DNA of 64,000 nucleotides from an uncultured virus (IMG/VR IMGVR_UViG_3300048502_000088) (Duplodnaviria; Heunggongvirae; Uroviricota; Caudoviricetes). The stretch is taken from IMG/VR virus record IMGVR_UViG_3300048502_000088, positions 1 to 64,000 of that record. The stretch is one strand, 5' to 3'. The first letter of the stretch is position 1. Every line of letters starts with the position of its first letter. The notes below the pieces were generated by a model that saw nothing but the letters and a program-made list of their open reading frames with translations, did not search any database and was not told the DNA's origin. The translations under genes and the position numbers were made by a program. Of this stretch, positions 1 through 64,000 are shown in pieces.

Positions 1-44
1 GGCACAGGAACGAGCCATCCAGGCAACCGGGGCGGAGGAGTCCC

Positions 45-368
45 ATGCGTAAACCGAGCAAGGCCATGCGCGCCGCATTCGCTCGCGAGATAACGGCGCT
101 TTTTGTCGCGGAAGGGGCTGTCAAGGTGGACGACGTGTTCCATACCCTCGAACTGCAAACCATAGTTGGCGTGCTGCAAATCAGAGTGGATGGGGACTGG
201 CTAACCGTGTTCGGGCGCTTCGTTGATATCGAGGCGGCGCGGGAGATCGTGGATATCAACCCGCACTCGGGAAAATGGAACCACCACTATGCTCACTGGA
301 TGTCGGTGCCCGATGCGGTGGAAAATCTCAAGCGCGAGATATCCCGGCTGAAGGTGGTGTCAGTATGA
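45..368 (+). CDS. hypothetical phage protein
   Basis: 107-aa ORF with GGAGGAG RBS upstream; ATGA overlap with next gene. Confidence 0.7.
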   Translation: MRKPSKAMRAAFAREITALFVAEGAVKVDDVFHTLELQTIVGVLQIRVDGDWLTVFGRFVDIEAAREIVDINPHSGKWNHHYAHWMSVPDAVENLKREISRLKVVSV

Positions 369-400
369 GCGGCTGCATGAGCGGCAGCATGAGCGGCTGT
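365..400 (+). repeat. 3 x 12-bp tandem repeat ATGAGCGGC(T/A)G(C/T)
   Basis: read directly: atgagcggctgc atgagcggcagc atgagcggctgt. Confidence 0.9.
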
Positions 401-649
401 ATCCCGCCCCCGCTCCGGGCCGCGCTGGACACCTTCCGCGTGCTGGCCCATAACCCGCCGTTGTATCTGGCCAGCGTTGAGGCTCTGCGGGATGCGGTGG
501 AGGATCTGGCGGCAGAGGTGGCTCCCTCGTGCGACTGCGGACGCGCCCGCGCGGGTGAGTGCCGGGAGTGCAACAGGCGGGACGCTATGGAGGCAAAGGG
601 AGACTGGGCCGGGGAGGTCGCGGACGACATGGCGAGGTTCGGGTGTTGA
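365..649 (+). CDS. small Cys-containing hypothetical protein (CxC..CxxC)
   Basis: ATG at 365 overlaps upstream stop; begins with a 12-bp tandem repeat. Confidence 0.6.
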   Translation: MSGCMSGSMSGCIPPPLRAALDTFRVLAHNPPLYLASVEALRDAVEDLAAEVAPSCDCGRARAGECRECNRRDAMEAKGDWAGEVADDMARFGC

Positions 650-775
650 GGGTTCGGGACGGGTGTGGCTACCGCGTCAGGTCGGCGTGGGACGCGGTAG
701 CCGGAGCCGGGTTGCTGGTGCTGGCCGGTGATGGGGTATGGTCTCGGGTGGACGCGGATATTTCGGAGGCTACCC

Positions 776-1204
776 ATGCGTAAGGACCGCACCGGCGCGA
801 AGCGCACGCACCGCAACGACCCGACGCCGATAGAGACGCTGGACCGGATAGCGGCGGCGGTCAGCCGTCTGGTTGAGAACGCGCACGAATGCCAGCTGGA
901 CTATTCCTGCGCTGGCTTCGAGGTGGCATACGCCAAGGTGACACTGGCCGATATTCGCCGGGTCGTGGCCGTGGATATGGCGGAAAGCGGAGACCGCTTC
1001 AGCTCCGACTACCGGCATGAGGAAACGGAGATGCGCTCGGTATGTCTTCGGATTCTCGGCAGTACGGTGATGCTTAATAATCTGTGCGATTCCCTGATCG
1101 CTGAAGGGGCCGTGGTTGAGATAGCTAAGTTACCGCGATCCACGGCCAAAAATAAGCGGCGGGGGGTTGCGGCGGTAACCACCCTCGAGGTGAGTCATGC
1201 GTAA
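776..1204 (+). CDS. hypothetical protein
   Basis: ATG at 776 preceded by GGAGG, within ORF 728..1204. Confidence 0.6.
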   Translation: MRKDRTGAKRTHRNDPTPIETLDRIAAAVSRLVENAHECQLDYSCAGFEVAYAKVTLADIRRVVAVDMAESGDRFSSDYRHEETEMRSVCLRILGSTVMLNNLCDSLIAEGAVVEIAKLPRSTAKNKRRGVAAVTTLEVSHA

Positions 1205-1322
1205 GATAGCGGCAACTTTAAAAGCACCGTGGGTGGAGTCGCGGATATAAAGGCGGCACGGTTCAGACTTTTTACACAGATGGACTAAACGCCTGGAGCA
1301 ATAGGACAGAAAAGGATAATCC

Positions 1323-1775
1323 ATGACGAAGACGGAGAAAGCACAGTTAGCCTCACTGGAGGCCACCATAGAGCAGTTGGCACGGGAAGTAATGCTGGAG
1401 CGTGCCATGCGGAGAACGGCAGTGGTTACGCCCGACCTTCCGCCGCCGCGTGTGGGGTGGACTGGAATGATTCTGACTAAGGGATGGATGTTTAATTCCT
1501 ACGCGGATGAAGTCGGCAAGGCGTGCTCCAGTGCCGTTCATCATTCACTTCATGGTTGGGATAAAACCACATCGCAGCGCCCGCTACACCTGTACTCGAC
1601 GGAACTGCTGGCGCTTCAGGCGTTGCGCCACGAGGCGGGGGAGCAGTCCGCGCGGAGGCTGGCTGCGATTGATAAGCGGATTGCGGAAGCAGGCACACCA
1701 CGAAGATACCCGGAAGCAGCGGAGGAGCCTGAGGGCGTTGATCCGAACGTGAAGCCGTCAGGGGTTAAGTCATGA
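1323..1775 (+). CDS. hypothetical phage protein
   Basis: 150-aa ORF with AAGGA RBS. Confidence 0.7.
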   Translation: MTKTEKAQLASLEATIEQLAREVMLERAMRRTAVVTPDLPPPRVGWTGMILTKGWMFNSYADEVGKACSSAVHHSLHGWDKTTSQRPLHLYSTELLALQALRHEAGEQSARRLAAIDKRIAEAGTPRRYPEAAEEPEGVDPNVKPSGVKS

Positions 1776-1809
1776 CCCTCACCCCAGCGGAGCGGGGCGT
1801 AATGGAACT

Positions 1810-2031
1810 GTGCTTGTGGCTTGGCGGATTCTTCTTCGGGTCAGGCTGCGCGATGCTGTGGTATCAGTTGCGGAAGCTTTGGAGGACACCATGAAGGCGC
1901 TCGGCAAAGACATCAAAGAATTCTGGCGCAATGCTACGGACGAGGAGCGGCACGCCCGATGCCTGCTGTTGTGGTATGGGTTGCTGGCGCTGTGCCTGGT
2001 TGGATTAATATACGGGGTATCCCATGTCTGA
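1810..2031 (+). CDS. small membrane protein
   Basis: C-terminal hydrophobic helix LLLWYGLLALCLVGLIYGV; start uncertain. Confidence 0.5.
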   Translation: MLVAWRILLRVRLRDAVVSVAEALEDTMKALGKDIKEFWRNATDEERHARCLLLWYGLLALCLVGLIYGVSHV

Positions 2032-2464
2032 CACCATGCTCTCTGACACCATGCTCTCTGACACCATGCTCTCTGACACCATGCTCTCCTGCGGCCACGC
2101 GGCCAACTCCACAGACGGTCACGGCAATCCATCATGCGCGATCTGCGTGGGCATCGGTGCCGACCCGGTGCCCATGGCCACTCCGGACCTGTCCGGGCGC
2201 GTAGCGCGGTGCTCCTGTGGCCACACGCAGCCATCCAGCATGAGGCTGGCGTTCTTCGAGTACATGGGCGAGGGGTCGCGGCGGGCTGTCGATAGCTGCG
2301 GACTGTGCGGTTACGCATGGGCGGCGCACGACCCCGACAGCATGGCGCGGAACGTACCAGGCAACCGACGTACCGTAGTAGAGCAGGGGCGGTGCCGGGG
2401 ATTCGTTGCGCACGGGGCTTATGAGTTTGATTCGTATTATTGTGGTTGTCGGGGGTTCGAATGA
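2024..2464 (+). CDS. Cys-rich hypothetical protein (multiple CxxC/CxC)
   Basis: ORF overlapping both neighbours; N-terminal (SDTML)x4. Confidence 0.65.
   Translation: MSDTMLSDTMLSDTMLSDTMLSCGHAANSTDGHGNPSCAICVGIGADPVPMATPDLSGRVARCSCGHTQPSSMRLAFFEYMGEGSRRAVDSCGLCGYAWAAHDPDSMARNVPGNRRTVVEQGRCRGFVAHGAYEFDSYYCGCRGFE
2027..2086 (+). repeat. 4 x 15-bp perfect tandem repeat TCTGACACCATGCTC
   Basis: read directly. Confidence 0.95.
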
Positions 2465-2883
2465 TGGATTCTGAAGGGGCTATGTCTGCGTTACCAGAGT
2501 TACCGCCCCCCGAACCGGAAACCAGGACTCAGCCGCCTGGAGCCGCTTTGATGCTTGCTGCGGATCTCGCCCGGATCTTTACCGAAGATCCTAACGCGAA
2601 AGTAACGGTTCGCGTCATCGAGCCGCCGCAGAAGACGCGGAAAACCACCCCGCGAGCGACCACCCCGAGACCGGGTAGGCCGGCCACCACGGACGCTGCC
2701 CGCGTGATAGCCCTGCGTGAAGACCCGCAGCGTTACACGTGGCGGCAGATAGCGGAAATGATGGGCGTATCACAAGGCACCGCGATACGAGTTTACAGGA
2801 AATCAAAAGGATTGCGTGTCGAGAGACCGCGCTACATTCTGGGCGTTTTGCCGCGCCAGGAAAGACTTAGAGGAGGCTTTTAA
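2461..2883 (+). CDS. HTH DNA-binding protein
   Basis: HTH-like segment YTWRQIAEMMGVSQGTAIRVY. Confidence 0.65.
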   Translation: MMDSEGAMSALPELPPPEPETRTQPPGAALMLAADLARIFTEDPNAKVTVRVIEPPQKTRKTTPRATTPRPGRPATTDAARVIALREDPQRYTWRQIAEMMGVSQGTAIRVYRKSKGLRVERPRYILGVLPRQERLRGGF

Positions 2884-3125
2884 TGCTTGAATCATTTTTT
2901 AACAACTTGTTGGTCATAACCTGCGCTGTCGCTGTCGTCGTCGTGCTCGCCGTCGTCCGCTGGCTGTATAAATCCTGGATGAGAGTTAGCGCCGATCCGC
3001 CGCCGCCGCCCGAACGGGGACGCGGAATTTACACGGGCGCTGATAGGCCCGTCTGCTCCGATTGCGGAGCGTCCATCGATCTCGGTGAGCCGCACGGGCG
3101 GGGCTGTGCGAAGGTTGGCGCGTGA
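2883..3125 (+). CDS. small membrane protein with Zn-finger-like tail
   Basis: N-terminal TM helix, CxxC..H..C; GAGGAGG RBS. Confidence 0.6.
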   Translation: MLESFFNNLLVITCAVAVVVVLAVVRWLYKSWMRVSADPPPPPERGRGIYTGADRPVCSDCGASIDLGEPHGRGCAKVGA

Positions 3126-4249
3126 GTACCGTTCGTCTTCTTCAGATTGACGGCAAGGTTCCGAACATCGCCCTGATGCGTCTTGCGGCGCACCATAAAG
3201 AACTGGGCAATGAAGTGATCTTTCACCATGCGGACGCACCCGAAAGAGTCCAGCCGTGGTGGTTTCGCCCTGCCGATAAAATCTATGCCAGCGCGATATT
3301 CTCGCGTTCCGCGCCGGTTGTAAAGGAATTGCTTCGCGGTCGCCCGGACGCGGTTGTAGGCGGCACCGGATCGGATATACCGCCGCTGCAAATCAGTACC
3401 CTTGAAGCACACGGCGTCACCACTTTGGCGCAAGACTATTCGATCTATCCTAAGTACCAGCAAAGCATCGGATTCACCCAACGCGGTTGTAGGCTTAAAT
3501 GCTCTTTTTGCGTTGTCCCGCAGAAGGAAGGCCGCGTTAAGCCAGAGCACACCATTGGAGAGATTTGGCGCGGCGATCCGTGGCCCCGTGAACTGGTTTT
3601 GCTTGATAACGATTTCTTCGGACAACCCGCGTGGCGTGAGCGTATCCGTGAGATTCGGGACGGCGGATTCAAGGTGAGTTTCAATCAGGGAATCAATGCC
3701 CGATGTATCACTGACGAAGCCGCTGAGGCAATCGCCTCTGTGAAGTATCGCGACGATAACTTCAAGACTAAGATGATTTACACGGCATGGGATAGCTGGG
3801 CCGATGAGGACCGTCTTTTCACCGGACTGAGCCGTCTCACGAAGTACGGCGTCAAACCAGATCACATTATGGTCTACATGCTCATCGGCTACTGGCCTGG
3901 TGAAACCGCCGAGGACCGCGAATACCGGCGGGCGAAACTCAGAGCGTTCGGCGCACGCCCGTTCCCCATGGCCTACATCACCGAGGACACCCCGCCCGAA
4001 GTCGCCCTTGAACTGAGGGGCTTTCAACGTTGGGTGATTCGCCGCGCCGATGTAGGAAAGAATCGATGTTCCTGGAAGGATTTTCAGGCAGTCAGGTATC
4101 GACCGGAGAAACTTGGCATGAAAACCCGCGATGCGTGTATCCATTGCGGTATGGACTTCTCGCAATTGTCTTCCGATGACCAACTCAGCCACCTGCTGGA
4201 CGTTCATCCAGCGGAATCCAAACGAGCACTTACTGCGGCCATGATATGA
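3122..4249 (+). CDS. radical SAM protein (phage type)
   Basis: TQRGCRLKCSFCVVPQKEG (CxxxCxxC), PNIALMRLAAHHK, GGTG, LLDNDFF, FNQG. Confidence 0.9.
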   Translation: MSTVRLLQIDGKVPNIALMRLAAHHKELGNEVIFHHADAPERVQPWWFRPADKIYASAIFSRSAPVVKELLRGRPDAVVGGTGSDIPPLQISTLEAHGVTTLAQDYSIYPKYQQSIGFTQRGCRLKCSFCVVPQKEGRVKPEHTIGEIWRGDPWPRELVLLDNDFFGQPAWRERIREIRDGGFKVSFNQGINARCITDEAAEAIASVKYRDDNFKTKMIYTAWDSWADEDRLFTGLSRLTKYGVKPDHIMVYMLIGYWPGETAEDREYRRAKLRAFGARPFPMAYITEDTPPEVALELRGFQRWVIRRADVGKNRCSWKDFQAVRYRPEKLGMKTRDACIHCGMDFSQLSSDDQLSHLLDVHPAESKRALTAAMI

Positions 4250-4431
4250 GCACCCCCAAAGACTTAGACCTGATCTCCGGCCCGAAAGGTATATCCCTGC
4301 CTGCCGCTGATATTGCTGCCTTACTGCAACGCATGATATTCGCCCGTCAGCACAGCCGGGACCTGATTGCCGAACTGGAACGCTCCCTGGCCGACCGCCG
4401 TAAGCGGAGCCTATTCCGTCCGCCCGGCTGA
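4246..4431 (+). CDS. hypothetical protein
   Basis: ATGA-coupled 61-aa ORF, last rightward gene. Confidence 0.5.
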   Translation: MSTPKDLDLISGPKGISLPAADIAALLQRMIFARQHSRDLIAELERSLADRRKRSLFRPPG

Positions 4432-4549
4432 CGCTGGCTCAGATTAACAGCCGCGAACTCGGCACATAAGCGCCTTCTGTGCGATCCGCGCGGCCATCCA
4501 TGCCCCGCTCCGCTAGGCTGGCAGTGGGTCAGCTTGAGGCCACGCTCCG

Positions 4550-6163
4550 CTAGGCTTTATCCGGTTTCCGGTATCTGACCCTCTGCACGCCGTCGTCTCC
4601 GCGTGGGCGCTCGCGCTTCCAGCCGGACTGCGTGAGCGCCTTTCCGCATTGCGGGGCAAGACTGAAGCGTTCCCTGCCAAGCGGCACCTTGAGGTTATTC
4701 ATGATCTCTTCCACGGAGCATGTTCCGGGGAACTCATGCGAAAGCCCCGCGCAGGCGTGGGCCGCCGACAGAAAACTTACCGCGTTAACGTTCTCAGTTA
4801 CGCGCGTGGACTGCTCCTGCCTGGCGGTTACGATCAACTCCTTATCCTCATCCGGGTGCAGGTACCAGCGCTGGCCGGCCCGATAGCGGTGCAGCGCCTC
4901 AGCCATCAGCAGGTCGCGTTCCGCGCGCAGGCCGTCCAGATCGAACGCCTTCTTGCACGCCACCGGCCACCATCGGCGGTCCTCTTCGAGCGCCCAATCG
5001 TCGCCGTTCACGGTTGCGATAAACACGCACTGGCGAGGGCGCTTTTCGTGGCGATGGCCCCAGGTGGGCCGGAACTTCTCGAAGTCGCGGGTTACCCATG
5101 ACTTAATCGAGCGCATTTCTGACTTTCCGAGAACGTCCAGTTCGTCCATCAGAACACCCCAGAGGCCCGCGCTCAGAAGCGCCTGGTTGTCTTTGCTGGT
5201 GACATCGCCCACGATGACGGCGTACCATTCTCCGAAAATGATCTCAGCCAGGGTCGTTTTCCCGATGCCTTTAGCCCCTTCAATCACGAGCACATGGTGA
5301 ACCTTGCAGCCTGGCTCGAAGATTCTGGCTATCATCGATATCCACCAGCGCACTCCGATAGCCGAGATGAAGTTATTCAGTGCGATTGCATCATCGGAGT
5401 CGTTGGATTCGCTGGGGCCTGCGCCACAGAGCCGCTGTAGCCATGTTTCAAGGCGCGGCACGCCGTCATGGGCTGGAAGTCCGTTCAGGTAGTCTTTGAC
5501 GGGATGGAAACTGTTCGCCTTAGCCCAGCAGTCGGCTGACCGCCGCACGGTGTCGATTGTCCATTTGTAGTCCTGCGTCTCGCGCTCGAACCACGACTGC
5601 ACGAGCGTGTCGTGATGATCGCGGACAGGCTCTCCGGCGGCAAGCCCGATGGGCAGGTCGCCCGTCACAAGCGGCTCACCCGTAAACTCGTTCCATTTCA
5701 GATTTCCCGCCCACGCTTCGTGGTTGTCGAAATAAAGGAGGGCGTTGGTGACGCATGGGGCAGCCTGAGTGAAAGAGGGCGGTTTGCGGATTAGCTTTGA
5801 GGTCCAGTCCGAACCGGAAACGGGTCGCGCTTCCGCCGCTATCTGCTCCTGAATCGCCTTGACTCCCTTACGGAACCGGTGAAGGTTGAAATCCTTGCCG
5901 AACCTGGATTTTAATTTTGCCTCAAGTTCGTCGGCCTCCAGGACGGATTCCCCGCGCTCCAGGTAGGCGCAGGCGAACAGGCGTGCAAGTTCCGGCTCGT
6001 AGCAGGCTTCGACGCCGGCCAGGATCGCACTGGCGACCCTGAAGGCGAGCGGCGTGGTGGGTTTGTGTGTGGATGGTTCTGTGGCGTCGGGATCTGTGGT
6101 GGGGGTGTCCTCGCCGGGGATCACGCGGGGGTACTCCACAGCAGGGACTGGCCAGCGACGCAC
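4550..6163 (-). CDS. VapE/VirE-family P-loop ATPase (replicative helicase-like), copy 1
   Basis: FHPVKDYL, ARIFEPGCK, Walker A EGAKGIGKTT, Walker B LMDELD, PRQCVFIATVN, DRRWWPV. Confidence 0.85.
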   Translation of the reverse strand: MRRWPVPAVEYPRVIPGEDTPTTDPDATEPSTHKPTTPLAFRVASAILAGVEACYEPELARLFACAYLERGESVLEADELEAKLKSRFGKDFNLHRFRKGVKAIQEQIAAEARPVSGSDWTSKLIRKPPSFTQAAPCVTNALLYFDNHEAWAGNLKWNEFTGEPLVTGDLPIGLAAGEPVRDHHDTLVQSWFERETQDYKWTIDTVRRSADCWAKANSFHPVKDYLNGLPAHDGVPRLETWLQRLCGAGPSESNDSDDAIALNNFISAIGVRWWISMIARIFEPGCKVHHVLVIEGAKGIGKTTLAEIIFGEWYAVIVGDVTSKDNQALLSAGLWGVLMDELDVLGKSEMRSIKSWVTRDFEKFRPTWGHRHEKRPRQCVFIATVNGDDWALEEDRRWWPVACKKAFDLDGLRAERDLLMAEALHRYRAGQRWYLHPDEDKELIVTARQEQSTRVTENVNAVSFLSAAHACAGLSHEFPGTCSVEEIMNNLKVPLGRERFSLAPQCGKALTQSGWKRERPRGDDGVQRVRYRKPDKA

Positions 6164-6661
6164 GGCGCTGGCATCGGCATCGGCTCTACAGGATCAGGAC
6201 ACCGCGCCGTCCGCAGGCCGAGCGCCAGCAGTCCACCCTTTGTTTCGCCAATAATCTCGAAACCGGCGCGCAGATAGCAGCGCCCGAAGTCCCGTTTGTG
6301 GCGGACCTTCGACCGGTCGATGAACGTCACCATGCAGATCGGCCCGACCACCGATGGCACCTCAGGCATCTCTGGCCACCTCCATCGCGTAGCGGCGAGG
6401 GCGGATGTTATCAGTTCGCTGGCAAGTGCCCCCCCCCTCACGGCGGAAGCAGGAATTTATCCACGCACCCGGCCATGTGTGGCGCACGTAAGCGGCGAAA
6501 GGCCAGGAGGATACCCACAACGCCTCAGGCGCAAGCAAGACAAGACAGCGCCCAGGCGGCACAAACTGCGGCGTGCCGGGCTTCTGGCGATTGTAGTGCC
6601 GGTCGGCCATCGGCAGTGCTCGGGGATCGGCGCGGTGAGACAGATGCCAGAGGGAAGTCAA
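6121..6661 (-). pseudogene. Mom-like (GNAT-fold) DNA-modification protein split by a frameshift in a G9 tract
   Basis: 5' half (ADRHYNRQKPG..QFVPPG..CFRREG) and 3' half (LASELI..TFIDRSKV..GRCYLRAGF..GETKGGL) join in frame if the G9 at 6429-6437 is G8; family assignment by motif resemblance. Confidence 0.65.
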
Positions 6662-8478
6662 AAAAGTCCCCCAAAGTACGTGGACTTTTCCATCTTCCTG
6701 CTCGGTGTGTTGCCAACGCAGTGCGGCGAAAACCAGATACGCTCACGGCCAGCATTCTCGCGTCCAGAACCTTCGCCTTGCGACCCGTACCCGCCGCGCG
6801 CCTTCCATGCCACACACTCCCAGGATTCGGGCATGGCGTGCTCTCCCTCGTACCCGCACAGCGCAATCCTGAGATCGCGATTATCACCATTCTCGATGGC
6901 CCACTTACGCACATCAGTAGCCACCGTGCCGGAATCCGAAGCATAGAGCGTCATATTGCGGCCTGCTTCTTCCCCATAAGGGGGATCGAGGAAGACAGCC
7001 GTGATGCCATGCTTGAAGGTCACAGAAGGGCCGCAGACTCGGCTCCAGTCTCCGCAACAGACACGGACTTTGCGGAGCCTGTCTGCCAGTCCCGTGAGGT
7101 ATTTTTGCAGTCCAGCCCGTACCCGCGTTCCCGAGGTGAGGTCGCTTGCGATGAACGCCTCTTCGCCCGCGTCCCCGAGGTGAGGTAGCTGGCGATGAAC
7201 GCCCGCACCCGCGTCCCCGAGGTGAGGTAGCTGGCGCTTAACGCCCTTACCCGCGTTCCCGAGGTGAGGTCGCTGGCTTGCCGCCGCACACCATCCCGAA
7301 CCGATCCATATGCTTTGCCCCCACACCCACCATCCCGCCACCATCGAATCGAAATATAACGGGTCGGTTTTCATCCGCTCCTGAAACTCCATATTGTTCA
7401 CGAGCCACAAATGCCGCGCGTGCTGATCGGCTTCATTGACCGGATTATCTGCGTGCGCCGCGACCGCCCCAGGGTCGCTCTGGAGCGCCCGCCAGAAGTT
7501 TGCGACGAAGCAGTTGTGTGAAGCAAGTCCTTCCGCGATGAACGTGTGGCAGTCCGTTTGGATAGCCACAACCTCCCGCTCTCCAAGGTACTCTTTCGAA
7601 ACGAGACCAACAGCGCGGTGCTCGCGTCCGTACAGGCTCACGTGCGTAAGCCTTGATTGGAGGTTAGCAATGAGGCGCTGCGGCCTGAATCTCATGAGTA
7701 ACGAGAGCGTCGCGGTAAGTCCGCCGTTGATTTCTAGGCGTTTAGCGCGACGTTGACCTTTTCGACGACGAATATCGAATCCGCGCGACTTAATTAACGC
7801 TTCAGCGGAATCCAGAACCGGGCCTTCGTTTTGCGATAGGCAGACTTTAAGCCCCGTCCCGACTTTGATATTTCCCTCGCCGTCGAGAATTCCGCCCACC
7901 CATCCCGCCTGATATGATTCCTCCCTCTGTATGACGTCGGTCACCTTTAGCACCCACGTCCGCTGTGTGGCGCGATTACATACCATATTGGCCGTCCTCA
8001 CCCATCGCCATCCCCTACCGCCACTTGCGTGTGATCCACCAAGCCACATGTGGTCAGCGGAGGCCACCAATGAAGTTCCGTCGTCGAACGTGAGCCGGTA
8101 GCAAGGTTTGATGGCACGCCGCACCGCCTGAACCGTTCCCTTGGCAAGGCGACGGTACCTCTTAGGTGCGCGCAGGCCTTCCCTTGCTTCTCCATTGCGC
8201 TCATCGAATCCGAAGAGTGCGTCGCCTTCCTTTACGTCGCCAGCTGCTATCCATGATAGGTCGGACATGAGAATCCTAGTGTCTGGCGCAACACAGTCCA
8301 TATCGTTGACGGTTTCGGTATGCGCTTCGTGTGGCCGGCCCAGCAGAACCGCGCCAGAGCCAAAGAACGGCTCAACGTAATTCGGCACGTCTCCGAAACG
8401 GTCCCAAACAATATCGGCTACCTTGGACTTACCGCCGAACCAAGGGAACGGGGCGCGAAGGTCTACTGTGTCGCTCAC
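6658..8478 (-). CDS. Dam/D12-class N6-adenine DNA methyltransferase containing an intein
   Basis: PFPWFGGKS, YVEPFFGSGAV, NDMD, FLDPPY; GTG start at 8478 overlaps upstream stop. Confidence 0.9.
   Translation of the reverse strand: MSDTVDLRAPFPWFGGKSKVADIVWDRFGDVPNYVEPFFGSGAVLLGRPHEAHTETVNDMDCVAPDTRILMSDLSWIAAGDVKEGDALFGFDERNGEAREGLRAPKRYRRLAKGTVQAVRRAIKPCYRLTFDDGTSLVASADHMWLGGSHASGGRGWRWVRTANMVCNRATQRTWVLKVTDVIQREESYQAGWVGGILDGEGNIKVGTGLKVCLSQNEGPVLDSAEALIKSRGFDIRRRKGQRRAKRLEINGGLTATLSLLMRFRPQRLIANLQSRLTHVSLYGREHRAVGLVSKEYLGEREVVAIQTDCHTFIAEGLASHNCFVANFWRALQSDPGAVAAHADNPVNEADQHARHLWLVNNMEFQERMKTDPLYFDSMVAGWWVWGQSIWIGSGWCAAASQRPHLGNAGKGVKRQLPHLGDAGAGVHRQLPHLGDAGEEAFIASDLTSGTRVRAGLQKYLTGLADRLRKVRVCCGDWSRVCGPSVTFKHGITAVFLDPPYGEEAGRNMTLYASDSGTVATDVRKWAIENGDNRDLRIALCGYEGEHAMPESWECVAWKARGGYGSQGEGSGRENAGRERIWFSPHCVGNTPSRKMEKSTYFGGLF
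7121..7277 (-). repeat. 4 copies of a 42-bp coding repeat (xLPHLGDAGxGV) inside the methyltransferase
   Basis: gaggtgaggt cores at 7133, 7177, 7219, 7261 (spacings 44, 42, 42). Confidence 0.85.
7513..8295 (-). mobile_element. intein (261 aa) with LAGLIDADG homing endonuclease
   Basis: N-terminal C1 CVAPDTRILMSD, block B ASADHMWL, GWVGGILDGEGNI, C-terminal HTFIAEGLASHN followed by Cys(+1). Confidence 0.93.
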
Positions 8479-9083
8479 GCCGCCGTATCCTCCGCCAGCG
8501 CCGTTACCCACATCCCCTGCATCTCAGCCAGCCAGCCATCTTTATCCGCCATCTCCTGACGATACTCCCGCCTCTCCGCTGCCGTGCCGTGGCAGAGCCA
8601 CTGGTTAACGCGGTTGGCGGGCGACATGGCTTCGATCCACCGCCTTAGTCTGCCACAGCATTCGGCGAACTCCTCGTCTTCGTCGTTAAACGCCACGCAG
8701 GTGGCGTCTATGACGCACTGACGCCGCCGCGCCCACCACCAGGCCGATACAGCGGCATCCTCGCGGGCGGCGTGCTGTGCGGCGCGGGGCATGGGCCTGC
8801 GGGGGTCGAGAGAGACGCCCGCGTATTCAGCCAGCGCCTTAACTGCATCGGAGAAGTTGACGGAATTGATCTCCTGGTAAAATGTAAGGACATCGCCCTT
8901 GGCGCTGCAACCAAAGCACTTGTAGTAATTATCGTGTACTGATAGACTTGGGGACTTTTCTTTATGGAACGGACACAGCCCCGTGTATCGGCCTCCGACC
9001 TTGCGCAGACTTACGTACTGGCCGATGAAGGCAGGTAGCCTGACCAGTCGCTTGATGTCCTCGATCACCCGCAGGTCGGTCAT
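8475..9083 (-). CDS. CHC2 zinc-finger protein (DnaG N-terminal domain, no TOPRIM)
   Basis: GLCPFHKEKSPS..YYKCFGCSAKGDVLTF..FSDAVKALAE. Confidence 0.9.
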   Translation of the reverse strand: MTDLRVIEDIKRLVRLPAFIGQYVSLRKVGGRYTGLCPFHKEKSPSLSVHDNYYKCFGCSAKGDVLTFYQEINSVNFSDAVKALAEYAGVSLDPRRPMPRAAQHAAREDAAVSAWWWARRRQCVIDATCVAFNDEDEEFAECCGRLRRWIEAMSPANRVNQWLCHGTAAERREYRQEMADKDGWLAEMQGMWVTALAEDTAA

Positions 9084-9353
9084 TCGGTCCCAACCTGCCA
9101 TGAGGTTCTTATCCCTGCCCTCTCAAAACCAAGATCAAAGCCACCGATGCCTGCGAACAGGGAACCGTGTGTCATGCTTTTATACCCTTCAGTGTCGCCG
9201 CCTCCCCCGCCATCTCCAGGGCATGCAAGCGCAGATCCGCCAGACGCTTAACGCTCTCCTCGCTCAACCCGTCGGGTACGCGCTCAAGGGTGCTGGCGAA
9301 CCAGAGCCAGGCGGTGGCGGGGCTGGATGGAGTAACTACGCAGGCATTATCGC

Positions 9354-9896
9354 TCACAACGCATCCGCCTTCAGCCACTCCCGCACACCCTGCCACTCAG
9401 GATTCCGATACGCCGACGCCACATAAACGCGCGGGTCTGTCAGGCGGTGCGCCTGTGACTTGATGTACGCCTCCGCGCCCTGGCGGGTGAAGAACGGCTG
9501 AACAAATTCCCAGATATCGATGTAGCCAAGGCGGCGGAGATTGGATACGTAGTCAGGAGCCTCCACCGCGTCCATGGCAGCGTTCGGGTCGGCCTCGTGC
9601 AGTGCGCCGTAAGCCACGCCGTCCGCGATAAACGCAGGCCCCCGCCCACACTCCCCAAAATACTCCTCTGCTATCGCGGACTGCTCCGGCCCAAGTTCCG
9701 TATACTCATCGCCGTGGAGCCAGACGATCTGCGGGTCGTAGTCCATTTCGATCCCGTAAATCCGCTTCCGCTGCTGGACAACGAAGATCGGGTCAGCCGT
9801 GCAGTGGTCGTTCTGGTGATCGTCCCAGACAATGCGCTGGCCGATCTCAGTCAATGCAGGGCTTAAGGCTGCTGATGCTGCTTCTTGTGCTGTCAA
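9354..9896 (-). CDS. conserved phage protein
   Basis: TADPIFVVQQ..WEFVQPFFTRQGAEAYI..YRNPEW motif; TTG start with GGAGG RBS. Confidence 0.65.
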   Translation of the reverse strand: MTAQEAASAALSPALTEIGQRIVWDDHQNDHCTADPIFVVQQRKRIYGIEMDYDPQIVWLHGDEYTELGPEQSAIAEEYFGECGRGPAFIADGVAYGALHEADPNAAMDAVEAPDYVSNLRRLGYIDIWEFVQPFFTRQGAEAYIKSQAHRLTDPRVYVASAYRNPEWQGVREWLKADAL

Positions 9897-10040
9897 AATT
9901 AACCCTCCAATTGGGTGCGCGGGCGACCCGGAACCCGGAGGGTGGCCCTCGGGTCGCTCGCCGCGCTGCCGCAGGACATGACCCCTGGCGGGCAAGGATA
10001 ACGTATCACGAATCCAGCCGCCATGTAAATAAAAAACTGC

Positions 10041-10076
10041 AAAAAATAAAAAGGCCACGGGTTTTAGTCCGTGGCC
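10041..10076 (-). terminator. intrinsic terminator
   Basis: GGCCACGG/CCGTGGCC stem followed by a T-rich run on the minus strand. Confidence 0.75.
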
Positions 10077-10137
10077 CACAACCTATAGCGGTGACTGATT
10101 TATAGAACACTACGCCCCGCCGCTTACGCCGCGCTCT

Positions 10138-10752
10138 TTACGCCGCCTTAGCCACCCCACCCATCACGAGCGCCGCAAACGCCGCCCCTGCGTCATCCCC
10201 GGCCAGTGCCTTCCACCGCTTCGCCACCGCCGCCGTAACCATGAGGCGGATAATGACGCCGCCCTGCTTCTTTTGCGGCACCAGTCCCATCGTATGCTCG
10301 CGGACCTCCGCGACCGAGTGGTTAGCCGCGTGACGCAACATCCCCGAAACCGCCCGAGGATCGGCGTTCTTGGCCGCCCGCGCCACCAGCGCCAGTGAGG
10401 TCATCGGGATATCCTCTGCCTGCTCAGGCGTGATCCCGGGCAACCGGCGCGCGATCATGAGCGCCTCCCGCAGCGTGGCCCGCGACATCCGGTGTCGCTC
10501 GGTCACGGACTGCGTGAAAAGCTCAAAGCTGGAATACTCCGGCTCGAACAAACGCTGATCCTGTACGTGGACCAGCAGGCGGCCCAGCAGGACCCGCAGG
10601 CGCTCCGCTGAAGCCTCCTGACGGGACATGGCGGCGCACACGGCGTCGATGGCGCGTGAGGTCTCCTGTGGGGTCGAATGGTCGTAGATCGCTATCTTTA
10701 CTGCGAATGCCGGTAGCTGACATTTATCTTCTATCTTTGCTGCTGTAGGCAT
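10138..10752 (-). CDS. putative DNA-binding protein (DUF3102/KorB-like helical HTH resemblance)
   Basis: LGRLL..YSSFELF..MSRATLREALMIA pattern; C-terminal RHH-like tail; GGAGG RBS. Confidence 0.5.
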   Translation of the reverse strand: MPTAAKIEDKCQLPAFAVKIAIYDHSTPQETSRAIDAVCAAMSRQEASAERLRVLLGRLLVHVQDQRLFEPEYSSFELFTQSVTERHRMSRATLREALMIARRLPGITPEQAEDIPMTSLALVARAAKNADPRAVSGMLRHAANHSVAEVREHTMGLVPQKKQGGVIIRLMVTAAVAKRWKALAGDDAGAAFAALVMGGVAKAA

Positions 10753-10773
10753 TTACTGCCCTCCATGGTGGAA

Positions 10774-10798
10774 ATGCTGTCCAGAGTCTGGACAGCAT
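10774..10798. promoter_or_regulatory. 25-bp perfect palindrome, putative operator
   Basis: ATGCTGTCCAGA-G-TCTGGACAGCAT; 18-bp core recurs at 58904-58921. Confidence 0.7.
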
Positions 10799-10986
10799 CA
10801 CCAGAGGCCCGCTCCGACCTGCGGTGACCGATACAGGTGAGCACGTTGTTGGCCGTTAATAATGGGAAGAAACGGGGAAGATAAGGCGAAAGTTGTGGGT
10901 TATTGACCGCTGGCGGTCAGGGATGGCGGGGCGTGGTCAGGTCTGGGGGTGTAACCCCTGCGCTGCTGGCGGATGCAATCTCCGCA

Positions 10987-11202
10987 CTAACGGCCCGATA
11001 GCTGGTCAGTTAGCCCACTGCCCACTGGCGATATCCACTGGCCGCTCAGGTCCATCGTTACCAGCCTGTCGCGTTTCTCGATCTCACGCACGTAGGAATC
11101 GGACACGCCGCACATCCGGGCGATCTGGCGGTAGCTGAGCTTCCCGGTTGCCAGGTGGCGGCGGACCTTGGTGGTCACTGCGGGGTAGACGGTGCGGGGC
11201 AT
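10987..11202 (-). CDS. HTH DNA-binding protein
   Basis: LSYRQIARMCGVSDSYVREIE. Confidence 0.7.
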   Translation of the reverse strand: MPRTVYPAVTTKVRRHLATGKLSYRQIARMCGVSDSYVREIEKRDRLVTMDLSGQWISPVGSGLTDQLSGR

Positions 11203-11208
11203 CGGCTT

Positions 11209-11484
11209 TCAGTCGATAGTCGTTGGCATCAAATCCACCCCGCCGCATCCCAACACCCCCGGCAATACCAGCCGTTCTCCATCGGAGCTTCTAAGATCAA
11301 CGCTGCTATATCCCTTAGCGTTTCTCCTATGGCGCAGTGGCATCCATAAATCCCCAACTGAAGCGTTAGTGCGAGACCGCCTTCTTCCCCATCGGCTCTC
11401 AATAACGCCGTCATCGCGAACCCTGTAAGCCGGAAAATCAGGCACCGGAAGATATCGAAACCGCCCCACTGCATCGTCGCTCAT
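11209..11484 (-). pseudogene. NUMOD4-like N-terminal remnant of an HNH homing endonuclease
   Basis: PVPDFPAYRVRDDGVIES..KGYSSVDL with no HNH domain following. Confidence 0.55.
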
Positions 11485-12026
11485 CCGCACGCCTCCCGTA
11501 ACCGCGCAATCACGCCGGAGACGTCCGGCTTGTTATCCGCCCCCCACTCAACACCATCAGCGATCATGTACACCCCGCCATACCGCGCCAATTTTACCTC
11601 AAAAGCTTCTTGAATTAAGGACTGCTTGTCGTGTCCCGTGGCGTAGCGGGCCTTCGCCTCAACGTCGATCCTGCGGCCCCTTAGGTGCGTTGGCGCGGGG
11701 CACATGAAGGTCGCCCCGAATACTGGCGGATGCTTCTGGCAGATACAGTCCCCATGGGGCGCAATAACGCCCGTCAGGTCGCCCTGCCCATCTGTGCCTG
11801 CCGAGGCGGTACGTACCTTGCCGCCGCGACCGACTACCTTAGCCACCAGGCGGCTATTGCGGTACAGCCATACGCGCGGAAGTTCTCGACATACTGCTGA
11901 TTGCAGTTCCTTGCTGATCTCGGTGCCGTTTGGCGGGGTGCGTTCCCCGGACCCTCCCGCAGGGAAACTCCCCCCAGTGCGCACGGGGGGCTTATCGGGA
12001 ACGGAGATCCTTCCCTTTCTAGCCAC
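11481..12026 (-). CDS. VRR-NUC-like PD-(D/E)xK nuclease / resolvase
   Basis: GQGDLTG..IDVEAK..QSLIQEAF..YGGVYMIA. Confidence 0.65.
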   Translation of the reverse strand: MARKGRISVPDKPPVRTGGSFPAGGSGERTPPNGTEISKELQSAVCRELPRVWLYRNSRLVAKVVGRGGKVRTASAGTDGQGDLTGVIAPHGDCICQKHPPVFGATFMCPAPTHLRGRRIDVEAKARYATGHDKQSLIQEAFEVKLARYGGVYMIADGVEWGADNKPDVSGVIARLREACG

Positions 12027-12234
12027 AGGGAGACCCCTTGCTGTCTGGTTGCGCCCGCTGCCGTTCCGCGTTAGCGATCAGCGCCTTGGTCCACTCCGCG
12101 CCGATCTGCTTCAGGCTGTCGTCTGGGAAGGCGCAGACGTTCATCATAATGCCATCAGCGCGTCGGAGCGCATTTGGTACGGTCGGGATTTGTATTGTTG
12201 CCTTTACTGTCAGGGAAATCACAGGCACCTCCAT
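12019..12234 (-). CDS. hypothetical phage protein
   Basis: IPTVPNAL..LKQIGAEWTKALI; coupled to neighbours. Confidence 0.6.
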   Translation of the reverse strand: MEVPVISLTVKATIQIPTVPNALRRADGIMMNVCAFPDDSLKQIGAEWTKALIANAERQRAQPDSKGSPCG

Positions 12235-12237
12235 AAT

Positions 12238-13185
12238 TTACCTTGCAACCTTAACGAAATTACCGCCATCATCCAGTCGATACGGCGTGTTCGGCTCCAA
12301 CTCCCCATCGCCATCCTCGTCTTTTACGTGAGCGATCTTGGTCTTGTATCGCTTCCCGTTCCAGTACTGGATAGCAATTACGCCGCCGTAGCCCGCCGTG
12401 GCTGTGCCTCTGACGCCCGCCGTGGCTATGCCGCTGTCGCCCGCCGTGGCTGTGCCTCTGTAGCCCGCCGTGGCTATGCCGCTGTCGCCCGCCGTGGCTG
12501 TGCCTCTGTCGCCCGCCGTGGCTCTGACGCCCGCCGTGGCTCTGACGCCCGCCGTGGCTATGCCGCTGTCGCCCGCCGTGGCTGTGCCTCTGTCGCCCGC
12601 CGTGGCTGTGCCTCTGTCGCCCGCCGTGGCTGTGCCGCTGTAGCCCGCCGTGGCTATGCCGCTGTCGCCCGCCGTGGCTGTGCCTTTGACGCCCGCCGTG
12701 GCTATGCCGCTGTCGCCCGCCGTGGCTGTGCCGCTGTCGCCCGCCGTGGCTGTGCCTCTGACGCCCGCCGTGGCTATGCCGCTGTCGCCCGCCGTGGCTG
12801 TGCCTCTGACGCCCGCCGTGGCTGTGCCGCTGACGATACAGTGACCTTCTCCACCGTTTATGCGAAGGAATTCCGGCGCAGTCTTGCTGTCTCCAACAAA
12901 CAGTACTTCGCAGGCGGGAAACTTAACCTTGCGCCCGATGGCAACTACAGTAGCCACGTCCACGCGACATACAAGCCACTTCGCATCTTCGGACCAATCC
13001 AGCAAGCCTCCGTCTCCCTCGCCCCACAGAAGTCCGTGCAGGCCATATCCACATTCAGGCTCAGGCGACCAGTCCGGGGCGGACACATAGCCAGATTCCG
13101 GCCACTGGAATCCGCCATGCGATTGCATGTCCGCGTTGCAGGTGCGCATGATTAGCACGTAAGTTTTATCTGTCTCTGCTTCCAT
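12238..13185 (-). CDS. phage protein with ATAGxxG octapeptide repeat (DUF7666-like, beta-solenoid)
   Basis: MQSHGGFQWP..CGYGLHG..KVKF N-terminus, 19 ATAG repeats, C-terminal LEPNTPYRLD; GAGGTG/GAGG RBS. Confidence 0.8.
   Translation of the reverse strand: MEAETDKTYVLIMRTCNADMQSHGGFQWPESGYVSAPDWSPEPECGYGLHGLLWGEGDGGLLDWSEDAKWLVCRVDVATVVAIGRKVKFPACEVLFVGDSKTAPEFLRINGGEGHCIVSGTATAGVRGTATAGDSGIATAGVRGTATAGDSGTATAGDSGIATAGVKGTATAGDSGIATAGYSGTATAGDRGTATAGDRGTATAGDSGIATAGVRATAGVRATAGDRGTATAGDSGIATAGYRGTATAGDSGIATAGVRGTATAGYGGVIAIQYWNGKRYKTKIAHVKDEDGDGELEPNTPYRLDDGGNFVKVAR
12382..12832 (-). repeat. 24-bp coding tandem repeat, about 19 units (two 18-bp units)
   Basis: gcccgccgtggct core repeated with period 24. 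Confidence 0.95.
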
Positions 13186-13190
13186 ATCCC

Positions 13191-13433
13191 TCACCTCGTC
13201 ACCGCCGCAATTAAAAACATCCCCCAACCAAGCGCCGCGACTAATACCCACCGCTGTCTCACCCCATCCCCACGCCGCCGCCGCGCCCGCTCGATCATAA
13301 GCTCAGCCGTCAGGGATTCCACCTCCCAGCGGTGCCAGTCGTCGAAGATACCAATTGGCGCGGCATCGGCCAGTACACCCAGAGCGTGGGCGTCTACGGT
13401 GGTGGGGTGGTGCGCTAATGCCGTTCCTGTCAT
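13191..13433 (-). CDS. small membrane protein
   Basis: C-terminal TM helix. Confidence 0.5.
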   Translation of the reverse strand: MTGTALAHHPTTVDAHALGVLADAAPIGIFDDWHRWEVESLTAELMIERARRRRGDGVRQRWVLVAALGWGMFLIAAVTR

Positions 13434-13496
13434 GCCTTCGGCACCTCAAGCGTACCTATGCGCCGCGACAGATAAAATTCGGCTTTCCTCAGGTCC

Positions 13497-13799
13497 TCAA
13501 GCATGTCGTTCTTCTTGCCCGCGCGACTGACTCCAGCGCTTTAGCGCATTGTCGATGCGCTTTTTGGTTTCAGGATCGGACAGTCGGTCAGCGTATCGAT
13601 ACCAGACGTTCGGCTTCAGGTTCTTATCTTTGCCATCGCCGATCTGAGCACACCGCATCTCAGCGCGTTCTTTATTGGCGTTCCAGAAAGATGCTGCGAT
13701 GATTCCGAATGGGTCTCCGCGAACCCTGCTGTCGAGTCCGGTGGCTACAGCCGCCGAACATGCACCCGTCGCCGATGATGCGCCATTACTGCTTAGCAT
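13497..13799 (-). CDS. short paralog of the DUF7666-like C-terminal domain
   Basis: ASSATG..AVATG..LKPNVWYR; GGAGG upstream of ATG at 13799. Confidence 0.5.
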   Translation of the reverse strand: MLSSNGASSATGACSAAVATGLDSRVRGDPFGIIAASFWNANKERAEMRCAQIGDGKDKNLKPNVWYRYADRLSDPETKKRIDNALKRWSQSRGQEERHA

Positions 13800-14067
13800 T
13801 CTGCCTCCTTTGCTGACTGCGTAGACGGAACCACTCGCGCTTATGCGCTGAACGACACGCCTGGCACCGCTGCGCCGCGCCAGTATAAGACTCGAACACG
13901 ACGCCGCAATCATGCGCCACGCCGTGCGCCGTGTAGCCGGGACATTTGAACTGCGTCGCGGGCCACGCGAATGAGTCCACAGAATTGGGTATCGACTTGG
14001 CCGACCATCCGCCGCGCATGAAACCGGGCGGCAACGGGGCACGCATAACCTTCGGCGTAGGATTCAT
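13786..14067 (-). CDS. Zn-ribbon hypothetical protein
   Basis: C..C..CxxC; AAGGA RBS. Confidence 0.55.
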   Translation of the reverse strand: MNPTPKVMRAPLPPGFMRGGWSAKSIPNSVDSFAWPATQFKCPGYTAHGVAHDCGVVFESYTGAAQRCQACRSAHKREWFRLRSQQRRQNAKQ

Positions 14068-14160
14068 TTTTTCCTTTCGGCCATCAAGTCCGCGTTCGGT
14101 GACACGCCCAGCAAGGCGTGAGCGTCTACGGTGGTGCGGGTAACGGTGGCGGTCACCGAC

Positions 14161-14448
14161 CTACCTCGTGACGATCCGGCTCGAAGTTGCCACCGCGAAA
14201 CTCGATATCCCGAATGGGTCCGATATCGAGCGCCTTAAGCGAAGTGCCGCGTCAGGATCGCAGAATCCCATCTCATCGTTAACCAGAACGATGATCTTAA
14301 CGGCCCATCGCCGCAGAAACTCAGCGTGGGCGTGGGCTGGGTGCGTGGCGAATCCCGGCTTCTGCTCCGTCTGGTCGGCCATGTACTGCCATGCCGCGAG
14401 TGCGTCCCGGCTCCATGCGGCGGCTGGTTTATGCTGTACGTTACTCAC
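14161..14448 (-). CDS. hypothetical protein
   Basis: GTGA-coupled ORF. Confidence 0.5.
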   Translation of the reverse strand: MSNVQHKPAAAWSRDALAAWQYMADQTEQKPGFATHPAHAHAEFLRRWAVKIIVLVNDEMGFCDPDAALRLRRSISDPFGISSFAVATSSRIVTR

Positions 14449-14817
14449 TTATTTTTCCCCTTCACCACCACCGGCTCCCCACCCCACCCCGTAACATCCA
14501 GAATCCGCCCGCATCCCTCGCAGGACACTATCGGCTCCGCGCTGCGCTGGAGGTGGCCGCAGGGGCAGGGGATGTGATAGCCGCCGTTATTTGCCATTGT
14601 GGTCATCGGATCGCGTGACGTGCGCGGGCGCGTGTAATGGGGTCTCTTCGATACGCCGCCTCTCTCTGTTTCTTCGTCATCATCGGAATCCCGCAGTACG
14701 GACAAGACTTAAATTTCTTCGGCAGTGCCGCGTAGCACGGCAGCATCCAGCCGCAGGCGATTGCGCCTTTGAAGTCCGGTGCCTTGACCGTGTCGGGGAT
14801 GGCGTGATTGCAGAAGG

Positions 14818-16407
14818 TCATGATGCCATTAACTCCGACCGCGCGGACCCGCCGCCGTAAAGCATAATCGCGCGCTCTTTCCATTCCTTGCGAGGCCAGC
14901 GATTTGTGGTCGCATGGAATTGCAGCGCTGCGTAACCGTCTTTGTGCGGCACTCCCTTGCTGGTCATGGTGGTCTTTGCTTTCCTGTAAATCTCCAGATA
15001 CTGTTCTTCGAGCTTTCTTTCGTAGGCTTGCTGGCCGGGGGATTTGGCCTTAACCTCCAGCTTGGCTTTCTCGCGGAGAGCGGATAAATCCTGAAGCTGA
15101 CCGGCCTCGACCTCGATCTCTCGACCAACGCGAAGTAGCGGCAGTCCACAGAAAGGACACACATCCGCGCCAGCGGGGAAGTACGAAAAACAGGGCAAAA
15201 GATAGCGGCCACACTTCGACACTGGACCCTTGAAGAACTCAGGCGTGCCGCTGTCGGGCATCGGCACTGGCCGCTTGCACATCGACACGGCGCGCGCCTT
15301 ACCTTCGCTGTCCTTCGGCGGTTTAGCGGGGCCATCCAGCGTCCAGATTGGTGGGGTCTCGAAGAATCCGTACGGATAGTGCCTGGCCGAATTTCCGGAA
15401 TGATCTAAAATGATCATTTTTTTCTTGCCGGGATGTATGCGCGATCCGCGTCCCATCATCTGACGCCAGAGCATCAGAGAAGATGTTGGCCGCGCGCTCA
15501 CCACTACCTGCACTGCTGGGTGGTCCCACCCGATTCCCGCTACACCGCAGTTGCTCAGCACCAACAAAGAACCATTGTCCAGCCTTTCGTAGATAGCCTC
15601 TCTCTCGTCGTCTGGTGTGTTTGCGTCCACGTAGGCGGCCTCAATGTTGGCGGCGGTAAACGCCTCCATGATGTGCCTTGCGTGGTTTTGGTCCACACCG
15701 AAAGCCACCGTTTTCAGCCCATTCGCATGTCGCTTCCAATGCTCAACGATATCGCCAACCAGCTTAACCTTGTCGCAGACTTCGGCCAGCTTCTTCTGAT
15801 TGAAGTCGCCACCCGTCTTGCCTACCTTGCTGGTGTCGGGAGTATTATCAGTCCCGATTACCTGAGACGGGACGAGGAAGCCCATGTCGATGAGCGCCTG
15901 TTCGTCTGGACCCATCACAAGTGACTCAAAGATGCCACCGCAGGAGACACCAAGGCCGCGTCCATCGAGAAGCGCGGGGGTTCCATCCGCCCCGACTATG
16001 CGGGCTTTAGGGTAATGCTGCAAAATCTTGCGCCCGGTTTCGTTGCTAAACTGCCTCGCTTCGTCGCACACGAGCAGATCGCAAATTGGGGGAGGGTCCA
16101 TGCGCCAAAGCGTATCCACGCTAGCCACCTGTACGGGATGCCACCTTTCACGGCGCTTCCCGCCGGCCAACACGCCATGCTCAACGCCGAGCTTGGTTAG
16201 GCGACGGTGCATATCATTTACGAGCGCAACCCCTCTGACCGCGAAAATTACACGCTTGCCCTTGGCTACCGCGCTTTGGACCATGTACGCGATGATCGAG
16301 CCTTTGCCCGCGCCCGGAGGCGCACAGATAAGCGCGGAGCGATGGACCCTTAGGGCGGCGCGGGTGTCTTCCAGAATCTGCTCTTGGTAGGGACGTAGGG
16401 TGATCAT
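14818..16407 (-). CDS. superfamily 2 (DExD/H-like) helicase with C-terminal Zn ribbon
   Basis: LRPYQ, APPGAGKG, CDEAR, GWDHP, RPTSSL..QMMGRGSR, IILDHSGN. Confidence 0.9.
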   Translation of the reverse strand: MITLRPYQEQILEDTRAALRVHRSALICAPPGAGKGSIIAYMVQSAVAKGKRVIFAVRGVALVNDMHRRLTKLGVEHGVLAGGKRRERWHPVQVASVDTLWRMDPPPICDLLVCDEARQFSNETGRKILQHYPKARIVGADGTPALLDGRGLGVSCGGIFESLVMGPDEQALIDMGFLVPSQVIGTDNTPDTSKVGKTGGDFNQKKLAEVCDKVKLVGDIVEHWKRHANGLKTVAFGVDQNHARHIMEAFTAANIEAAYVDANTPDDEREAIYERLDNGSLLVLSNCGVAGIGWDHPAVQVVVSARPTSSLMLWRQMMGRGSRIHPGKKKMIILDHSGNSARHYPYGFFETPPIWTLDGPAKPPKDSEGKARAVSMCKRPVPMPDSGTPEFFKGPVSKCGRYLLPCFSYFPAGADVCPFCGLPLLRVGREIEVEAGQLQDLSALREKAKLEVKAKSPGQQAYERKLEEQYLEIYRKAKTTMTSKGVPHKDGYAALQFHATTNRWPRKEWKERAIMLYGGGSARSELMAS

Positions 16408-16483
16408 GCGGCTGTCCCCTTCTTGGCCCGGTGAAACTCAAGGCCAAGGAACTTCTGATTCTTGCCGACAAAAGCAGGTTCCG

Positions 16484-16640
16484 TCAGGGCAATCCGCGAT
16501 CCAGCCTGCGCTGAATCGCCTTGTACTTTAGCCCTGTAATCTCACACCATTCCGACAGGGCCTTTCTCTCGCCGCGCAGTTCTAGGTAGACTGTTATGGT
16601 GCGGTTTCTTACTTGCTCGGTGTCGCGCTTCAGTTGGCGC
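16484..16640 (-). pseudogene. C-terminal DNA-binding remnant of an HNH homing endonuclease
   Basis: EQVRNRT..YLELRGERKALSEWCEITGLKYKAIQRRLDRG. Confidence 0.5.
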
Positions 16641-16786
16641 ACTTCGGTGGCGGGGGAGCAGGTCATCGTCCACCGCCCCTCAGTCCAAACATCCCCGCAA
16701 TTTTCTCGTGCCACGTATTGCGCTCCAACGCGATCCCCGCTGTCTGTCCCGCTTCGTATGCCCGCTGAACTGGATCTGGTGGACGC

Positions 16787-17315
16787 TCACGCTGCGAGAG
16801 CCTCCTCGGGAACGTCAAAGAATCCCTGCGATCCGCGATACCCGATGGGAGTCCGGAAAAGTTCGGGTTTCGCGAACTCCCACGCGTACCGGTCCGGAGC
16901 CCAGTCGCCAAGCGCCCGCTCTTGCTCGGAAGGCTGGCGGCAGGTCGCGCATCCGAAGGCAGGCTACAAGTTGAACGCGACCGATGATGGCCCCGAACGA
17001 AAGGTCGGCCGGCCCGTGGATTCCGAAAGGGATCATCACCGGCGCAAGCTCATTGACGGCGGCGAGGATTTCGCGGTCGCACTTCTTCGCCGCGTGAATC
17101 AGCAGCGGCCCGCGGTATCCGGTTGACCAGTGCCGCGTCTCGAATTGTTTTGCGCCCAACAGGCATAGCACCGCCCAGGGCTGCCACAAGCTGATAGCCT
17201 TCAATTTCTTCGCCTTTGATGGATGGGTATCTAGGCCGCTATTTCGGCCATGGGTTTCTTCCCAGTTTTCGTCGCCAAGCGCTTGGGCCAGGAGTTTCAG
17301 GTCCACATTTATCAT
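16787..17315 (-). pseudogene. ASCH-domain protein with a +1 frameshift near 16937
   Basis: AISLWQPWA..GAKQFETRHW..YRGPLLIHAAK; canonical C-terminus EQERALGDWAPDRYAWEF..YRGSQGFFDV lies in another frame ending TGA at 16787. Confidence 0.8.
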
Positions 17316-17405
17316 TTTTCCCTCTCAAAAACTACACCCCGCCACCGTCGTCTCCCCCGAGTACACGGCGGCGGGGCGCTCTCGGCTCAGTCAGAAGCCG
17401 AAACC

Positions 17406-18584
17406 TTAAAAGACGTCTTCGACCGCCGCTGCGCTGCCCACCACATACCCCACCAGATCCGCATAAAACTGGCCAGCCTTCGGGTCGTCATGCTTGAGCG
17501 ATCCGAACATGATCCCGTTCTTGCTCACGAGAGCGTCAAACGCTGCCCTTCCAATGCGCTCCTGTTGCTGCTTAAACGCGCTGTTCATGCTGGTGCGGTC
17601 GGACCAGGTGACGCCTACAGCGGGCTTGGGGGCGGGCGCAGCAGGCTGCGCGGGCGCAGCGGCGGGCACGTTAACCGTGGGGCCGGGTGCGGGTGGTTCC
17701 GCAGCGGCAGCGGGCGCAGGAGACGCCTTGGTTTGCGCCGTCGCCGCCGGTACTGCCGACAAAGCCTTCTGCTGCCGGATGCGATCAGAGATATCCGCCG
17801 CCTTCTCCAGCGTCTTAACCTCCGCACCTGACGGCTTGCTGCCATCACCAGCGTCCTCAGACTCTTCCCGCGTCATAACGCCGCTGAGAACGTTCGGCGC
17901 GTACCGCGTGCGCACGCGGCTTACGCAGCGGGCGAAGTACATGTCCTCGCCCCAGCTCTGGTAGTTGAACTTCTCGGACAGCCTGATCTTCTTGCCGCCC
18001 TCGAACACCATGGCGTTGTCGGCGTTGCGCTTCGTGAACGACACTACCGCCTGCGAGGTAACGCCGTTGACGGCTCCTGTGATCGGATCGTACTTCTTCG
18101 TATCCGGGTTCCATCGCTTCAGGTGCAGGTGACAGCCGGTGCAGGTTCCGTCCTTGTCCTGATCCCATGCGATGTCCCAGGAAAGGCCAGCGTCCTGCAT
18201 CTTGGCCGCGAGATATGACGACTCCACCGACGGGCGGCCATTGATGAAGAAGAGGCTCTTCATTGCGTCAGAAACGGCCATGTTCCATGAACGGCCAAGC
18301 TGAATCTTCGTCATTGCCAACGCAACGCCCTGATTGGTGCCGCTGATGCCGTCGAAGGCTCCAGACTCCGCGAACGTGCGGGCCAGTTGCGCGTCCTGCC
18401 CGAATCGGGACTGTGCGACCTCGCGTTCGATGATGTCGTGGGCGAACGAGCGGAACAGTTCGGCGTCCCCGGTCTCCTTCAGGATCGTGAGCATCTCGCG
18501 CATCGGGTACGACTTCTGGACTGGCGCTAGTGCGGTTTCGGGCTGCTTAACCGGCAGCGCATCGGTTTTTGTCTCTTCTGGCAT
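17406..18584 (-). CDS. RecT/Redbeta-like single-strand annealing protein
   Basis: IQLGRSW..INGRPSV..NYQSWGEDMYFARCVSR..APNVLSGVMTREE core, Pro/Ala linker; near YqaJ and SSB. Confidence 0.7.
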   Translation of the reverse strand: MPEETKTDALPVKQPETALAPVQKSYPMREMLTILKETGDAELFRSFAHDIIEREVAQSRFGQDAQLARTFAESGAFDGISGTNQGVALAMTKIQLGRSWNMAVSDAMKSLFFINGRPSVESSYLAAKMQDAGLSWDIAWDQDKDGTCTGCHLHLKRWNPDTKKYDPITGAVNGVTSQAVVSFTKRNADNAMVFEGGKKIRLSEKFNYQSWGEDMYFARCVSRVRTRYAPNVLSGVMTREESEDAGDGSKPSGAEVKTLEKAADISDRIRQQKALSAVPAATAQTKASPAPAAAAEPPAPGPTVNVPAAAPAQPAAPAPKPAVGVTWSDRTSMNSAFKQQQERIGRAAFDALVSKNGIMFGSLKHDDPKAGQFYADLVGYVVGSAAAVEDVF

Positions 18585-18586
18585 CG

Positions 18587-18835
18587 TTACCTCTCCTCTA
18601 ATTGTCTTGCAAAATCCAATAGCAAAGAAGCGCCGACCGGCTCCTCTTCACCCCACCACCGACACAGCACCCCGCCGATCACAAGCGAGTGGACCACCAC
18701 CGCGCCTACGTTACCCACTTCCCAGTCAAGGGTTGATTCAGGCTTCGGTGGCTGGCAGAAGCGCCCGCCGGGGTGTTCTGACTCACGCTTACCGCAAATG
18801 CGGCATGGCTTGTTACGGCGCTCAGTCTTAGTCAT
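18587..18835 (-). CDS. hypothetical protein
   Basis: CxxC..H..C ORF in operon. Confidence 0.5.
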   Translation of the reverse strand: MTKTERRNKPCRICGKRESEHPGGRFCQPPKPESTLDWEVGNVGAVVVHSLVIGGVLCRWWGEEEPVGASLLLDFARQLEER

Positions 18836-18841
18836 GGCAGA

Positions 18842-19315
18842 TCAGAAGGGTATATCTGAGTCCGTAATCCCATCCTCAAGCGACGAAGCCCGCGACGTAT
18901 ACTCAGGCGACGACACCGGCCCACCGCCGAACAGGCCAGCGAACCGCTTCACTTCGTCACCGGCAACCCGCAGCGGACGGAAGCCAGCGGGATTCATCCA
19001 CTTCACGATCACACGCTCATCTCCGTTGTACTCATCGGAGGCCGTGGTGATCTGGAGCTTATTTCCGCGCAGGTGAGTTCCGAGGGATGTAAGGTATGCC
19101 TCATCCTGAAGCTGCTCGGGGGTCGTTCCGAAGCATTTGCCAAGCGTCTCCTTCAGTCGCTCGGCGGTCGCGGGCGTCAGCCACGCCGTGTGCTCGATGG
19201 GGCCTGCCTCCGTTTCGAAGGCGAAGAATATGCCTGCCGTGCCCTTGTTTTTGCTGGCCGTCAGATAGGCGTCTTTGACGGTGGCTTCGTATTTTTCGTT
19301 TGGTTGCAGTATCAT
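18842..19315 (-). CDS. single-stranded DNA-binding protein (DUF669-like)
   Basis: acidic C-terminus DGITDSDIPF; AAGGAG RBS. Confidence 0.75.
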   Translation of the reverse strand: MILQPNEKYEATVKDAYLTASKNKGTAGIFFAFETEAGPIEHTAWLTPATAERLKETLGKCFGTTPEQLQDEAYLTSLGTHLRGNKLQITTASDEYNGDERVIVKWMNPAGFRPLRVAGDEVKRFAGLFGGGPVSSPEYTSRASSLEDGITDSDIPF

Positions 19316-19356
19316 AAATCATTTATCTCCTTTAAGCATCTCCGTAAGCATTCCCG

Positions 19357-20421
19357 TCAGGCGGAGTTTAACTTGCTGTATCGCCATTCACGTCTACCTG
19401 GAATCTGCTTCGCGTACCTCTTCCAGCCATTGGCCTTCAAGCAGCGCGCCACGCGCATTTGATCCGCCGGCAGCCACGTATCGGGCCGCTTGCCAATACA
19501 GTGAATGAGGATGTCCGTAACGGTTACGGATTCGCCCGTTGACGCTAGCGCGGGCACTGTATAGCCTGGATCGCGGAGTTGTTGGGGGTCGTTCAGCCAT
19601 GCGGCGATGATCTCGTCCCATGGATCGTCCAAGTAGCGCGCTTGAGTCTCTTCAGCCGCCGATTCCATCAATAGCGGGTTATCGAGCCACCACGTATCCC
19701 CGGCCCGGAAACGGTCGCGCGCCTCGGCCCAAAGCTGATCGCGGTCGCGGGTAAGGTCGGGGATCTTGACAGCGCCGCACCTGATCGGCCAGAAGCGTCT
19801 GCTGCCGGTTTCGTCATTGAGGTAGGTGTCCTTATTGACCTTCCCGGCATTGACCGTCCCGGCGAAGATGCACTCCCGTGGCAATTCAACCACACGGCGG
19901 CCGTAGGGTAGCCTGATCCTGTCCACTTGGCGTGACATGAACGCCTTGATGCGCGATAACTCGCGGCGCGTCATGGCATCGAGCTCGATCAATTCGACGA
20001 TCCACACGCCTATGGTCTGCATGACGGAATCCTTCGAGCCGAGTTCAGCAATATCGTCGGCGAAGAAATCGGCGCCAGCAAGCGTCCGGAGCGCGGTGCT
20101 CTTCAGCGCGCCCTGGGGGCCTTCTAGGATCAGACACGTATCATGTTTGACGCCTGGCCGATAGACGCGCGCAATCCCGCCGATCAGAAACTTCGCGCCC
20201 ACGTCCCGCGCATAATCCGATGGATCAACGCCCAGGTACAGGGTGAGCCAGTCGTCGATGCGTTTTATTCCATCCCATTTGAGCGAATCGAGATACGCCC
20301 GGATTGGATGTAAGGAGTGTTCCCCATGGCGGCCAGCCGCCCGCTCCTCCGGCGCAGACGTGTCAGGCCTGGAATACCCTTGTGCAATAAACGAATCCAA
20401 CATCGTGTCAGCCTCTTTCAT
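19357..20421 (-). CDS. VapE/VirE-family P-loop ATPase, copy 2 (no N-terminal domain)
   Basis: HPIRAYLDSLKWDG, ARVYRPGVKHD, LEGPQGALKST, PRECIFAGTVN, DETGSRRFWP. Confidence 0.9.
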   Translation of the reverse strand: MKEADTMLDSFIAQGYSRPDTSAPEERAAGRHGEHSLHPIRAYLDSLKWDGIKRIDDWLTLYLGVDPSDYARDVGAKFLIGGIARVYRPGVKHDTCLILEGPQGALKSTALRTLAGADFFADDIAELGSKDSVMQTIGVWIVELIELDAMTRRELSRIKAFMSRQVDRIRLPYGRRVVELPRECIFAGTVNAGKVNKDTYLNDETGSRRFWPIRCGAVKIPDLTRDRDQLWAEARDRFRAGDTWWLDNPLLMESAAEETQARYLDDPWDEIIAAWLNDPQQLRDPGYTVPALASTGESVTVTDILIHCIGKRPDTWLPADQMRVARCLKANGWKRYAKQIPGRREWRYSKLNSA

Positions 20422-20430
20422 AATAAATTT

Positions 20431-20640
20431 TTAGTCGATAAAAAAGTTTGTTTCAGATGTCTCTGAGGTTACCTTGCGTACCTGCAAGAGAAATACGGAA
20501 GAGTCACTGCCGACGGATCGCTTCTCTAATTTGGCGTAAAGAGCGGCGCGCTCTGCGGTATCCTCAGGCGATTCGCCGAAGCACAGGGAGTGCTTACCCG
20601 ACTCCGTTACCCAATTGATCTCGTATCTTACTATTTTCAT
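20431..20640 (-). CDS. hypothetical protein
   Basis: 69-aa ORF, lower GC. Confidence 0.5.
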   Translation of the reverse strand: MKIVRYEINWVTESGKHSLCFGESPEDTAERAALYAKLEKRSVGSDSSVFLLQVRKVTSETSETNFFID

Positions 20641-20708
20641 TCTAGTGCGTACACTCCCTTGTTGGTCTCGGTAATCTTCAGGATGATACTTCCCAGCGGC
20701 CGCCGTAA

Positions 20709-21086
20709 CTAGGTATTTTTAAGCACCACCGTCAACCGCGATATAACATCGTCAACCGCGACCACTGAACACCCGCGCTTGGTTTCCAGCCACGCCAGGG
20801 TATGTTGCTGAGACCGGGCCTGCGCGTGTATCCGGCGTCTCGCCACGGAATCCTCGTGCCATGCGCAATACTTCGTGCCCCTGACCGTCGTTGAACAATC
20901 CGGCTCGCCTGTCGCCTCATCAACGTAGGCGCACTTCGGCGCAGATGCCTTACGTGCCTTCTGTTTGTCCGGGTCATGTGTCCCGCAATAACCGGCAGCC
21001 GTGGTGGCGGCATTTGAGCAGCCGTGGAAGCCCACGCCCCTACCTTCGTCGTGTACCCTTGCGCGGCATGATGCCTTATCGGCCAT
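20709..21086 (-). CDS. hypothetical protein with two C..C..C..H clusters
   Basis: YCGTH and YCAWH; TAATG coupling. Confidence 0.6.
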   Translation of the reverse strand: MADKASCRARVHDEGRGVGFHGCSNAATTAAGYCGTHDPDKQKARKASAPKCAYVDEATGEPDCSTTVRGTKYCAWHEDSVARRRIHAQARSQQHTLAWLETKRGCSVVAVDDVISRLTVVLKNT

Positions 21087-21331
21087 TACTTCACCCTCGC
21101 TTCATTGCTCACGCCGCGATCCAGTGCCACGCCAGCATGTTCCGCTATCGAATACCACAACTCTGCCCACTTATCGTATGTGCCTTTCGTCCAACCACGG
21201 TCACCGTTCTGGCTCATGTAGCCGTTTCGGTGCTGGACAAGAAGGATGCAGTCTTCCTTGTTAAGCGCGACCGCGATAAACTCTGGGTACGTTCCATCGG
21301 GGTTTCCGCTGAGACTCGCTCTAAGTTTCAT
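21086..21331 (-). CDS. hypothetical protein
   Basis: AAGG RBS, coupled downstream. Confidence 0.55.
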   Translation of the reverse strand: MKLRASLSGNPDGTYPEFIAVALNKEDCILLVQHRNGYMSQNGDRGWTKGTYDKWAELWYSIAEHAGVALDRGVSNEARVK

Positions 21332-21401
21332 GTGATTACCTTTCGTCTCCTGCCCTGGCGTGGCGCTCCACCACGAGTTTTGCCGTCAAAGTGCTTCAGC
21401 T

Positions 21402-21617
21402 TCACGATTTTCCCTCCACCGGAAACAACTCCGCCAGCTTAGCGATCTCGGAGCGGGTGAGAACCACCCTTGGTCCATCAAAACGGCCACGAATCAGATT
21501 CTTGGCCTCCCTAGCCACCAGCACTGCGTTCTTGTCTGACGCGGACCTGAATCCTTTCGCCGTGACACGCAGAACGTATGTCGGATATCTGGTTTCGGAG
21601 ATGGTTTGGCGTTTCAC
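21402..21617 (-). CDS. hypothetical protein
   Basis: GTGA-coupled ORF. Confidence 0.5.
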   Translation of the reverse strand: MKRQTISETRYPTYVLRVTAKGFRSASDKNAVLVAREAKNLIRGRFDGPRVVLTRSEIAKLAELFPVEGKS

Positions 21618-21817
21618 AGAACCTCGCTGTTCTTAGACGACATCCAACCGTCATCCCCGGTCGGTCTCCACTGCTTCAGGGTCTCGATATGCGAATCCAC
21701 GGCCTGCCGAACGAAGCGCCCAAAAGACATCTTCTCGCGTTTGGCCATTTTCACAGCCGCCCTACGCAGCGGTTCTGGCATCCTTACGGCGACCTGTTTC
21801 ATTTTTTGCTCAGGCAT
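21614..21817 (-). CDS. ribbon-helix-helix transcriptional regulator
   Basis: KQVAVRMPEPLRRAAVKMAKREKMSFGRFVRQAV. Confidence 0.8.
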   Translation of the reverse strand: MPEQKMKQVAVRMPEPLRRAAVKMAKREKMSFGRFVRQAVDSHIETLKQWRPTGDDGWMSSKNSEVL

Positions 21818-21824
21818 GACTAGA

Positions 21825-21854
21825 AGTATAGCGATATCGGTATCGCTTTGTCAA
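21825..21854 (-). promoter_or_regulatory. sigma70-like promoter with palindromic operator in the spacer; leaderless transcript
   Basis: TTGACA-18 nt-TATACT-7 nt-ATG; AGCGATA-N4-TATCGCT at 21830-21847. Confidence 0.8.
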
Positions 21855-21902
21855 CGGCAGTTGAGTTCGTCGCGTATTCCTGCCATTTGCTGCCGTTCGT
21901 GG

Positions 21903-23129
21903 TCACTCATCGTCGCCACCGTCCATCCCATCCACCTCCGGCACCTCGCCGGCCTTCTTGGGCTTCGGCGGCAGGAGGCCGGAGAGCCGCAGTGGCCGTA
22001 CAGGCAGTCCGGTCCTAATAAACTTACCCGACGGCGGCGTCAACTCCGCACCTGGCACCCCCGCCTCGATAGCCGCCCTTCTGAGCGCATCGTACTGCGG
22101 CACCAACCGCTTGCCGTCCACCGTCTCGCGGCCCTTCTGGAGACGGTACAGGATATTTTTCCACTTCTCCTGAAATCTGCCGTCTTTCTCGATAGTCACA
22201 GGCACCTGGAACGCGGTCTGGCCACCAAATATTACTCGGAACTCTTCCTCGATCCCGCTAACGAGTTCTTCCGCCTCTGACTGGATAGCTACGGCGTTGC
22301 GGTAGCGTTGGATCAGTAGGTCCAGGTCGGTGCGTTTGGGGATGGAAGTTTCGGGCTGGACGCCTTCCATGATGGCTTGCCCCTGACAGGTAACCCTATA
22401 GCGGCATCGCGAGCACCTGGTGTCCTGGTAATCCAGGCGCGGCGGCATTTTCTGCTCGTTCTTGAGCGTATCCCAAAACTTCGGCGCGTAATCTTCGATG
22501 AGTCCGATGATCTCGGGGCTGCGCTCAACAGGGAAGGTAACCAACTTCGGGCGGCGGGGGAGCGTCGGTATCGGATCTCCTTCGATGCGGGCGGTTAACT
22601 CGATAGCCACCAGCGGCAATAGGTCTTCTCGCTGCCCCACTGCGTAATCGCATACTTCAAGCCCGTGCGCAGCCATCCCCCCTTGCCCCTGATAAATATA
22701 ATCCGGAACCAAGCCGCTGGAGTTTACCTTTGCCATCATCTCGCGCCCAATGCCTTTGCACTCAACAACTCTTTTAACGGCGGGGCTGTCGTCAACGGCG
22801 GGATCGGCAATGCCGTCATCGTGATACTGAAGACACGGCACGGTCGGATGCCGTTGCAGTCCGACCTGCGTTACCTTGCGACCGGTGTGGCTGCTGTACG
22901 CACGAAGGATGTATTTTTCGAGCAAGCTGCCCAATAACATCGGCTCCGTTGCATCTTCGTGGCTATCTGGCGGATAACCGCTGAGTCGATACCATAACTT
23001 TCTGGCACAACCGTACTCCACTGGCAGGTGGTCCGACAGCAGGGAGCCGAGATCACTACCACCGATCCCAAGTTGTCTGCTGGCTATGAAATCCGCTCTT
23101 GACTGCGTGGGGTCGGTCACTTCCACCAC
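21903..23129 (-). CDS. YqaJ-like (lambda exonuclease family) recombination exonuclease
   Basis: RQLGIGGSD, LGSLLE, DG..VVECK, YIYQ. Confidence 0.85.
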   Translation of the reverse strand: MVEVTDPTQSRADFIASRQLGIGGSDLGSLLSDHLPVEYGCARKLWYRLSGYPPDSHEDATEPMLLGSLLEKYILRAYSSHTGRKVTQVGLQRHPTVPCLQYHDDGIADPAVDDSPAVKRVVECKGIGREMMAKVNSSGLVPDYIYQGQGGMAAHGLEVCDYAVGQREDLLPLVAIELTARIEGDPIPTLPRRPKLVTFPVERSPEIIGLIEDYAPKFWDTLKNEQKMPPRLDYQDTRCSRCRYRVTCQGQAIMEGVQPETSIPKRTDLDLLIQRYRNAVAIQSEAEELVSGIEEEFRVIFGGQTAFQVPVTIEKDGRFQEKWKNILYRLQKGRETVDGKRLVPQYDALRRAAIEAGVPGAELTPPSGKFIRTGLPVRPLRLSGLLPPKPKKAGEVPEVDGMDGGDDE

Positions 23130-23377
23130 CCTGGGCCAGGTATTGGGCTGTTAAGCAGCCTGATACTGTGCCAGAAACGCTCGACTGGCGCGTGCCGCGT
23201 TAAGGCTGCGACCTTGTCTTGCGTTTGCAGCCTGCCGCATAGATCGCAGTACTTAACCTCAATGGCGCGAGGTTCTCCGTGGATCGCAAACAGGTCCAAA
23301 ACGACCTTCTCGCATGTGCAGAATCTGGACAGATACCACCTGATGGCTCTGTTAATTATCCTTTTCATAACCCCCAC
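23117..23377 (-). CDS. hypothetical protein
   Basis: CxC..CxxC ORF overlapping neighbours. Confidence 0.45.
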   Translation of the reverse strand: MGVMKRIINRAIRWYLSRFCTCEKVVLDLFAIHGEPRAIEVKYCDLCGRLQTQDKVAALTRHAPVERFWHSIRLLNSPIPGPGWWK

Positions 23378-24117
23378 CTATCCATCTCGGACCGCAGGCA
23401 ATCCAGCGTCGATCCGCTGAAGTCCTTGCCTAACATCCATCTCCCGAACCCCGGCTCATCCTTGACCCGGCAGTCCTTATTCTTGCCGAACCCGTAATAC
23501 AGGAAGCCGTCCTTGAAGTACAGTTTGCCCGCAAGGTCCGCTGGTTGATTCTCCCCTCGCTGGCAGAACAACGCCAGCTCCTCCATTCCCATCCCGGCCA
23601 GATCCTCATACATACCCAACTGCCCCTTCAGCACATCCAGCGTTGCGGCGGCGTCAGCAGCGGCTCCATGCGCGCCTTCATGCGACCGACCACAGTATTT
23701 CTGCACGGCGGCTTCGAGGGTTCGGGGATCTTTTTTCTGATAGATACTGAAGGCGTCGATGATATTGACGCCTTCCAGGTCGAGTTTCAGGCCACAGCGA
23801 CGGAGTTCTTCATCGAGGACGGGAAGATCGAGAGAGCGCAGGTTGTAGCCCGCAATGTCGCGGCCAGTCAGTGTCTTGTGAATCTTCGCAGCGCACGCGG
23901 AGAACGGTGGGCAATCGGCTACGTCCGCATCGGAGATGCCGTGGACAGTGGTCGCTTCGGCTGGGATCGGAATGCCGGGGTTGAAGCGTTTCTGCCCCTT
24001 CTTGATGGTGCCGTCGGGAAATAGAACCACCACGCCGAGTTCTATCAGTCGTGAGTTTACGGGGTCCACGCCGGTCGTTTCAGTGTCGAGGATAACCAGT
24101 GGGCGGGCGAGATTCAC
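23365..24117 (-). CDS. DEDDh 3'-5' exonuclease (DnaQ/epsilon-like)
   Basis: LDTETTG, HGI, GYN..DLPVL, AHGAAADA. Confidence 0.93.
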   Translation of the reverse strand: MNLARPLVILDTETTGVDPVNSRLIELGVVVLFPDGTIKKGQKRFNPGIPIPAEATTVHGISDADVADCPPFSACAAKIHKTLTGRDIAGYNLRSLDLPVLDEELRRCGLKLDLEGVNIIDAFSIYQKKDPRTLEAAVQKYCGRSHEGAHGAAADAAATLDVLKGQLGMYEDLAGMGMEELALFCQRGENQPADLAGKLYFKDGFLYYGFGKNKDCRVKDEPGFGRWMLGKDFSGSTLDCLRSEMDRWGL

Positions 24118-24395
24118 GCTTCCTCCCTTAAGGCTTCCTCACACCACTCGCACCACGCAATATGCACAGCGGCGCTGGCCACTTCGGCGCGGTACAGGCT
24201 GAGCCCTCGCGGGACGATTCCGTACTTGATCAAACCCTTGCGTTGAAGCGCCAGCGCGGTTTGCTTCGCCAGGTACGATTCATCGTTAACGCAGATACGC
24301 GAAAACACCTCCCGCTGGACCTTTGTTAGCCTGCGGATGATCGGCAGCGCTTCGGCGGTGGAAAGCCTGGAGAGCTCCCTTGATTGTTCGGGCAT
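24114..24395 (-). CDS. hypothetical protein, first gene of the leftward early arm
   Basis: ATG at 24395 is 6 nt below a TACCAT -10. Confidence 0.6.
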   Translation of the reverse strand: MPEQSRELSRLSTAEALPIIRRLTKVQREVFSRICVNDESYLAKQTALALQRKGLIKYGIVPRGLSLYRAEVASAAVHIAWCEWCEEALREEA

Positions 24396-24401
24396 GGAAC
24401 G

Positions 24402-24467
24402 ATGGTAAACGAAACAGCGGAGCGGTGTCAATATTTATTTGCTTTTCCCAGTGGATTGTTTTATGAT
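24402..24467. promoter_or_regulatory. back-to-back divergent sigma70-like promoters
   Basis: minus: TTGACA(24431-24426)-18-TACCAT(24407-24402); plus: TTGCTT(24439)-17-TATGAT(24462). Confidence 0.75.
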
Positions 24468-24477
24468 GACACACAGG

Positions 24478-24669
24478 ATGCCTGAAAAAATATCAAAGAG
24501 CGTGGTAAACAAGAGCGTGGTAAACATACCGTGCCCGCTCCACAAGAGACTCAGGGCGCTGTGCGTTGCTAAGGGATACCGCGTGGGCGAATTTGCCGCG
24601 AGATCCATCGAGCACTTCGTGTCCCGCGAGGAACTGGGCGACCGCAGACGAGCGAGGGTGACCCGATGA
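24478..24669 (+). CDS. ribbon-helix-helix-like regulator
   Basis: VVNIPCPLHKRLRALCVAKGYRVGEFAARSIE; 15-bp duplication at 24496-24525. Confidence 0.65.
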   Translation: MPEKISKSVVNKSVVNIPCPLHKRLRALCVAKGYRVGEFAARSIEHFVSREELGDRRRARVTR

Positions 24670-24947
24670 GCAGCCCGATGAGCCTTGCCGCCACAACCAA
24701 CCGCTACGCCAGTATCACCCAGGCGAAATACCTGCGCTGCGCCGCCAGCAACCATCCGCAGGTTTTTGTCAGCGCCCGTGGGCGGGCCAAGGTAAAATCC
24801 TGCTACTGCGGTAAGTCCCGTTCTGTGGAGAATAAATGCGCGGGTTGCGATGGGACTGGAGGGACTACGCTGGTAGCCTGCGTGGAGTGCGGTGGATCGG
24901 GGTGGAAGCAGGGGACGGATAACCTTCCGAGGGGATATAGGTCGTGA
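24666..24947 (+). CDS. small protein with DnaJ-type CxxCxGxG motifs
   Basis: CAGCDGTG..CVECGGSG. Confidence 0.6.
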   Translation: MSSPMSLAATTNRYASITQAKYLRCAASNHPQVFVSARGRAKVKSCYCGKSRSVENKCAGCDGTGGTTLVACVECGGSGWKQGTDNLPRGYRS

Positions 24948-25177
24948 TCAACATCCCTTCCTGCATGCCCGGATTTCCTAAGCCGTGGACGTTCCCCGGC
25001 GGCAAGGTCCACTACCTTACCGGGTTCGTCGGTGAGCCCTGCCGGTACCGTCGCCCCCACCAGACCCTGTGCTGGAGATGGCTGGATAAAGAATGCGCGG
25101 TGGATGCGAAGAGTGTGTGCAAGAGGTGTGAAAGGGCGATGAGCGAAGCGGCGAAGAAGGCGAGAGTAGCCAAATGA
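24944..25177 (+). CDS. hypothetical Zn-binding protein
   Basis: H..C..CxxC; GTGA coupling. Confidence 0.55.
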   Translation: MINIPSCMPGFPKPWTFPGGKVHYLTGFVGEPCRYRRPHQTLCWRWLDKECAVDAKSVCKRCERAMSEAAKKARVAK

Positions 25178-25224
25178 AGCCCGCCTGGCATGAAGTTCGA
25201 CAATGGCGGCTGACCGCCGCTACT

Positions 25225-25767
25225 TTACGAGACCGCGTTAGCCACCGAAAGTATCAGCGCCCTGGTATCCGCCGACCGCTTTGGTAACTGCGGTCGGTCA
25301 CTCTCCACGGCAGCGGCGGCCCAGTCTCCCCGCGCGACAGCGGCGCAGAAGGAGGGGAAGCTGCCGATACCGCCTTTGACGTTGTAGTCGATGTCAACGG
25401 CGGCGGTGGCGACCGGAATCGGCAGCGCGTCGAATTCGGGGATACGCTTACGGCACTGAGTTATGGAAGAACCCAGGCGCTGCGCCATAATTTCCTGTGC
25501 GCGGTCGAGTGGCATTCGAATTTTACTGAACTGCTCGTAATATCCCGAGCACTTACCCGGTTCGCTGGACTTCACCGCGCTGAACTGCTCTGCGATGGGC
25601 GCGATGCCGGCGGGTGACGTGAGGCCAAACAGATTGGCGAGCGCCACGGCGGTAGGGCACATAATGCCGAAGCCGATGGTCACGTTGGACTCCGTGTCTA
25701 AGTATGGCCATGCGCAGAATCCCTCCTGCCGCCCCGTAAACGCAATGCAGGACTCTATCAGCGTCAC
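25225..25767 (-). CDS. endolysin, lysozyme (GH24-like)
   Basis: catalytic-type E-x8-D-x5-T in QEGFCAWPYLDTESNVTIGFG; GDWAAAAVE. Confidence 0.85.
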   Translation of the reverse strand: MTLIESCIAFTGRQEGFCAWPYLDTESNVTIGFGIMCPTAVALANLFGLTSPAGIAPIAEQFSAVKSSEPGKCSGYYEQFSKIRMPLDRAQEIMAQRLGSSITQCRKRIPEFDALPIPVATAAVDIDYNVKGGIGSFPSFCAAVARGDWAAAAVESDRPQLPKRSADTRALILSVANAVS

Positions 25768-26044
25768 GAGTGATCGCCCTCCGGCAAAGCGCAGACAATA
25801 CAGTTTCCGCCACCATGCGGAGGCACGAACGTATGCGCCGCGCCGCGCTGGATAGCGGTTCCGAAAGCCTCTACCGTTCTGTCGATGTTATACCCCACGA
25901 TATGCACCGGGAAAGACTCCTTCAGCTTGCCCCGCTCCGCATCTTCAATCAGATTCGTCAGCATTTCCCGTGCGTTTTCCGGTTCGCACCTCAGTGCCAG
26001 GATGGCGGCGTCTATGGCTTGCTGGCGGCGGGTCACGGCATTAT
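25764..26044 (-). CDS. hypothetical protein
   Basis: ORF between lysin and HNH-like gene; start uncertain. Confidence 0.45.
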
Positions 26045-26574
26045 TTGATGGCACCGTGCGCCCTGCCACACGCGATCCAGTCGGAGATTATGCAATCCTG
26101 AACCTGCTTTAGGGTCATCGTTCCAGCGCACAGTTCGCGCTTCATTTTGTCCTCTACCTGGTCTTTGACCCGCGCTCCGTATTGCCCGCTGTAGCTTTGT
26201 GGCCACAGGTTGCGCGGGTCCGTTGGGTGACCAGAAATTTCCAGGCTCAAAAAATGGTCCTCTTCGTATTCGGATGGCTTTCCGGGGAGGTGGAGCGCCA
26301 CCATCTGCTGGGCCTTGAGTTTATTTGTGTACGCCCCTGGAGGTCGGATCGTCTTCGTCCAGCCAGCCCTACAGACGGTTGAACTGATATTTTCCTGCGT
26401 TACGTCTGGGTTCGGAAAACCCGGTACGGACGCTGGCGGATATGCGCTCTCCGGCCCCACGCGATTGCCCTGCGCCACCGCCATCGGAGGCGAAAAGCAA
26501 ATGTACATGGCCGCCATGGCAAGGCCAGCGGCCAGAAGGATCAGAGATATGCGGTTGCTCGTGGGGTGTTGCAT
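26041..26574 (-). CDS. exported HNH-like (His-Me) protein
   Basis: signal/TM N-terminus; YEEDHFLSLEISGHPTDPRNLWPQ..KDQVE. Confidence 0.7.
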   Translation of the reverse strand: MQHPTSNRISLILLAAGLAMAAMYICFSPPMAVAQGNRVGPESAYPPASVPGFPNPDVTQENISSTVCRAGWTKTIRPPGAYTNKLKAQQMVALHLPGKPSEYEEDHFLSLEISGHPTDPRNLWPQSYSGQYGARVKDQVEDKMKRELCAGTMTLKQVQDCIISDWIACGRAHGAIK

Positions 26575-26592
26575 GGTTTTATTTTAACGCAG

Positions 26593-26625
26593 AAAATGCC
26601 CCAAGCGGATTGCTCCGAATGGGGC
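26593..26625 (-). terminator. probable intrinsic terminator
   Basis: GCCCCA/TGGGGC stem plus TTTT on the minus strand. Confidence 0.5.
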
Positions 26626-26652
26626 GGTCTCGACTTAACGCATGCCGCGCGG

Positions 26653-27030
26653 TTAAGCGGCGGGGGATGTGGTCGGAGCGGGCGCGGTCGCGTTTGCTGC
26701 TGTCACCGCCAGTTGGATGACGGTATTCAGCAGCGAAGTATCCGCTGTCGGTGCGTGGTTTTTTGCGAGGATCTGGGTTCCCAGGTTCAACGCCACGTTG
26801 CCGGCCGTCTGGCCTTCGGCCAGCGCGGTTATCCCAGGCAAAGCGTATTTCGTCGCCACCGCGTTCAACTCAGTCAGCGTCTTGTTGGGGGCGATTGCGT
26901 TGATGTCGTTAACGATGCCAAGGGCGGCTGGCAGCAGGGATTCGATCTCCTGAGCGACCGCTTCGATTTTCGGGGATGTTTTGCCGAGTAAATTTTCAAT
27001 TTTGGAAAGCAGATTGTGTAGCCATGTCAT
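26653..27030 (-). CDS. hypothetical amphipathic protein (lysis region)
   Basis: 125-aa ORF. Confidence 0.65.
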   Translation of the reverse strand: MTWLHNLLSKIENLLGKTSPKIEAVAQEIESLLPAALGIVNDINAIAPNKTLTELNAVATKYALPGITALAEGQTAGNVALNLGTQILAKNHAPTADTSLLNTVIQLAVTAANATAPAPTTSPAA

Positions 27031-27171
27031 TCTGGGTTGGGTTCCTTTGGGCGCCCGCAGGGGCAGAGTGTTCGTTCAGCAGCGATCTTGGATTCAGAGA
27101 CTGAAAGGCAGAATCTGGATTAGAGCTTGGCGAGCTTTCCAGATTCCGCTTGCAGAAATAGGGCACGATGA

Positions 27172-27200
27172 ATGGTAGTATTTTTGTGTCACAATGTCAA
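27172..27200 (-). promoter_or_regulatory. sigma70-like promoter
   Basis: TTGACA-17 nt-TACCAT on the minus strand. Confidence 0.65.
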
Positions 27201-27293
27201 GCATGACGGGTCGGCCAAAAAGCCTTGCGCCATGCACATTTTGCAGGAAACCCATGGGCGCTCCCGAACGCCGGAAGCACGAACCCCAATGCC

Positions 27294-27608
27294 CTAAGCG
27301 ACCGGCGGTGTCGCTGCGCCCGCCGCTGCGCCCGTCGAAGACGACTCCTTAGACGTTTCCCTGTTTCCCGCCGCATCTGTGCTGGTGTGCTCCGAAGACT
27401 GCGCCATTGCGCCATGCGGCAGGGGACCTTTGAAGCTGAGTAACGTCAACAGAGCCTCACGCATCCACTCGTAGCACCACTCAAGCGCCTCCACCCGACA
27501 GAAAGGCCACGGCAGTTTCGGTCTCATCGTTACGACGGCGCTGATCCCGAGCAAGCCAAGCCCCTCTTTATGGCGATCCGCGAAGTCCGCTAAGGCCTGG
27601 AGGTACAT
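27294..27608 (-). CDS. small membrane-associated protein, possible holin-like
   Basis: hydrophobic segment; TACACT 6 nt before ATG. Confidence 0.5.
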   Translation of the reverse strand: MYLQALADFADRHKEGLGLLGISAVVTMRPKLPWPFCRVEALEWCYEWMREALLTLLSFKGPLPHGAMAQSSEHTSTDAAGNRETSKESSSTGAAAGAATPPVA

Positions 27609-27647
27609 GGGTACAGTGTAGCGTTTCCTGTGGTTAACGCGCTACCG

Positions 27648-27720
27648 CCGCAGTCACAACCGCAGTCACCTCGTCCGCAGTCACGTCCGCAGTCACGTCC
27701 GCAGTCACGTCCGCAGTCAC
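27648..27720 (-). repeat. 6 copies of CCGCAGTCAC, mostly 12-bp period
   Basis: copies at 27648, 27660, 27675, 27687, 27699, 27711. Confidence 0.9.
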
Positions 27721-28559
27721 AGCGCGCCGATTAAGGCCAGAGCGCCGATGATCGCGCTGGCGGTGGATGCCAGTGGCGGGGCTACACCCAATCCGATCCG
27801 CGCCCAGCGGGGGAGTGGCCTGGTGCTCTCCTTTAAATTTGCGAGCACCCCGGCGGCGTTCTTGCTGGCTTCGGCGCTGGCATCTGTGGCGGCTTTAATG
27901 TTTACGGCTACCTCCGGGAATGTTTTCATGCCGATCTGTACTTGCGCCAGCGTATTGCGGGTTTCGTTGAGCGTGGCCGTGATCGCTGCGTGGTAGCACC
28001 CCCCGTACCCGGCGGTGGTTCCGTCGGGGAGCGTGCGCCTGCACGTAAACTCCGGCTCCATAGCCTTCCATGCGGGGAGAACCTGGGCTGCCAACTGAGA
28101 CGGCACGGCCTGGTACGCCCCGCTCAGTTCGGCTATGCTCTGAACCGCCCCGCCCTTCCCGTTCAGCCCCTGGTTGAAATCCGTCTCCAGCTTCCATAGC
28201 GTTGCGGTGACGCCGGTGCCGGGATTCGTGATCGGTTCCAGTCTGTCGCTGGCGTCGGACTCGGCCTGCCTGAGGATCGACAAACCGCTAGCCACGCGAT
28301 CATTGGCGTCCTGTTCGGTCTTCTCAAGATCGTCAAGCCCCACGTCTACCCTTGCCAGTACATCAGCGCGCAGACCAGTCATCTCAACGTGGACCGCATC
28401 GGTAAACGTCTTCGGCAGCGTCCGAAGCGTTAACGTGGCCTGATCCTGAAATCTAACGTTTGCCCGCTCGACCTGAATAAGATAATAGATCGCCACGGAG
28501 CCGATGGCCGTCAGGATTCCCGCGTACAGCCTATGGTGGTGGGGGACTTGGGAGAACAT
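27717..28559 (-). CDS. membrane-anchored coiled-coil protein (spanin- or MlaD-like architecture)
   Basis: N-terminal TM, helical middle, hydrophobic C-terminus; function inferred. Confidence 0.55.
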   Translation of the reverse strand: MFSQVPHHHRLYAGILTAIGSVAIYYLIQVERANVRFQDQATLTLRTLPKTFTDAVHVEMTGLRADVLARVDVGLDDLEKTEQDANDRVASGLSILRQAESDASDRLEPITNPGTGVTATLWKLETDFNQGLNGKGGAVQSIAELSGAYQAVPSQLAAQVLPAWKAMEPEFTCRRTLPDGTTAGYGGCYHAAITATLNETRNTLAQVQIGMKTFPEVAVNIKAATDASAEASKNAAGVLANLKESTRPLPRWARIGLGVAPPLASTASAIIGALALIGAL

Positions 28560-28650
28560 GTGGTTATTTTAACGCCTATCCCTGGCCGCGCGTGTGCCGT
28601 GGTACTGCTCACAGTCTGGCTGAGTACGTCGCACGCGCTTTCCTGCCCGC

Positions 28651-28693
28651 ATAAAAAACGGCCCGCGCGGGTCAGTCAGTACCCGCGCGGGCC
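28651..28693 (-). terminator. strong intrinsic terminator
   Basis: 13-bp perfect stem GGCCCGCGCGGGT/ACCCGCGCGGGCC followed by T6. Confidence 0.85.
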
Positions 28694-29106
28694 AATGTGT
28701 GTGGTTGATCTCCGGGACTCCTGCCCAGACTGGTTTCCATCCTACCGCGTCCTTCCCGACATTTCAACCCGCGTCCTTCTGTCACGCTCCAAATCTGATT
28801 CCTCTTCGAGTTTATCCATGCTTCCGATTTTGAGCATGAATCCTTATCGGCGCAATACTGGATTTGGATAGCCCCCGAGGCTTCATTGCGGCGGGATCGG
28901 CGCGTCGTGCCTGTCCGCCCACTCTTCGAGCGTATCCGTCTCCGGGTACGGGGCCAGGCAGTAGCGTATCCCGCGCGCCGTCAAGAGCGCTTATCTCCTG
29001 CAAGCGTCGTTGTTCCAGCGCGATTGTGAGTAGTCATGCTTATGCTAACCTTCGGATGCCTGTAAAGTCAGCTTCTGGCGCGCGTCATGAACGGTGGTGA
29101 TAATGC

Positions 29107-29841
29107 TTACCGCTCCATTGCTCCAGCTATGGCAGACCGGCTGAATGGAAGACTGGGGCCGTCGTCTTTCGGCCACGGCATAGGCGCCTCCCATCGACGC
29201 TTGCGCTCTGCGATTTCTTCCGCCGTAGGGAATCCTTTTGGGACAGACATCGGCACGTGGCCATCCAAGTTAGGCTCCAGACCTGCGAGCCGCATTGCAT
29301 TTTTAACGCACCCAAACCGCGAGGCAAGCATCGTTGACCCGAGGCCGATCTGAGATAATTCCGCCGAGGTCGGCGTGTGCCCGGTCTGCGCCGCAAGAGT
29401 TTGGATCTTGAACAGAGACTGCGCCTTGCACCTGGCGCGCTCGTTGTCGTACTCCGCCGTGTTTCCGGCTGTTCCCTTGCGTCGCTTGTTGGTGGCTATC
29501 CTGGCTGCGTCCTTCTTCTCGACGTCCACGCGGTTCAGGTTGCCGCCCCCCTCAAATGCTTTTGTGGCCAGCGTCCGGTGCTTCTGCCGAACGGTAAAGC
29601 CAGACAGCGAAGATCGTATCCGCATACCGTGCTTCTCGTTGTATGTGTCCCGCTTTATTCCGTGTGATTTAATGTGGTTGCCCATGCCACTGAACCATTC
29701 TCCGCACTCGTGGCACTTGGTCTGGTCTGTGGTTTCGTCGTACTCAATCGCTCCCAACACGGACTCGCCAGACACTGCAAACGGAGCCTTCTCGGCATAG
29801 GTGAATTGGTGTCCGCGAATCAAAACGTGTGTGGCTGGCAT
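29107..29841 (-). CDS. Ros/MucR-type C2H2 zinc-finger protein fused to a homing-endonuclease-associated helical repeat
   Basis: CHECGEWFSGMGNHIKSHGI..YNEKHGM..SL; GHTPT..RFGCVKNAMRLAGL. Confidence 0.7.
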   Translation of the reverse strand: MPATHVLIRGHQFTYAEKAPFAVSGESVLGAIEYDETTDQTKCHECGEWFSGMGNHIKSHGIKRDTYNEKHGMRIRSSLSGFTVRQKHRTLATKAFEGGGNLNRVDVEKKDAARIATNKRRKGTAGNTAEYDNERARCKAQSLFKIQTLAAQTGHTPTSAELSQIGLGSTMLASRFGCVKNAMRLAGLEPNLDGHVPMSVPKGFPTAEEIAERKRRWEAPMPWPKDDGPSLPFSRSAIAGAMER

Positions 29842-29866
29842 AAGTCAATTTTTGAAACCTGCCCGC

Positions 29867-30043
29867 TTAACACGCTCGGATGTCTGTAAATTCGGAAAGC
29901 AGCGCATTGCCCGCACGTATCCGCGCCAGGGCGATCATCCCGCTCTCCTCAGCGCGCACGGTCGTACAGTCGCGGTACAGGTATGACACCGGACCGGACT
30001 GCGCAAACGCGGAAGCGGAGAGAAGGAAAAATAGCGGAATCAT
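29867..30043 (-). CDS. 58-aa exported peptide
   Basis: MIPLFFLLSASAFA|QS signal peptide; below the ORF-track cut-off. Confidence 0.45.
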   Translation of the reverse strand: MIPLFFLLSASAFAQSGPVSYLYRDCTTVRAEESGMIALARIRAGNALLSEFTDIRAC

Positions 30044-30167
30044 GGCGCTATCGTTCCCGCGTGCGGGATTGGCACAGCTGCGCTTACCAGCAGGAAGATT
30101 GCGAGTAGCAGGAGGACCGCTAACAAAAGGATGCTTGATGTTCTCTCATTTTCCGGTGTTCGTACCT

Positions 30168-31823
30168 AGCGTTTTCCGCGATGACGGAGAGAAGAAAAAG
30201 TAGCGGTCCAGTTCGTCCCGTCGCTGGTCAGCTGATCTCATGTGGCGTAACTCGATCCGCTGCCCGCTTCGGTCGCGCCCCACACGATGCTGGTGCCATC
30301 GCTGATCGACGCAGACAGCCCCACGTACGTCGCGGGCGGCAGGTTGCCGTAGGTCGTGTTGCGGTAGTACGCGGGGACGCCCGCGCCGTAGAAGTTCGTG
30401 ATCCGCGACCATTCGTTGCCGTTCAACAGCGTTGGATTGAGGGTCGGGTCCATCGCGGTCAGCACGAACGATCCGACCGAAGATCCCGACTGAATGTCGA
30501 ATCCGTAAGCGGTCGCCGAAAGAGACTGGCCGGACTCGACAGCAATTGCGGTGCCGTTCATCTCGATCCTCTTGACCGTAGAGTTGTAGAGCTATTCTTC
30601 CCCAGTGCGGAGTGAATCCATTCCACGCTGCGTTGGCATAGATCGTACATGCCGTGCAAAGGAAGCTGCTGATAGTAGACGTCGCGCCGAAGTCCAGCCA
30701 ACTGGCCGTATTGCCTCCCGAGATGCTCCAGCGCACGCTGTTGAATGAAAGCGTGCCGACATGGTTTACCGTGTTCACCAAGCTGTTCGGCGTCACGAAA
30801 ATACCGTTTGTAAGCTGGATTGACTGCACCTGGTCGATCGTGCTGGAACCATTGGCATCATTGCCGATGATGACACCGTTGCCCGATCCGCTCAGAAAGA
30901 AGTTACTGATTTGCACCGGACCCAATGTACAGGAGCCGCAGATGTTTCCCGCGTTCTGGTAGGCGTAGGCTCTCAACAGCGAAAGATTGCCATTGCAGGT
31001 TACGTTGGTGAACTGTGCGGTCCCACCACTGCCAGAGTAACCTTCTGGCAGGTTAAGAGCTATGCAGTCATCATACCCGGTAATGCGGACGTCCGACCCT
31101 CTTATTGAGCCGAACGGCCCCGCTGCGTGGATACCGTCCGTATTCGAGCCGACCGCCGTTGTGGAGTCAACCTCCACGTTGGTATACTGCTGCGTACCAA
31201 TGTTAGTCGTGAACACAGCGAACGTTGGCGCATTCTTAATCCTTACGTTAGTAAGCTCAAAATACTCAAGGTTCGCGGCGAGAATTCCCGCGCACCAGGC
31301 TGTTACGCAGTGCAAGTCTCCGGTGCTGTTACCAGCCCGGTTGCCGTTCACAGTGATGTCGCGGATAATGAGCGAGCCGACCTGGGCGGGAGGCGTGCCG
31401 ACGGCCATACTGATACCGCAGGTGAGCCCACCGGCAGTTCGCCCTGGAAAGTCTGTACAGATCGGAGTGGCGTTGCTGCCGTTCGCGATCACAAAGCTAC
31501 TCACGTTCATCCCCAGCCCTTCGAGGTAGGCGACCGCGCCTATGGGGATAATGATCGGACCATTAACCAAAAACGGATAGTCGGCAATCAAATGCACCGG
31601 GTTCGTCGCCGTCGCCACCGCAAAGGCTGCGTTGACGTAGGCCAGTTCGTTCGGACACGCACTGCCGTTGGCTTGCAGCATCGTGTCGGTGTTGCAGCCC
31701 GCCGTGATGTCGGCCACGGGCGCGCCCATCTGACTGAGCAGCACGCGCGTACCCGCGCCGTTCGTGATCGTCTGCGCGGATGCGGCGGCACATGCAGAAA
31801 AGCAGGACGTATAGGCGATTCAT
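30168..31823 (-). pseudogene. beta-helix polysaccharide depolymerase (GH28/pectate-lyase-like), interrupted
   Basis: NTDGIH..GYDDCIAL GH28-like motifs; frameshifts near 31800 and 30590 and an in-frame TGA at 30238. Confidence 0.7.
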
Positions 31824-33157
31824 CACTGGACTCCTTGGCTGTAAATCGCGGTTACCTGCGTCGAACTGAGCGCGTATGGGTAGATGCGAACGTCGGCGAT
31901 GCCGCCGGAAAGCGGGTAGCCGCCTCCATTCGCGAAAACCCCCAGCGTCACGGGAACGGCGTTGGCGATCGACGAAGTCAGATTGTCGGAAACGGTATGG
32001 TTTGGCGCCGTTACCACGCCATTCGCATAGGCAGTGAACCCCGCGACCTTTTCCGTGCCGTCTGTAATCGCACAGAAGTGAAACGCCGTACCCGTCGTCG
32101 GAACGAAGGTGAAGTTTTCGTCCGCAAAACCACCCGGTATACTGTTGGCCAACAACAACGTCAATCGGTTGTTTCCCCCGGCCTGAAGGAACACGCCCCA
32201 GCCACGGTCGTTGTTGGACCCGTCAAAGGTGCCCACCAACCCTGCCTGGCTGCCGGCGCCGGACGTCTGATTGGCCCATGCGCAGACCGAAAACGGAGTC
32301 GATCCGGTGAAGTTCGTATTCGTGTAATTCGCCGCCGCCGATGTTGTTGTGGACCCGTTAAACGTCAGCGTGTTCGGGAGCAACCCGGCAATGTTCGTGT
32401 ACGTCGCGTTCGTGTTCGTCAGGTTATTGGAGTGACCGCTCGAATCGGCCATCGGGCTCGACCCTTCGTTCATTTTCCACTGCTGCACGGGTCCGGTCCA
32501 TACAACCACTGATCCGTTGACCGTGTGCGTCAGCGATCCGTCCGTGCCGGAGATCGTCACCACGTTTGCCGTGCCCGTTGTGGTAGAAGACGATGCGGTA
32601 CCGTTCGGCGTGATTGAGACGGTGGACGTGCCCGAACCGGTAATTGTCGCGGGAGAGAACACACAGGACACCGTGGTGCTCGTGCTGCACGAGAGCGTTA
32701 CCACTCCCGAATATCCAAGGAGAGCCCCCACGGTGACAGTCGCCGTCGCTGGAACCGGCGTGTTTTGAAAAACCGTAGCTGACGCCGCGCCCACGATCAG
32801 GTAGAAATCGGCTGTCGGCTGGGTGCTGGCCGCATACGGGATCAGCCATTCGACCCCATTGCACGCGCCCGCACACGTTATGGAAAAGGAATTGGCCGCA
32901 TAGCTTGAGATATTCCCGCACGCCGAGAATTGACATCCGGAAAGCGTTGTCACGGCACTAAACCCCGGCACATACGGTGATGCCAGCCCGAGGTTGTGCG
33001 TGATCGTCTGCGATCCCGGCGCGGCGAAATAAACGACTCGGCTTGCGAATCCAGGGCCGCTTGCCCCAGTACTCCCCGGAGGAATACTCGGAGGCTGCGA
33101 CCAAAGAACGACAGCCAAAAGGCTGCCGACAGCCAAAAGGCCGGCCAGCCACCTCAC
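31823..33157 (-). CDS. exported LamG/concanavalin-A-like lectin domain protein
   Basis: signal peptide; WKMNEGS..FSVCAW..GGIADVRIYPYALS. Confidence 0.85.
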   Translation of the reverse strand: MRWLAGLLAVGSLLAVVLWSQPPSIPPGSTGASGPGFASRVVYFAAPGSQTITHNLGLASPYVPGFSAVTTLSGCQFSACGNISSYAANSFSITCAGACNGVEWLIPYAASTQPTADFYLIVGAASATVFQNTPVPATATVTVGALLGYSGVVTLSCSTSTTVSCVFSPATITGSGTSTVSITPNGTASSSTTTGTANVVTISGTDGSLTHTVNGSVVVWTGPVQQWKMNEGSSPMADSSGHSNNLTNTNATYTNIAGLLPNTLTFNGSTTTSAAANYTNTNFTGSTPFSVCAWANQTSGAGSQAGLVGTFDGSNNDRGWGVFLQAGGNNRLTLLLANSIPGGFADENFTFVPTTGTAFHFCAITDGTEKVAGFTAYANGVVTAPNHTVSDNLTSSIANAVPVTLGVFANGGGYPLSGGIADVRIYPYALSSTQVTAIYSQGVQ

Positions 33158-33411
33158 TGCTCAACCTCTGACGTAAAGAACATTAGTAACGCCTCGCTGG
33201 CCATTATAGCGTTTGCGGAGACGGGTGCGCTACCTTCGCCGCCTGGCGGGTTGCCATGCCCCGGAAATCAAAAAATCGGGGCGCACCCAGAACAAAGAAA
33301 AGTGGATGCGCCACAGCTTGTGTGTGTGGCCGCTGGTCGAGGGCGACTCACGAAGGATATTGTATCAGAAAAACGGGAACGCTCCGGCGTCTTAAAGCCC
33401 GCGAACGGTCC

Positions 33412-33753
33412 TCACTTTTTCTCCGGTGCCGAGCTTGCCGCCGGACTTGCCACGCATGCGAAAACATCCTTCTTCGCTTCGGCGAACATCTGCCCCTCGC
33501 CGCAGATGTGTTTGACGAGTTCGATTGCCTCCCGCGCCTCAATCGCGGCAGAGTCGGCTCGGTCAGATGCCGCCTTGGCTTCCGTGCGCGCGGCCTGTGC
33601 GTTGGCTATCTTCGCCTGCGCCCGCCAGATCGTCGCGATATCCTTGTCTGTCAGGACGTGAAGCTCAACGGACTTCACATCTTCGGCATTTGTGGCTGCG
33701 ATAATCAGCATACCAGTCCCGATCAATCTTTTTATTTGTCTAAACTTTTCCAT
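33412..33753 (-). CDS. small exported coiled-coil protein with two Cys
   Basis: GGAGG RBS; basic then hydrophobic N-terminus ending ATNA. Confidence 0.6.
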   Translation of the reverse strand: MEKFRQIKRLIGTGMLIIAATNAEDVKSVELHVLTDKDIATIWRAQAKIANAQAARTEAKAASDRADSAAIEAREAIELVKHICGEGQMFAEAKKDVFACVASPAASSAPEKK

Positions 33754-33767
33754 CTTTCTTTTACCTC

Positions 33768-36700
33768 CTACGGTATTGAAGCTACATAAGGAAACGGCCC
33801 CGTGAGTATCGTGCATCCAGACGGAACCCCGCCGGTGACGGTCGTGCAGCTCAAAAGATTGGTGAATGGAGTACCAGCCGTGCTTCCTGGGTACGGAGTC
33901 GTCACGGCGATATTGTTGGTGCCTCCGGCTCCGATTGTAATCCCGCTTCCGGCGATGTATGGCCCGGCAGTGGCGGGCGGCCCGGTAAACGTGAGAGTCG
34001 TAAACGTGCCGGAAGCCCCTGACACGCCCGAAGTCGCGATCAGATTGCCCGCTGTCCAGTTCCCGGACATGTAGCCCGTAGTGCCGCTGACGGCCCCCGA
34101 TGAGCCATTGGCAGTAAACCCGCCTGAGGCAACGTTTAAGGCAGTCGTGCTGGTGCCCGTAATGCTCAGCGCGGTAAACGACGGACTGTCGCCCGTTCCG
34201 ACGCTCTGGATATGAGATCCGGTGATTGCGCCGGTGTTGGACACCGCGAATACCCCTGAACCGGAGCCTACAATAAGCGACCGAACCCCGATGTCCCCCT
34301 GGCCGTTCCAGGCAAAGCCCGATTGGGTTTGGAAATCCAGGTTAGTGCCTGAGTTTGTAGACGTGAATTCCTTGCCTACAAAATTATTGCTCGTGTCAAC
34401 AATCGGAGTGCCGGAAGAACCTGCACCGTAAATCGCGGCCTGAAAATACGAGGGCACGCCAACGGTGAACGCCGATGCCGTCAGGCTGGTGAGGACTGAG
34501 CCGCCAATCTTGAGATCGATTTCGGTCGCCGCGCCGAGCGTCAGGGTTGCGCTGGCCGTTATCAGATTAGGCAGACTCGCGATGCCGTACTCCGCAGCGC
34601 CGCCCGATCCGTTACCGCCGCAGAACTCTATTGTGCCCGGATTGCCGCCGGATGGCTGGACGTAGTTCAACGTCCCTTCGGTGCCAACCGTCGTGCTGAC
34701 CGGGTTACCAGGTACCCAGATGCCAGCGCGGCACAAGCCACCGCTGGACAGATCCGGCATAAGCTGCGCTCCACCGTCGTGCAGGATAAGGGATGGAATG
34801 AAAGTACTTGCACCACTCTCGGTGTCTAACTCCATATAGCTTAGGGCGCTCGATGCTGGATTTATGTACTGAGTGATAATTTGCCCACCAAAATATGTTG
34901 CGTTTTGGTAGGAAAAAATAACCTGCGATTGACCGGTGTTGTTAGCTGGCAGGTCAACGTAAAGAGGAGATCCCACGGGCGGCGGGATCGCCGCGCCGCT
35001 GGCCAGTGTATACATCTTGTACGTCCCGGCTTCATTTTGCAGGCATACTTGCAGAGTTGACGCCGTTCCCGGCGATCCGGCTACGTAAGCGGTGGGCCAG
35101 ATGTCATAAGGGTCGCCCGCGTTGCAACCCGGAGTGGCTGGCGTCAGTTGCAGGCCGCCCTGTCCGCGCAAGCGGGCGATCACGCTCACCGGCGAAGGGT
35201 ATGCGGGAGCCACATTCACCAGAGACAGGAATTCGATATCCGTGTAATTCCCGCCGGAGTTATTTTGCGAACGGATACGGGCATAGTCCTGGCCCTGGAA
35301 CAGAAAATCCACTGAACCGGTGATCGGCGCATCCGTGCGGTTCGTGTCGGCGCGAATGGTGCCATCGGTCCACTTTGCGTCCGTGTTCACATACAGTCCG
35401 CCGCCCGGATATGTACCGCCAAGGCCGGTGGGTGCCCCGTAGCCCCGATCTATTGCGAGGCATGTTCCATCTGTTGTCGTACCCCCGGTGTCGTTCCAGG
35501 TTGGCTGTGTAGTGCCCGACACGCAGTAATACCCGCTCACTATCTGTTGGGCGTGGCCCGCCGCATCGATCACATAGACCTCGCCATAAGTGTAGGTCGT
35601 GGACGCACGCCACTCCTGTCCGGTATTGTTGTAATCGAGAGATGCCGCATTCAATCCGACCGGAGAGTAGCCGCCCTTGTAATTACCGTCTATTCGAAAC
35701 AAGTCCGGCTGTCCACCGGTTGCAGCACCGCCGCCCGTCACGGGGAAAATCTGGAACGTGGCCCACTGCCCGCGAGTTGCGTCTATCTCACTTACTGCAC
35801 AGTAACCAATCGCGAAAGTCGGCTGACCGAGCGAATCGACCCCCGGACAGACATTAAATCTCGGCAAGGAAAAATGGCTGCATCCTGAGAGGTCCATCAC
35901 GTTGAAGCCAGTCACGCCATAGGAAGTGGCCACAGCGGTCGTGGTGATCTGATTACCGCAGGCGGCAGGGGCGATAAATACCAGCGGAGCGGCACTCTCG
36001 CCGCCACCGATTTGCACCTGGTTATTTGTCGATTCGATGACGCCGCCAGGGGTCCATACAGGCTCAATTACGACCGGAGCCAGAGCCACGCCGTAAGCGG
36101 CGTTGGAGTCGGAAGATCCCGCAAAAGGAGCCGTCAGCTGGATGTGGCAGTAATCCGTCACCGAGGCCACGAAGGCTTGTTGGTTCTGCCCGGTCTGTGC
36201 AGGAAAGTAAATCGGCGTACCGGCCGGAATGCCAACAAATACCGGGGACACAACAGGAGACGTCGAGCATGGGGCATTTGCGGTCACCGTATACGATCCG
36301 TTGCTGACCGTCACCGTGCCAACGGACTGAAACGCATTACACCCGTTGGTCTGCAAGTTGTTATAGACGCTCTCTCCAGAGCCTTGAATACTTAGGCACA
36401 CGCTGGATTGCTCGATAAGACAATCCGTACAATTATTGGTGTTGTTGTCGTGGCCGGTCGCGAAAGCCGCTGCCGTGCTGTGTGCCCACCAGCCACGATC
36501 CGCGCCCTGGATATGGACGCGAGTCCCCCAGGTGAACTGTACCTCAGCACCCTGATCGGCGGTGATCTCAAGGCCCGCCGCAACGTGGTCGTTGGCGCTC
36601 CCTTGCAGGAGCACATCCTCGATTACGGTGTGCTGCGTGTTTGCGGTCACTCCAGGCTGCGAAGAGGTCAGCGTAGCGTAGACCTGCACCAGGGATACGC

Positions 36701-37889
36701 CTGCAAGCCCTGGGGATTTCGAAACCTGGAAGCCCTTAATCTTCGAACGATATCCCATCATTCGGATGACGGGGGTGTTGGCCACGGTGCCTTCGATGAA
36801 TACCTGGCCAGACGCCTCAGCCTCAAGGCACGCGGATATCAGCGTCAGGCCTGTGACCTTGTACGAACCCGAGGGAACCACCCCGCAATTTCCTGTCAGG
36901 GCGGCTTGCGCGGCCAGCGCATTCAGTCCCGCCGTTGAATCGTTCTGCCCGGTCGGATCTACCGGATAAACGGACGACACGAGTGTGTCTCCGAGACGCT
37001 GCTGTACCGTCGTAAAGAGCGTATTGGTACCCGGCGCGTTGTGGGTAGTGTTAACGGAGGTGCCGCTTATAGTGGCAGAGAAGGTCCACGAATCGGGGTT
37101 GTTCATTCCATCGGTTGTCGGACCCTCATTGGTCCACGTCAGCGCACCGGAATTGTCCGATGTCGTACCGTGGAGAGTCGAATTCCATGACGGACTTCCC
37201 GATGCCTGGCTGCTCTGTGGGCAGCTCGGGGAGCAGGCCGTCACCACCTGAATGTATCCGCTGACAGCTACAACACCGCCAGCGCCATACGGTGTAGCAT
37301 TGGCCCACTGCGGGTTCCAGGTCGCGCTGTGGCCCGTGGACGCGCCGAACCCGATGATTACTCCGTCCGTCAGGGGGATACACAGCCGCGCGCCCATATC
37401 CCGGAAGGTCACGTTTGCGCTAACCACCGAACCGCCCGAGGTGCTCCAGGATGGCGTGCCGGACGACTGACTGGTATATGGCGACACGGAAGCGGTGACC
37501 AGTTGCGAATGGCCCGATCCGACTACCACCTGACCAACCGAGTAAGCGTGTGAGTTGGCAAACGATGCAAGGGATATGGGTATGCCGGACGACCACGAAC
37601 CGCCGTCCTTCTGCCATGCAATCGTATCGGGAGTTCCGCTGGTCTGAACGCGCGCCTGATAAACGTGACTGGCTGCGTTACCTCCCGTGTATGCCACAGT
37701 GCAGTTGGTAGCGTCGTTGAGCCGTTCAAACGGATACGCAAGCCCGAGCGACGTGATCGACAGTGGCGGCGCATAGTACACCGGACCCGTGAGCTGACCC
37801 CCGGCGTAAAGGACCGGAGGGGATGCCGTCTGCGCGAAACAGGCCGGATACGCCGAGCAAAATAAAGCGATGGTGATTATCTTTCTCAT
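33768..37889 (-). CDS. large tail-fibre/tailspike-like protein with signal peptide, three CBM5/12-like modules and a beta-helix
   Basis: MRKIITIALFCSAYPACFA|QT; (W/F)xAxxxY..P(S/T)W repeats; VDPTGQNDSTAGL tailspike motif; ATGA-type overlap with the tail-tip gene. Confidence 0.75.
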   Translation of the reverse strand: MRKIITIALFCSAYPACFAQTASPPVLYAGGQLTGPVYYAPPLSITSLGLAYPFERLNDATNCTVAYTGGNAASHVYQARVQTSGTPDTIAWQKDGGSWSSGIPISLASFANSHAYSVGQVVVGSGHSQLVTASVSPYTSQSSGTPSWSTSGGSVVSANVTFRDMGARLCIPLTDGVIIGFGASTGHSATWNPQWANATPYGAGGVVAVSGYIQVVTACSPSCPQSSQASGSPSWNSTLHGTTSDNSGALTWTNEGPTTDGMNNPDSWTFSATISGTSVNTTHNAPGTNTLFTTVQQRLGDTLVSSVYPVDPTGQNDSTAGLNALAAQAALTGNCGVVPSGSYKVTGLTLISACLEAEASGQVFIEGTVANTPVIRMMGYRSKIKGFQVSKSPGLAGVSLVQVYATLTSSQPGVTANTQHTVIEDVLLQGSANDHVAAGLEITADQGAEVQFTWGTRVHIQGADRGWWAHSTAAAFATGHDNNTNNCTDCLIEQSSVCLSIQGSGESVYNNLQTNGCNAFQSVGTVTVSNGSYTVTANAPCSTSPVVSPVFVGIPAGTPIYFPAQTGQNQQAFVASVTDYCHIQLTAPFAGSSDSNAAYGVALAPVVIEPVWTPGGVIESTNNQVQIGGGESAAPLVFIAPAACGNQITTTAVATSYGVTGFNVMDLSGCSHFSLPRFNVCPGVDSLGQPTFAIGYCAVSEIDATRGQWATFQIFPVTGGGAATGGQPDLFRIDGNYKGGYSPVGLNAASLDYNNTGQEWRASTTYTYGEVYVIDAAGHAQQIVSGYYCVSGTTQPTWNDTGGTTTDGTCLAIDRGYGAPTGLGGTYPGGGLYVNTDAKWTDGTIRADTNRTDAPITGSVDFLFQGQDYARIRSQNNSGGNYTDIEFLSLVNVAPAYPSPVSVIARLRGQGGLQLTPATPGCNAGDPYDIWPTAYVAGSPGTASTLQVCLQNEAGTYKMYTLASGAAIPPPVGSPLYVDLPANNTGQSQVIFSYQNATYFGGQIITQYINPASSALSYMELDTESGASTFIPSLILHDGGAQLMPDLSSGGLCRAGIWVPGNPVSTTVGTEGTLNYVQPSGGNPGTIEFCGGNGSGGAAEYGIASLPNLITASATLTLGAATEIDLKIGGSVLTSLTASAFTVGVPSYFQAAIYGAGSSGTPIVDTSNNFVGKEFTSTNSGTNLDFQTQSGFAWNGQGDIGVRSLIVGSGSGVFAVSNTGAITGSHIQSVGTGDSPSFTALSITGTSTTALNVASGGFTANGSSGAVSGTTGYMSGNWTAGNLIATSGVSGASGTFTTLTFTGPPATAGPYIAGSGITIGAGGTNNIAVTTPYPGSTAGTPFTNLLSCTTVTGGVPSGCTILTGPFPYVASIP

Positions 37890-40800
37890 AAAGATGCGAT
37901 TGGCTGGTCACTGACCCGCTGACTGGTCTCTTGCGTATTGCCGGATGAGTTGGTGCTCAACTGCAAGACGCAACCGGTGTTGTTAACCGAGGTCGCCGTA
38001 TTCGTGATCTGGTTGGCCAGGGTGAAGTACGTAGCGTCGAGCGTGGCCACCCATCCCCCCGTCGTCCCGGTCGGGTCTTCCTGCGTTTCCAGGCTCCACG
38101 GCGTGTCCGTACCGGCGACGGTACCGTAGTTGATCGGCTGAACGACGGTCACGTTTCCGGTTGTCGGGGTGAGAATGAGAATATTCGGCCCCTTGGATGC
38201 GTCGGGTGTCGCTACGCCTCCGACTACCGGCACGATATAGTTCGGCGATGGAGCCCCGCCATCCGGCGGCGGCACGATGTAAATCATACGGAGGCCGTCG
38301 CCCAGCTCGGTCGAATACAGGCCGTTTGAATTGGCGCCGAGCAACTCGATTAGCGCAACGAATCCCTCAAGGTTCGCTACGGGAAGGTTAACCAGCGGAA
38401 CGGCATTCGTAGATGTCGTGGTCGGAGCCACTGAGTTAATCGCAGCCGTTGTGTCGATTTGGGTTCTCCATGTCGGCTCTTCTTCGATAAAAATCGTGCC
38501 GGTTCCGGGAATATTCTTCCACGGCGTATTGGTCCATCCTGTATTCGTGATGTCCGTTATCGTAACGGGAGGATCGGCGGGGCTTGCCGTCCCGGTTGGA
38601 TCGTAAAGAACCCGAAGCAGGTTGCCTTTCTCGTTGCTGTTGGCGACGCAAACGGACGTGCTGCTCATCACCTGGAGAGTAGCCGATGAAATGCCGACCG
38701 TGTAAGGCCCGGTCCCGCTGAGTGTTGTTATTTTCGTCCCTGAAATCAGATATCCGGGAGACGTAATGTACTGGCCAATCGCAATCGCTCCCGAACTCAC
38801 GGTCACGGTCAGCGTAGTTGCTCCGCTCCCGGCAGTCGCGGTTGCTATTGCCGTTCCCAGTCCATACGGAGCATACGGGCTCACCAGACCGGCATCGGAA
38901 ATACTGGTGGCCGTCGCGGCGCTCGACAGCGTGGAGATCAAAACAAGATCACCAGCGCCATAAAGCAATCCTGTCGGACTGATCACGTTCAAAGTGCATG
39001 TGGGCGTTCCGGTGTCGTTTCCAATAATCGGCTGAATCGCATACTGCTGCGTGGCCGGCAGTCCGGCCTTGCTGACCAGAATGAGGAAGCGTCCCGCGAA
39101 TTCACCCGATGAGGGGGCGGACGGGCAATTAACAACCACAGTGGAAGCCGTTGAGGACACCACGTTGGTTGCGGCGATGCCGCCATGGATGACCTGTTTA
39201 CCCTGTGCGTGGAAGTTGGTCGCCTGTGGATCGGGAGGGCCGTATCCCTCAGAGTTATACTGTTGAATCGTTATCGAAGTCGGTGCTCCTGCCTGCTTTC
39301 CCTGCCCCACCAGATTGTCGAAGCTCGGCCCGATAAAAACTTCGTACCCGGAAGTGCCTGACGGGAATGTGACGTTGAAGGTTGCCCAATACCCGCTGCC
39401 TGTAATTGTAAACTCGCAGAGATGCGACCCTGTGCTGTATAGTCCATTGGAATCGATGGCGAAAACCTGAGCTACGTATAGGCCATTCGGAGCGATCCAG
39501 TTCGGAGAATGGCCACCCGTAAGTGTCGCGGTGAAGTCAATCGTCGGCGCAGCAACAGCCGGCGAGAAAGAGTTTACCGGCGGCGTGCCTTCGATGGCGA
39601 CGGCGTTGCCCGATTCAACCTGGGCCATCGTAAAAGCATAACCGGAGGGGGCGAAAAAATACTGCTGCGAATAAGGCTTCAGGCTCAACGGCGCACGCAC
39701 GGACGGCGCGGTCAGGGTATAGCCATAATCCACGGCATCGGAAAGCGCTTGCGCCTGCTGACCGGCCATATTGAACGCCGGAAACTTGAAATGCAGGGTC
39801 TGGCCAACCCGAAAACCGGTCGGCGAGTTTCCCGATGCCCCGGCTGGCGAATACGTCAACTGGAAAGCGCTGGCGGCGTTATTGCTGAAATCCGCAAACG
39901 GGGCGCCCGAAGAGTGGGCCGTGCAGGGCGTCCCGAACACTCCCCGGCGCAGGTAGGTCAGGTCGAAGGCGTTCGATCCGGTCAGCGTGGCCGTCTTCCA
40001 GCTGACTATCTCCTGGTCGATCAAGGCCAGCGAGACATTGTTGTCGCACTGGGATTGCGTAAAACTACTCAAATCCCCGAGCGACTCCTGAAGATTCACG
40101 CTCAGGGTATTCGTCGTATCGGGAACATTCGTATTGGCCACGGCGGCGAGGCCGGATGTCAGATATCCCACGTTGGCGTTAATCGTTTGCGCGCCGATGG
40201 CATCGTAAGAGCCTCCGCCATCGGTTGACACAAAGACATTAGCGCCACCCCAGTTCGGGCCGCCCGACAGCGCGATGGCGAGGATGAATGAAGTTGCTGT
40301 TACGGCAGATGACATTTGCGGCGTTAACTCCAGAAAAACGGGCACATTCGTCGCCCCCGGCAATGCGGTGAACCCGGCAGTGAAGCCACCGGCGCTGGCC
40401 TTCTGGTAGAGCGATGGTGTCAGTATCGGGAACGGCAGTACCTCGGCGGTCATGGCCAGATTGCCGTTCTCGTCCTCTTCTATGGTAAGAATACGTGCCG
40501 TGCAGAAACCGGTTGACGGATACTGCTCGGGCAGGTCCACCAGGTCCATCGGCTCCAGGATGCTGTACGCCCACCCCAGCGTGAAGGCGACCTTGCGGAC
40601 CATGTAGACGTTGCGCTTGAGTTGCGTGCTGAGAACCGACTGCGCGACGGTAGCCTCACAAATGCAAGGCAGGGAGATGACCGCCCCGGTGTTACGCCGC
40701 CCGACCTGGTACTGAATCGACCAGGCGTCCTCGTCTTCCATGATCTCGGGGTTATACTGATTGCCCCTGTTGTTATATTGCAGTACAAGGCGGTTGTTGA

Positions 40801-42157
40801 TATCGCGTGGGGCCGTGCGGGAGAATACCACCGGAGCCTGGCCTTGTGGCGCTATGAAAGAGTCCAGGCTGAGGCTGTAGACGGGGGTCAGATTCGGCAC
40901 GAAGGTGACGCCGTTTCCGGTCATCAGACTATCCGCGTAGGTGGCAAACTTGAGGATGCCTTCGCTCGAAAACATCTCCATGTTCCCGACCAGAAACCAC
41001 TCTGCCAGGTATCTTGAGTACGTGTCCTGGTTGGCGATGATGGGGGAGATGCCGAGTCCGGCGGCGAGGCAGTAGTTCGTGACGCCGCCGCATCCGAAGA
41101 AGAGCACGTTGTACAGATAACCGCCAGCGACCGTGGTGGTGAGGGTCAATTGCGTATCGGAGACGATGGTCGCGATGACGTACTGTGCGCCGTATATGGC
41201 GATGTTGGTGCCCACGACAAGACCGCCAAACTTGTCCCCGGATACCCAGTTGACCACCGTCAGCGATACGTTAACGACCCCGTACGGGGCCTGCATGCTC
41301 CCGATACTGGCATACGGGAAGTGAGCGCAATTGAAGTCCGTTAACAGAAAGAATATGGCCTCGGTGACCAGCGCATCGGGGGACAGGACGGCGGCGAATG
41401 GCACCGTAGCGCCCGAGGTGGCTGAGGACACGAGCGTTATTGAGGTACCGGAGTTAACTGAGGCCACCGGGCAGACCACGCCGTCGAGCGTGATCGTTCC
41501 CGTTAACTCGATCATGGACGGGAAGCCGATGGTGCCGGTGAAACTCTGGCACCCGGCGTTGGCGGTTACCGAGGTGCCGGAGACCGTAACGGTCCCCGCG
41601 TACGTGGCCTGGCCGAAGATTTCGTATGAGTAGTTGGAGATCGCGCCGGAACTGCCGAGGTTGGCATCCTTGTACCAGGCAATCGTCATTTCGCTGTAGC
41701 CGAGGATCTGATTGGCCGGGTATGGCCCGAACTGGCCACCAGCTGAGAGGACGGTGTTTAGAGTGGGGTCCTGGCCACGGAGGCCAGTGGAAAAGTACAG
41801 CGGGATCGGAGATTGGGAGTTGGTCGGGACATAGATGCTGCGGTCGCGCCAGACCGTGCCGTATGAGCTTGGGTTCGGGCCACCCTGGCAGATAAAAATT
41901 GCGAATGAGGCGACGTACAGGACATCAACCGCGCCCTTGCCACCGCCAGACCCCTTACCGACCTTGCTGCTGCCGCTACTGCCCGGTATGGTATGCCAGT
42001 CCCCAATCCACCCGACGCCGCCAGTGACTCTTGGGGTGCCAATAGCGATCTGTAAAGCCTGCCCACGCAAGCTTTGCTGGACCGGGTACGCGCCAAAAGG
42101 CTGCGTATTCTGGAAGGAAGCTATCGGGGGCGGGCCGGAACTGCCAAATAAAGACAC
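37886..42157 (-). CDS. central tail tip / host-specificity protein (GTA megatron/gpJ-like)
   Basis: RGQALQIAIG, ISNYSYEI, LEPMDLV, LRRGVFGT, FKFPAFN. Confidence 0.85.
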   Translation of the reverse strand: MSLFGSSGPPPIASFQNTQPFGAYPVQQSLRGQALQIAIGTPRVTGGVGWIGDWHTIPGSSGSSKVGKGSGGGKGAVDVLYVASFAIFICQGGPNPSSYGTVWRDRSIYVPTNSQSPIPLYFSTGLRGQDPTLNTVLSAGGQFGPYPANQILGYSEMTIAWYKDANLGSSGAISNYSYEIFGQATYAGTVTVSGTSVTANAGCQSFTGTIGFPSMIELTGTITLDGVVCPVASVNSGTSITLVSSATSGATVPFAAVLSPDALVTEAIFFLLTDFNCAHFPYASIGSMQAPYGVVNVSLTVVNWVSGDKFGGLVVGTNIAIYGAQYVIATIVSDTQLTLTTTVAGGYLYNVLFFGCGGVTNYCLAAGLGISPIIANQDTYSRYLAEWFLVGNMEMFSSEGILKFATYADSLMTGNGVTFVPNLTPVYSLSLDSFIAPQGQAPVVFSRTAPRDINNRLVLQYNNRGNQYNPEIMEDEDAWSIQYQVGRRNTGAVISLPCICEATVAQSVLSTQLKRNVYMVRKVAFTLGWAYSILEPMDLVDLPEQYPSTGFCTARILTIEEDENGNLAMTAEVLPFPILTPSLYQKASAGGFTAGFTALPGATNVPVFLELTPQMSSAVTATSFILAIALSGGPNWGGANVFVSTDGGGSYDAIGAQTINANVGYLTSGLAAVANTNVPDTTNTLSVNLQESLGDLSSFTQSQCDNNVSLALIDQEIVSWKTATLTGSNAFDLTYLRRGVFGTPCTAHSSGAPFADFSNNAASAFQLTYSPAGASGNSPTGFRVGQTLHFKFPAFNMAGQQAQALSDAVDYGYTLTAPSVRAPLSLKPYSQQYFFAPSGYAFTMAQVESGNAVAIEGTPPVNSFSPAVAAPTIDFTATLTGGHSPNWIAPNGLYVAQVFAIDSNGLYSTGSHLCEFTITGSGYWATFNVTFPSGTSGYEVFIGPSFDNLVGQGKQAGAPTSITIQQYNSEGYGPPDPQATNFHAQGKQVIHGGIAATNVVSSTASTVVVNCPSAPSSGEFAGRFLILVSKAGLPATQQYAIQPIIGNDTGTPTCTLNVISPTGLLYGAGDLVLISTLSSAATATSISDAGLVSPYAPYGLGTAIATATAGSGATTLTVTVSSGAIAIGQYITSPGYLISGTKITTLSGTGPYTVGISSATLQVMSSTSVCVANSNEKGNLLRVLYDPTGTASPADPPVTITDITNTGWTNTPWKNIPGTGTIFIEEEPTWRTQIDTTAAINSVAPTTTSTNAVPLVNLPVANLEGFVALIELLGANSNGLYSTELGDGLRMIYIVPPPDGGAPSPNYIVPVVGGVATPDASKGPNILILTPTTGNVTVVQPINYGTVAGTDTPWSLETQEDPTGTTGGWVATLDATYFTLANQITNTATSVNNTGCVLQLSTNSSGNTQETSQRVSDQPIASL

Positions 42158-42302
42158 TGCTTACAGTTTAGAACAGAAAGGGGAGCGGATAATGTATGCA
42201 GTCTGTGTGAGACGCTACGGATTCAGGAACAGGAGCGTGCCCCGTAGCGGGAGGCGCGCCCCTGTATGACCCCATGGTGGAGGCCAGTGCTCCATACCAA
42301 GG

Positions 42303-42572
42303 TTACACCACGCGGACTTCCTCATGTGCCCCACTAAACAACCGGCACAAATCCCCCACGCACCGCAGCCCCGCATACTCCTCGTTCGTAATCACGCGAA
42401 ACTCATTCTCCACGTTCGTGATCGCAGACATGAACGCAAGCGAGTCGATGTCGGCGGCGGTCGTGGCCAGCGTGATCGGGCGGACTTCGGTGTGTCCGGC
42501 CATGCGGGAGGCGCCAGGGAACGCCTGGGCCTCGCGCTCGAATATGGCTATGATGCGCTGCTCAGTGGTCAC
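42303..42572 (-). CDS. acyl carrier protein-like protein
   Basis: DIDSLAFMSAITNVENEFRVITNEEYAGLRCVGDL matches the ACP DSL..E.EF..I..E....TVGD pattern; GTGA-coupled. Confidence 0.7.
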   Translation of the reverse strand: MTTEQRIIAIFEREAQAFPGASRMAGHTEVRPITLATTAADIDSLAFMSAITNVENEFRVITNEEYAGLRCVGDLCRLFSGAHEEVRVV

Positions 42573-43039
42573 AGCTTGACGCGCGGGTCTGGCCCCTGTG
42601 AAAATGCCAACGTGACCATTGCGTACTTGTCCCATGAGCGGGTAATGTCCATGCTCTGCGGATAGAAGCCTATCGATTTTCCGAGTGCGATGAACTCAGC
42701 GAGCCTTGTTTCGTCGATAGGCATGAGCGCAAACGCAGACTCAACGTTTCTTCCCAAAGCTGGCGGCGGCGCTGGCGGCGTGACGGAGGTAAACGCATAG
42801 AGTGTGAAGGCGTCTCGGTGAGGCTCTCCGCATTTATAGCATCGCCTGGGGTTGATAGCGCTCCAGCCGTTAAAGGTGAACAGGTCGCGGACGGATGGTT
42901 CGGCAACCGACACGTCGGCGGGAAACTCATGGCCATTGCCCCTGAGTTCCACCATCTTTGCCTCAACCCGGTCACCTGTAAACAGCCCGACAATCGGCGC
43001 GATAAGCGCGGAGAAAAAAGATCTGCGTTTGACTTCCAT
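42569..43039 (-). CDS. hypothetical protein with twin-arginine-like N-terminus
   Basis: MEVKRRSFFSALIAPIVGL; TAAAAT 7 nt before ATG. Confidence 0.55.
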   Translation of the reverse strand: MEVKRRSFFSALIAPIVGLFTGDRVEAKMVELRGNGHEFPADVSVAEPSVRDLFTFNGWSAINPRRCYKCGEPHRDAFTLYAFTSVTPPAPPPALGRNVESAFALMPIDETRLAEFIALGKSIGFYPQSMDITRSWDKYAMVTLAFSQGPDPRVKL

Positions 43040-43091
43040 GTTTGCTATTTTAACTCCCGGACTGATCCGCCACCATGGTCCACTTCCGCGC

Positions 43092-43619
43092 TCACACCGG
43101 CACCACGGCAGCGTGCGCGTCAACCCCATGCAGCCCGAACGGAGAAGCCACCGGCGCAGGCGCGCTCCACGGCGAATAAAATACCCGCTTCAGGTTCTTC
43201 ATATCTCCCTGCGTGCAGTCGGCCAGTTGAACGCAGGCCTTCCAGCGCGCCTGGATAACGACCGGGTAGCCCTGCCGCGCTACGATGGCGGCGTGGCCGT
43301 AAGCCATGCCCACGTAAAACAGGACGCAATCACCGGGACGCGGCACCACTACCTCATGCGCCCGCGCAGCGACTGGTCCGATCAGGATCTGGCTGTCCCT
43401 CTGGTTCAGAAAGAAGTCGTGCGAGACGTTAGCTGATGGCGTTAGGTCCATTGCGATGCCAGCGGCGTTGTAGGATGCCATCAGGAGGTTGCCGCAGTCA
43501 ATGCCGACCCCCTTCACGGAAGACCCTTTATGAAACGGGGTGCGAAGCCAGGACTGGGCCTCGGCTAGCACAGCCATGCGACCCTCGGCCTCTGTCATGG
43601 GCATGGGCGTCGCGGTCAT
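43092..43619 (-). CDS. NlpC/P60 tail-tip peptidase
   Basis: AQSWLRTPFH..KGVGIDCGNL..PRPGDCVLF..HAAIV. Confidence 0.88.
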   Translation of the reverse strand: MTATPMPMTEAEGRMAVLAEAQSWLRTPFHKGSSVKGVGIDCGNLLMASYNAAGIAMDLTPSANVSHDFFLNQRDSQILIGPVAARAHEVVVPRPGDCVLFYVGMAYGHAAIVARQGYPVVIQARWKACVQLADCTQGDMKNLKRVFYSPWSAPAPVASPFGLHGVDAHAAVVPV

Positions 43620-43864
43620 GGCAGGCGGTCGATGGCGTCGGCATTGGTGAATCTGCCAGATTGATGCCTGATGGCGTCCATCACCTTGCGTGCGATTTCC
43701 TCAGGGCATGATCCGTGAACATGGACGTGCATTGTTTGAGCGCCGATCAGATGCGGTTCAGCGCTCTTCTGCGGGGGCTTGGGGTGCGGTTTGGTGGCCA
43801 GCGCGTCACGTCGTGTCCACGCCGGATTCGGCGATCCATCTTCGAGTTTATGTGTCATGCTCAT
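43616..43864 (-). CDS. hypothetical protein
   Basis: ATGA-coupled ORF. Confidence 0.45.
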   Translation of the reverse strand: MSMTHKLEDGSPNPAWTRRDALATKPHPKPPQKSAEPHLIGAQTMHVHVHGSCPEEIARKVMDAIRHQSGRFTNADAIDRLP

Positions 43865-43873
43865 GGTGTTTAC

Positions 43874-44092
43874 TCAGCCCCCGACCGTACTGTTGCCATG
43901 GTCGGTGGCTATTGATTCTCCCGAATCCATGTTAGCAAGTCTGGAGATCGCCGCCACCAGCAAATTTATTACCGCCCGCGCCGCCGCCGCGCCCATATGC
44001 AGCACGCATTCGCCCTGGTTTACGTACAGGCTGATGTGGTCGCCGGTGAGGTAGATTTCGGCGTCGTTGACGGGGGATTCGTAGAGGGGCAT
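43874..44092 (-). CDS. hypothetical protein
   Basis: 72-aa ORF in operon orientation. Confidence 0.5.
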   Translation of the reverse strand: MPLYESPVNDAEIYLTGDHISLYVNQGECVLHMGAAAARAVINLLVAAISRLANMDSGESIATDHGNSTVGG

Positions 44093-44118
44093 TTAGGGCC
44101 TACAGCGAAGCTGGATTG

Positions 44119-44436
44119 TTATGAACCGATACCTTGAGCTTCGATTACGCGGTGGGCTTCCGCTGACAGAACCGGAATTTGATCTACTGTGAATGTGCCC
44201 TCAGATACGGCTATCATCGTGCTCCACACCGCGCCTGCGTCTTCTGCCGTAGCATCCCAGTCCCCCTCTTCCAACATCTCCGCCGTAGCCACCTTCGGCA
44301 CGCACACGTACCCCATGGCTTCAATGGCGCTGGCGATCCGTTCGCCGTCAGCGCCAGCAACTTTCATGATTACTTCCCGGCCTGTCAAGATACCACCGCC
44401 GCAGTCAACACACGGCCACGCATCCGAATACGCCAC
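44119..44436 (-). CDS. hypothetical protein
   Basis: GYVCVPKVATAEML motif common in phage small proteins; start uncertain. Confidence 0.5.
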   Translation of the reverse strand: MAYSDAWPCVDCGGGILTGREVIMKVAGADGERIASAIEAMGYVCVPKVATAEMLEEGDWDATAEDAGAVWSTMIAVSEGTFTVDQIPVLSAEAHRVIEAQGIGS

Positions 44437-44745
44437 TCCACGGCATTATTCCTCGTATGCCTTGGTCGGTCATTACGTCTTCCTATCGCATTTAGGCTCG
44501 TGCTCGCGGCGTTCCCGCGCACCCATCTTCCTCTTGCAGTAAGTGCACCGGGCCACCACCTTTGGGCGACCCGCTTTCTTTGCGGCCATTACTGCACCGG
44601 GGTGATGACCTTGACCTGCCGTGCCATTGCCGTCCAAGCGTCCTGCGAGCGCTCTAACTGCCCAAGTAAACCGGGGCTTGGGTTTTTTCTGTACTTAGGC
44701 CTTGGGCCGTTGCGCTTGCGGTCCTGATTTTGTGCCACGAATTGA

Positions 44746-44775
44746 ATTGTGACACTAATCCAGCACGGAAAGCAA
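44746..44775 (-). promoter_or_regulatory. putative promoter of a small-gene insert in the tail operon
   Basis: TTGCTT-18 nt-CACAAT-7 nt-GTG in an AT-rich gap. Confidence 0.5.
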
Positions 44776-44810
44776 GTAATTTTATGCAGAGATAATTACT
44801 ACTATTGTAG

Positions 44811-46619
44811 TTAAAAAGCCTGCTCCGGTGAGGGGCAAAATGGGACACTGCTGAGGTGAATCGTGTTCCCAAATTTGGAACTACAACTGTAGTAAGTTTT
44901 CACGCAGTTGCATTGCACCGAAAAACTAGTCCCGACTGTAGGCGCAATAATCAAAGGCACCCGCAAAGTCATAAACCCGGTGGCGTCGTCAGACGTATCG
45001 ACCACCGCTGAGATCCCGTTCAGGACGCCGCTGGTGAACGTGATAACCCCCTGCGACCAGTACCCCGCGCCGGGGAATACGGGCGGCGTCTCGACGTTGT
45101 AGCTGATGCCGACGTTGGGGCATACCCAAGGGCCGCTACCTGGGCCAGTGAACGGTATCGGTGCGCCGTTCTGGAGGTTCTCCGCGCCTGACTCCGTGCC
45201 GACGTACACGTTCCAGCCAACTGCGGGAACGCCGGGAGTTGTGGGGGGGCTTATCTGTGGAACGTAGCCAGGATCAAGAAATACCGAAACTGACTCTGGC
45301 GATGCCAGTGTTTCTCCGCCTATGGCGGAAACTATGGTTACCTTGGCGTAGTAGAAGTTCCCCGGAAGCGTTTTTATGCCGCCGTTGTTGCCGTGGACAG
45401 GGTAGAACACAGGCGCGGAAGGCGTAGCTGGCGGCGCACCCACCGCAACGCTGGTACTGAAGCTCTGCGCTCCGGGCGTGGTCGCGCTCGTGATGGTCCC
45501 CGTCTGCGTCCAGTTGACGCCACCGAACCCACCACCGGGACTGATCCCGCATCCTTCATCAAACAACTGATGCCAGCACCCCGGTCCAAGGGTATTCTTG
45601 GGTGTTGGCCGGTTCAGGAGGTAGATCAGATCCCAAACTTCCATTTCGGCCTTGAGCGCTTCGACCTTCGTGATCGCTCCGACGTTGCCCGCAAACCAGA
45701 TGATCGTGCCATCGCCCGTCCCGAACGGAGACCCGGTCAGATTGCAGATCGCTGGGCCGTTCAGCTGGCCGTCGTTGTAGTGAACGTCCCCGTAGGTCAT
45801 AAAACAGCGCCGGATCGTAACCTGAGCGTTGTCGAGCGCCCCCTGTGCGATAGCCGTAAGCATGGGCTGTCCCGCGATGAGCGCGTCGGGGGTCGCCTGA
45901 AGCGTGATATCCGCCTTGCTGGCCTTCAATCCGACCGCCTGGGACAGCTCCGAGCGCGTCATGGCGGGGACGGAGAGCATCAGCGCCGTGCCGCCTGAGG
46001 CGTAGGCTCCGAAGGACGTGGTGTCTATCGTAATCGTGCAGGTCGCCGGATCGCGGGCGACCACGTACCCCTGCATCCCGTTGATCTCCGTCATGCCACC
46101 GACAGACTCGAAGATCATGGAGTCGCCGACGCTGAACGGGTTTTTGGTGATATCCACGACTGCCAGCGTGGCCTGGGAGATGCCGGTCACGGCGTACAAC
46201 TGGTTGACCGCCGCCCGCGCCACCGGGTAGTAATCGCCGTTGTACAGGATTGGGCGGTCGAAGGTGGAGCAGCGGAAGACAGGCAGGACCGCGAACGTGC
46301 CGCCGGAGACGTAGGCGTTGAACACATTGGTGGCGATGTCCACTGTGAACGTGCCTGATCCGGTGGTGAGTACGGTGCCCGTGAGCATATTGATTTGCGT
46401 CATGCCCGCAACGTAGTTGAAATAGACTTTACTGCCGACCGCGACAGGGGCGCTGCCGGAGTAGGAGACGACGCCGCTGGGTGCCTGGCTGATTCCCGTG
46501 ATCGCATACTGGACGCTGGTGGTGTTCTGGAGGACGAACTCGTAGATGTCCGCGCCATAGAACTTCAGGTTCGGCTGGTTCAGAAAGGCGATTAGCTGGG
46601 GGGAGGCGGAAGACTTCAT
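44811..46619 (-). CDS. baseplate hub protein (DUF2163/BR0599 family) with inserted domains
   Basis: GALDNAQVTIRRCF, PGCWHQLFDEGC, CVKTYYSCSSKFGN..PFCPSPE. Confidence 0.85.
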   Translation of the reverse strand: MKSSASPQLIAFLNQPNLKFYGADIYEFVLQNTTSVQYAITGISQAPSGVVSYSGSAPVAVGSKVYFNYVAGMTQINMLTGTVLTTGSGTFTVDIATNVFNAYVSGGTFAVLPVFRCSTFDRPILYNGDYYPVARAAVNQLYAVTGISQATLAVVDITKNPFSVGDSMIFESVGGMTEINGMQGYVVARDPATCTITIDTTSFGAYASGGTALMLSVPAMTRSELSQAVGLKASKADITLQATPDALIAGQPMLTAIAQGALDNAQVTIRRCFMTYGDVHYNDGQLNGPAICNLTGSPFGTGDGTIIWFAGNVGAITKVEALKAEMEVWDLIYLLNRPTPKNTLGPGCWHQLFDEGCGISPGGGFGGVNWTQTGTITSATTPGAQSFSTSVAVGAPPATPSAPVFYPVHGNNGGIKTLPGNFYYAKVTIVSAIGGETLASPESVSVFLDPGYVPQISPPTTPGVPAVGWNVYVGTESGAENLQNGAPIPFTGPGSGPWVCPNVGISYNVETPPVFPGAGYWSQGVITFTSGVLNGISAVVDTSDDATGFMTLRVPLIIAPTVGTSFSVQCNCVKTYYSCSSKFGNTIHLSSVPFCPSPEQAF

Positions 46620-46623
46620 GGGG

Positions 46624-46888
46624 TCAGTAAGGCGGGTTCCATGTAATAGTGTTTGCCTTCTCCTGCACCGTCAATGTCGCGGTTGTCACGGAATCGGCAC
46701 CATCCGGGCTTTTTATGGAATACACGTTATAGGAATAATCGTTTAGTCGCGGCACGGCTTCGCGCGGCGCAATACGGTCGGCCAAACCAGACAACCATTC
46801 CGCCAGCGCATCCAGTCGCCCAGCCAGCGTGCCACGCAATACAGTCATTATATTGCTGAATTTCAGTACGATCTTTTCCGGCTCCATG
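46624..46888 (-). CDS. hypothetical protein
   Basis: ORF in operon. Confidence 0.45.
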
Positions 46889-46889
46889 G

Positions 46890-47246
46890 TTACTTCATTG
46901 CCTCCATCACAATCCACCCTGCCTCGTTCCCTATCGGCTGCCCTCTGTGCATGACCTCAGGTTGCCCGTCGTACAGCACGAAGTCCAGATAGTGAACCGC
47001 GCCATTAATTTTAACCCGTAACCGATGGCAGTCCAGTTGCATCTTCAGTTTTACCTTGTGCTTCCAGTCGAGCTTGCTGGTTAGTTCGGCGATGTGCCGC
47101 TTCAGTACTGCGTCGTAGTTCTTGAAATGCGCCCGGATGTATCGGTCCTCGTACAGGCGATACTCCACGGACAACAGGCGCACGCGCTCCTGCTCTTTTA
47201 GTTTTTCGATTGTCGCGTCTAACCATGGGTGAGCGGATTGATTCAT
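46890..47246 (-). CDS. hypothetical protein
   Basis: ORF in operon. Confidence 0.5.
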   Translation of the reverse strand: MNQSAHPWLDATIEKLKEQERVRLLSVEYRLYEDRYIRAHFKNYDAVLKRHIAELTSKLDWKHKVKLKMQLDCHRLRVKINGAVHYLDFVLYDGQPEVMHRGQPIGNEAGWIVMEAMK

Positions 47247-47250
47247 GGGG

Positions 47251-47898
47251 TTACCGCCTATCGTATCCATGCCGCGCCAAGTAAGCGTCTTTACCAATAA
47301 CAGGGAATGAGCACGGCCCGGCGTGGCCGACAGGTCCAGTAACGCAATGATCCTTGCATGATGTCGCGGTCAACGTGATTGTGCGGCATGCAGGATGGGA
47401 CAATGTCACCACCGGGACGTTACATGCCGAATCCACCTTGATCGTAACGCGGGATCTGCCGTCGTGCCTCGGGCATACAATATCCCGCCTGTAACCGCTT
47501 CCGTTTTCGCCTAAACCACAACGGCATTCTGCCTGCGGGTCGGGCGGTAGCCATGGCATTTTTATAATTCCTCCCCGTTCCTCATTTTCCTCGACAGCTT
47601 CCAGCGCCCGGCACTTCCGACACCGCATGTCGGTGCCCGGCTGGTGATCGGAGACGCCGCCAGCCGGGCCTTCAATGTCCCCGCAGTCGTGTTCCATCAG
47701 GTACGCGACCATCGCCATAAACCCCTCGCAGCGTGCTCGCTCCATCTTGACACCGAGGTCGTAGGCTTCCCGTGGAATATCGCAGTAAGCGAGGTAATCG
47801 TCAAGCGAGTACGATTTCTTGCGGCCCATGGCCTGCAACGCGAGAAGGTCTTCCAGTTTCTGACACTGGTTAAGCAACGGGTCCGTGGAAGCGGTCAT
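47251..47898 (-). CDS. Cys-rich hypothetical protein
   Basis: 215-aa ORF. Confidence 0.55.
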   Translation of the reverse strand: MTASTDPLLNQCQKLEDLLALQAMGRKKSYSLDDYLAYCDIPREAYDLGVKMERARCEGFMAMVAYLMEHDCGDIEGPAGGVSDHQPGTDMRCRKCRALEAVEENEERGGIIKMPWLPPDPQAECRCGLGENGSGYRRDIVCPRHDGRSRVTIKVDSACNVPVVTLSHPACRTITLTATSCKDHCVTGPVGHAGPCSFPVIGKDAYLARHGYDRR

Positions 47899-48197
47899 TT
47901 TAGTTAAGCGTCAACGTCAGACTCAAGCATGGGTACTGGCAGATAACATACGGCACGCCCCGGAAGGAAATCCCCAAGACCAGGGTGGGGATGAAGGTCA
48001 GGTAACGCTGGCGGCGGGTCATGCGATCACCCTGTAGATATATTCGATCCGCCGTTTCATATCAGCCCGCGAGGTCGTATATTGCGCCTTGGCCTCATCG
48101 AGCACATACTGGCCACGCTTCGGTTTGGACTTCACGCGCGTGAGTGGCACGCGGACCCCACGCGGACGCACGTAGAATGCGCCGATGTCGATGATTC

Positions 48198-48902
48198 TCA
48201 TGATGCGAGCACCTGAATAATTTTGAACGACTTCAGCGTGTAGTAGCCATTCGGCGTACTGAGGTTGCTCTGCGAATTGGTGTTCCACAGCCTCCCGAAG
48301 GTAAGCGAATTTTCCAAGATCCGACACCGATACAGGTACGTGAAATCAGCGGTCAAGGCATGGCCGGAGGCGGGCGCTGATGAGTACGTTATAATTCCGG
48401 TCTCGCTGTCGAAAGTAGCCGACATGTCCTGAACGCCGTTGCTGTACGCGGCCTGCGCATATGATGCTGGCTGCACGTAACCTGAGCCGTAGCTGATTGC
48501 GCCTCTGGTGTCGAAACCGTAGACGGGCTGAGCGTTCGATCCCCAATACCTAACCGCCTGGAAACTGGTGGTGACGCCATCGCCAGTGCCGATCATGGAA
48601 CCTATCGCAGTGTTGTCTTCCTGGTCGCGGTAGAAGAAGCTGGACAGTCCACCGCCGAGGGAGTTCTGGAAGCCTATCACGTACTGAAGATTCTGCGCCG
48701 CGATAGCGTTCGTGTAAGATCCGCGCGACTGCATTGTTAAATAATCAAAGCTGAGGTCGGCGGAATACCGCGCAAATGACTGCTGCTGCTGGCGGGCCTC
48801 AATTTGCGAAGCTGACGTTTGGACGAGAAGCCCCTCCCAGGCATTGCCGCGACTATAGGTTGAGATCAGCCCTGGCAGCGGGCCGAATATCGGCGTGCTC
48901 AT
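48198..48902 (-). CDS. distal tail protein (DUF2460, GTA-type)
   Basis: IGTGDGVTTSFQ, GIITYSSAPASG..LTADFTY..RCR. Confidence 0.85.
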   Translation of the reverse strand: MSTPIFGPLPGLISTYSRGNAWEGLLVQTSASQIEARQQQQSFARYSADLSFDYLTMQSRGSYTNAIAAQNLQYVIGFQNSLGGGLSSFFYRDQEDNTAIGSMIGTGDGVTTSFQAVRYWGSNAQPVYGFDTRGAISYGSGYVQPASYAQAAYSNGVQDMSATFDSETGIITYSSAPASGHALTADFTYLYRCRILENSLTFGRLWNTNSQSNLSTPNGYYTLKSFKIIQVLAS

Positions 48903-49096
48903 CGCGATGCCTCATCCATAAAATCACCCGCGCCATTAAAGCGGCGGTAGCATGCCCTGCAATAGTATTTCCATTCGTTCGTGGTGGACAGGAAGCGCGA
49001 GTGCGGGGCGTGGCACGCGGGACACGGCGGACCTTCAAAGGCGTGCTCAAAAAACTGGAGTAGCTCTATCTCAGCGACCCCTATCTCAGCGACCAT
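48899..49096 (-). CDS. small Zn-ribbon protein
   Basis: CPAC..CRAC; 15-bp duplication at start. Confidence 0.55.
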   Translation of the reverse strand: MVAEIGVAEIELLQFFEHAFEGPPCPACHAPHSRFLSTTNEWKYYCRACYRRFNGAGDFMDEASR

Positions 49097-49427
49097 GCTT
49101 CATCGCCTTCTTCATCTTCCGCTCCGCCATCTCCCGCCGCACCTTAGCCTCAGCCTTCATCCAGTCGGGAATCACGATCTTAGGCGTAAGCGGGTCCGCC
49201 TTAACGGCCTCCCACAATACTTTCGGACGCTCCAGGAACGCCTTCAGCCTGACCGTTATCGCCCCCGCCGTCGGGTGGCATATCTGGCACTGAAGCACCA
49301 CAGAAGGCGTCCGCATCATCAGCTTCAGGGAGTCGTATTGCTGCTTGCTCACGCAGCCCTCAAAAGTATCGGGACCGACCTGGCGCACGGAGGCGTCCTG
49401 AATGGGTATGCGAGCGTCAGGTGTCAT
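49086..49427 (-). CDS. hypothetical protein
   Basis: ATGA-coupled ORF. Confidence 0.55.
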   Translation of the reverse strand: MTPDARIPIQDASVRQVGPDTFEGCVSKQQYDSLKLMMRTPSVVLQCQICHPTAGAITVRLKAFLERPKVLWEAVKADPLTPKIVIPDWMKAEAKVRREMAERKMKKAMKHGR

Positions 49428-50119
49428 GCTGCCACCGCCTCCCGGTAGCGACGCGCCCGCTGGTGCCAGCGACCGTTACCGGGCCACCGGTCAACGATCC
49501 CCTGCGCCACTGCCGCTGCCTGCTGAAACTCGCCCATCTGGTAATACTCCGCCGCCAGAAACTCCATACGTTCCATGTTAGGCGACTCCGCTATTTCCTG
49601 CCTCAAGACTTCAATGTAGCGCAGATTCTTGGCCTTCCGCTCCCCTTGCGTCGGGAGCCAGTGACGGATCGCGTTCGCTACGCTGCGGATCGAGCCGCCG
49701 TTGCGAGCAACGGAGGCGTTGACGGTCTCATGTACCCGGCCCTCGTAGCAGGCGGAGCGCGGGAACAGTCGCACGGGGTAATCGTCGCATGCCCTGTAAT
49801 CCGGCCCGACGTTGACCCGATGAAAGGCGTAGCTGTGTTTTACGTGAGGGACCGGCAATTCGCCCTCCAGCGTCTCGTCGGCGTCGAGGACGAAAATGTA
49901 ATCCCCGTGTGCGAGCGATATGCTGTAGTTCCGCGCGTGGGAGAAGTCCACGAACGGGATGCGTGCCACCGTCGCCATGTTGTCGCGGGCGATATCCACG
50001 GTTCCGTCAGCGCTGCCGGTGTCTACGATGATAAGCTCCTGCACCTGAGAGCGTGCGGAGTCTATGGCGCGCTGGAGGCGGGGGGATTCGTTTAGGGTAA
50101 TCATGCAGAGGGATATCAT
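49424..50119 (-). CDS. family 2 glycosyltransferase with C-terminal TPR-like helix pair
   Basis: ISLCMITLNE, VDTGSADGT, DFSHARN, LDADE, YEGRVHE; ATGA overlap with tape measure stop. Confidence 0.92.
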   Translation of the reverse strand: MISLCMITLNESPRLQRAIDSARSQVQELIIVDTGSADGTVDIARDNMATVARIPFVDFSHARNYSISLAHGDYIFVLDADETLEGELPVPHVKHSYAFHRVNVGPDYRACDDYPVRLFPRSACYEGRVHETVNASVARNGGSIRSVANAIRHWLPTQGERKAKNLRYIEVLRQEIAESPNMERMEFLAAEYYQMGEFQQAAAVAQGIVDRWPGNGRWHQRARRYREAVAA

Positions 50120-53052
50120 GCCGCCCTCTTGTTCGTACGTCGCATCTGTGACTCCAGGCGCGTCATAAGTTCCCTGTGGATCTGATCTACATTTGCCGCC
50201 TGCGGAGCGTTGATGTGGATGCCGCCCTCCCAATGGTGATGCGTGTCACCGCCCGCGCCTTGGCCTCCCACTGCCGGGTTGTATGCTTTTGGCTGAACAG
50301 ACTCGCCTTGATGAAGCAGGTATGAACCCGTTTTCGGCACATAATTAGTTCCCATCGACAGGTGCGCCTTGGGCCTGATGTCCGCGCCGCCCGCGCTCCA
50401 TCCGCTGGCGGTTCCGGGGTCGTTGCCGGTGGCCCCTGGGTCATTCGGATCGTAGCCTGGGTTGTAGCCAGACCCGAGACCATACGGGTCGTAGATCGGG
50501 AAGTAAGAGCCACCACCGCTGTCGTACTGCGGGCTGTTATTAGTGCCCAGCTGTCCGATCTTAGATCCGACCGCTGCGCCTGCCAACGCGCCTGCCGTGG
50601 TGAGCGCCGAATTTGCCAGGCTGCTGCCGCCGCCGCTTGAACTGCAAGTACATGACGCCGACTCCTGTGCGCTGGCGCGGATGTCCTGGAGCGCCTGAAG
50701 GATCTGCTGGTCGTAACTGATCTGCTGGCCGTAGAATGCCTGCGCCTGTTGCTGCGCCAACGTAACCGCGTTAGTAGCCGGGTCCGCGCCTGCCGTGGCG
50801 GGTGAGCCGAGGCCATGAGTTGCCTGTGTCGGTGTCTGCGCGGCGGTGCCGGTGGGCGTCGGTGTCTGCGCGGCGGTGCCGGTGGGCGTCGGTGTCTGCG
50901 CGGCGGTGCCGGTGGGTATCGTCTTATGCTTGATTCCGAGCGCATCCCTGAGGATGTCCCCGATACTGGGTGCAGCCGCCCCCTGCGGCGATCCGGGGCT
51001 ATTGGCGCCCACTCCGGTCCCGAGGATACCGCCCTTACCTTTATTTGTAACCAAAATCTTCAGCAGTTCAATCTCCCCGATCTTCACCGCCAGCTTAACG
51101 AAGAAACCCTCCGCATCCTCCAGCATCTTCTGCCAGATGGAGTTCAGGTCTTTCTGGAAGTTCTTCGGATGTTGAAGCAGGTCGTTAAAGGCGTGTTCGA
51201 GTCCGCTGGAGATTTCGCCGTTGAGGGTCTTGATTAGCTTCTGCCAGTTGGCGGTTTCGGCTTCGACTATGGCGGCGTCGGACTTCAGCTTGTCAATTGC
51301 CGCTTCTTTCGACAACGCAGCCAACTGCTGGTCGTCACGTGCAATGTTCTCGTCGATTAACTTCGTGTCGTCACCATGCCTATGCGCCTCCGCTAACGCC
51401 GCCTCGTCCTGTGACCTAAGCGCTTCTACCTGAGTTTTCCTGGCTGTGATGATTTCCTGATCGATGGTAGCTATCTGCTGCAAGTACTGCACATGCTGCG
51501 CAACGCTCTCACCGAAAATACTTCTCTCGCGCTCCTTGTCGGCTTCCTCGACCTGAACCTTCTGAACTTCGAGTGGATCTACCCCAATGGCGCCGGCAGA
51601 CTCCGTTACTCTGCGTTTCACCTGATAGGATTCTTTGCGCGCAGCCTCGGCGTCCCGCGCCTGCGCCTGGATGGTACGGAGCCGCTCTTCCTCCTCCCGT
51701 TCCGTTTCGCGGGACAGAACCTCAAAGCCCTCTTTCAGGGTGGCTTCTTTTTCCTTTATGGCTTTTTTGTCTTCTTCGGCCTCGATGCGATGCCCTTCGC
51801 GAACAATGCGGGCGAGTCCAGTCTGGCCCTCAAGTGTCAGCGATGCGACCTGCTTGTTGACCTCGACCGTCAACTCTTTGACGCGGTTGCCGTATGATTC
51901 CGCCTCTGCAAGCTCGTCCTGGCGGATTTTCGTCTCGGCGGCCTTCGAGTAATCGGCTCCCGCCTTGAGTGCTGACACCTGATCGTCGTATTTATCGTGG
52001 ATGCTGCGGGATAATTCAGCGTTGGCCTTGCGCTCCGCCGCGACCCGCGCGTCGAGCTGATCCTTTAGGTCGTCGGCCTCCTGCTTGCTTTGCTTGCCGG
52101 AATTTAAATCGCGCAGCAAGTGTTCTACCCGTAGCTTTTCGTTAAGCGTGTCCAGTTCATCGTTTATCTTTTTTAGGTTATCTATTTGTGCCTGTGCGTC
52201 TTGGTTATTGGCAAGCTTCATGCCAGTCACCAGAGGATTGAATGCCTCAAGAGTGGATATTACGGGGTTGGATGTCTGATATTCATCAGAGGCTATCTTC
52301 TGCTTCGTGCGTACTGCCAAATCGCTCAGATACTTTACTCTGGACTCATCGCGAGCCAGTTCCCCGGCGTCGAAAAATCCAGCAAGCTTCAGCCCGGCCA
52401 GCTTGCCCAACTCCTGCGTTATTTTTTCGATTTCAAGGTGCTCAAACTGGTCCTCCAGTTTAGAGAACTCCTGCGTGTCCTTTGCCGTCTGTTCGGCAAG
52501 TTGCTTCTCCGCCTCGATCAGCGGGCCAGACTTCTCCACCAAGTCGTACAATTCTTTCCCAACGTCGTATGCTATTTTTACAAAGGCCGCTCCCGCGATG
52601 TACGGGAAGAGGTTCGCCATGAGCGGACCCAGCGTAGCCGACTCACTGGCAATCTGTCCGAACACAAACGACAGTGGGCCTCCGACCTCCTGCACCAGGG
52701 CACGGCCAGCTAATCTGGCCTGGAGCATGGAGTAGGTGGCCTTATCGACGGGCGGGGTAAGTTCTACGACCTCAACCTTCAACGCAGCCAGCGCCGCCTT
52801 CGCGGCAAGGTTGGCTGCCGTTGCAGCCTCGACTGCTTCTTTCTTTTTCGCCCACGCCCCTGCGTTATTGGCGAGCGCTGCCTTTGCTTCGATAAGTGCC
52901 TGCGTGGTGGCCGCCACGGCGGCCTGTGCTCCCTTGTACTCGGCCTTAACTTCGTCAAGGCCTCTCTTGACCTCGGCAACGGTCTGTTGCATCCCGGTTT
53001 TTATGCCGGAGGAATCCAGTTGCGTGAGTATTTTTATGACATCTTCGTCCAT
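50116..53052 (-). CDS. tail tape measure protein
   Basis: 978-aa helical protein after the chaperone pair; C-terminal GTNYVPKTG..LLHQGESVQP motif. Confidence 0.88.
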   Translation of the reverse strand: MDEDVIKILTQLDSSGIKTGMQQTVAEVKRGLDEVKAEYKGAQAAVAATTQALIEAKAALANNAGAWAKKKEAVEAATAANLAAKAALAALKVEVVELTPPVDKATYSMLQARLAGRALVQEVGGPLSFVFGQIASESATLGPLMANLFPYIAGAAFVKIAYDVGKELYDLVEKSGPLIEAEKQLAEQTAKDTQEFSKLEDQFEHLEIEKITQELGKLAGLKLAGFFDAGELARDESRVKYLSDLAVRTKQKIASDEYQTSNPVISTLEAFNPLVTGMKLANNQDAQAQIDNLKKINDELDTLNEKLRVEHLLRDLNSGKQSKQEADDLKDQLDARVAAERKANAELSRSIHDKYDDQVSALKAGADYSKAAETKIRQDELAEAESYGNRVKELTVEVNKQVASLTLEGQTGLARIVREGHRIEAEEDKKAIKEKEATLKEGFEVLSRETEREEEERLRTIQAQARDAEAARKESYQVKRRVTESAGAIGVDPLEVQKVQVEEADKERERSIFGESVAQHVQYLQQIATIDQEIITARKTQVEALRSQDEAALAEAHRHGDDTKLIDENIARDDQQLAALSKEAAIDKLKSDAAIVEAETANWQKLIKTLNGEISSGLEHAFNDLLQHPKNFQKDLNSIWQKMLEDAEGFFVKLAVKIGEIELLKILVTNKGKGGILGTGVGANSPGSPQGAAAPSIGDILRDALGIKHKTIPTGTAAQTPTPTGTAAQTPTPTGTAAQTPTQATHGLGSPATAGADPATNAVTLAQQQAQAFYGQQISYDQQILQALQDIRASAQESASCTCSSSGGGSSLANSALTTAGALAGAAVGSKIGQLGTNNSPQYDSGGGSYFPIYDPYGLGSGYNPGYDPNDPGATGNDPGTASGWSAGGADIRPKAHLSMGTNYVPKTGSYLLHQGESVQPKAYNPAVGGQGAGGDTHHHWEGGIHINAPQAANVDQIHRELMTRLESQMRRTNKRAA
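50828..50916 (-). repeat. 3 x 30-bp coding repeat (PTGTAAQTPT)
   Basis: read directly. Confidence 0.9.
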
Positions 53053-53303
53053 CAGGCGGTCCTCCGTTTTTGCGGCACAACCGCAGGTCGAGGCAATCGC
53101 TTCATCAGATCCGCAATCTTCACCCGCTGCGCTTCACAGGACAGCGCCGCGTTCAGCAGATCGTCGGCATTCCGCCGAACGATACCACGCAGGTTAACGA
53201 TGGCGTTATCTTGCTTTTTTACCTCTGCGCGTAGCTCCGTGTTCTGCTGTTCAGGCAGGCGGAATGTCTCGAATCTTCGGAGGAGCCAGAATGCGATCCT
53301 CAT
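53052..53303 (-). CDS. hypothetical protein
   Basis: coupled ORF. Confidence 0.5.
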   Translation of the reverse strand: MRIAFWLLRRFETFRLPEQQNTELRAEVKKQDNAIVNLRGIVRRNADDLLNAALSCEAQRVKIADLMKRLPRPAVVPQKRRTA

Positions 53304-53593
53304 CGCCGTGCCGCTCCGTTCTGGTACTGCTTATTGCGATTTAGCAGCGGAGCCACCGCAGGCAGCGGGGCGACCACAGGTACTACCGGCTTAACCGCAG
53401 GCTGCTGCGGGACGTGCTCGAAGTCCGCGAGGGGGTCGGCTGGGCGCTTAAAAAAGAACCATAGCCGACCCATGTCAACAGCATAGTTCTCCCACCCGGA
53501 CTGCCCCATTTTGGCGATCTCCTGGCGGATCACCCCAAGGGACGGCCCCTCGAAGTTAAGGATGCTGTACTCAAACCTGACGCGCACGCTCAT
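53300..53593 (-). CDS. DUF4177-like small protein
   Basis: FEYSIL..MGQSGWE..FFFKRP. Confidence 0.6.
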   Translation of the reverse strand: MSVRVRFEYSILNFEGPSLGVIRQEIAKMGQSGWENYAVDMGRLWFFFKRPADPLADFEHVPQQPAVKPVVPVVAPLPAVAPLLNRNKQYQNGAARR

Positions 53594-54254
53594 CAGTTAA
53601 TTTTCTCCGAAGCCATCTGCGCCCGCGCCAGATCCAGGTACCCCCTGAGTCGTGGCTCCATCATCTCAATCGGCACCACAGGCACCCCCGTGTGCATGGC
53701 GAAGTCGCGGATATCTTCAGTGCTTGAAGAATGTTTCGCCTCTTCCGGTTTCCAGTTCGTGAACGCCCTCAGCGCCATCTGGAGCGCCTCGTTTGCCGGA
53801 GGGTTATTGCGCCAGCTATCGATCAGCGCAAAGAACTCCGATGACCAAAGACTGTCGATATACCGGAACGTCCACCCGGTTGCCGTTGCTATGCGCCGAT
53901 CCAGTTCCGCAACGTCTGTTAACTGGGGGCCGGCGTTTCCCCCGAGGATGTGCTCGTGAGGCCACTGAGGTCGAGGATCATGGAGTGCAACTCTTTGGAT
54001 GACGCAAATCCGATGGTGGCCTGAAGGTGAGGCACCCCTGCGTCGGAACCGAGCGGGCTGGCTTCGGTCGGTGGCGCGACCGCGTTGTTGACGCTGATGG
54101 CGATGGTGTGCCAGAACCGGGACTCCATCTCTTCCTCAGTTTTAGGCGCTTCCCTGGCTTCGGAACTCCACCTCAGAAGCTCCTTGGCCTGAAACCTGTT
54201 AAGCTCCGCGAATGTTATCGACGCATCGCCGAATGTTACCGTTTTCTTTTTCAA
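53593..54254 (-). CDS. tail assembly chaperones G/GT via programmed -1 frameshift
   Basis: G ORF 54254-53919; slippery GGGGGAA at 53943-53937; -1 frame open to 53593 (ATATGWTFRYIDSL..W..NPP). Confidence 0.8.
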
Positions 54255-54280
54255 GAGGTGGTGATTCTCCCTGGCGTTTA

Positions 54281-54649
54281 TTATGCCACACAAAGCCAAG
54301 CGATAAAAGCAAGGCAGTTACCGACCAGAAGAACCTGATTCGTGAGCGGGAAAATGCGTATCCAGGCGCAGCCGTAGCCGAAGGCTACCCACCAGAACAA
54401 TAGCAATCGGTGACGGCGCTCAGACGCCTCGTTGAGCGACAGCGCCATCAGCGGTACGCAGGCGATTGTGGCGATCCACCAAGCGTGGGCGCTGAAGCCA
54501 AGGAAGTGCAACCTCTGACCGAGCATGGAGAGGATGCCGCCGAGGAGATCAACGGCGACGAATGCCTGGAAATACTTGCGCGGATCGCGGTTCAGGCAGA
54601 GGCGCGTCAGTAGCGCTGATTCGAGCAGGAGTTCCAAGTACCAGAGCAT
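54281..54649 (-). CDS. multi-pass membrane protein
   Basis: about 4-5 hydrophobic segments. Confidence 0.65.
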   Translation of the reverse strand: MLWYLELLLESALLTRLCLNRDPRKYFQAFVAVDLLGGILSMLGQRLHFLGFSAHAWWIATIACVPLMALSLNEASERRHRLLLFWWVAFGYGCAWIRIFPLTNQVLLVGNCLAFIAWLCVA

Positions 54650-54654
54650 TTAAT

Positions 54655-54907
54655 TGGGACTTATATACATAACTTCCCCATGGAAGGATGCATAGATTCT
54701 GCCGAGATTCCGACAAGGCTCATCCCGAGCCGCTTGATGTTTATTCCGGCGTTGTGGTCGCGTCCCAGGACAAGTCCGCACTCGCACGAATGAGTACGTT
54801 CGGCCAGCGTCTTTGGAACCTTTTTCCCACAACCGGAGCACTTTTGCGACGTACCACGCGGATTCACCGGCACAGCCCATTTACCGGCGCTCTCAGCCTT
54901 GAGTGTG
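54655..54907 (-). mobile_element. tnpB: IS200/IS605 tnpB 3' remnant (Zn ribbon, RuvC-III, right-end hairpin)
   Basis: KAESAGKWAVPVNPRGTSQKCSGCG..RTHSCECGLVLGRDHNAGINI; no RuvC-I/II and no tnpA. Confidence 0.85.
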
Positions 54908-55059
54908 GAGGCCTATGGAATGCAGGATACCACTACGTTCCCGTGCTGCCGCCTGGACCGTCAGGGCTGGGCTGTGCCTCCGGCGCAGCCGTGGAGGGCG
55001 AATCATCAGCCGCCAAGGCGTGATCACCCCCTTTACTTCGCTTTTTATCCTCTTCGTTA

Positions 55060-55671
55060 TCAGGCATCTGTCTTCCCTTTCTTGTCCCCGAACCTCCCGC
55101 CAAAAGCCCGCTCAAACATCTGCTTGGCCACAAACATCAGGAACCCGGCCAGGAACACGTTCAGGCGATTGCCCATCGAGTCCTGCCAGTCGCGGGATTC
55201 CTTCATTTGCGCCGCCAGCGTGGACAGCTTCTCGTCCACCACCGCGTCCCGAACGTCCTGCTTGTCCAGGCGTAGACGCAGGTCGTCCTGCTGGATCTCG
55301 ATGCGGGAATTATCGCCCTGTCCCGGAATGTACGAAGGAACCAGCGCGCCAAGAATGCAGAAGAAGGCTAGAATAAGAAGCGAGTTTCTGGTAAACCCGT
55401 ACATAGTAGCCCAGCCTCTTCGGGCTAATTCCCAGTCTATCGTTATCGGCATAGGCCATTCAGTTCCGATCACAGAACATTTTTGGTAGTGATTACACCT
55501 TTTCGGAAAACCGTCGTCTCTTGCGTAAATCACATGCGCCGGGGATCGCAGGCAGACGAACGCCTGCACGGACATCTCATGGATATGCGGTTCGGAGGGG
55601 CGCCTCCGTTCGCGCTCGAAGTATCTGCATCCCCGGCAGGTGTCCATGTCGTTACCCGGCAATGGCCGCAT
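55060..55671 (-). CDS. membrane protein, TM-coiled coil-TM (holin-like); true start may be 55452
   Basis: two hydrophobic helices flanking a coiled coil; basic C-terminus. Confidence 0.55.
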   Translation of the reverse strand: MRPLPGNDMDTCRGCRYFERERRRPSEPHIHEMSVQAFVCLRSPAHVIYARDDGFPKRCNHYQKCSVIGTEWPMPITIDWELARRGWATMYGFTRNSLLILAFFCILGALVPSYIPGQGDNSRIEIQQDDLRLRLDKQDVRDAVVDEKLSTLAAQMKESRDWQDSMGNRLNVFLAGFLMFVAKQMFERAFGGRFGDKKGKTDA

Positions 55672-56474
55672 TAACCGGCTGAACAGAATGCGCGCAGAAC
55701 CTGACCGCTGGAGTTGGCGTAGAACTGGCCGGATATTTCGGGCATTGCGTAGCCGGAGCGCTTTCCGCCAACGTTACCGACATCGCTGACCTTTGCGGCG
55801 AAGACCTGAAGGCAATTGTTTACGCCAGCAGTCGGCTGGTAGGCATCCACAAGGAAGAGTTCGCACTGCGGACCGTAGCCCATGATCTGGTTGTTTGCCT
55901 CGTAGGTTGAGCCAGAAGTGACTGTGCAACTAAAGCTGATGTAGACCTGTGCGGAGGCATCGGCAGAGTCGAACGTGTAAACGCCGGTGCTCACGTTAAC
56001 CTGGTATTGGCCAGCCTGCGTGAGCGATCCGGTCTGCTCCTGAAGGCGCTTTCCAACATTCGCGCCCGATGCGTAGATAACACCTAAGTCAGCGCCGTAA
56101 ACGCCAGTGGCCGGGAGCGTGGGGGTCACGACATAGGAGGTGGTTGCAGGAACGCTGTTTAGCTGATTCGGAACCACGGTCACGCCGCCAGAGATCACAG
56201 TGTCGGAGAAGTAAATCTGATTGAACAGATACCAGTCCTTGCGACCGATGCCGAACTTGAATGTTCCCGACTTGTCGCCGAGTGCGGTGTCGTCGGGCCA
56301 CTGGTACTGTCCGCGCAATTCCTCCAGCTTACCCTTGGTCTCGACGGCCACGTCCTGTACGGTGAGCGGGAACACGGGCTGTGGAGCGGCCACCTCGTTG
56401 CCGCCGTTGGGCAGGCAAAAGAGCCACGCGGACCCGAACTCTATATAATACCCCTGCACTGCTGAGTTAGGCAT
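55671..56474 (-). CDS. major tail (tube) protein
   Basis: position; FGSAWLF..TVQDVAVE..KLEELRGQYQWP, GQYQV..GVYTF..AD; AAGGAG RBS. Confidence 0.8.
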   Translation of the reverse strand: MPNSAVQGYYIEFGSAWLFCLPNGGNEVAAPQPVFPLTVQDVAVETKGKLEELRGQYQWPDDTALGDKSGTFKFGIGRKDWYLFNQIYFSDTVISGGVTVVPNQLNSVPATTSYVVTPTLPATGVYGADLGVIYASGANVGKRLQEQTGSLTQAGQYQVNVSTGVYTFDSADASAQVYISFSCTVTSGSTYEANNQIMGYGPQCELFLVDAYQPTAGVNNCLQVFAAKVSDVGNVGGKRSGYAMPEISGQFYANSSGQVLRAFCSAG

Positions 56475-56497
56475 AATCTTTTCTCCTTAAATCTCTC

Positions 56498-56983
56498 TTA
56501 AATCCCCGTATAAATACTGATCGGAATAACACCCAAAGCATACTGTCCCAGGTACCCCGGAACCTTCATAACCTGACCGTCGATGAATACATTCGAGACG
56601 ATCCCGCCCAGCGTCTGATTCGTGCCCGGCAGCGTTCCCGCGCGTATGCCGCCCACGCCACCGATTCCATCCACCGCGTCGATCATCGGGTTGATAACGC
56701 TCATGGGGGTGACGCCGCTATCCTTGCCGGGCATTTGCGCTACTACAGCCAGCCGCCACTTCAAAACGTAAACCTGCTGGTTCCAGACGCCGGTACGCTC
56801 GGCTTCGGTGTCAACCTCGTCATCCTCGATACAGTAGATTGCCGGTAACTGCTCCGGGCTGAGTTGCTGCGGAAGATCCCAGGTGCGGGTGACTGTCGTA
56901 AACAGTCCGCCGTTAACGTTCAACCCGGACGGATTAAACAGCCCGTAGAATGCCAGCGCCACGGTCTCGCGACTTACGTTCAT
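56498..56983 (-). CDS. tail terminator-like protein
   Basis: synteny; PAIY, QTLGGIV..IDG, IPISI. Confidence 0.65.
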   Translation of the reverse strand: MNVSRETVALAFYGLFNPSGLNVNGGLFTTVTRTWDLPQQLSPEQLPAIYCIEDDEVDTEAERTGVWNQQVYVLKWRLAVVAQMPGKDSGVTPMSVINPMIDAVDGIGGVGGIRAGTLPGTNQTLGGIVSNVFIDGQVMKVPGYLGQYALGVIPISIYTGI

Positions 56984-57522
56984 GACGCGAACACCTCAGC
57001 CCCCACTTCCTTGATTCCGGCCACAATCACAGGAGCCATCTCGATAGCCGCCTTCTTGACCGGCTCCTTGGCATCGAGGCCGGGATGCATGACGCTCTTG
57101 AAGAAAACCTTCCGCCCTTTCCATACGAAAGCGAGCACGCCCGCCTGCTGGCCAACAGGCTTTCCCATACGCCCGTGGTAATTCGCGAATTTCTCACCGG
57201 GCAGCGTGGCGAACTTAGGAGCGATCGTGTACGGCCCCACGGTGCCAAGTTCCTGATACTTCAGGTACGGCGCAAGTCTGCCGCCTGCCTGCACTGCGCC
57301 CTCAGTGAGCGTCCCTGACGTGGAGGAGGGGATCATCTCGACCGACCGCGCCGCTTTGCCGCTGACCGCATGGACGACCGCGCCCGACAGGTTATCCATC
57401 ACCTTCGACTGAAGCTGCTCGTTCAGCGAATCCAGCTTCGTGCGCAGCGCGGCGTAGTACTGCTCCGCCTTCGCCTCGGTGAAGGATTGGAGCGGCACGT
57501 CGATTTGATAAGTCAGGGACAT
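56980..57522 (-). CDS. tail completion protein (HK97 gp10-like)
   Basis: APYLKYQELGT..LAFVW..VFFKSVMHPG. Confidence 0.7.
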   Translation of the reverse strand: MSLTYQIDVPLQSFTEAKAEQYYAALRTKLDSLNEQLQSKVMDNLSGAVVHAVSGKAARSVEMIPSSTSGTLTEGAVQAGGRLAPYLKYQELGTVGPYTIAPKFATLPGEKFANYHGRMGKPVGQQAGVLAFVWKGRKVFFKSVMHPGLDAKEPVKKAAIEMAPVIVAGIKEVGAEVFAS

Positions 57523-58010
57523 TATCGTTGGTATTGGATCTGCAAAAGCCCGGCAGCGCAGTTTGCGCCACTCGCTGAGTCCGAACAGTAAACCGTAAAA
57601 CCGCCCTGCATGTAAAGTCCGTGCATGCTGTCCAGTGAATTCATGATCGTGCCGCTCACCGCCGCTGTCTGCGGGGCGTTGATCCAGACAGTTCCATTGC
57701 CGTCGGTTATGACGAGCGTGAAGGCTCCCGTCCCGACCACTACCTGCCCAGCGGAGGCAACGTTATTCAGTGCCTGGCCGAAGTACACGTCCCCGGTGTC
57801 TTTCTGGTTGGGATTTCCGGCCACGGTCGGATAGCACGGCTTAACTGAAGTACACAGCGAGAGGTTCGTGACTACAAACTGCCGCGACTGAAGACTGCCG
57901 TTGTTGACCGGGCGCGGGGAGGTTGTCTGCGCCATGACGTAGCCCACGGCCACGCATGCGGCCAGCGCGGCGAGGATCTTAGTTACGGAGCGCTTTACGC
58001 TGTTACTCAT
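57522..58010 (-). CDS. exported beta-rich protein in the head-tail region
   Basis: MSNSVKRSVTKILAALAACVAVGYVMA|QT; two Cys pairs; AAGGAG RBS. Confidence 0.65.
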   Translation of the reverse strand: MSNSVKRSVTKILAALAACVAVGYVMAQTTSPRPVNNGSLQSRQFVVTNLSLCTSVKPCYPTVAGNPNQKDTGDVYFGQALNNVASAGQVVVGTGAFTLVITDGNGTVWINAPQTAAVSGTIMNSLDSMHGLYMQGGFTVYCSDSASGANCAAGLLQIQYQR

Positions 58011-58880
58011 TTAATTCAAGCTCCTTCGCATGTACCGCCGAATGCAGTTCTCAACCTCAGGCGGAAACTCCCAGTCCCGGTAGCGGATATTGCCCGCCCC
58101 CTGCAATACCTGGCTCTGCTGGTCGATCCAGTCGCGGCGCTTATAGTTGATCGCCACCAACTGCGTAACCTTCTGCTGGATGTCCCACGGCGTCATCGTG
58201 TAGCCAGCCGTATACGACACCTGAATGTTCTGGATTCCCTGCTGGTACGCCCAGCCCCAGCCTGCGTACCCCTGGCGGTAGATTCCGACGCCACCGTTCC
58301 AGCCTTGGCCCCACGGCAGGCCAGCGGGGCGGATAATTAGCCTGGCCGCATCGTCCGCCACAACCCAGCCGGGGATATTCACCTGCGTGGACTGCGGCAC
58401 GATCACGGTGTTAACCATGAGCTGCGTGATCGACACAATAGGCCGCTGACGCAGAAAAAGAGTCGAAGTGCCGTTGCCGTCGTACGTCTCATTGAACGTA
58501 TTGACGGAGTTGAGCGATGCCACCCCGATCCGCTCCAGAAAAATCTGAGAGGCGTCGGAAATCATCCCCGCGATCACGGAGTCGGTGACATCCGCGACCG
58601 GCACCGGGGTCGCCGCGTGCGGCAGCGCGAAACTGGCCGTGAATGTAGTGCCCGTGATGCCGGTCACCTGGACGTACTCCTGTGACATTCCCACGTCAAT
58701 CTGAAGAACGGTGTTGACGGCGATATTCTGCATACTAAGCGGCGTAACTGTGTGGATTCCGGCGGATATGGGCGCGGCGATGGTGGTAGCAATGACGGGC
58801 GGCGCACCGGCACTGGCCCCGGCTGTGATGCTGAGGTACCCGCGAACCGATGCTGTCGTGGTGAGGTCGATTGCTGCCAT
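58011..58880 (-). CDS. head-tail adaptor/connector
   Basis: ETYDGNG..LRQRPIVSI, NIQVSYTAGY..PWDIQQ. Confidence 0.8.
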   Translation of the reverse strand: MAAIDLTTTASVRGYLSITAGASAGAPPVIATTIAAPISAGIHTVTPLSMQNIAVNTVLQIDVGMSQEYVQVTGITGTTFTASFALPHAATPVPVADVTDSVIAGMISDASQIFLERIGVASLNSVNTFNETYDGNGTSTLFLRQRPIVSITQLMVNTVIVPQSTQVNIPGWVVADDAARLIIRPAGLPWGQGWNGGVGIYRQGYAGWGWAYQQGIQNIQVSYTAGYTMTPWDIQQKVTQLVAINYKRRDWIDQQSQVLQGAGNIRYRDWEFPPEVENCIRRYMRRSLN

Positions 58881-58903
58881 ACCTTACTGCCATCTCGCTT
58901 AAC

Positions 58904-58921
58904 CTGTCCAGAGTCTGGACA
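58904..58921. promoter_or_regulatory. second copy of the palindrome TGTCCAGA-G-TCTGGACA
   Basis: 18/18 identity to 10777-10794; abuts a TATGAT -10 on the minus strand. Confidence 0.7.
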
Positions 58922-58924
58922 TCA

Positions 58925-58966
58925 TAAAAACTAACGGCGCGGGCGGGTTGCCCCAATCCCGCGCCG
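58925..58966 (-). terminator. intrinsic terminator after the capsid and decoration genes
   Basis: CGGCGCGGG/CCCGCGCCG stem plus T-run. Confidence 0.65.
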
Positions 58967-59021
58967 GGAAACCACTGCCAGGAATTATTGCCCCGCGCCG
59001 TGGGAATCGCTCCAGCCTGCC

Positions 59022-60377
59022 TTAGTACGCTACTGACCCGATGACCGAGTAAATCGTGATCGCCTCGGACCCAGGCGTCACATTCGTCAGATAGATGTAG
59101 AACAGGTGGCCGCTGACGGTCGCGACCGTGTTCGTCTGCGTTGATGCCCACGTGATGCCCGTCGCCGCCTGTCCGAGCGTCTGCGTGCCCGAACCAGCGT
59201 TCCTTACCAGCCAGTACCAGCCGGTGTTGGCCACTGCCGTACCAGCCAGTCCACCGATGATGGCGGCGGCGGTGGGGGTGGTATCGGTCGGGGTGGTGCT
59301 GCCGGAGCGCAGGAGCACGCTCGACAGCATGTTGGCGACCGTGAGGGCTGCGTTACCGGCGGTCGTGTTCGCCGACGTGGGGCCGTTAAGAACCAGCCCG
59401 GAGCAGAAGATCGAGCCGGGAACCTTGACGGAGCCAGTTGTGTTGGTCGTGGGCACGCGGGTTGTGATGACCGCGATGCCGGTGTCGCTGAAGCTGTAGG
59501 TCGCTGCACCGGACGGGTATACCGTGCCGATCAAGCCGGTCGTGCCGGGCGTGCCCGAAGAGGCGCTGCGGTAGATGTTGTAGTACTGAGCGCCTGGGGT
59601 GTCGTTCCAGGTAATCAGGTTCGAGTTGCCGGAGGTCAGTGTGGCATTGCCTGTGGCGGTGGCCACGCCCGTGCATGGCACCTCACCGACCGAATCAACG
59701 GCGGATACGACATAGGTGTAAGCCGTAGACCCAGCCGTACCGGCATTTGCTACCGCCAGGTTATAAGGCGCTGATAGTGCGACCACATTCACGTCGCCGT
59801 GAGTGTCGTTCTGACAGGAACCGGTCAGGTTCACCGTGGGCGCTGTGCTGCTGTCGCCCGCCAGCCCGGTGTCGTTCAGGACAGCGGTGGTGGCGGTGGT
59901 CTGGTAGCTGAGGCTGGTCGGGAATTGCGCGACCACCGCAGCGGGCTGGAGGACGTTCGCGATCTTGCCCTGCGCCGAGCCACCAGCGGTGCGGTAGATG
60001 TCGTAGCTGGTGGCATACGGCACACAGGTGAAGGTGACGATGTTGAAGTTACTGGCCGACAGCGTTGCGTTGCCGGTGGTGGTGGACCCTGCGGCGGAGG
60101 CGGCGGTGGGGCGGCCCAGCGGGGCCGCGCCGATCTTAGCAACGACCTTGTAGGTGTAGGTCGTTGCGCCTGCGGTGCCGGAAGTCGTAATGGTCGGAGC
60201 GCCAGGGGTCGCCAGCACTTTCGTGTTGAGCGTTGCCCCCTGTAGGGTCTGAGATCCGCCGGCTACCGTGGTTACCGCTACGGCCTCGTCGGCGGCCAGA
60301 GCGTTAACCAGTTGCGACTGGAGTGCGCCGAGAGTTTCCGGCGGCGTTACCTGAAGATTCGGGGTTGGTGTCGGCAT
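59022..60377 (-). CDS. Thr-rich capsid decoration/fibre protein with two FN3-like repeats
   Basis: GTAG.T.YTY.V.A..ATL..N...(F/W)..YxIYR..DTG repeated twice; follows the capsid gene. Confidence 0.65.
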   Translation of the reverse strand: MPTPTPNLQVTPPETLGALQSQLVNALAADEAVAVTTVAGGSQTLQGATLNTKVLATPGAPTITTSGTAGATTYTYKVVAKIGAAPLGRPTAASAAGSTTTGNATLSASNFNIVTFTCVPYATSYDIYRTAGGSAQGKIANVLQPAAVVAQFPTSLSYQTTATTAVLNDTGLAGDSSTAPTVNLTGSCQNDTHGDVNVVALSAPYNLAVANAGTAGSTAYTYVVSAVDSVGEVPCTGVATATGNATLTSGNSNLITWNDTPGAQYYNIYRSASSGTPGTTGLIGTVYPSGAATYSFSDTGIAVITTRVPTTNTTGSVKVPGSIFCSGLVLNGPTSANTTAGNAALTVANMLSSVLLRSGSTTPTDTTPTAAAIIGGLAGTAVANTGWYWLVRNAGSGTQTLGQAATGITWASTQTNTVATVSGHLFYIYLTNVTPGSEAITIYSVIGSVAY

Positions 60378-60409
60378 GTTCGTTCTCCTTGTATGTCAGT
60401 TACCGACCG

Positions 60410-62263
60410 TTAACTCAGGTTCGCGCCGGCAATGCCGGTGATTACCCCGCAACTCCAGGGCATATTGTGCGCCAGCACCTGTTCCGCGTAGGTTCCGAAC
60501 GTCCACTGGCGGGTGACCATCGGCCATTCGTAGGAGTGGTAATCGCGCCGCGTGAGCATCGCCCGGAGGTACGGCAGGCGGCTGTTCTCATACCCGGCAG
60601 GCAGTTCCGAAATATCGAAGAACAGCGTGCCCGGAGGGATCATCGGGTGGATGCGCAGCGGGATCACCTGCGCGCCAAGTTCGTTAGCGGCAGCGTACCG
60701 CGACTGGTAACCGGTCACCGCGTAGCCGGCGACAACCAGATTGCGGCCACCTTCGCCAGCGCCGCCGTTAAAGAAGAACTGCTGCGCCTGTCCGTTCGAC
60801 CCACCCCAGCGGGAAGCAAGGTCAACGGCTTCGATGGCGTCCTGCGAACCCCAGATGGCATTGATGCCGGTCTGGTAGTTCAGGAACATGGTCTGGAGGG
60901 CGGTCTCGATCTCAACGATCTTGCCTGTCTTGGTGGGGGTGAGGGTTCCGCCGCCGAGATCCTTGTAGTAAGAACCAGCGGTGCCCGCCGCAAATCCCAT
61001 CAACCCGGTGTAGTCGTACTGGCTGTAGCTGTTGTCGGTATTGAGGCCAGTGGCGTTACCGGTTTGCGTGCCAGCAATAGTGGCAGAAGTGATCGTGTAA
61101 GTAGGGAACTGAGTAATCGCGGCCAGCTTGGCGTTTGCAAGCGACGGCGCGGAGGCGTCGGTGACGTTCACGTACCAGGCGTATCCATAGACACCCTTCG
61201 TGCCAGCAGGGACGGTGGCCACGGCTACCTGAGTAGTGCCGCTGGGAGTTACAACCGAGGACATCGCGCTGATGGCGCTGATGCCGCCGGGTACGGTGAT
61301 AACCGATCCGTCGGCGTTTGTGCGAACGGTATTGGGTACCAGGCCACCAGTGACCGTGTTGGCGTTCGCGACAAGATTGGTCATGTAACCGTACTGATTG
61401 TTCGAGGGGTTACCCATGGCGGTCATATACACGCAAGCCACAGATACGGGAGTTGCTCCGCCAAAGGTGGACGTGCCGGTCGCGGTCGCGATGGTAGGCG
61501 TGGTTGCCGTACCGAGCGCGTAGCCGCCGGTGGCCGCCGTGCCGCTGTTGCCGTGGATGTTAATGGCCTCTTCTGAGAGCCACAGGGACAACATGCCGCG
61601 AACATGCTCATCGCCAATCTGTGCGCTGTAACCTTCAGACGCGAATTCCGCCGAGGTCGTCACCGCACGCTCATTACCGATCTGCTTGTACGTCGCGGTG
61701 TAGTCGATCTCGTCGGGAGTTTGTGTCGCGTTGCGCTGACCTTCGGCCACGCCGCCGTAGTTCTGCCCGAGGTTACGGGACGCCTTCCAGTTCGCCGCGG
61801 TACCGTAGCCGTCGTTGACGCGGCCCACGCGCGGGATGGAGTTGCGGAACGGTACGTTGATGGGGGCCAGGATGAGAGCCGGTCCACGGAGATCGTAGAA
61901 GTTGAAGCCGAGGGCGCTGGTGACGCCTCCCGATTTCTCCAGCCCGAACTCCTTGTTCTGGTGGTGGAACATCTTCTGGATAATCTTGCTCGCGAACTCG
62001 AAGCGCGCGAACTTCTCGGTTTCCAGTTGCTCCCACTTCTGCTGCGTCCCCGGCATGGGCTGCATCTCGGTGACGGGGCCGTAGGCGCAGTGGCTGCTGC
62101 GACCGCGCTTGTACTTGAGGATGTCGGCCTCAAACGTGGTCTTTTCGCCGTGCTCCAGGTAGTTGCGCAGCGACTTCTTGTAGAAGTTCGCCGTCCAGTT
62201 GCTTAGGGTTTTGTACCCGTTGTCGTCGAGTGTCGCCCCAGCCTTAATCATCATGCGGCTCAT
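60410..62263 (-). CDS. major capsid protein with N-terminal extension and internal Ig-like insertion
   Basis: FYDLRGPA..PFRNSIPRV, EGQR, LRIHPMIPPGT, RRDYHSYEWP..FGTYAEQVL; AGGAG RBS. Confidence 0.8.
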   Translation of the reverse strand: MSRMMIKAGATLDDNGYKTLSNWTANFYKKSLRNYLEHGEKTTFEADILKYKRGRSSHCAYGPVTEMQPMPGTQQKWEQLETEKFARFEFASKIIQKMFHHQNKEFGLEKSGGVTSALGFNFYDLRGPALILAPINVPFRNSIPRVGRVNDGYGTAANWKASRNLGQNYGGVAEGQRNATQTPDEIDYTATYKQIGNERAVTTSAEFASEGYSAQIGDEHVRGMLSLWLSEEAINIHGNSGTAATGGYALGTATTPTIATATGTSTFGGATPVSVACVYMTAMGNPSNNQYGYMTNLVANANTVTGGLVPNTVRTNADGSVITVPGGISAISAMSSVVTPSGTTQVAVATVPAGTKGVYGYAWYVNVTDASAPSLANAKLAAITQFPTYTITSATIAGTQTGNATGLNTDNSYSQYDYTGLMGFAAGTAGSYYKDLGGGTLTPTKTGKIVEIETALQTMFLNYQTGINAIWGSQDAIEAVDLASRWGGSNGQAQQFFFNGGAGEGGRNLVVAGYAVTGYQSRYAAANELGAQVIPLRIHPMIPPGTLFFDISELPAGYENSRLPYLRAMLTRRDYHSYEWPMVTRQWTFGTYAEQVLAHNMPWSCGVITGIAGANLS

Positions 62264-62303
62264 ATTTTCTCCTGTTTTATTGGCCTAGTTGACAGCCCGA
62301 ATT

Positions 62304-64000
62304 TTAAAGCCCGACCGATCCGTCTTCGGCGTCGGGTTCCGACGTCGGAGTTCCGCTGCCGTCACGCTTGATCAGTTGCAGTCCAACTCCGCGAGGGAAT
62401 CCGTCCGTGCCAGTACCCTTGACCGCCTGGCCGATGGGGAGCACCGGATTGTTGGGCGTGCCGACTGCGGTGAGTTTGTCAACCAGTGCGGTCAGCGCGT
62501 CAATCTTCGCGTCGTACCCCTTCTGCATGCCCTTGAGCGCCTCACTCACGGCGGCGGCGACATCCGGCTCAGCGGACTTTGCCATCTCAGCGTCCACGTC
62601 TTTGCAGACCTGTGCGAGAGCAGCCTTACCAGCGTCGGAGTCGTAGTCCATGCCGCTCGCCATTGCGTGCGCGTGCTCGGCCATCGCGTCCATGGCCTTG
62701 CCCATTTTTTCGTGGTGAGCTTCCTTATCGGTGTGGTGTTCCATCTGCGCCTTGCAGAACGCCATCTGCGCCTTGGGGCCAGCCGAGGTTTCGCCGTCGG
62801 CCTTGCCTACCTCGCCCTTGTGGTGCTCCATCATGGCCTTGCATGCTTCCTTCATCTCGCCATGAGACGCTGCCATTTTTTCGTGCATGTCGGCGCACTT
62901 TCCGAAGTGCGCGCCCATTTTCTTGAAGTGAGCCGCGAGACCCTTTTTCGCCGCCTTCAGCATTTCTTCGTTCATTTTTTTTGCTCCTGTGTTGGGTTCG
63001 GCGGTCTTGGTAGCCACCGGTATGACTGCTTTAGCAGCGGGAATCAGCTCTGCGGCCTCTTCGGCGCACATCGTTACGAGACTGTCGGCCAACTGCTCCA
63101 CGTGATCGCGGAGCATATCGGGCATTTCGGAGTCGTCACCCTCGTACTCCTCTTCGGCGATGCTGGACCGCCAGAGGTACGCGAGATCCTGAAGGATCTG
63201 TGCGAAGCGGGATACGTCGTACAGCCCCTTTTTAAGGTTGTGCTTCGCCGCGCTCCTGGTGACTGCTTCCGAGAATTTCGCCGTTACCGCTGCGACCATC
63301 TTGTCGGCGGACACCTCGATGCCTGCGGCGCGGGCGGCGGCGGTGATGCGGGCGTGGACCTTTTCCTTCTCATCCTCAGGTATGCCCTTGGCTTGCTCCC
63401 AGCGAGCTAATGCATTTCTCAGGTGGCTCCTGGTGAGAGCGGGGCTGGAGAATTTGATCGGGAACTTCCAGGTGGAAGTGTCTTTGGGGTCGCCTACGTA
63501 GGCGAAGGCGCTTTCGGGTAGGTCTTCACCGGCTACTCGTTTGGTGGGGGCCGCATCGGCGGACTTCTCAGCGGGCGCAAACTTGCGCATCTCGCTGGAG
63601 CCGTTTGCTTTCTGGTAACGGAAACTGGCGGACTTCACGGAGTCGAAGTGGGCGGCGTCGAGGCAGGGGTTGTCTACGAAGGAGACTTCGGAGATTTTGG
63701 CTGCGTAGTCCACAACGGGGTTTGCCTTTTTGCACTTACTGCACGACACTACGCCCGTTTTTTCGTCTTCCTGTGGATCGGCAGAGCAACAAATTGTAGA
63801 CTTCTTGGTGTAGCGCCCGGCCTGAGAAAATCCAGTGACCAAGCCTCGCCGCAGCATGTCGCTGATCTCAGCGTTAGCGGCCTGAGCACCGATCTTAATG
63901 GCCTTTGCGGCGTCGTCGAAGTCCATTTTCTGGACCTTCCCGGCAATCACGCCAGCGTGCATGAGGCGAACGTTTCCGAGGGACGGCTCTTGACCTGCCA
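62304..64000 (-). CDS. prohead protease/scaffold fusion (5' end outside the window)
   Basis: NVRLMH..AGK, GFSQAG, EVSFVDNPC protease-like motifs; VGDPKDTSTWKFPI domain; helical scaffold tail. Confidence 0.75.
   Translation of the reverse strand, partial: AGQEPSLGNVRLMHAGVIAGKVQKMDFDDAAKAIKIGAQAANAEISDMLRRGLVTGFSQAGRYTKKSTICCSADPQEDEKTGVVSCSKCKKANPVVDYAAKISEVSFVDNPCLDAAHFDSVKSASFRYQKANGSSEMRKFAPAEKSADAAPTKRVAGEDLPESAFAYVGDPKDTSTWKFPIKFSSPALTRSHLRNALARWEQAKGIPEDEKEKVHARITAAARAAGIEVSADKMVAAVTAKFSEAVTRSAAKHNLKKGLYDVSRFAQILQDLAYLWRSSIAEEEYEGDDSEMPDMLRDHVEQLADSLVTMCAEEAAELIPAAKAVIPVATKTAEPNTGAKKMNEEMLKAAKKGLAAHFKKMGAHFGKCADMHEKMAASHGEMKEACKAMMEHHKGEVGKADGETSAGPKAQMAFCKAQMEHHTDKEAHHEKMGKAMDAMAEHAHAMASGMDYDSDAGKAALAQVCKDVDAEMAKSAEPDVAAAVSEALKGMQKGYDAKIDALTALVDKLTAVGTPNNPVLPIGQAVKGTGTDGFPRGVGLQLIKRDGSGTPTSEPDAEDGSVGL

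Follow-up and report, generated by a model that had tools for sequence, protein, structure and literature searches.

Signal-bearing genes behind the tail-tip gene of a peat phage suggest exported glycan-active proteins

The window analysed here, 64,000 nucleotides of a 96-kb siphovirus-like phage contig, carries behind its tail-tip gene four minus-strand genes in the order 1373-aa, 113-aa, 444-aa and 545-aa, the last broken in this record. We tentatively favour the interpretation that this module encodes four Sec-exported non-virion proteins, depolymerases and a lectin, that act on host surface glycans, because the secretion signals on all four genes suggest that the proteins are probably exported rather than parts of the virion. 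The first-pass annotation had placed a signal-bearing module directly downstream of the tail-tip gene, and the ORF positions bear this out; its observations were partly confirmed and its interpretation was partly supported.

In the proposed mechanism, the module genes would be transcribed together with the tail genes, the host Sec machinery would move their products over the inner membrane, and signal peptidase I would cleave them, mostly right before a Gln. The 1373-aa and 545-aa putative enzymes and the 444-aa lectin-like protein would then bind or cut host exopolysaccharide or capsule, in the periplasm and, once the cell lyses, extracellularly, in parallel to the WceF, VexL and RbmB-type enzymes that serve their own bacterial cell. 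For the 113-aa protein, a helper role in the periplasm is possible. If this is true, deposition of new capsule would be blocked, progeny would escape the lysed cell's EPS, and the matrix surrounding neighbouring cells would be opened.

Table 1. Features of the module and its surroundings
Feature	Position	Strand	Basis or status
Tail-tip/host-specificity protein, gpJ/Rcc01698-type, 1423 aa	37886-42157	-	Pfam, PHROG
1373-aa protein, signal MRKIITIALFCSAYPACFA then QT (~37833-37889)	33768-37889	-	heuristic
113-aa protein, MEKFRQIKRLIGTGMLIIAATNA then ED, no family match	33412-33753	-	heuristic
444-aa Ig+LamG protein, hydrophobic N-terminus MRWLAGLLAVGSLLAVVLWS then QP	31823-33157	-	heuristic, Pfam
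GH28-like beta-helix gene, broken in window; intact form 545 aa with signal	30238-31826	-	sister comparison
58-aa ORF, MIPLFFLLSASAFAQS with site before QS	29867-30043	-	doubtful as gene
Terminator-like hairpin, 14-bp stem, 12 G-C pairs, T run	28659-28694	-	strong

Transcriptional setting and signal-like N-termini

The tail-tip protein matched Phage-tail_3 (PF13550, 2.6e-22) and Rcc01698_C (PF23666, 8.9e-16) in Pfam as well as PHROG tail families, and its N-terminus is not signal-like. The ATG of the 1373-aa gene overlaps the tail-tip stop, a coupling that points to late expression. Neither a promoter-like site nor a strong terminator was found from the tail-tip gene to the hairpin at 28694-28659. 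Past the tail-tip gene no second strong terminator-like site occurs, so the tail transcription unit seems to include both the signal-bearing genes and the 244-aa gene. Altogether 13 terminator-like sites were observed against a shuffle mean of 8.9; the remaining 12, of 5-8 pairs each, are weak and occur at a rate close to that of shuffles. Contigs from a metatranscriptome run map to parts of all four module genes, which is weak evidence because such a library can contain DNA.

This setting bears on the idea that the proteins serve lysogenic conversion or superinfection exclusion, being exported from a resident phage and remodelling or masking the glycan receptor against related phages. The export signals would suit such a role, and a serine-recombinase-like gene elsewhere on the contig (85962-86684) and two ORFs judged transposase-like by eye fit a temperate or plasmid-like lifestyle. 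Precedent exists in signal-bearing morons such as lambda Lom that adjoin tail genes. The available portion of a report on Porphyromonas gingivalis phages likewise proposes outer-membrane modifiers for genes with Q-rule signals (PMC10367356). However, the module has no flanking promoter-like or strong terminator-like sites, its GC content is that of the neighbouring genes (0.58-0.59), the coupling of its first gene points to late expression, and its proteins are much larger than typical exclusion proteins. We consider this role improbable.

Signal peptides were called with a crude home-made n/h/c-region heuristic at strict and relaxed thresholds, whose cleavage site often falls 2-5 residues ahead of the Gln. 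The strict thresholds, which flag 6 of the 100 gene calls on the contig, were passed by the 1373-aa, 113-aa, 444-aa and intact 545-aa proteins. Their N-termini are consistent with Sec/SPase I architecture, and no 19-residue hydrophobic window was found in the mature parts of the flagged module proteins. The starts of these module genes show Shine-Dalgarno motifs or translational coupling: the 113-aa ATG at 33753 is preceded by GGAGG at a distance of 11 nt, whereas the alternative longer start at 33816 has none, and AGGAG precedes the 545-aa ATG at 31823. Judged by eye, Gln follows the cleavage site in six of the phage's seven signal-like N-termini; in an Acidobacteriota genome it does so in 21 of 99 flagged ORFs (Gln background 3.9%).

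The first-pass annotation had listed five signal-bearing ORFs. Four of them stand at the strict thresholds, but the fifth, of 58 aa, meets only the relaxed ones, has neither a charged n-region nor a Shine-Dalgarno motif, and is doubtful because the copy in the sister phage (L001) stops with TAG at codon 15. The annotation's remark that core tail proteins have no such N-termini was correct, as none of the tail genes at 42303-56983 was flagged apart from a likely spurious 40-aa ORF. Signal-like proteins are also encoded at 57522-58010 in the neck region and at 26041-26574 in the lysis region.

Homologs retain the signal, a point the first-pass annotation had proposed to check: the heuristic flagged 12 of 14, and of the two unflagged ones, one has a Tat-like N-terminus (RRRFL motif) and the other an anchor-like one. 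The homolog signals diverge in sequence and keep the architecture, and in relatives at 35-48% identity the conserved mature sequence starts directly after the signal. The Sec/SPase I fit and the homologs, by heuristic, and the Gln preference, by eye, thus lend support to export signals as first suggested. The opposing view is that the N-termini are not export signals at all but arise from mis-called starts or chance hydrophobicity on ordinary cytoplasmic tail fibres. It can draw on the fact that the calls come from a home-made heuristic only, one that picks out 10 of 450 non-gene ORFs too and, when a bacterial genome was scanned with alternative starts, 99 of 334 ORFs there. The architecture conserved across relatives, the Shine-Dalgarno motifs or coupling, the Gln after the site and the passing of four neighbouring genes together make it very improbable.

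The 1373-aa beta-helix protein and its relatives

In the 1373-aa protein, conserved N-terminal domains are followed by a core that folds as a beta-helix (residues 290-630 or so) and by a C-terminal extension of roughly 400 residues with fibre-like composition. No sequence similarity to any PDB chain was detectable. With VIA-align, Z scores against tailspikes, WceF, VexL and RbmB ranged from 21.3 to 16.8. Tailspikes were the top fold matches (21.3 to 19.5), and the exported bacterial EPS enzymes ranked amid tailspikes, with RbmB (9ozd) at 18.0, WceF (6tgf) at 17.5 and VexL (6fi2) at 16.8.

Homologs P0002-P0004 and a 776-aa ORF at bacterial locus L008 retain both the signal and the mature N-terminus. 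The L008 homolog aligns with residues 52-925 at 34% identity and neighbours FkbM methyltransferases, GT4 and GT2 glycosyltransferases and a P-loop (AAA_31/ParA-type) fragment; it sits within a bacterial exopolysaccharide-synthesis cluster, the only relative for which an EPS locus could be assigned. The phage protein thus has its mature N-terminus in common with a bacterial EPS-cluster protein and not with phage adaptors. The C-terminal 400 or so residues are missing from the bacterial relative; their nearest Atlas clusters are viral, some of them tail-fibre, with scores of 0.84-0.88 that serve as leads only. The first-pass count of 24 cysteines in the mature protein was exact (26 in total, 2 in the signal), but the argument built on them fails, since their density is not distinctive (1.89% versus a mean of 1.61% over all 100 gene calls).

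The variable 444-aa and 545-aa genes

From a hydrophobic N-terminus, the 444-aa protein runs through a linker rich in Gly and Pro and a middle region to a LamG domain at the C-terminus (PF13385, 48.1 bits); the first-pass annotation had named LamG among the module's domains. Classic signals occur in two of its homologs, P0033 and P0034; a third, P0032, is anchor-like and contains collagen-like repeats, which are found in many phage fibres.

Compared with the sister copy, the broken 545-aa gene has two extra single bases, one at about 31794 (31793/4) and one around 30586-30593; it also lacks 12 nt near 30889 and carries 9 additional nt near 30244, an insertion that brings an in-frame TGA. In the sister phage the gene is intact and begins MMKRLYVLLFWSAAVSA then QT, and contigs from three peat DNA runs are free of both single-base insertions (31793/4 and 30590/3). 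The earlier proposal to restore the frame by removing one T was therefore right in substance. The 545-aa model is a beta-helix (pLDDT 65.5), so that this fold, as first described, occurs in both large proteins. A Pfam search with the phage protein itself gave no match, whereas its relatives P0029 and the G100 homolog matched PF00295 at 24.8 and 27.6 bits (cut-off 22.9); a GH28-like identity is weakly supported by these sequence matches in relatives. The CBM-like domains once proposed were supported by no analysis run.

The G100 homolog adjoins a TonB-dependent-receptor-like ORF and further ORFs with export signals in a carbohydrate-use locus. Together with the GH28 matches, this would suit auxiliary metabolic CAZymes, host-derived secreted enzymes that degrade peat plant or environmental polysaccharides (e.g. 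pectin) to nourish the infected cell. Peat metagenome is the label of all 20 runs in which the stretch occurs, and in the part of a prophage survey available to us 3261 of 64,678 prophage CAZymes (5%) have signal peptides (PMC13507307). Against this, strain-level hypervariability limited to these genes better fits a host-glycan arms race than feeding on a widespread plant polymer, the placed relative of the 1373-aa family lies in an EPS-synthesis and not a catabolic locus, and the genes are located in the tail operon. We give this explanation little credence.

The variation itself is sharply localised. Between the two phages the tail-tip gene is 99.8% identical at the nucleotide level and the 113-aa gene 100% except for a 12-nt indel in the n-region, in contrast to 85.3% for the 444-aa gene and 91.7% for the 545-aa gene. 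The 444/545 pair is thus a variable hot spot in which the N-terminal third of each gene is conserved; in the 444-aa gene the differences per third are 2/66/143, making the C-terminal two thirds of the protein the hypervariable part. The peat runs show heavy variation over 30.6-32.7 kb. This is how virion receptor-binding proteins classically vary.

Such a pattern raises the question of whether the proteins are virion appendages, exported, trimerised in the oxidising periplasm and docked on finished tails at lysis as variable receptor-binding fibres or depolymerases. The tail-fibre position, the translational coupling to the tail-tip gene, the tailspikes as best fold matches, the fibre-like 1373-aa extension and the collagen-like repeats of a homolog all argue in the same direction. 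Moreover, no signal-free fibre candidate was seen from the tail-tip gene to the lysis genes except the tail-tip protein itself. However, about 570 residues follow the last Pfam domain of the tail-tip protein, and these alone could serve as receptor binder. We know of no tailed phage that sends virion proteins through Sec, and the partial texts returned by our literature search described none. No module protein matched a PHROG tail-fibre family, no common N-terminal domain was seen among the three large module proteins, and the region of the 1373-aa protein where an anchor would be expected, its mature N-terminus, also occurs in a bacterial EPS-cluster protein. The broken 545-aa allele in this record is a further counterpoint. 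The 113-aa protein, with an Ala-rich mature part that is coiled-coil as judged by eye, had no match in Pfam or PHROG. We regard virion appendages as unlikely, though a serious alternative. The first-pass annotation had left both options standing; released EPS- or capsule-degrading proteins become the best reading, and the joining of virions loses ground to the missing PHROG fibre match and the EPS-cluster N-terminus.

Comparison with known systems

The closest parallels to exported non-virion proteins are Pantoea stewartii WceF (6tgf), VexL (6fi2) and RbmB (9ozd), which like the module pair an export signal at the N-terminus with a right-handed beta-helix. The available part of the WceF report describes this enzyme as a tailspike-like EPS hydrolase that is exported and whose gene belongs to an EPS cluster (PMC7949094); the 1373-aa protein's L008 relative is likewise encoded in such a cluster. 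The WceF signal is Tat and its gene chromosomal, whereas the module's signals are Sec-type and its genes lie in a phage tail operon; compared with WceF-type enzymes, the 1373-aa protein also has the additional C-terminal extension of about 400 aa. Phage tailspikes (Acinetobacter phage Fri1 gp49, 6c72; CBA120 TSP2, 6w4q; HK620) share with the module the beta-helix core, at Foldseek E values of 1e-5 to 1e-3, the position behind the tail-tip gene and the conserved N-terminus with hypervariable C-terminus. Known tailspikes, however, have an N-terminal virion-binding domain and no export signal, while the module has an N-terminal signal followed by domains common to a bacterial EPS-locus protein.

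Exported moron proteins encoded near host-recognition genes, such as lambda Lom, Bor and T5 Llp, are small, belong to the outer membrane or are lipoproteins, and have expression signals of their own; the module, in contrast, encodes large enzymes or lectins, and no flanking promoter or terminator was found. Sec-exported and SAR endolysins (fOg44 Lys44, P1 Lyz, R21) reach the envelope via host Sec before lysis, according to the accessible text of PMC6116005, and would thus resemble the module as tailed-phage late proteins that use Sec; they are small peptidoglycan hydrolases of the lysis cassette, whereas the module encodes large beta-helix and lectin proteins at the tail-fibre position. The Q-rule paper did not analyse Acidobacteria, and the word 'acidobacteria' occurs 0 times in it (PMC5837995). 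Porphyromonas gingivalis phages (proposed Nixviridae) encode function-unassigned proteins with Q-rule signals, in which predicted SPase I cleavage exposes Gln (PMC10367356, in the portion available). The module proteins likewise have Gln after the cleavage site (here 6/7); those phages have Bacteroidota hosts, and the same portion describes no module next to tail genes in which large beta-helix and LamG proteins are encoded, as they are here.

Gene layout and transcription around the tail tip

The virus record is a single sequence of 96,486 bp, of which the window holds the first 64 kb, and most genes of the window are carried on the minus strand. All 20 of the 20 public runs holding the stretch are labelled peat metagenome. 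With the tail tip upstream and the lysis region downstream, the genes for the 1373-, 113-, 444- and 545-aa proteins (the module) therefore occupy the usual position of side fibres. The tip protein matched 10 phage records, in its central third only.

Features of the tail-tip region and of the remaining record, with identity to the sister phage contig L001 where it was compared
Feature	Coordinates	Strand	Identity to sister phage	Content or remark
Structural module, siphovirus type	~64184 down to 42303	-		head-tail adaptor, tail proteins, NlpC-like minor tail protein
978-aa ORF	within 64184-42303	-		usual tape-measure position
162-aa ORF	57522-58010	-	99%	between head-tail adaptor gene and next neck gene
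Tail tip, 1423 aa	37886-42157	-	99.8% (nt)	PF13550, PF23666 (Rcc01698_C), two PHROG tail families
1373-aa gene	33768-37889	-	98.8% (nt)	
113-aa gene	33412-33753	-	100% (nt), apart from indel	
444-aa gene	31823-33157	-	85.3% (nt)	
545-aa gene	30238-31826	-	91.7% (nt)	broken; against L001: an additional base near 31794 and another near 30586, 12 nt deleted, and a 9-nt insertion with in-frame TGA 14 codons ahead of the conserved C-terminus
Hypervariable cassette	30600-32700 (L001 19400-21900)			444-aa C-terminal two thirds and most of 545-aa gene
Swapped stretch	30145-30206			just after 545-aa gene
58-aa ORF	29867-30043	-		not counted as gene
244-aa gene	29107-29841	-	99.9% (nt)	directly after the module
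177-aa ORF	26041-26574	-		lysis region
Lysozyme-like gene	25225-25767			weak PHROG endolysin match; membrane proteins also further downstream
Serine-recombinase-like ORF	G000 (full record) 85962-86684	+		beyond window
Transposase-like ORF, by eye	G000 91475-92428	+		beyond window
Transposase-like ORF, by eye	G000 95313-96269	+		beyond window

Sequence context supports the start codons of the module. The 1373-aa gene begins with an ATG that overlaps the stop of the tip gene, the 113-aa gene has GGAGG before its start at 33753 (a motif absent ahead of the longer alternative at 33816), the GTG start of the 444-aa gene is preceded by GAGG, and the ATG of the 545-aa gene follows AGGAG and overlaps the 444-aa stop. 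Simple consensus scans of 29800-37900 revealed neither a minus-strand promoter-like site nor a strong terminator. Because no strong terminator stands ahead of the hairpin at 28694-28659, the module was taken to share the transcript of the tail genes. Parts of it are not covered by metatranscriptome contigs, and no inference was drawn from this. A moron, the independently expressed cargo of a prophage, comes with a separate promoter and terminator and often deviates in composition; the module showed neither element of its own, and its GC content (0.58-0.59) is the same as that of its flanks. That the proteins serve lysogenic conversion was graded weaker, and we consider it quite unlikely.

Beyond the window, the recombinase-like and transposase-like ORFs hint at a temperate or plasmid-like lifestyle. 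The 244-aa protein scored 26.4 bits against HNH_repeat (cut-off 26) and, below threshold, 20.8 bits against the Ros/MucR zinc finger (cut-off 25.4). Exopolysaccharide (EPS) genes of alpha-proteobacteria are controlled by MucR-type regulators, and the position of an HNH/MucR-like gene adjoining putative EPS-active genes may not be due to chance.

Predicted export signals and their conservation

Signals were called with our own crude heuristic for n-, h- and c-regions, in which a positively charged n-region, a hydrophobic stretch (h-region) 7-15 residues long and small residues at both -3 and -1 make up a Sec/SPase I signal. Relaxed thresholds flagged 9 of 100 gene calls; strict thresholds flagged six, together with 10 of the 450 non-gene ORFs that are 60 aa or longer. 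Four adjacent genes, namely the 1373-aa, 113-aa (start 33753), 444-aa and intact 545-aa genes, passed the strict heuristic, which supports, at the level of a heuristic, the Sec-type N-termini proposed for these proteins in the first-pass annotation. The fifth ORF proposed there, of 58 aa, fell away: it was flagged under relaxed thresholds only, has no charged n-region or ribosome-binding motif, and carries a TAG at codon 15 in the sister phage. Beyond the N-terminus none of the four proteins has a hydrophobic window of transmembrane length (19 residues, mean Kyte-Doolittle of at least 1.6), as would be expected of soluble exported proteins.

Two other ORFs have signal-like N-termini. The 162-aa ORF has a strong one (MSNSVKRSVTKILAALAACVAVGYVMA↓QT, the arrow marking the predicted cut), a good Shine-Dalgarno motif and 5 Cys, and had no Pfam, PHROG or phage tblastn match; it would be an exported protein amid the connector genes. 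The 177-aa ORF places a Gln after an AVA motif (…PPMAVA↓QG) and had no family match.

Residues 1-1200 of the 1373-aa protein, searched exhaustively with HMMER, matched 27 proteins at E up to 1e-3, of which only P0002, P0003 and P0004 were full-length relatives (36-38% identity); a fourth relative came from the metagenome locus L008. The 545-aa family supplied four usable relatives and the 444-aa family three, in addition to the sister-phage copies. The strict heuristic flagged 12 of 14 homologs, and the signal is kept while the sequence drifts; retention in homologs, put forward earlier for related phages as a check on the signals, held in these 12. Of the two that were not flagged, one lies on an Acidobacteriota chromosome and has a twin-arginine-like RRRFL motif; the other, P0032, is a relative of the 444-aa protein and has a long n-region and an anchor-like segment. 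In P0002, P0003, P0004 and the L008 relative a hydrophobic segment lies directly before the conserved mature sequence (YYAxPP...RLNDAxxC).

The heuristic cut often fell 2-5 residues ahead of a Gln, and by eye the site in the 12 flagged homologs reads A/G/S/C↓Q. Gln follows the signal in six of seven phage N-termini (1373, 444, 545, 58, 162 and 177 aa), the 113-aa protein being the exception. A Gln after the SPase I site, the 'Q-rule', has been described for Bacteroidetes, and Acidobacteria were not among the groups analysed in that paper (PMC5837995). Across 420 kb of the Acidobacteriota genome G100 (loci L021 and L034-L053), a Gln stood at +1 in 21 of 99 heuristic-flagged ORFs against a Gln background of 3.9%, and several more flagged ORFs had AQ a few residues later. 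These counts, from a crude heuristic and a single genome, suggest a Q-rule-like habit outside Bacteroidota. The Gln-after-site habit was taken as independent support for real SPase I substrates adapted to such a host. The host of the phage is probably a member of the Acidobacteriota.

An FkbM methyltransferase stands on either side of the L008 relative (776 aa). Close by are further methyltransferases, three glycosyltransferases (two of GT4, one of GT2), a P-loop fragment of AAA_31/ParA type and a pair of multi-pass membrane ORFs, a gene content that marks the locus as an EPS biosynthesis cluster. In G100 the chromosomal relative of the 545-aa protein adjoins a TonB-dependent-receptor-like ORF and other ORFs with export signals. 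Further searches returned little. In a word-based search for homologs, residues 1-500 of the 1373-aa protein recovered that protein alone, and tblastn of it against 50,697 phage records had no match. Scans of viral contigs with the tip protein and family alignments A1, A2 and A3 gave the sister contig only, plus four loci with one small domain in common, and A1, scanned against genome contigs, matched one domain of 28 residues and nothing else. In a sample of 401 genomes from one phylum, the 545-aa family alignment A2 matched three (one strongly) and A4 matched nine, all partially (~60 to 140 of 770 model positions), and no full-length 1373-aa relative was found. The 1373-aa family is rare within the searched data. 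A small domain of ~60 aa (…GTPDTFRWRKDGGSW…TTGH) at the 1373-aa N-terminus recurs, often in tandem, in L007 at 9431-13087 (+) and in the proteins P0009 and P0013; its carriers include phage proteins with no signal and, in a Thermoanaerobaculia genome, a protein of 1218 aa that does bear one. The domain corresponds to no Pfam family.

Predicted folds and variation between sister phages

The C-terminal end of the 444-aa protein is a LamG domain (PF13385, Laminin_G_3, concanavalin A-like lectin; residues 272-435, 48.1 bits against a cut-off of 27.6). The 545-aa protein was modelled as a right-handed beta-helix (mean pLDDT 65.5), with mixed Foldseek matches to GH87, alginate epimerases, tailspikes and GH28 polygalacturonases at low TM-scores of 0.3-0.45. 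The phage protein itself had no Pfam match at all, and none to PF00295 at E up to 10; among its relatives, P0029 scored 24.8 bits, the G100 homolog 27.6 and P0030 16.5 (cut-off 22.9). Alignment A2, of five sequences, shows no variation at N228-T229-D230 and D252-D253. NTD and DD motifs on the beta-helix are catalytic in GH28, and these residues may be their counterparts. The model of the 1373-aa protein (residues 21-980) was poor, with a mean pLDDT of 37.1, and its usable part is a beta-helix at ~290-520. VIA-align matched this helix to tailspike depolymerases at Z 21.3 to 19.5 and to exported bacterial EPS enzymes at Z 17.5 (WceF), 16.8 (VexL) and 18.0 (RbmB); a beta-helix in common says little on function. 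Searched by sequence against the PDB, the 1373-aa protein had no match at E up to 1, and the 545-aa and 444-aa proteins had none that was meaningful. In the Atlas the 113-aa protein had no usable match, and all scores for the 1373-aa C-terminal extension were below 0.9. The first-pass annotation had also pointed to cysteines. Its count of 24 Cys in the mature 1373-aa protein stands, but at 1.89% this is close to the phage-wide 1.61%, with several cytoplasmic proteins higher, and cysteine richness was rejected as an argument.

The 545-aa gene is broken in the window. In L001, an IMG/VR contig of 94,887 bp, it is intact and starts MMKRLYVLLFWSAAVSA↓QT, and the contigs of three peat DNA runs have neither single-base insertion; the earlier frame correction, by which one base was removed, was therefore right. 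One of the three runs agrees with the window at 31793 in part of its depth. An intact, signal-bearing gene is the normal state, and the broken allele may be an uncommon one or an artefact of assembly. A decaying pseudogene, as a general statement for this gene, was dropped when the read lay-out gave an intact frame in three other runs. In the swapped stretch, contigs of four runs replace ~58-69 bases by 23-34 other letters and the sister phage is also different; the 3' end of the 545-aa gene in the window is therefore a minority form.

Both the 444-aa and the 545-aa gene have a conserved N-terminal third, with the differences between sister phages concentrated beyond it. The DNA flanking the hypervariable cassette is 99.8-100% identical between the two phages, and three peat DNA runs hold many variants at the same hot spot. 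As far as sequence goes, this pattern is the signature of receptor-binding proteins (RBPs), whose conserved N-termini would dock on the particle; secreted enzymes that would have to track a variable host glycan fit it as well.

Attachment of the module proteins to the virion at lysis, the bolder idea of the first-pass annotation, has to be weighed here. Conserved signal-like N-termini do not suit tail fibres as cytoplasmic proteins without an export signal, but the RBP-like variation of the 444-aa and 545-aa genes, the lack of another fibre gene, the fibre-like C-terminal extension of the 1373-aa protein and a beta-helix fold encoded after the tail-tip gene, as in tail fibres and tailspikes, all speak for it. 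The N-terminus of the 1373-aa protein recurs in a bacterial EPS-locus protein (residues 1-289 of the phage protein were modelled at pLDDT below 50, too low for a structural search), and no module protein matched a PHROG or Pfam tail-fibre family. We regard such attachment as doubtful. It is improbable that variable RBPs or depolymerases pass through Sec and fold in the periplasm (perhaps with disulfides and pyroglutamate), with the 113-aa protein as exported partner, and attach only at lysis. Such two-compartment virion assembly, which we judge to be a rather unlikely event, would be a pathway without prior description for Caudoviricetes.

Favoured reading and comparison with known systems

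We tentatively favour export of the module proteins without incorporation into the virion. The module genes would be transcribed together with the tail genes, their products would pass through Sec to the periplasm and be cut by SPase I, and the enzymes and lectin would act on glycan of the infected cell, whether nascent or at the surface, and on neighbouring cells after release by lysis. Precedents for the individual steps are Sec-exported endolysins and plaque halos from free depolymerase enzymes (PMC6116005), Q-rule signal genes in phages of P. gingivalis (PMC10367356) and signal peptides in 5% of prophage CAZymes (PMC13507307).

If the proteins are exported effectors, phages of EPS-rich soil bacteria would attack the host glycan coat from inside the envelope before lysis, and the counting of such genes would change in host-range prediction and carbon-cycling surveys. 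If they are on virions, tail assembly could span two cell compartments. The cytoplasm is the assumed site of synthesis for phage depolymerases and tail fibres, which are routinely annotated as virion parts or, in soil viromes, as 'auxiliary metabolic' CAZymes. A metabolic role of the latter kind was also graded weaker, and we think it quite unlikely for this module. Tailspike-like and lectin-like proteins at the fibre position, yet with conserved secretion signals, present a third possibility.

Among literature listings and the openings of abstracts, no module at the tail-fibre position was found that encodes large Sec-signalled glycan-active proteins from families common to bacterial polysaccharide loci. 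The ingredients are each known, and what appears new is their combination in one module. A parallel is found in WceF of Pantoea, a tailspike-like hydrolase whose gene belongs to the stewartan cluster and which is exported and trims EPS made by the cell itself (PMC7949094). The setting of WceF, an exported beta-helix gene inside an EPS cluster, is shared by the L008 relative, the one relative that could be placed, whereas the phage 1373-aa gene lies in a tail operon instead. Through a family with members in both settings, the module ties phage tailspikes to bacterial EPS-locus enzymes such as WceF.
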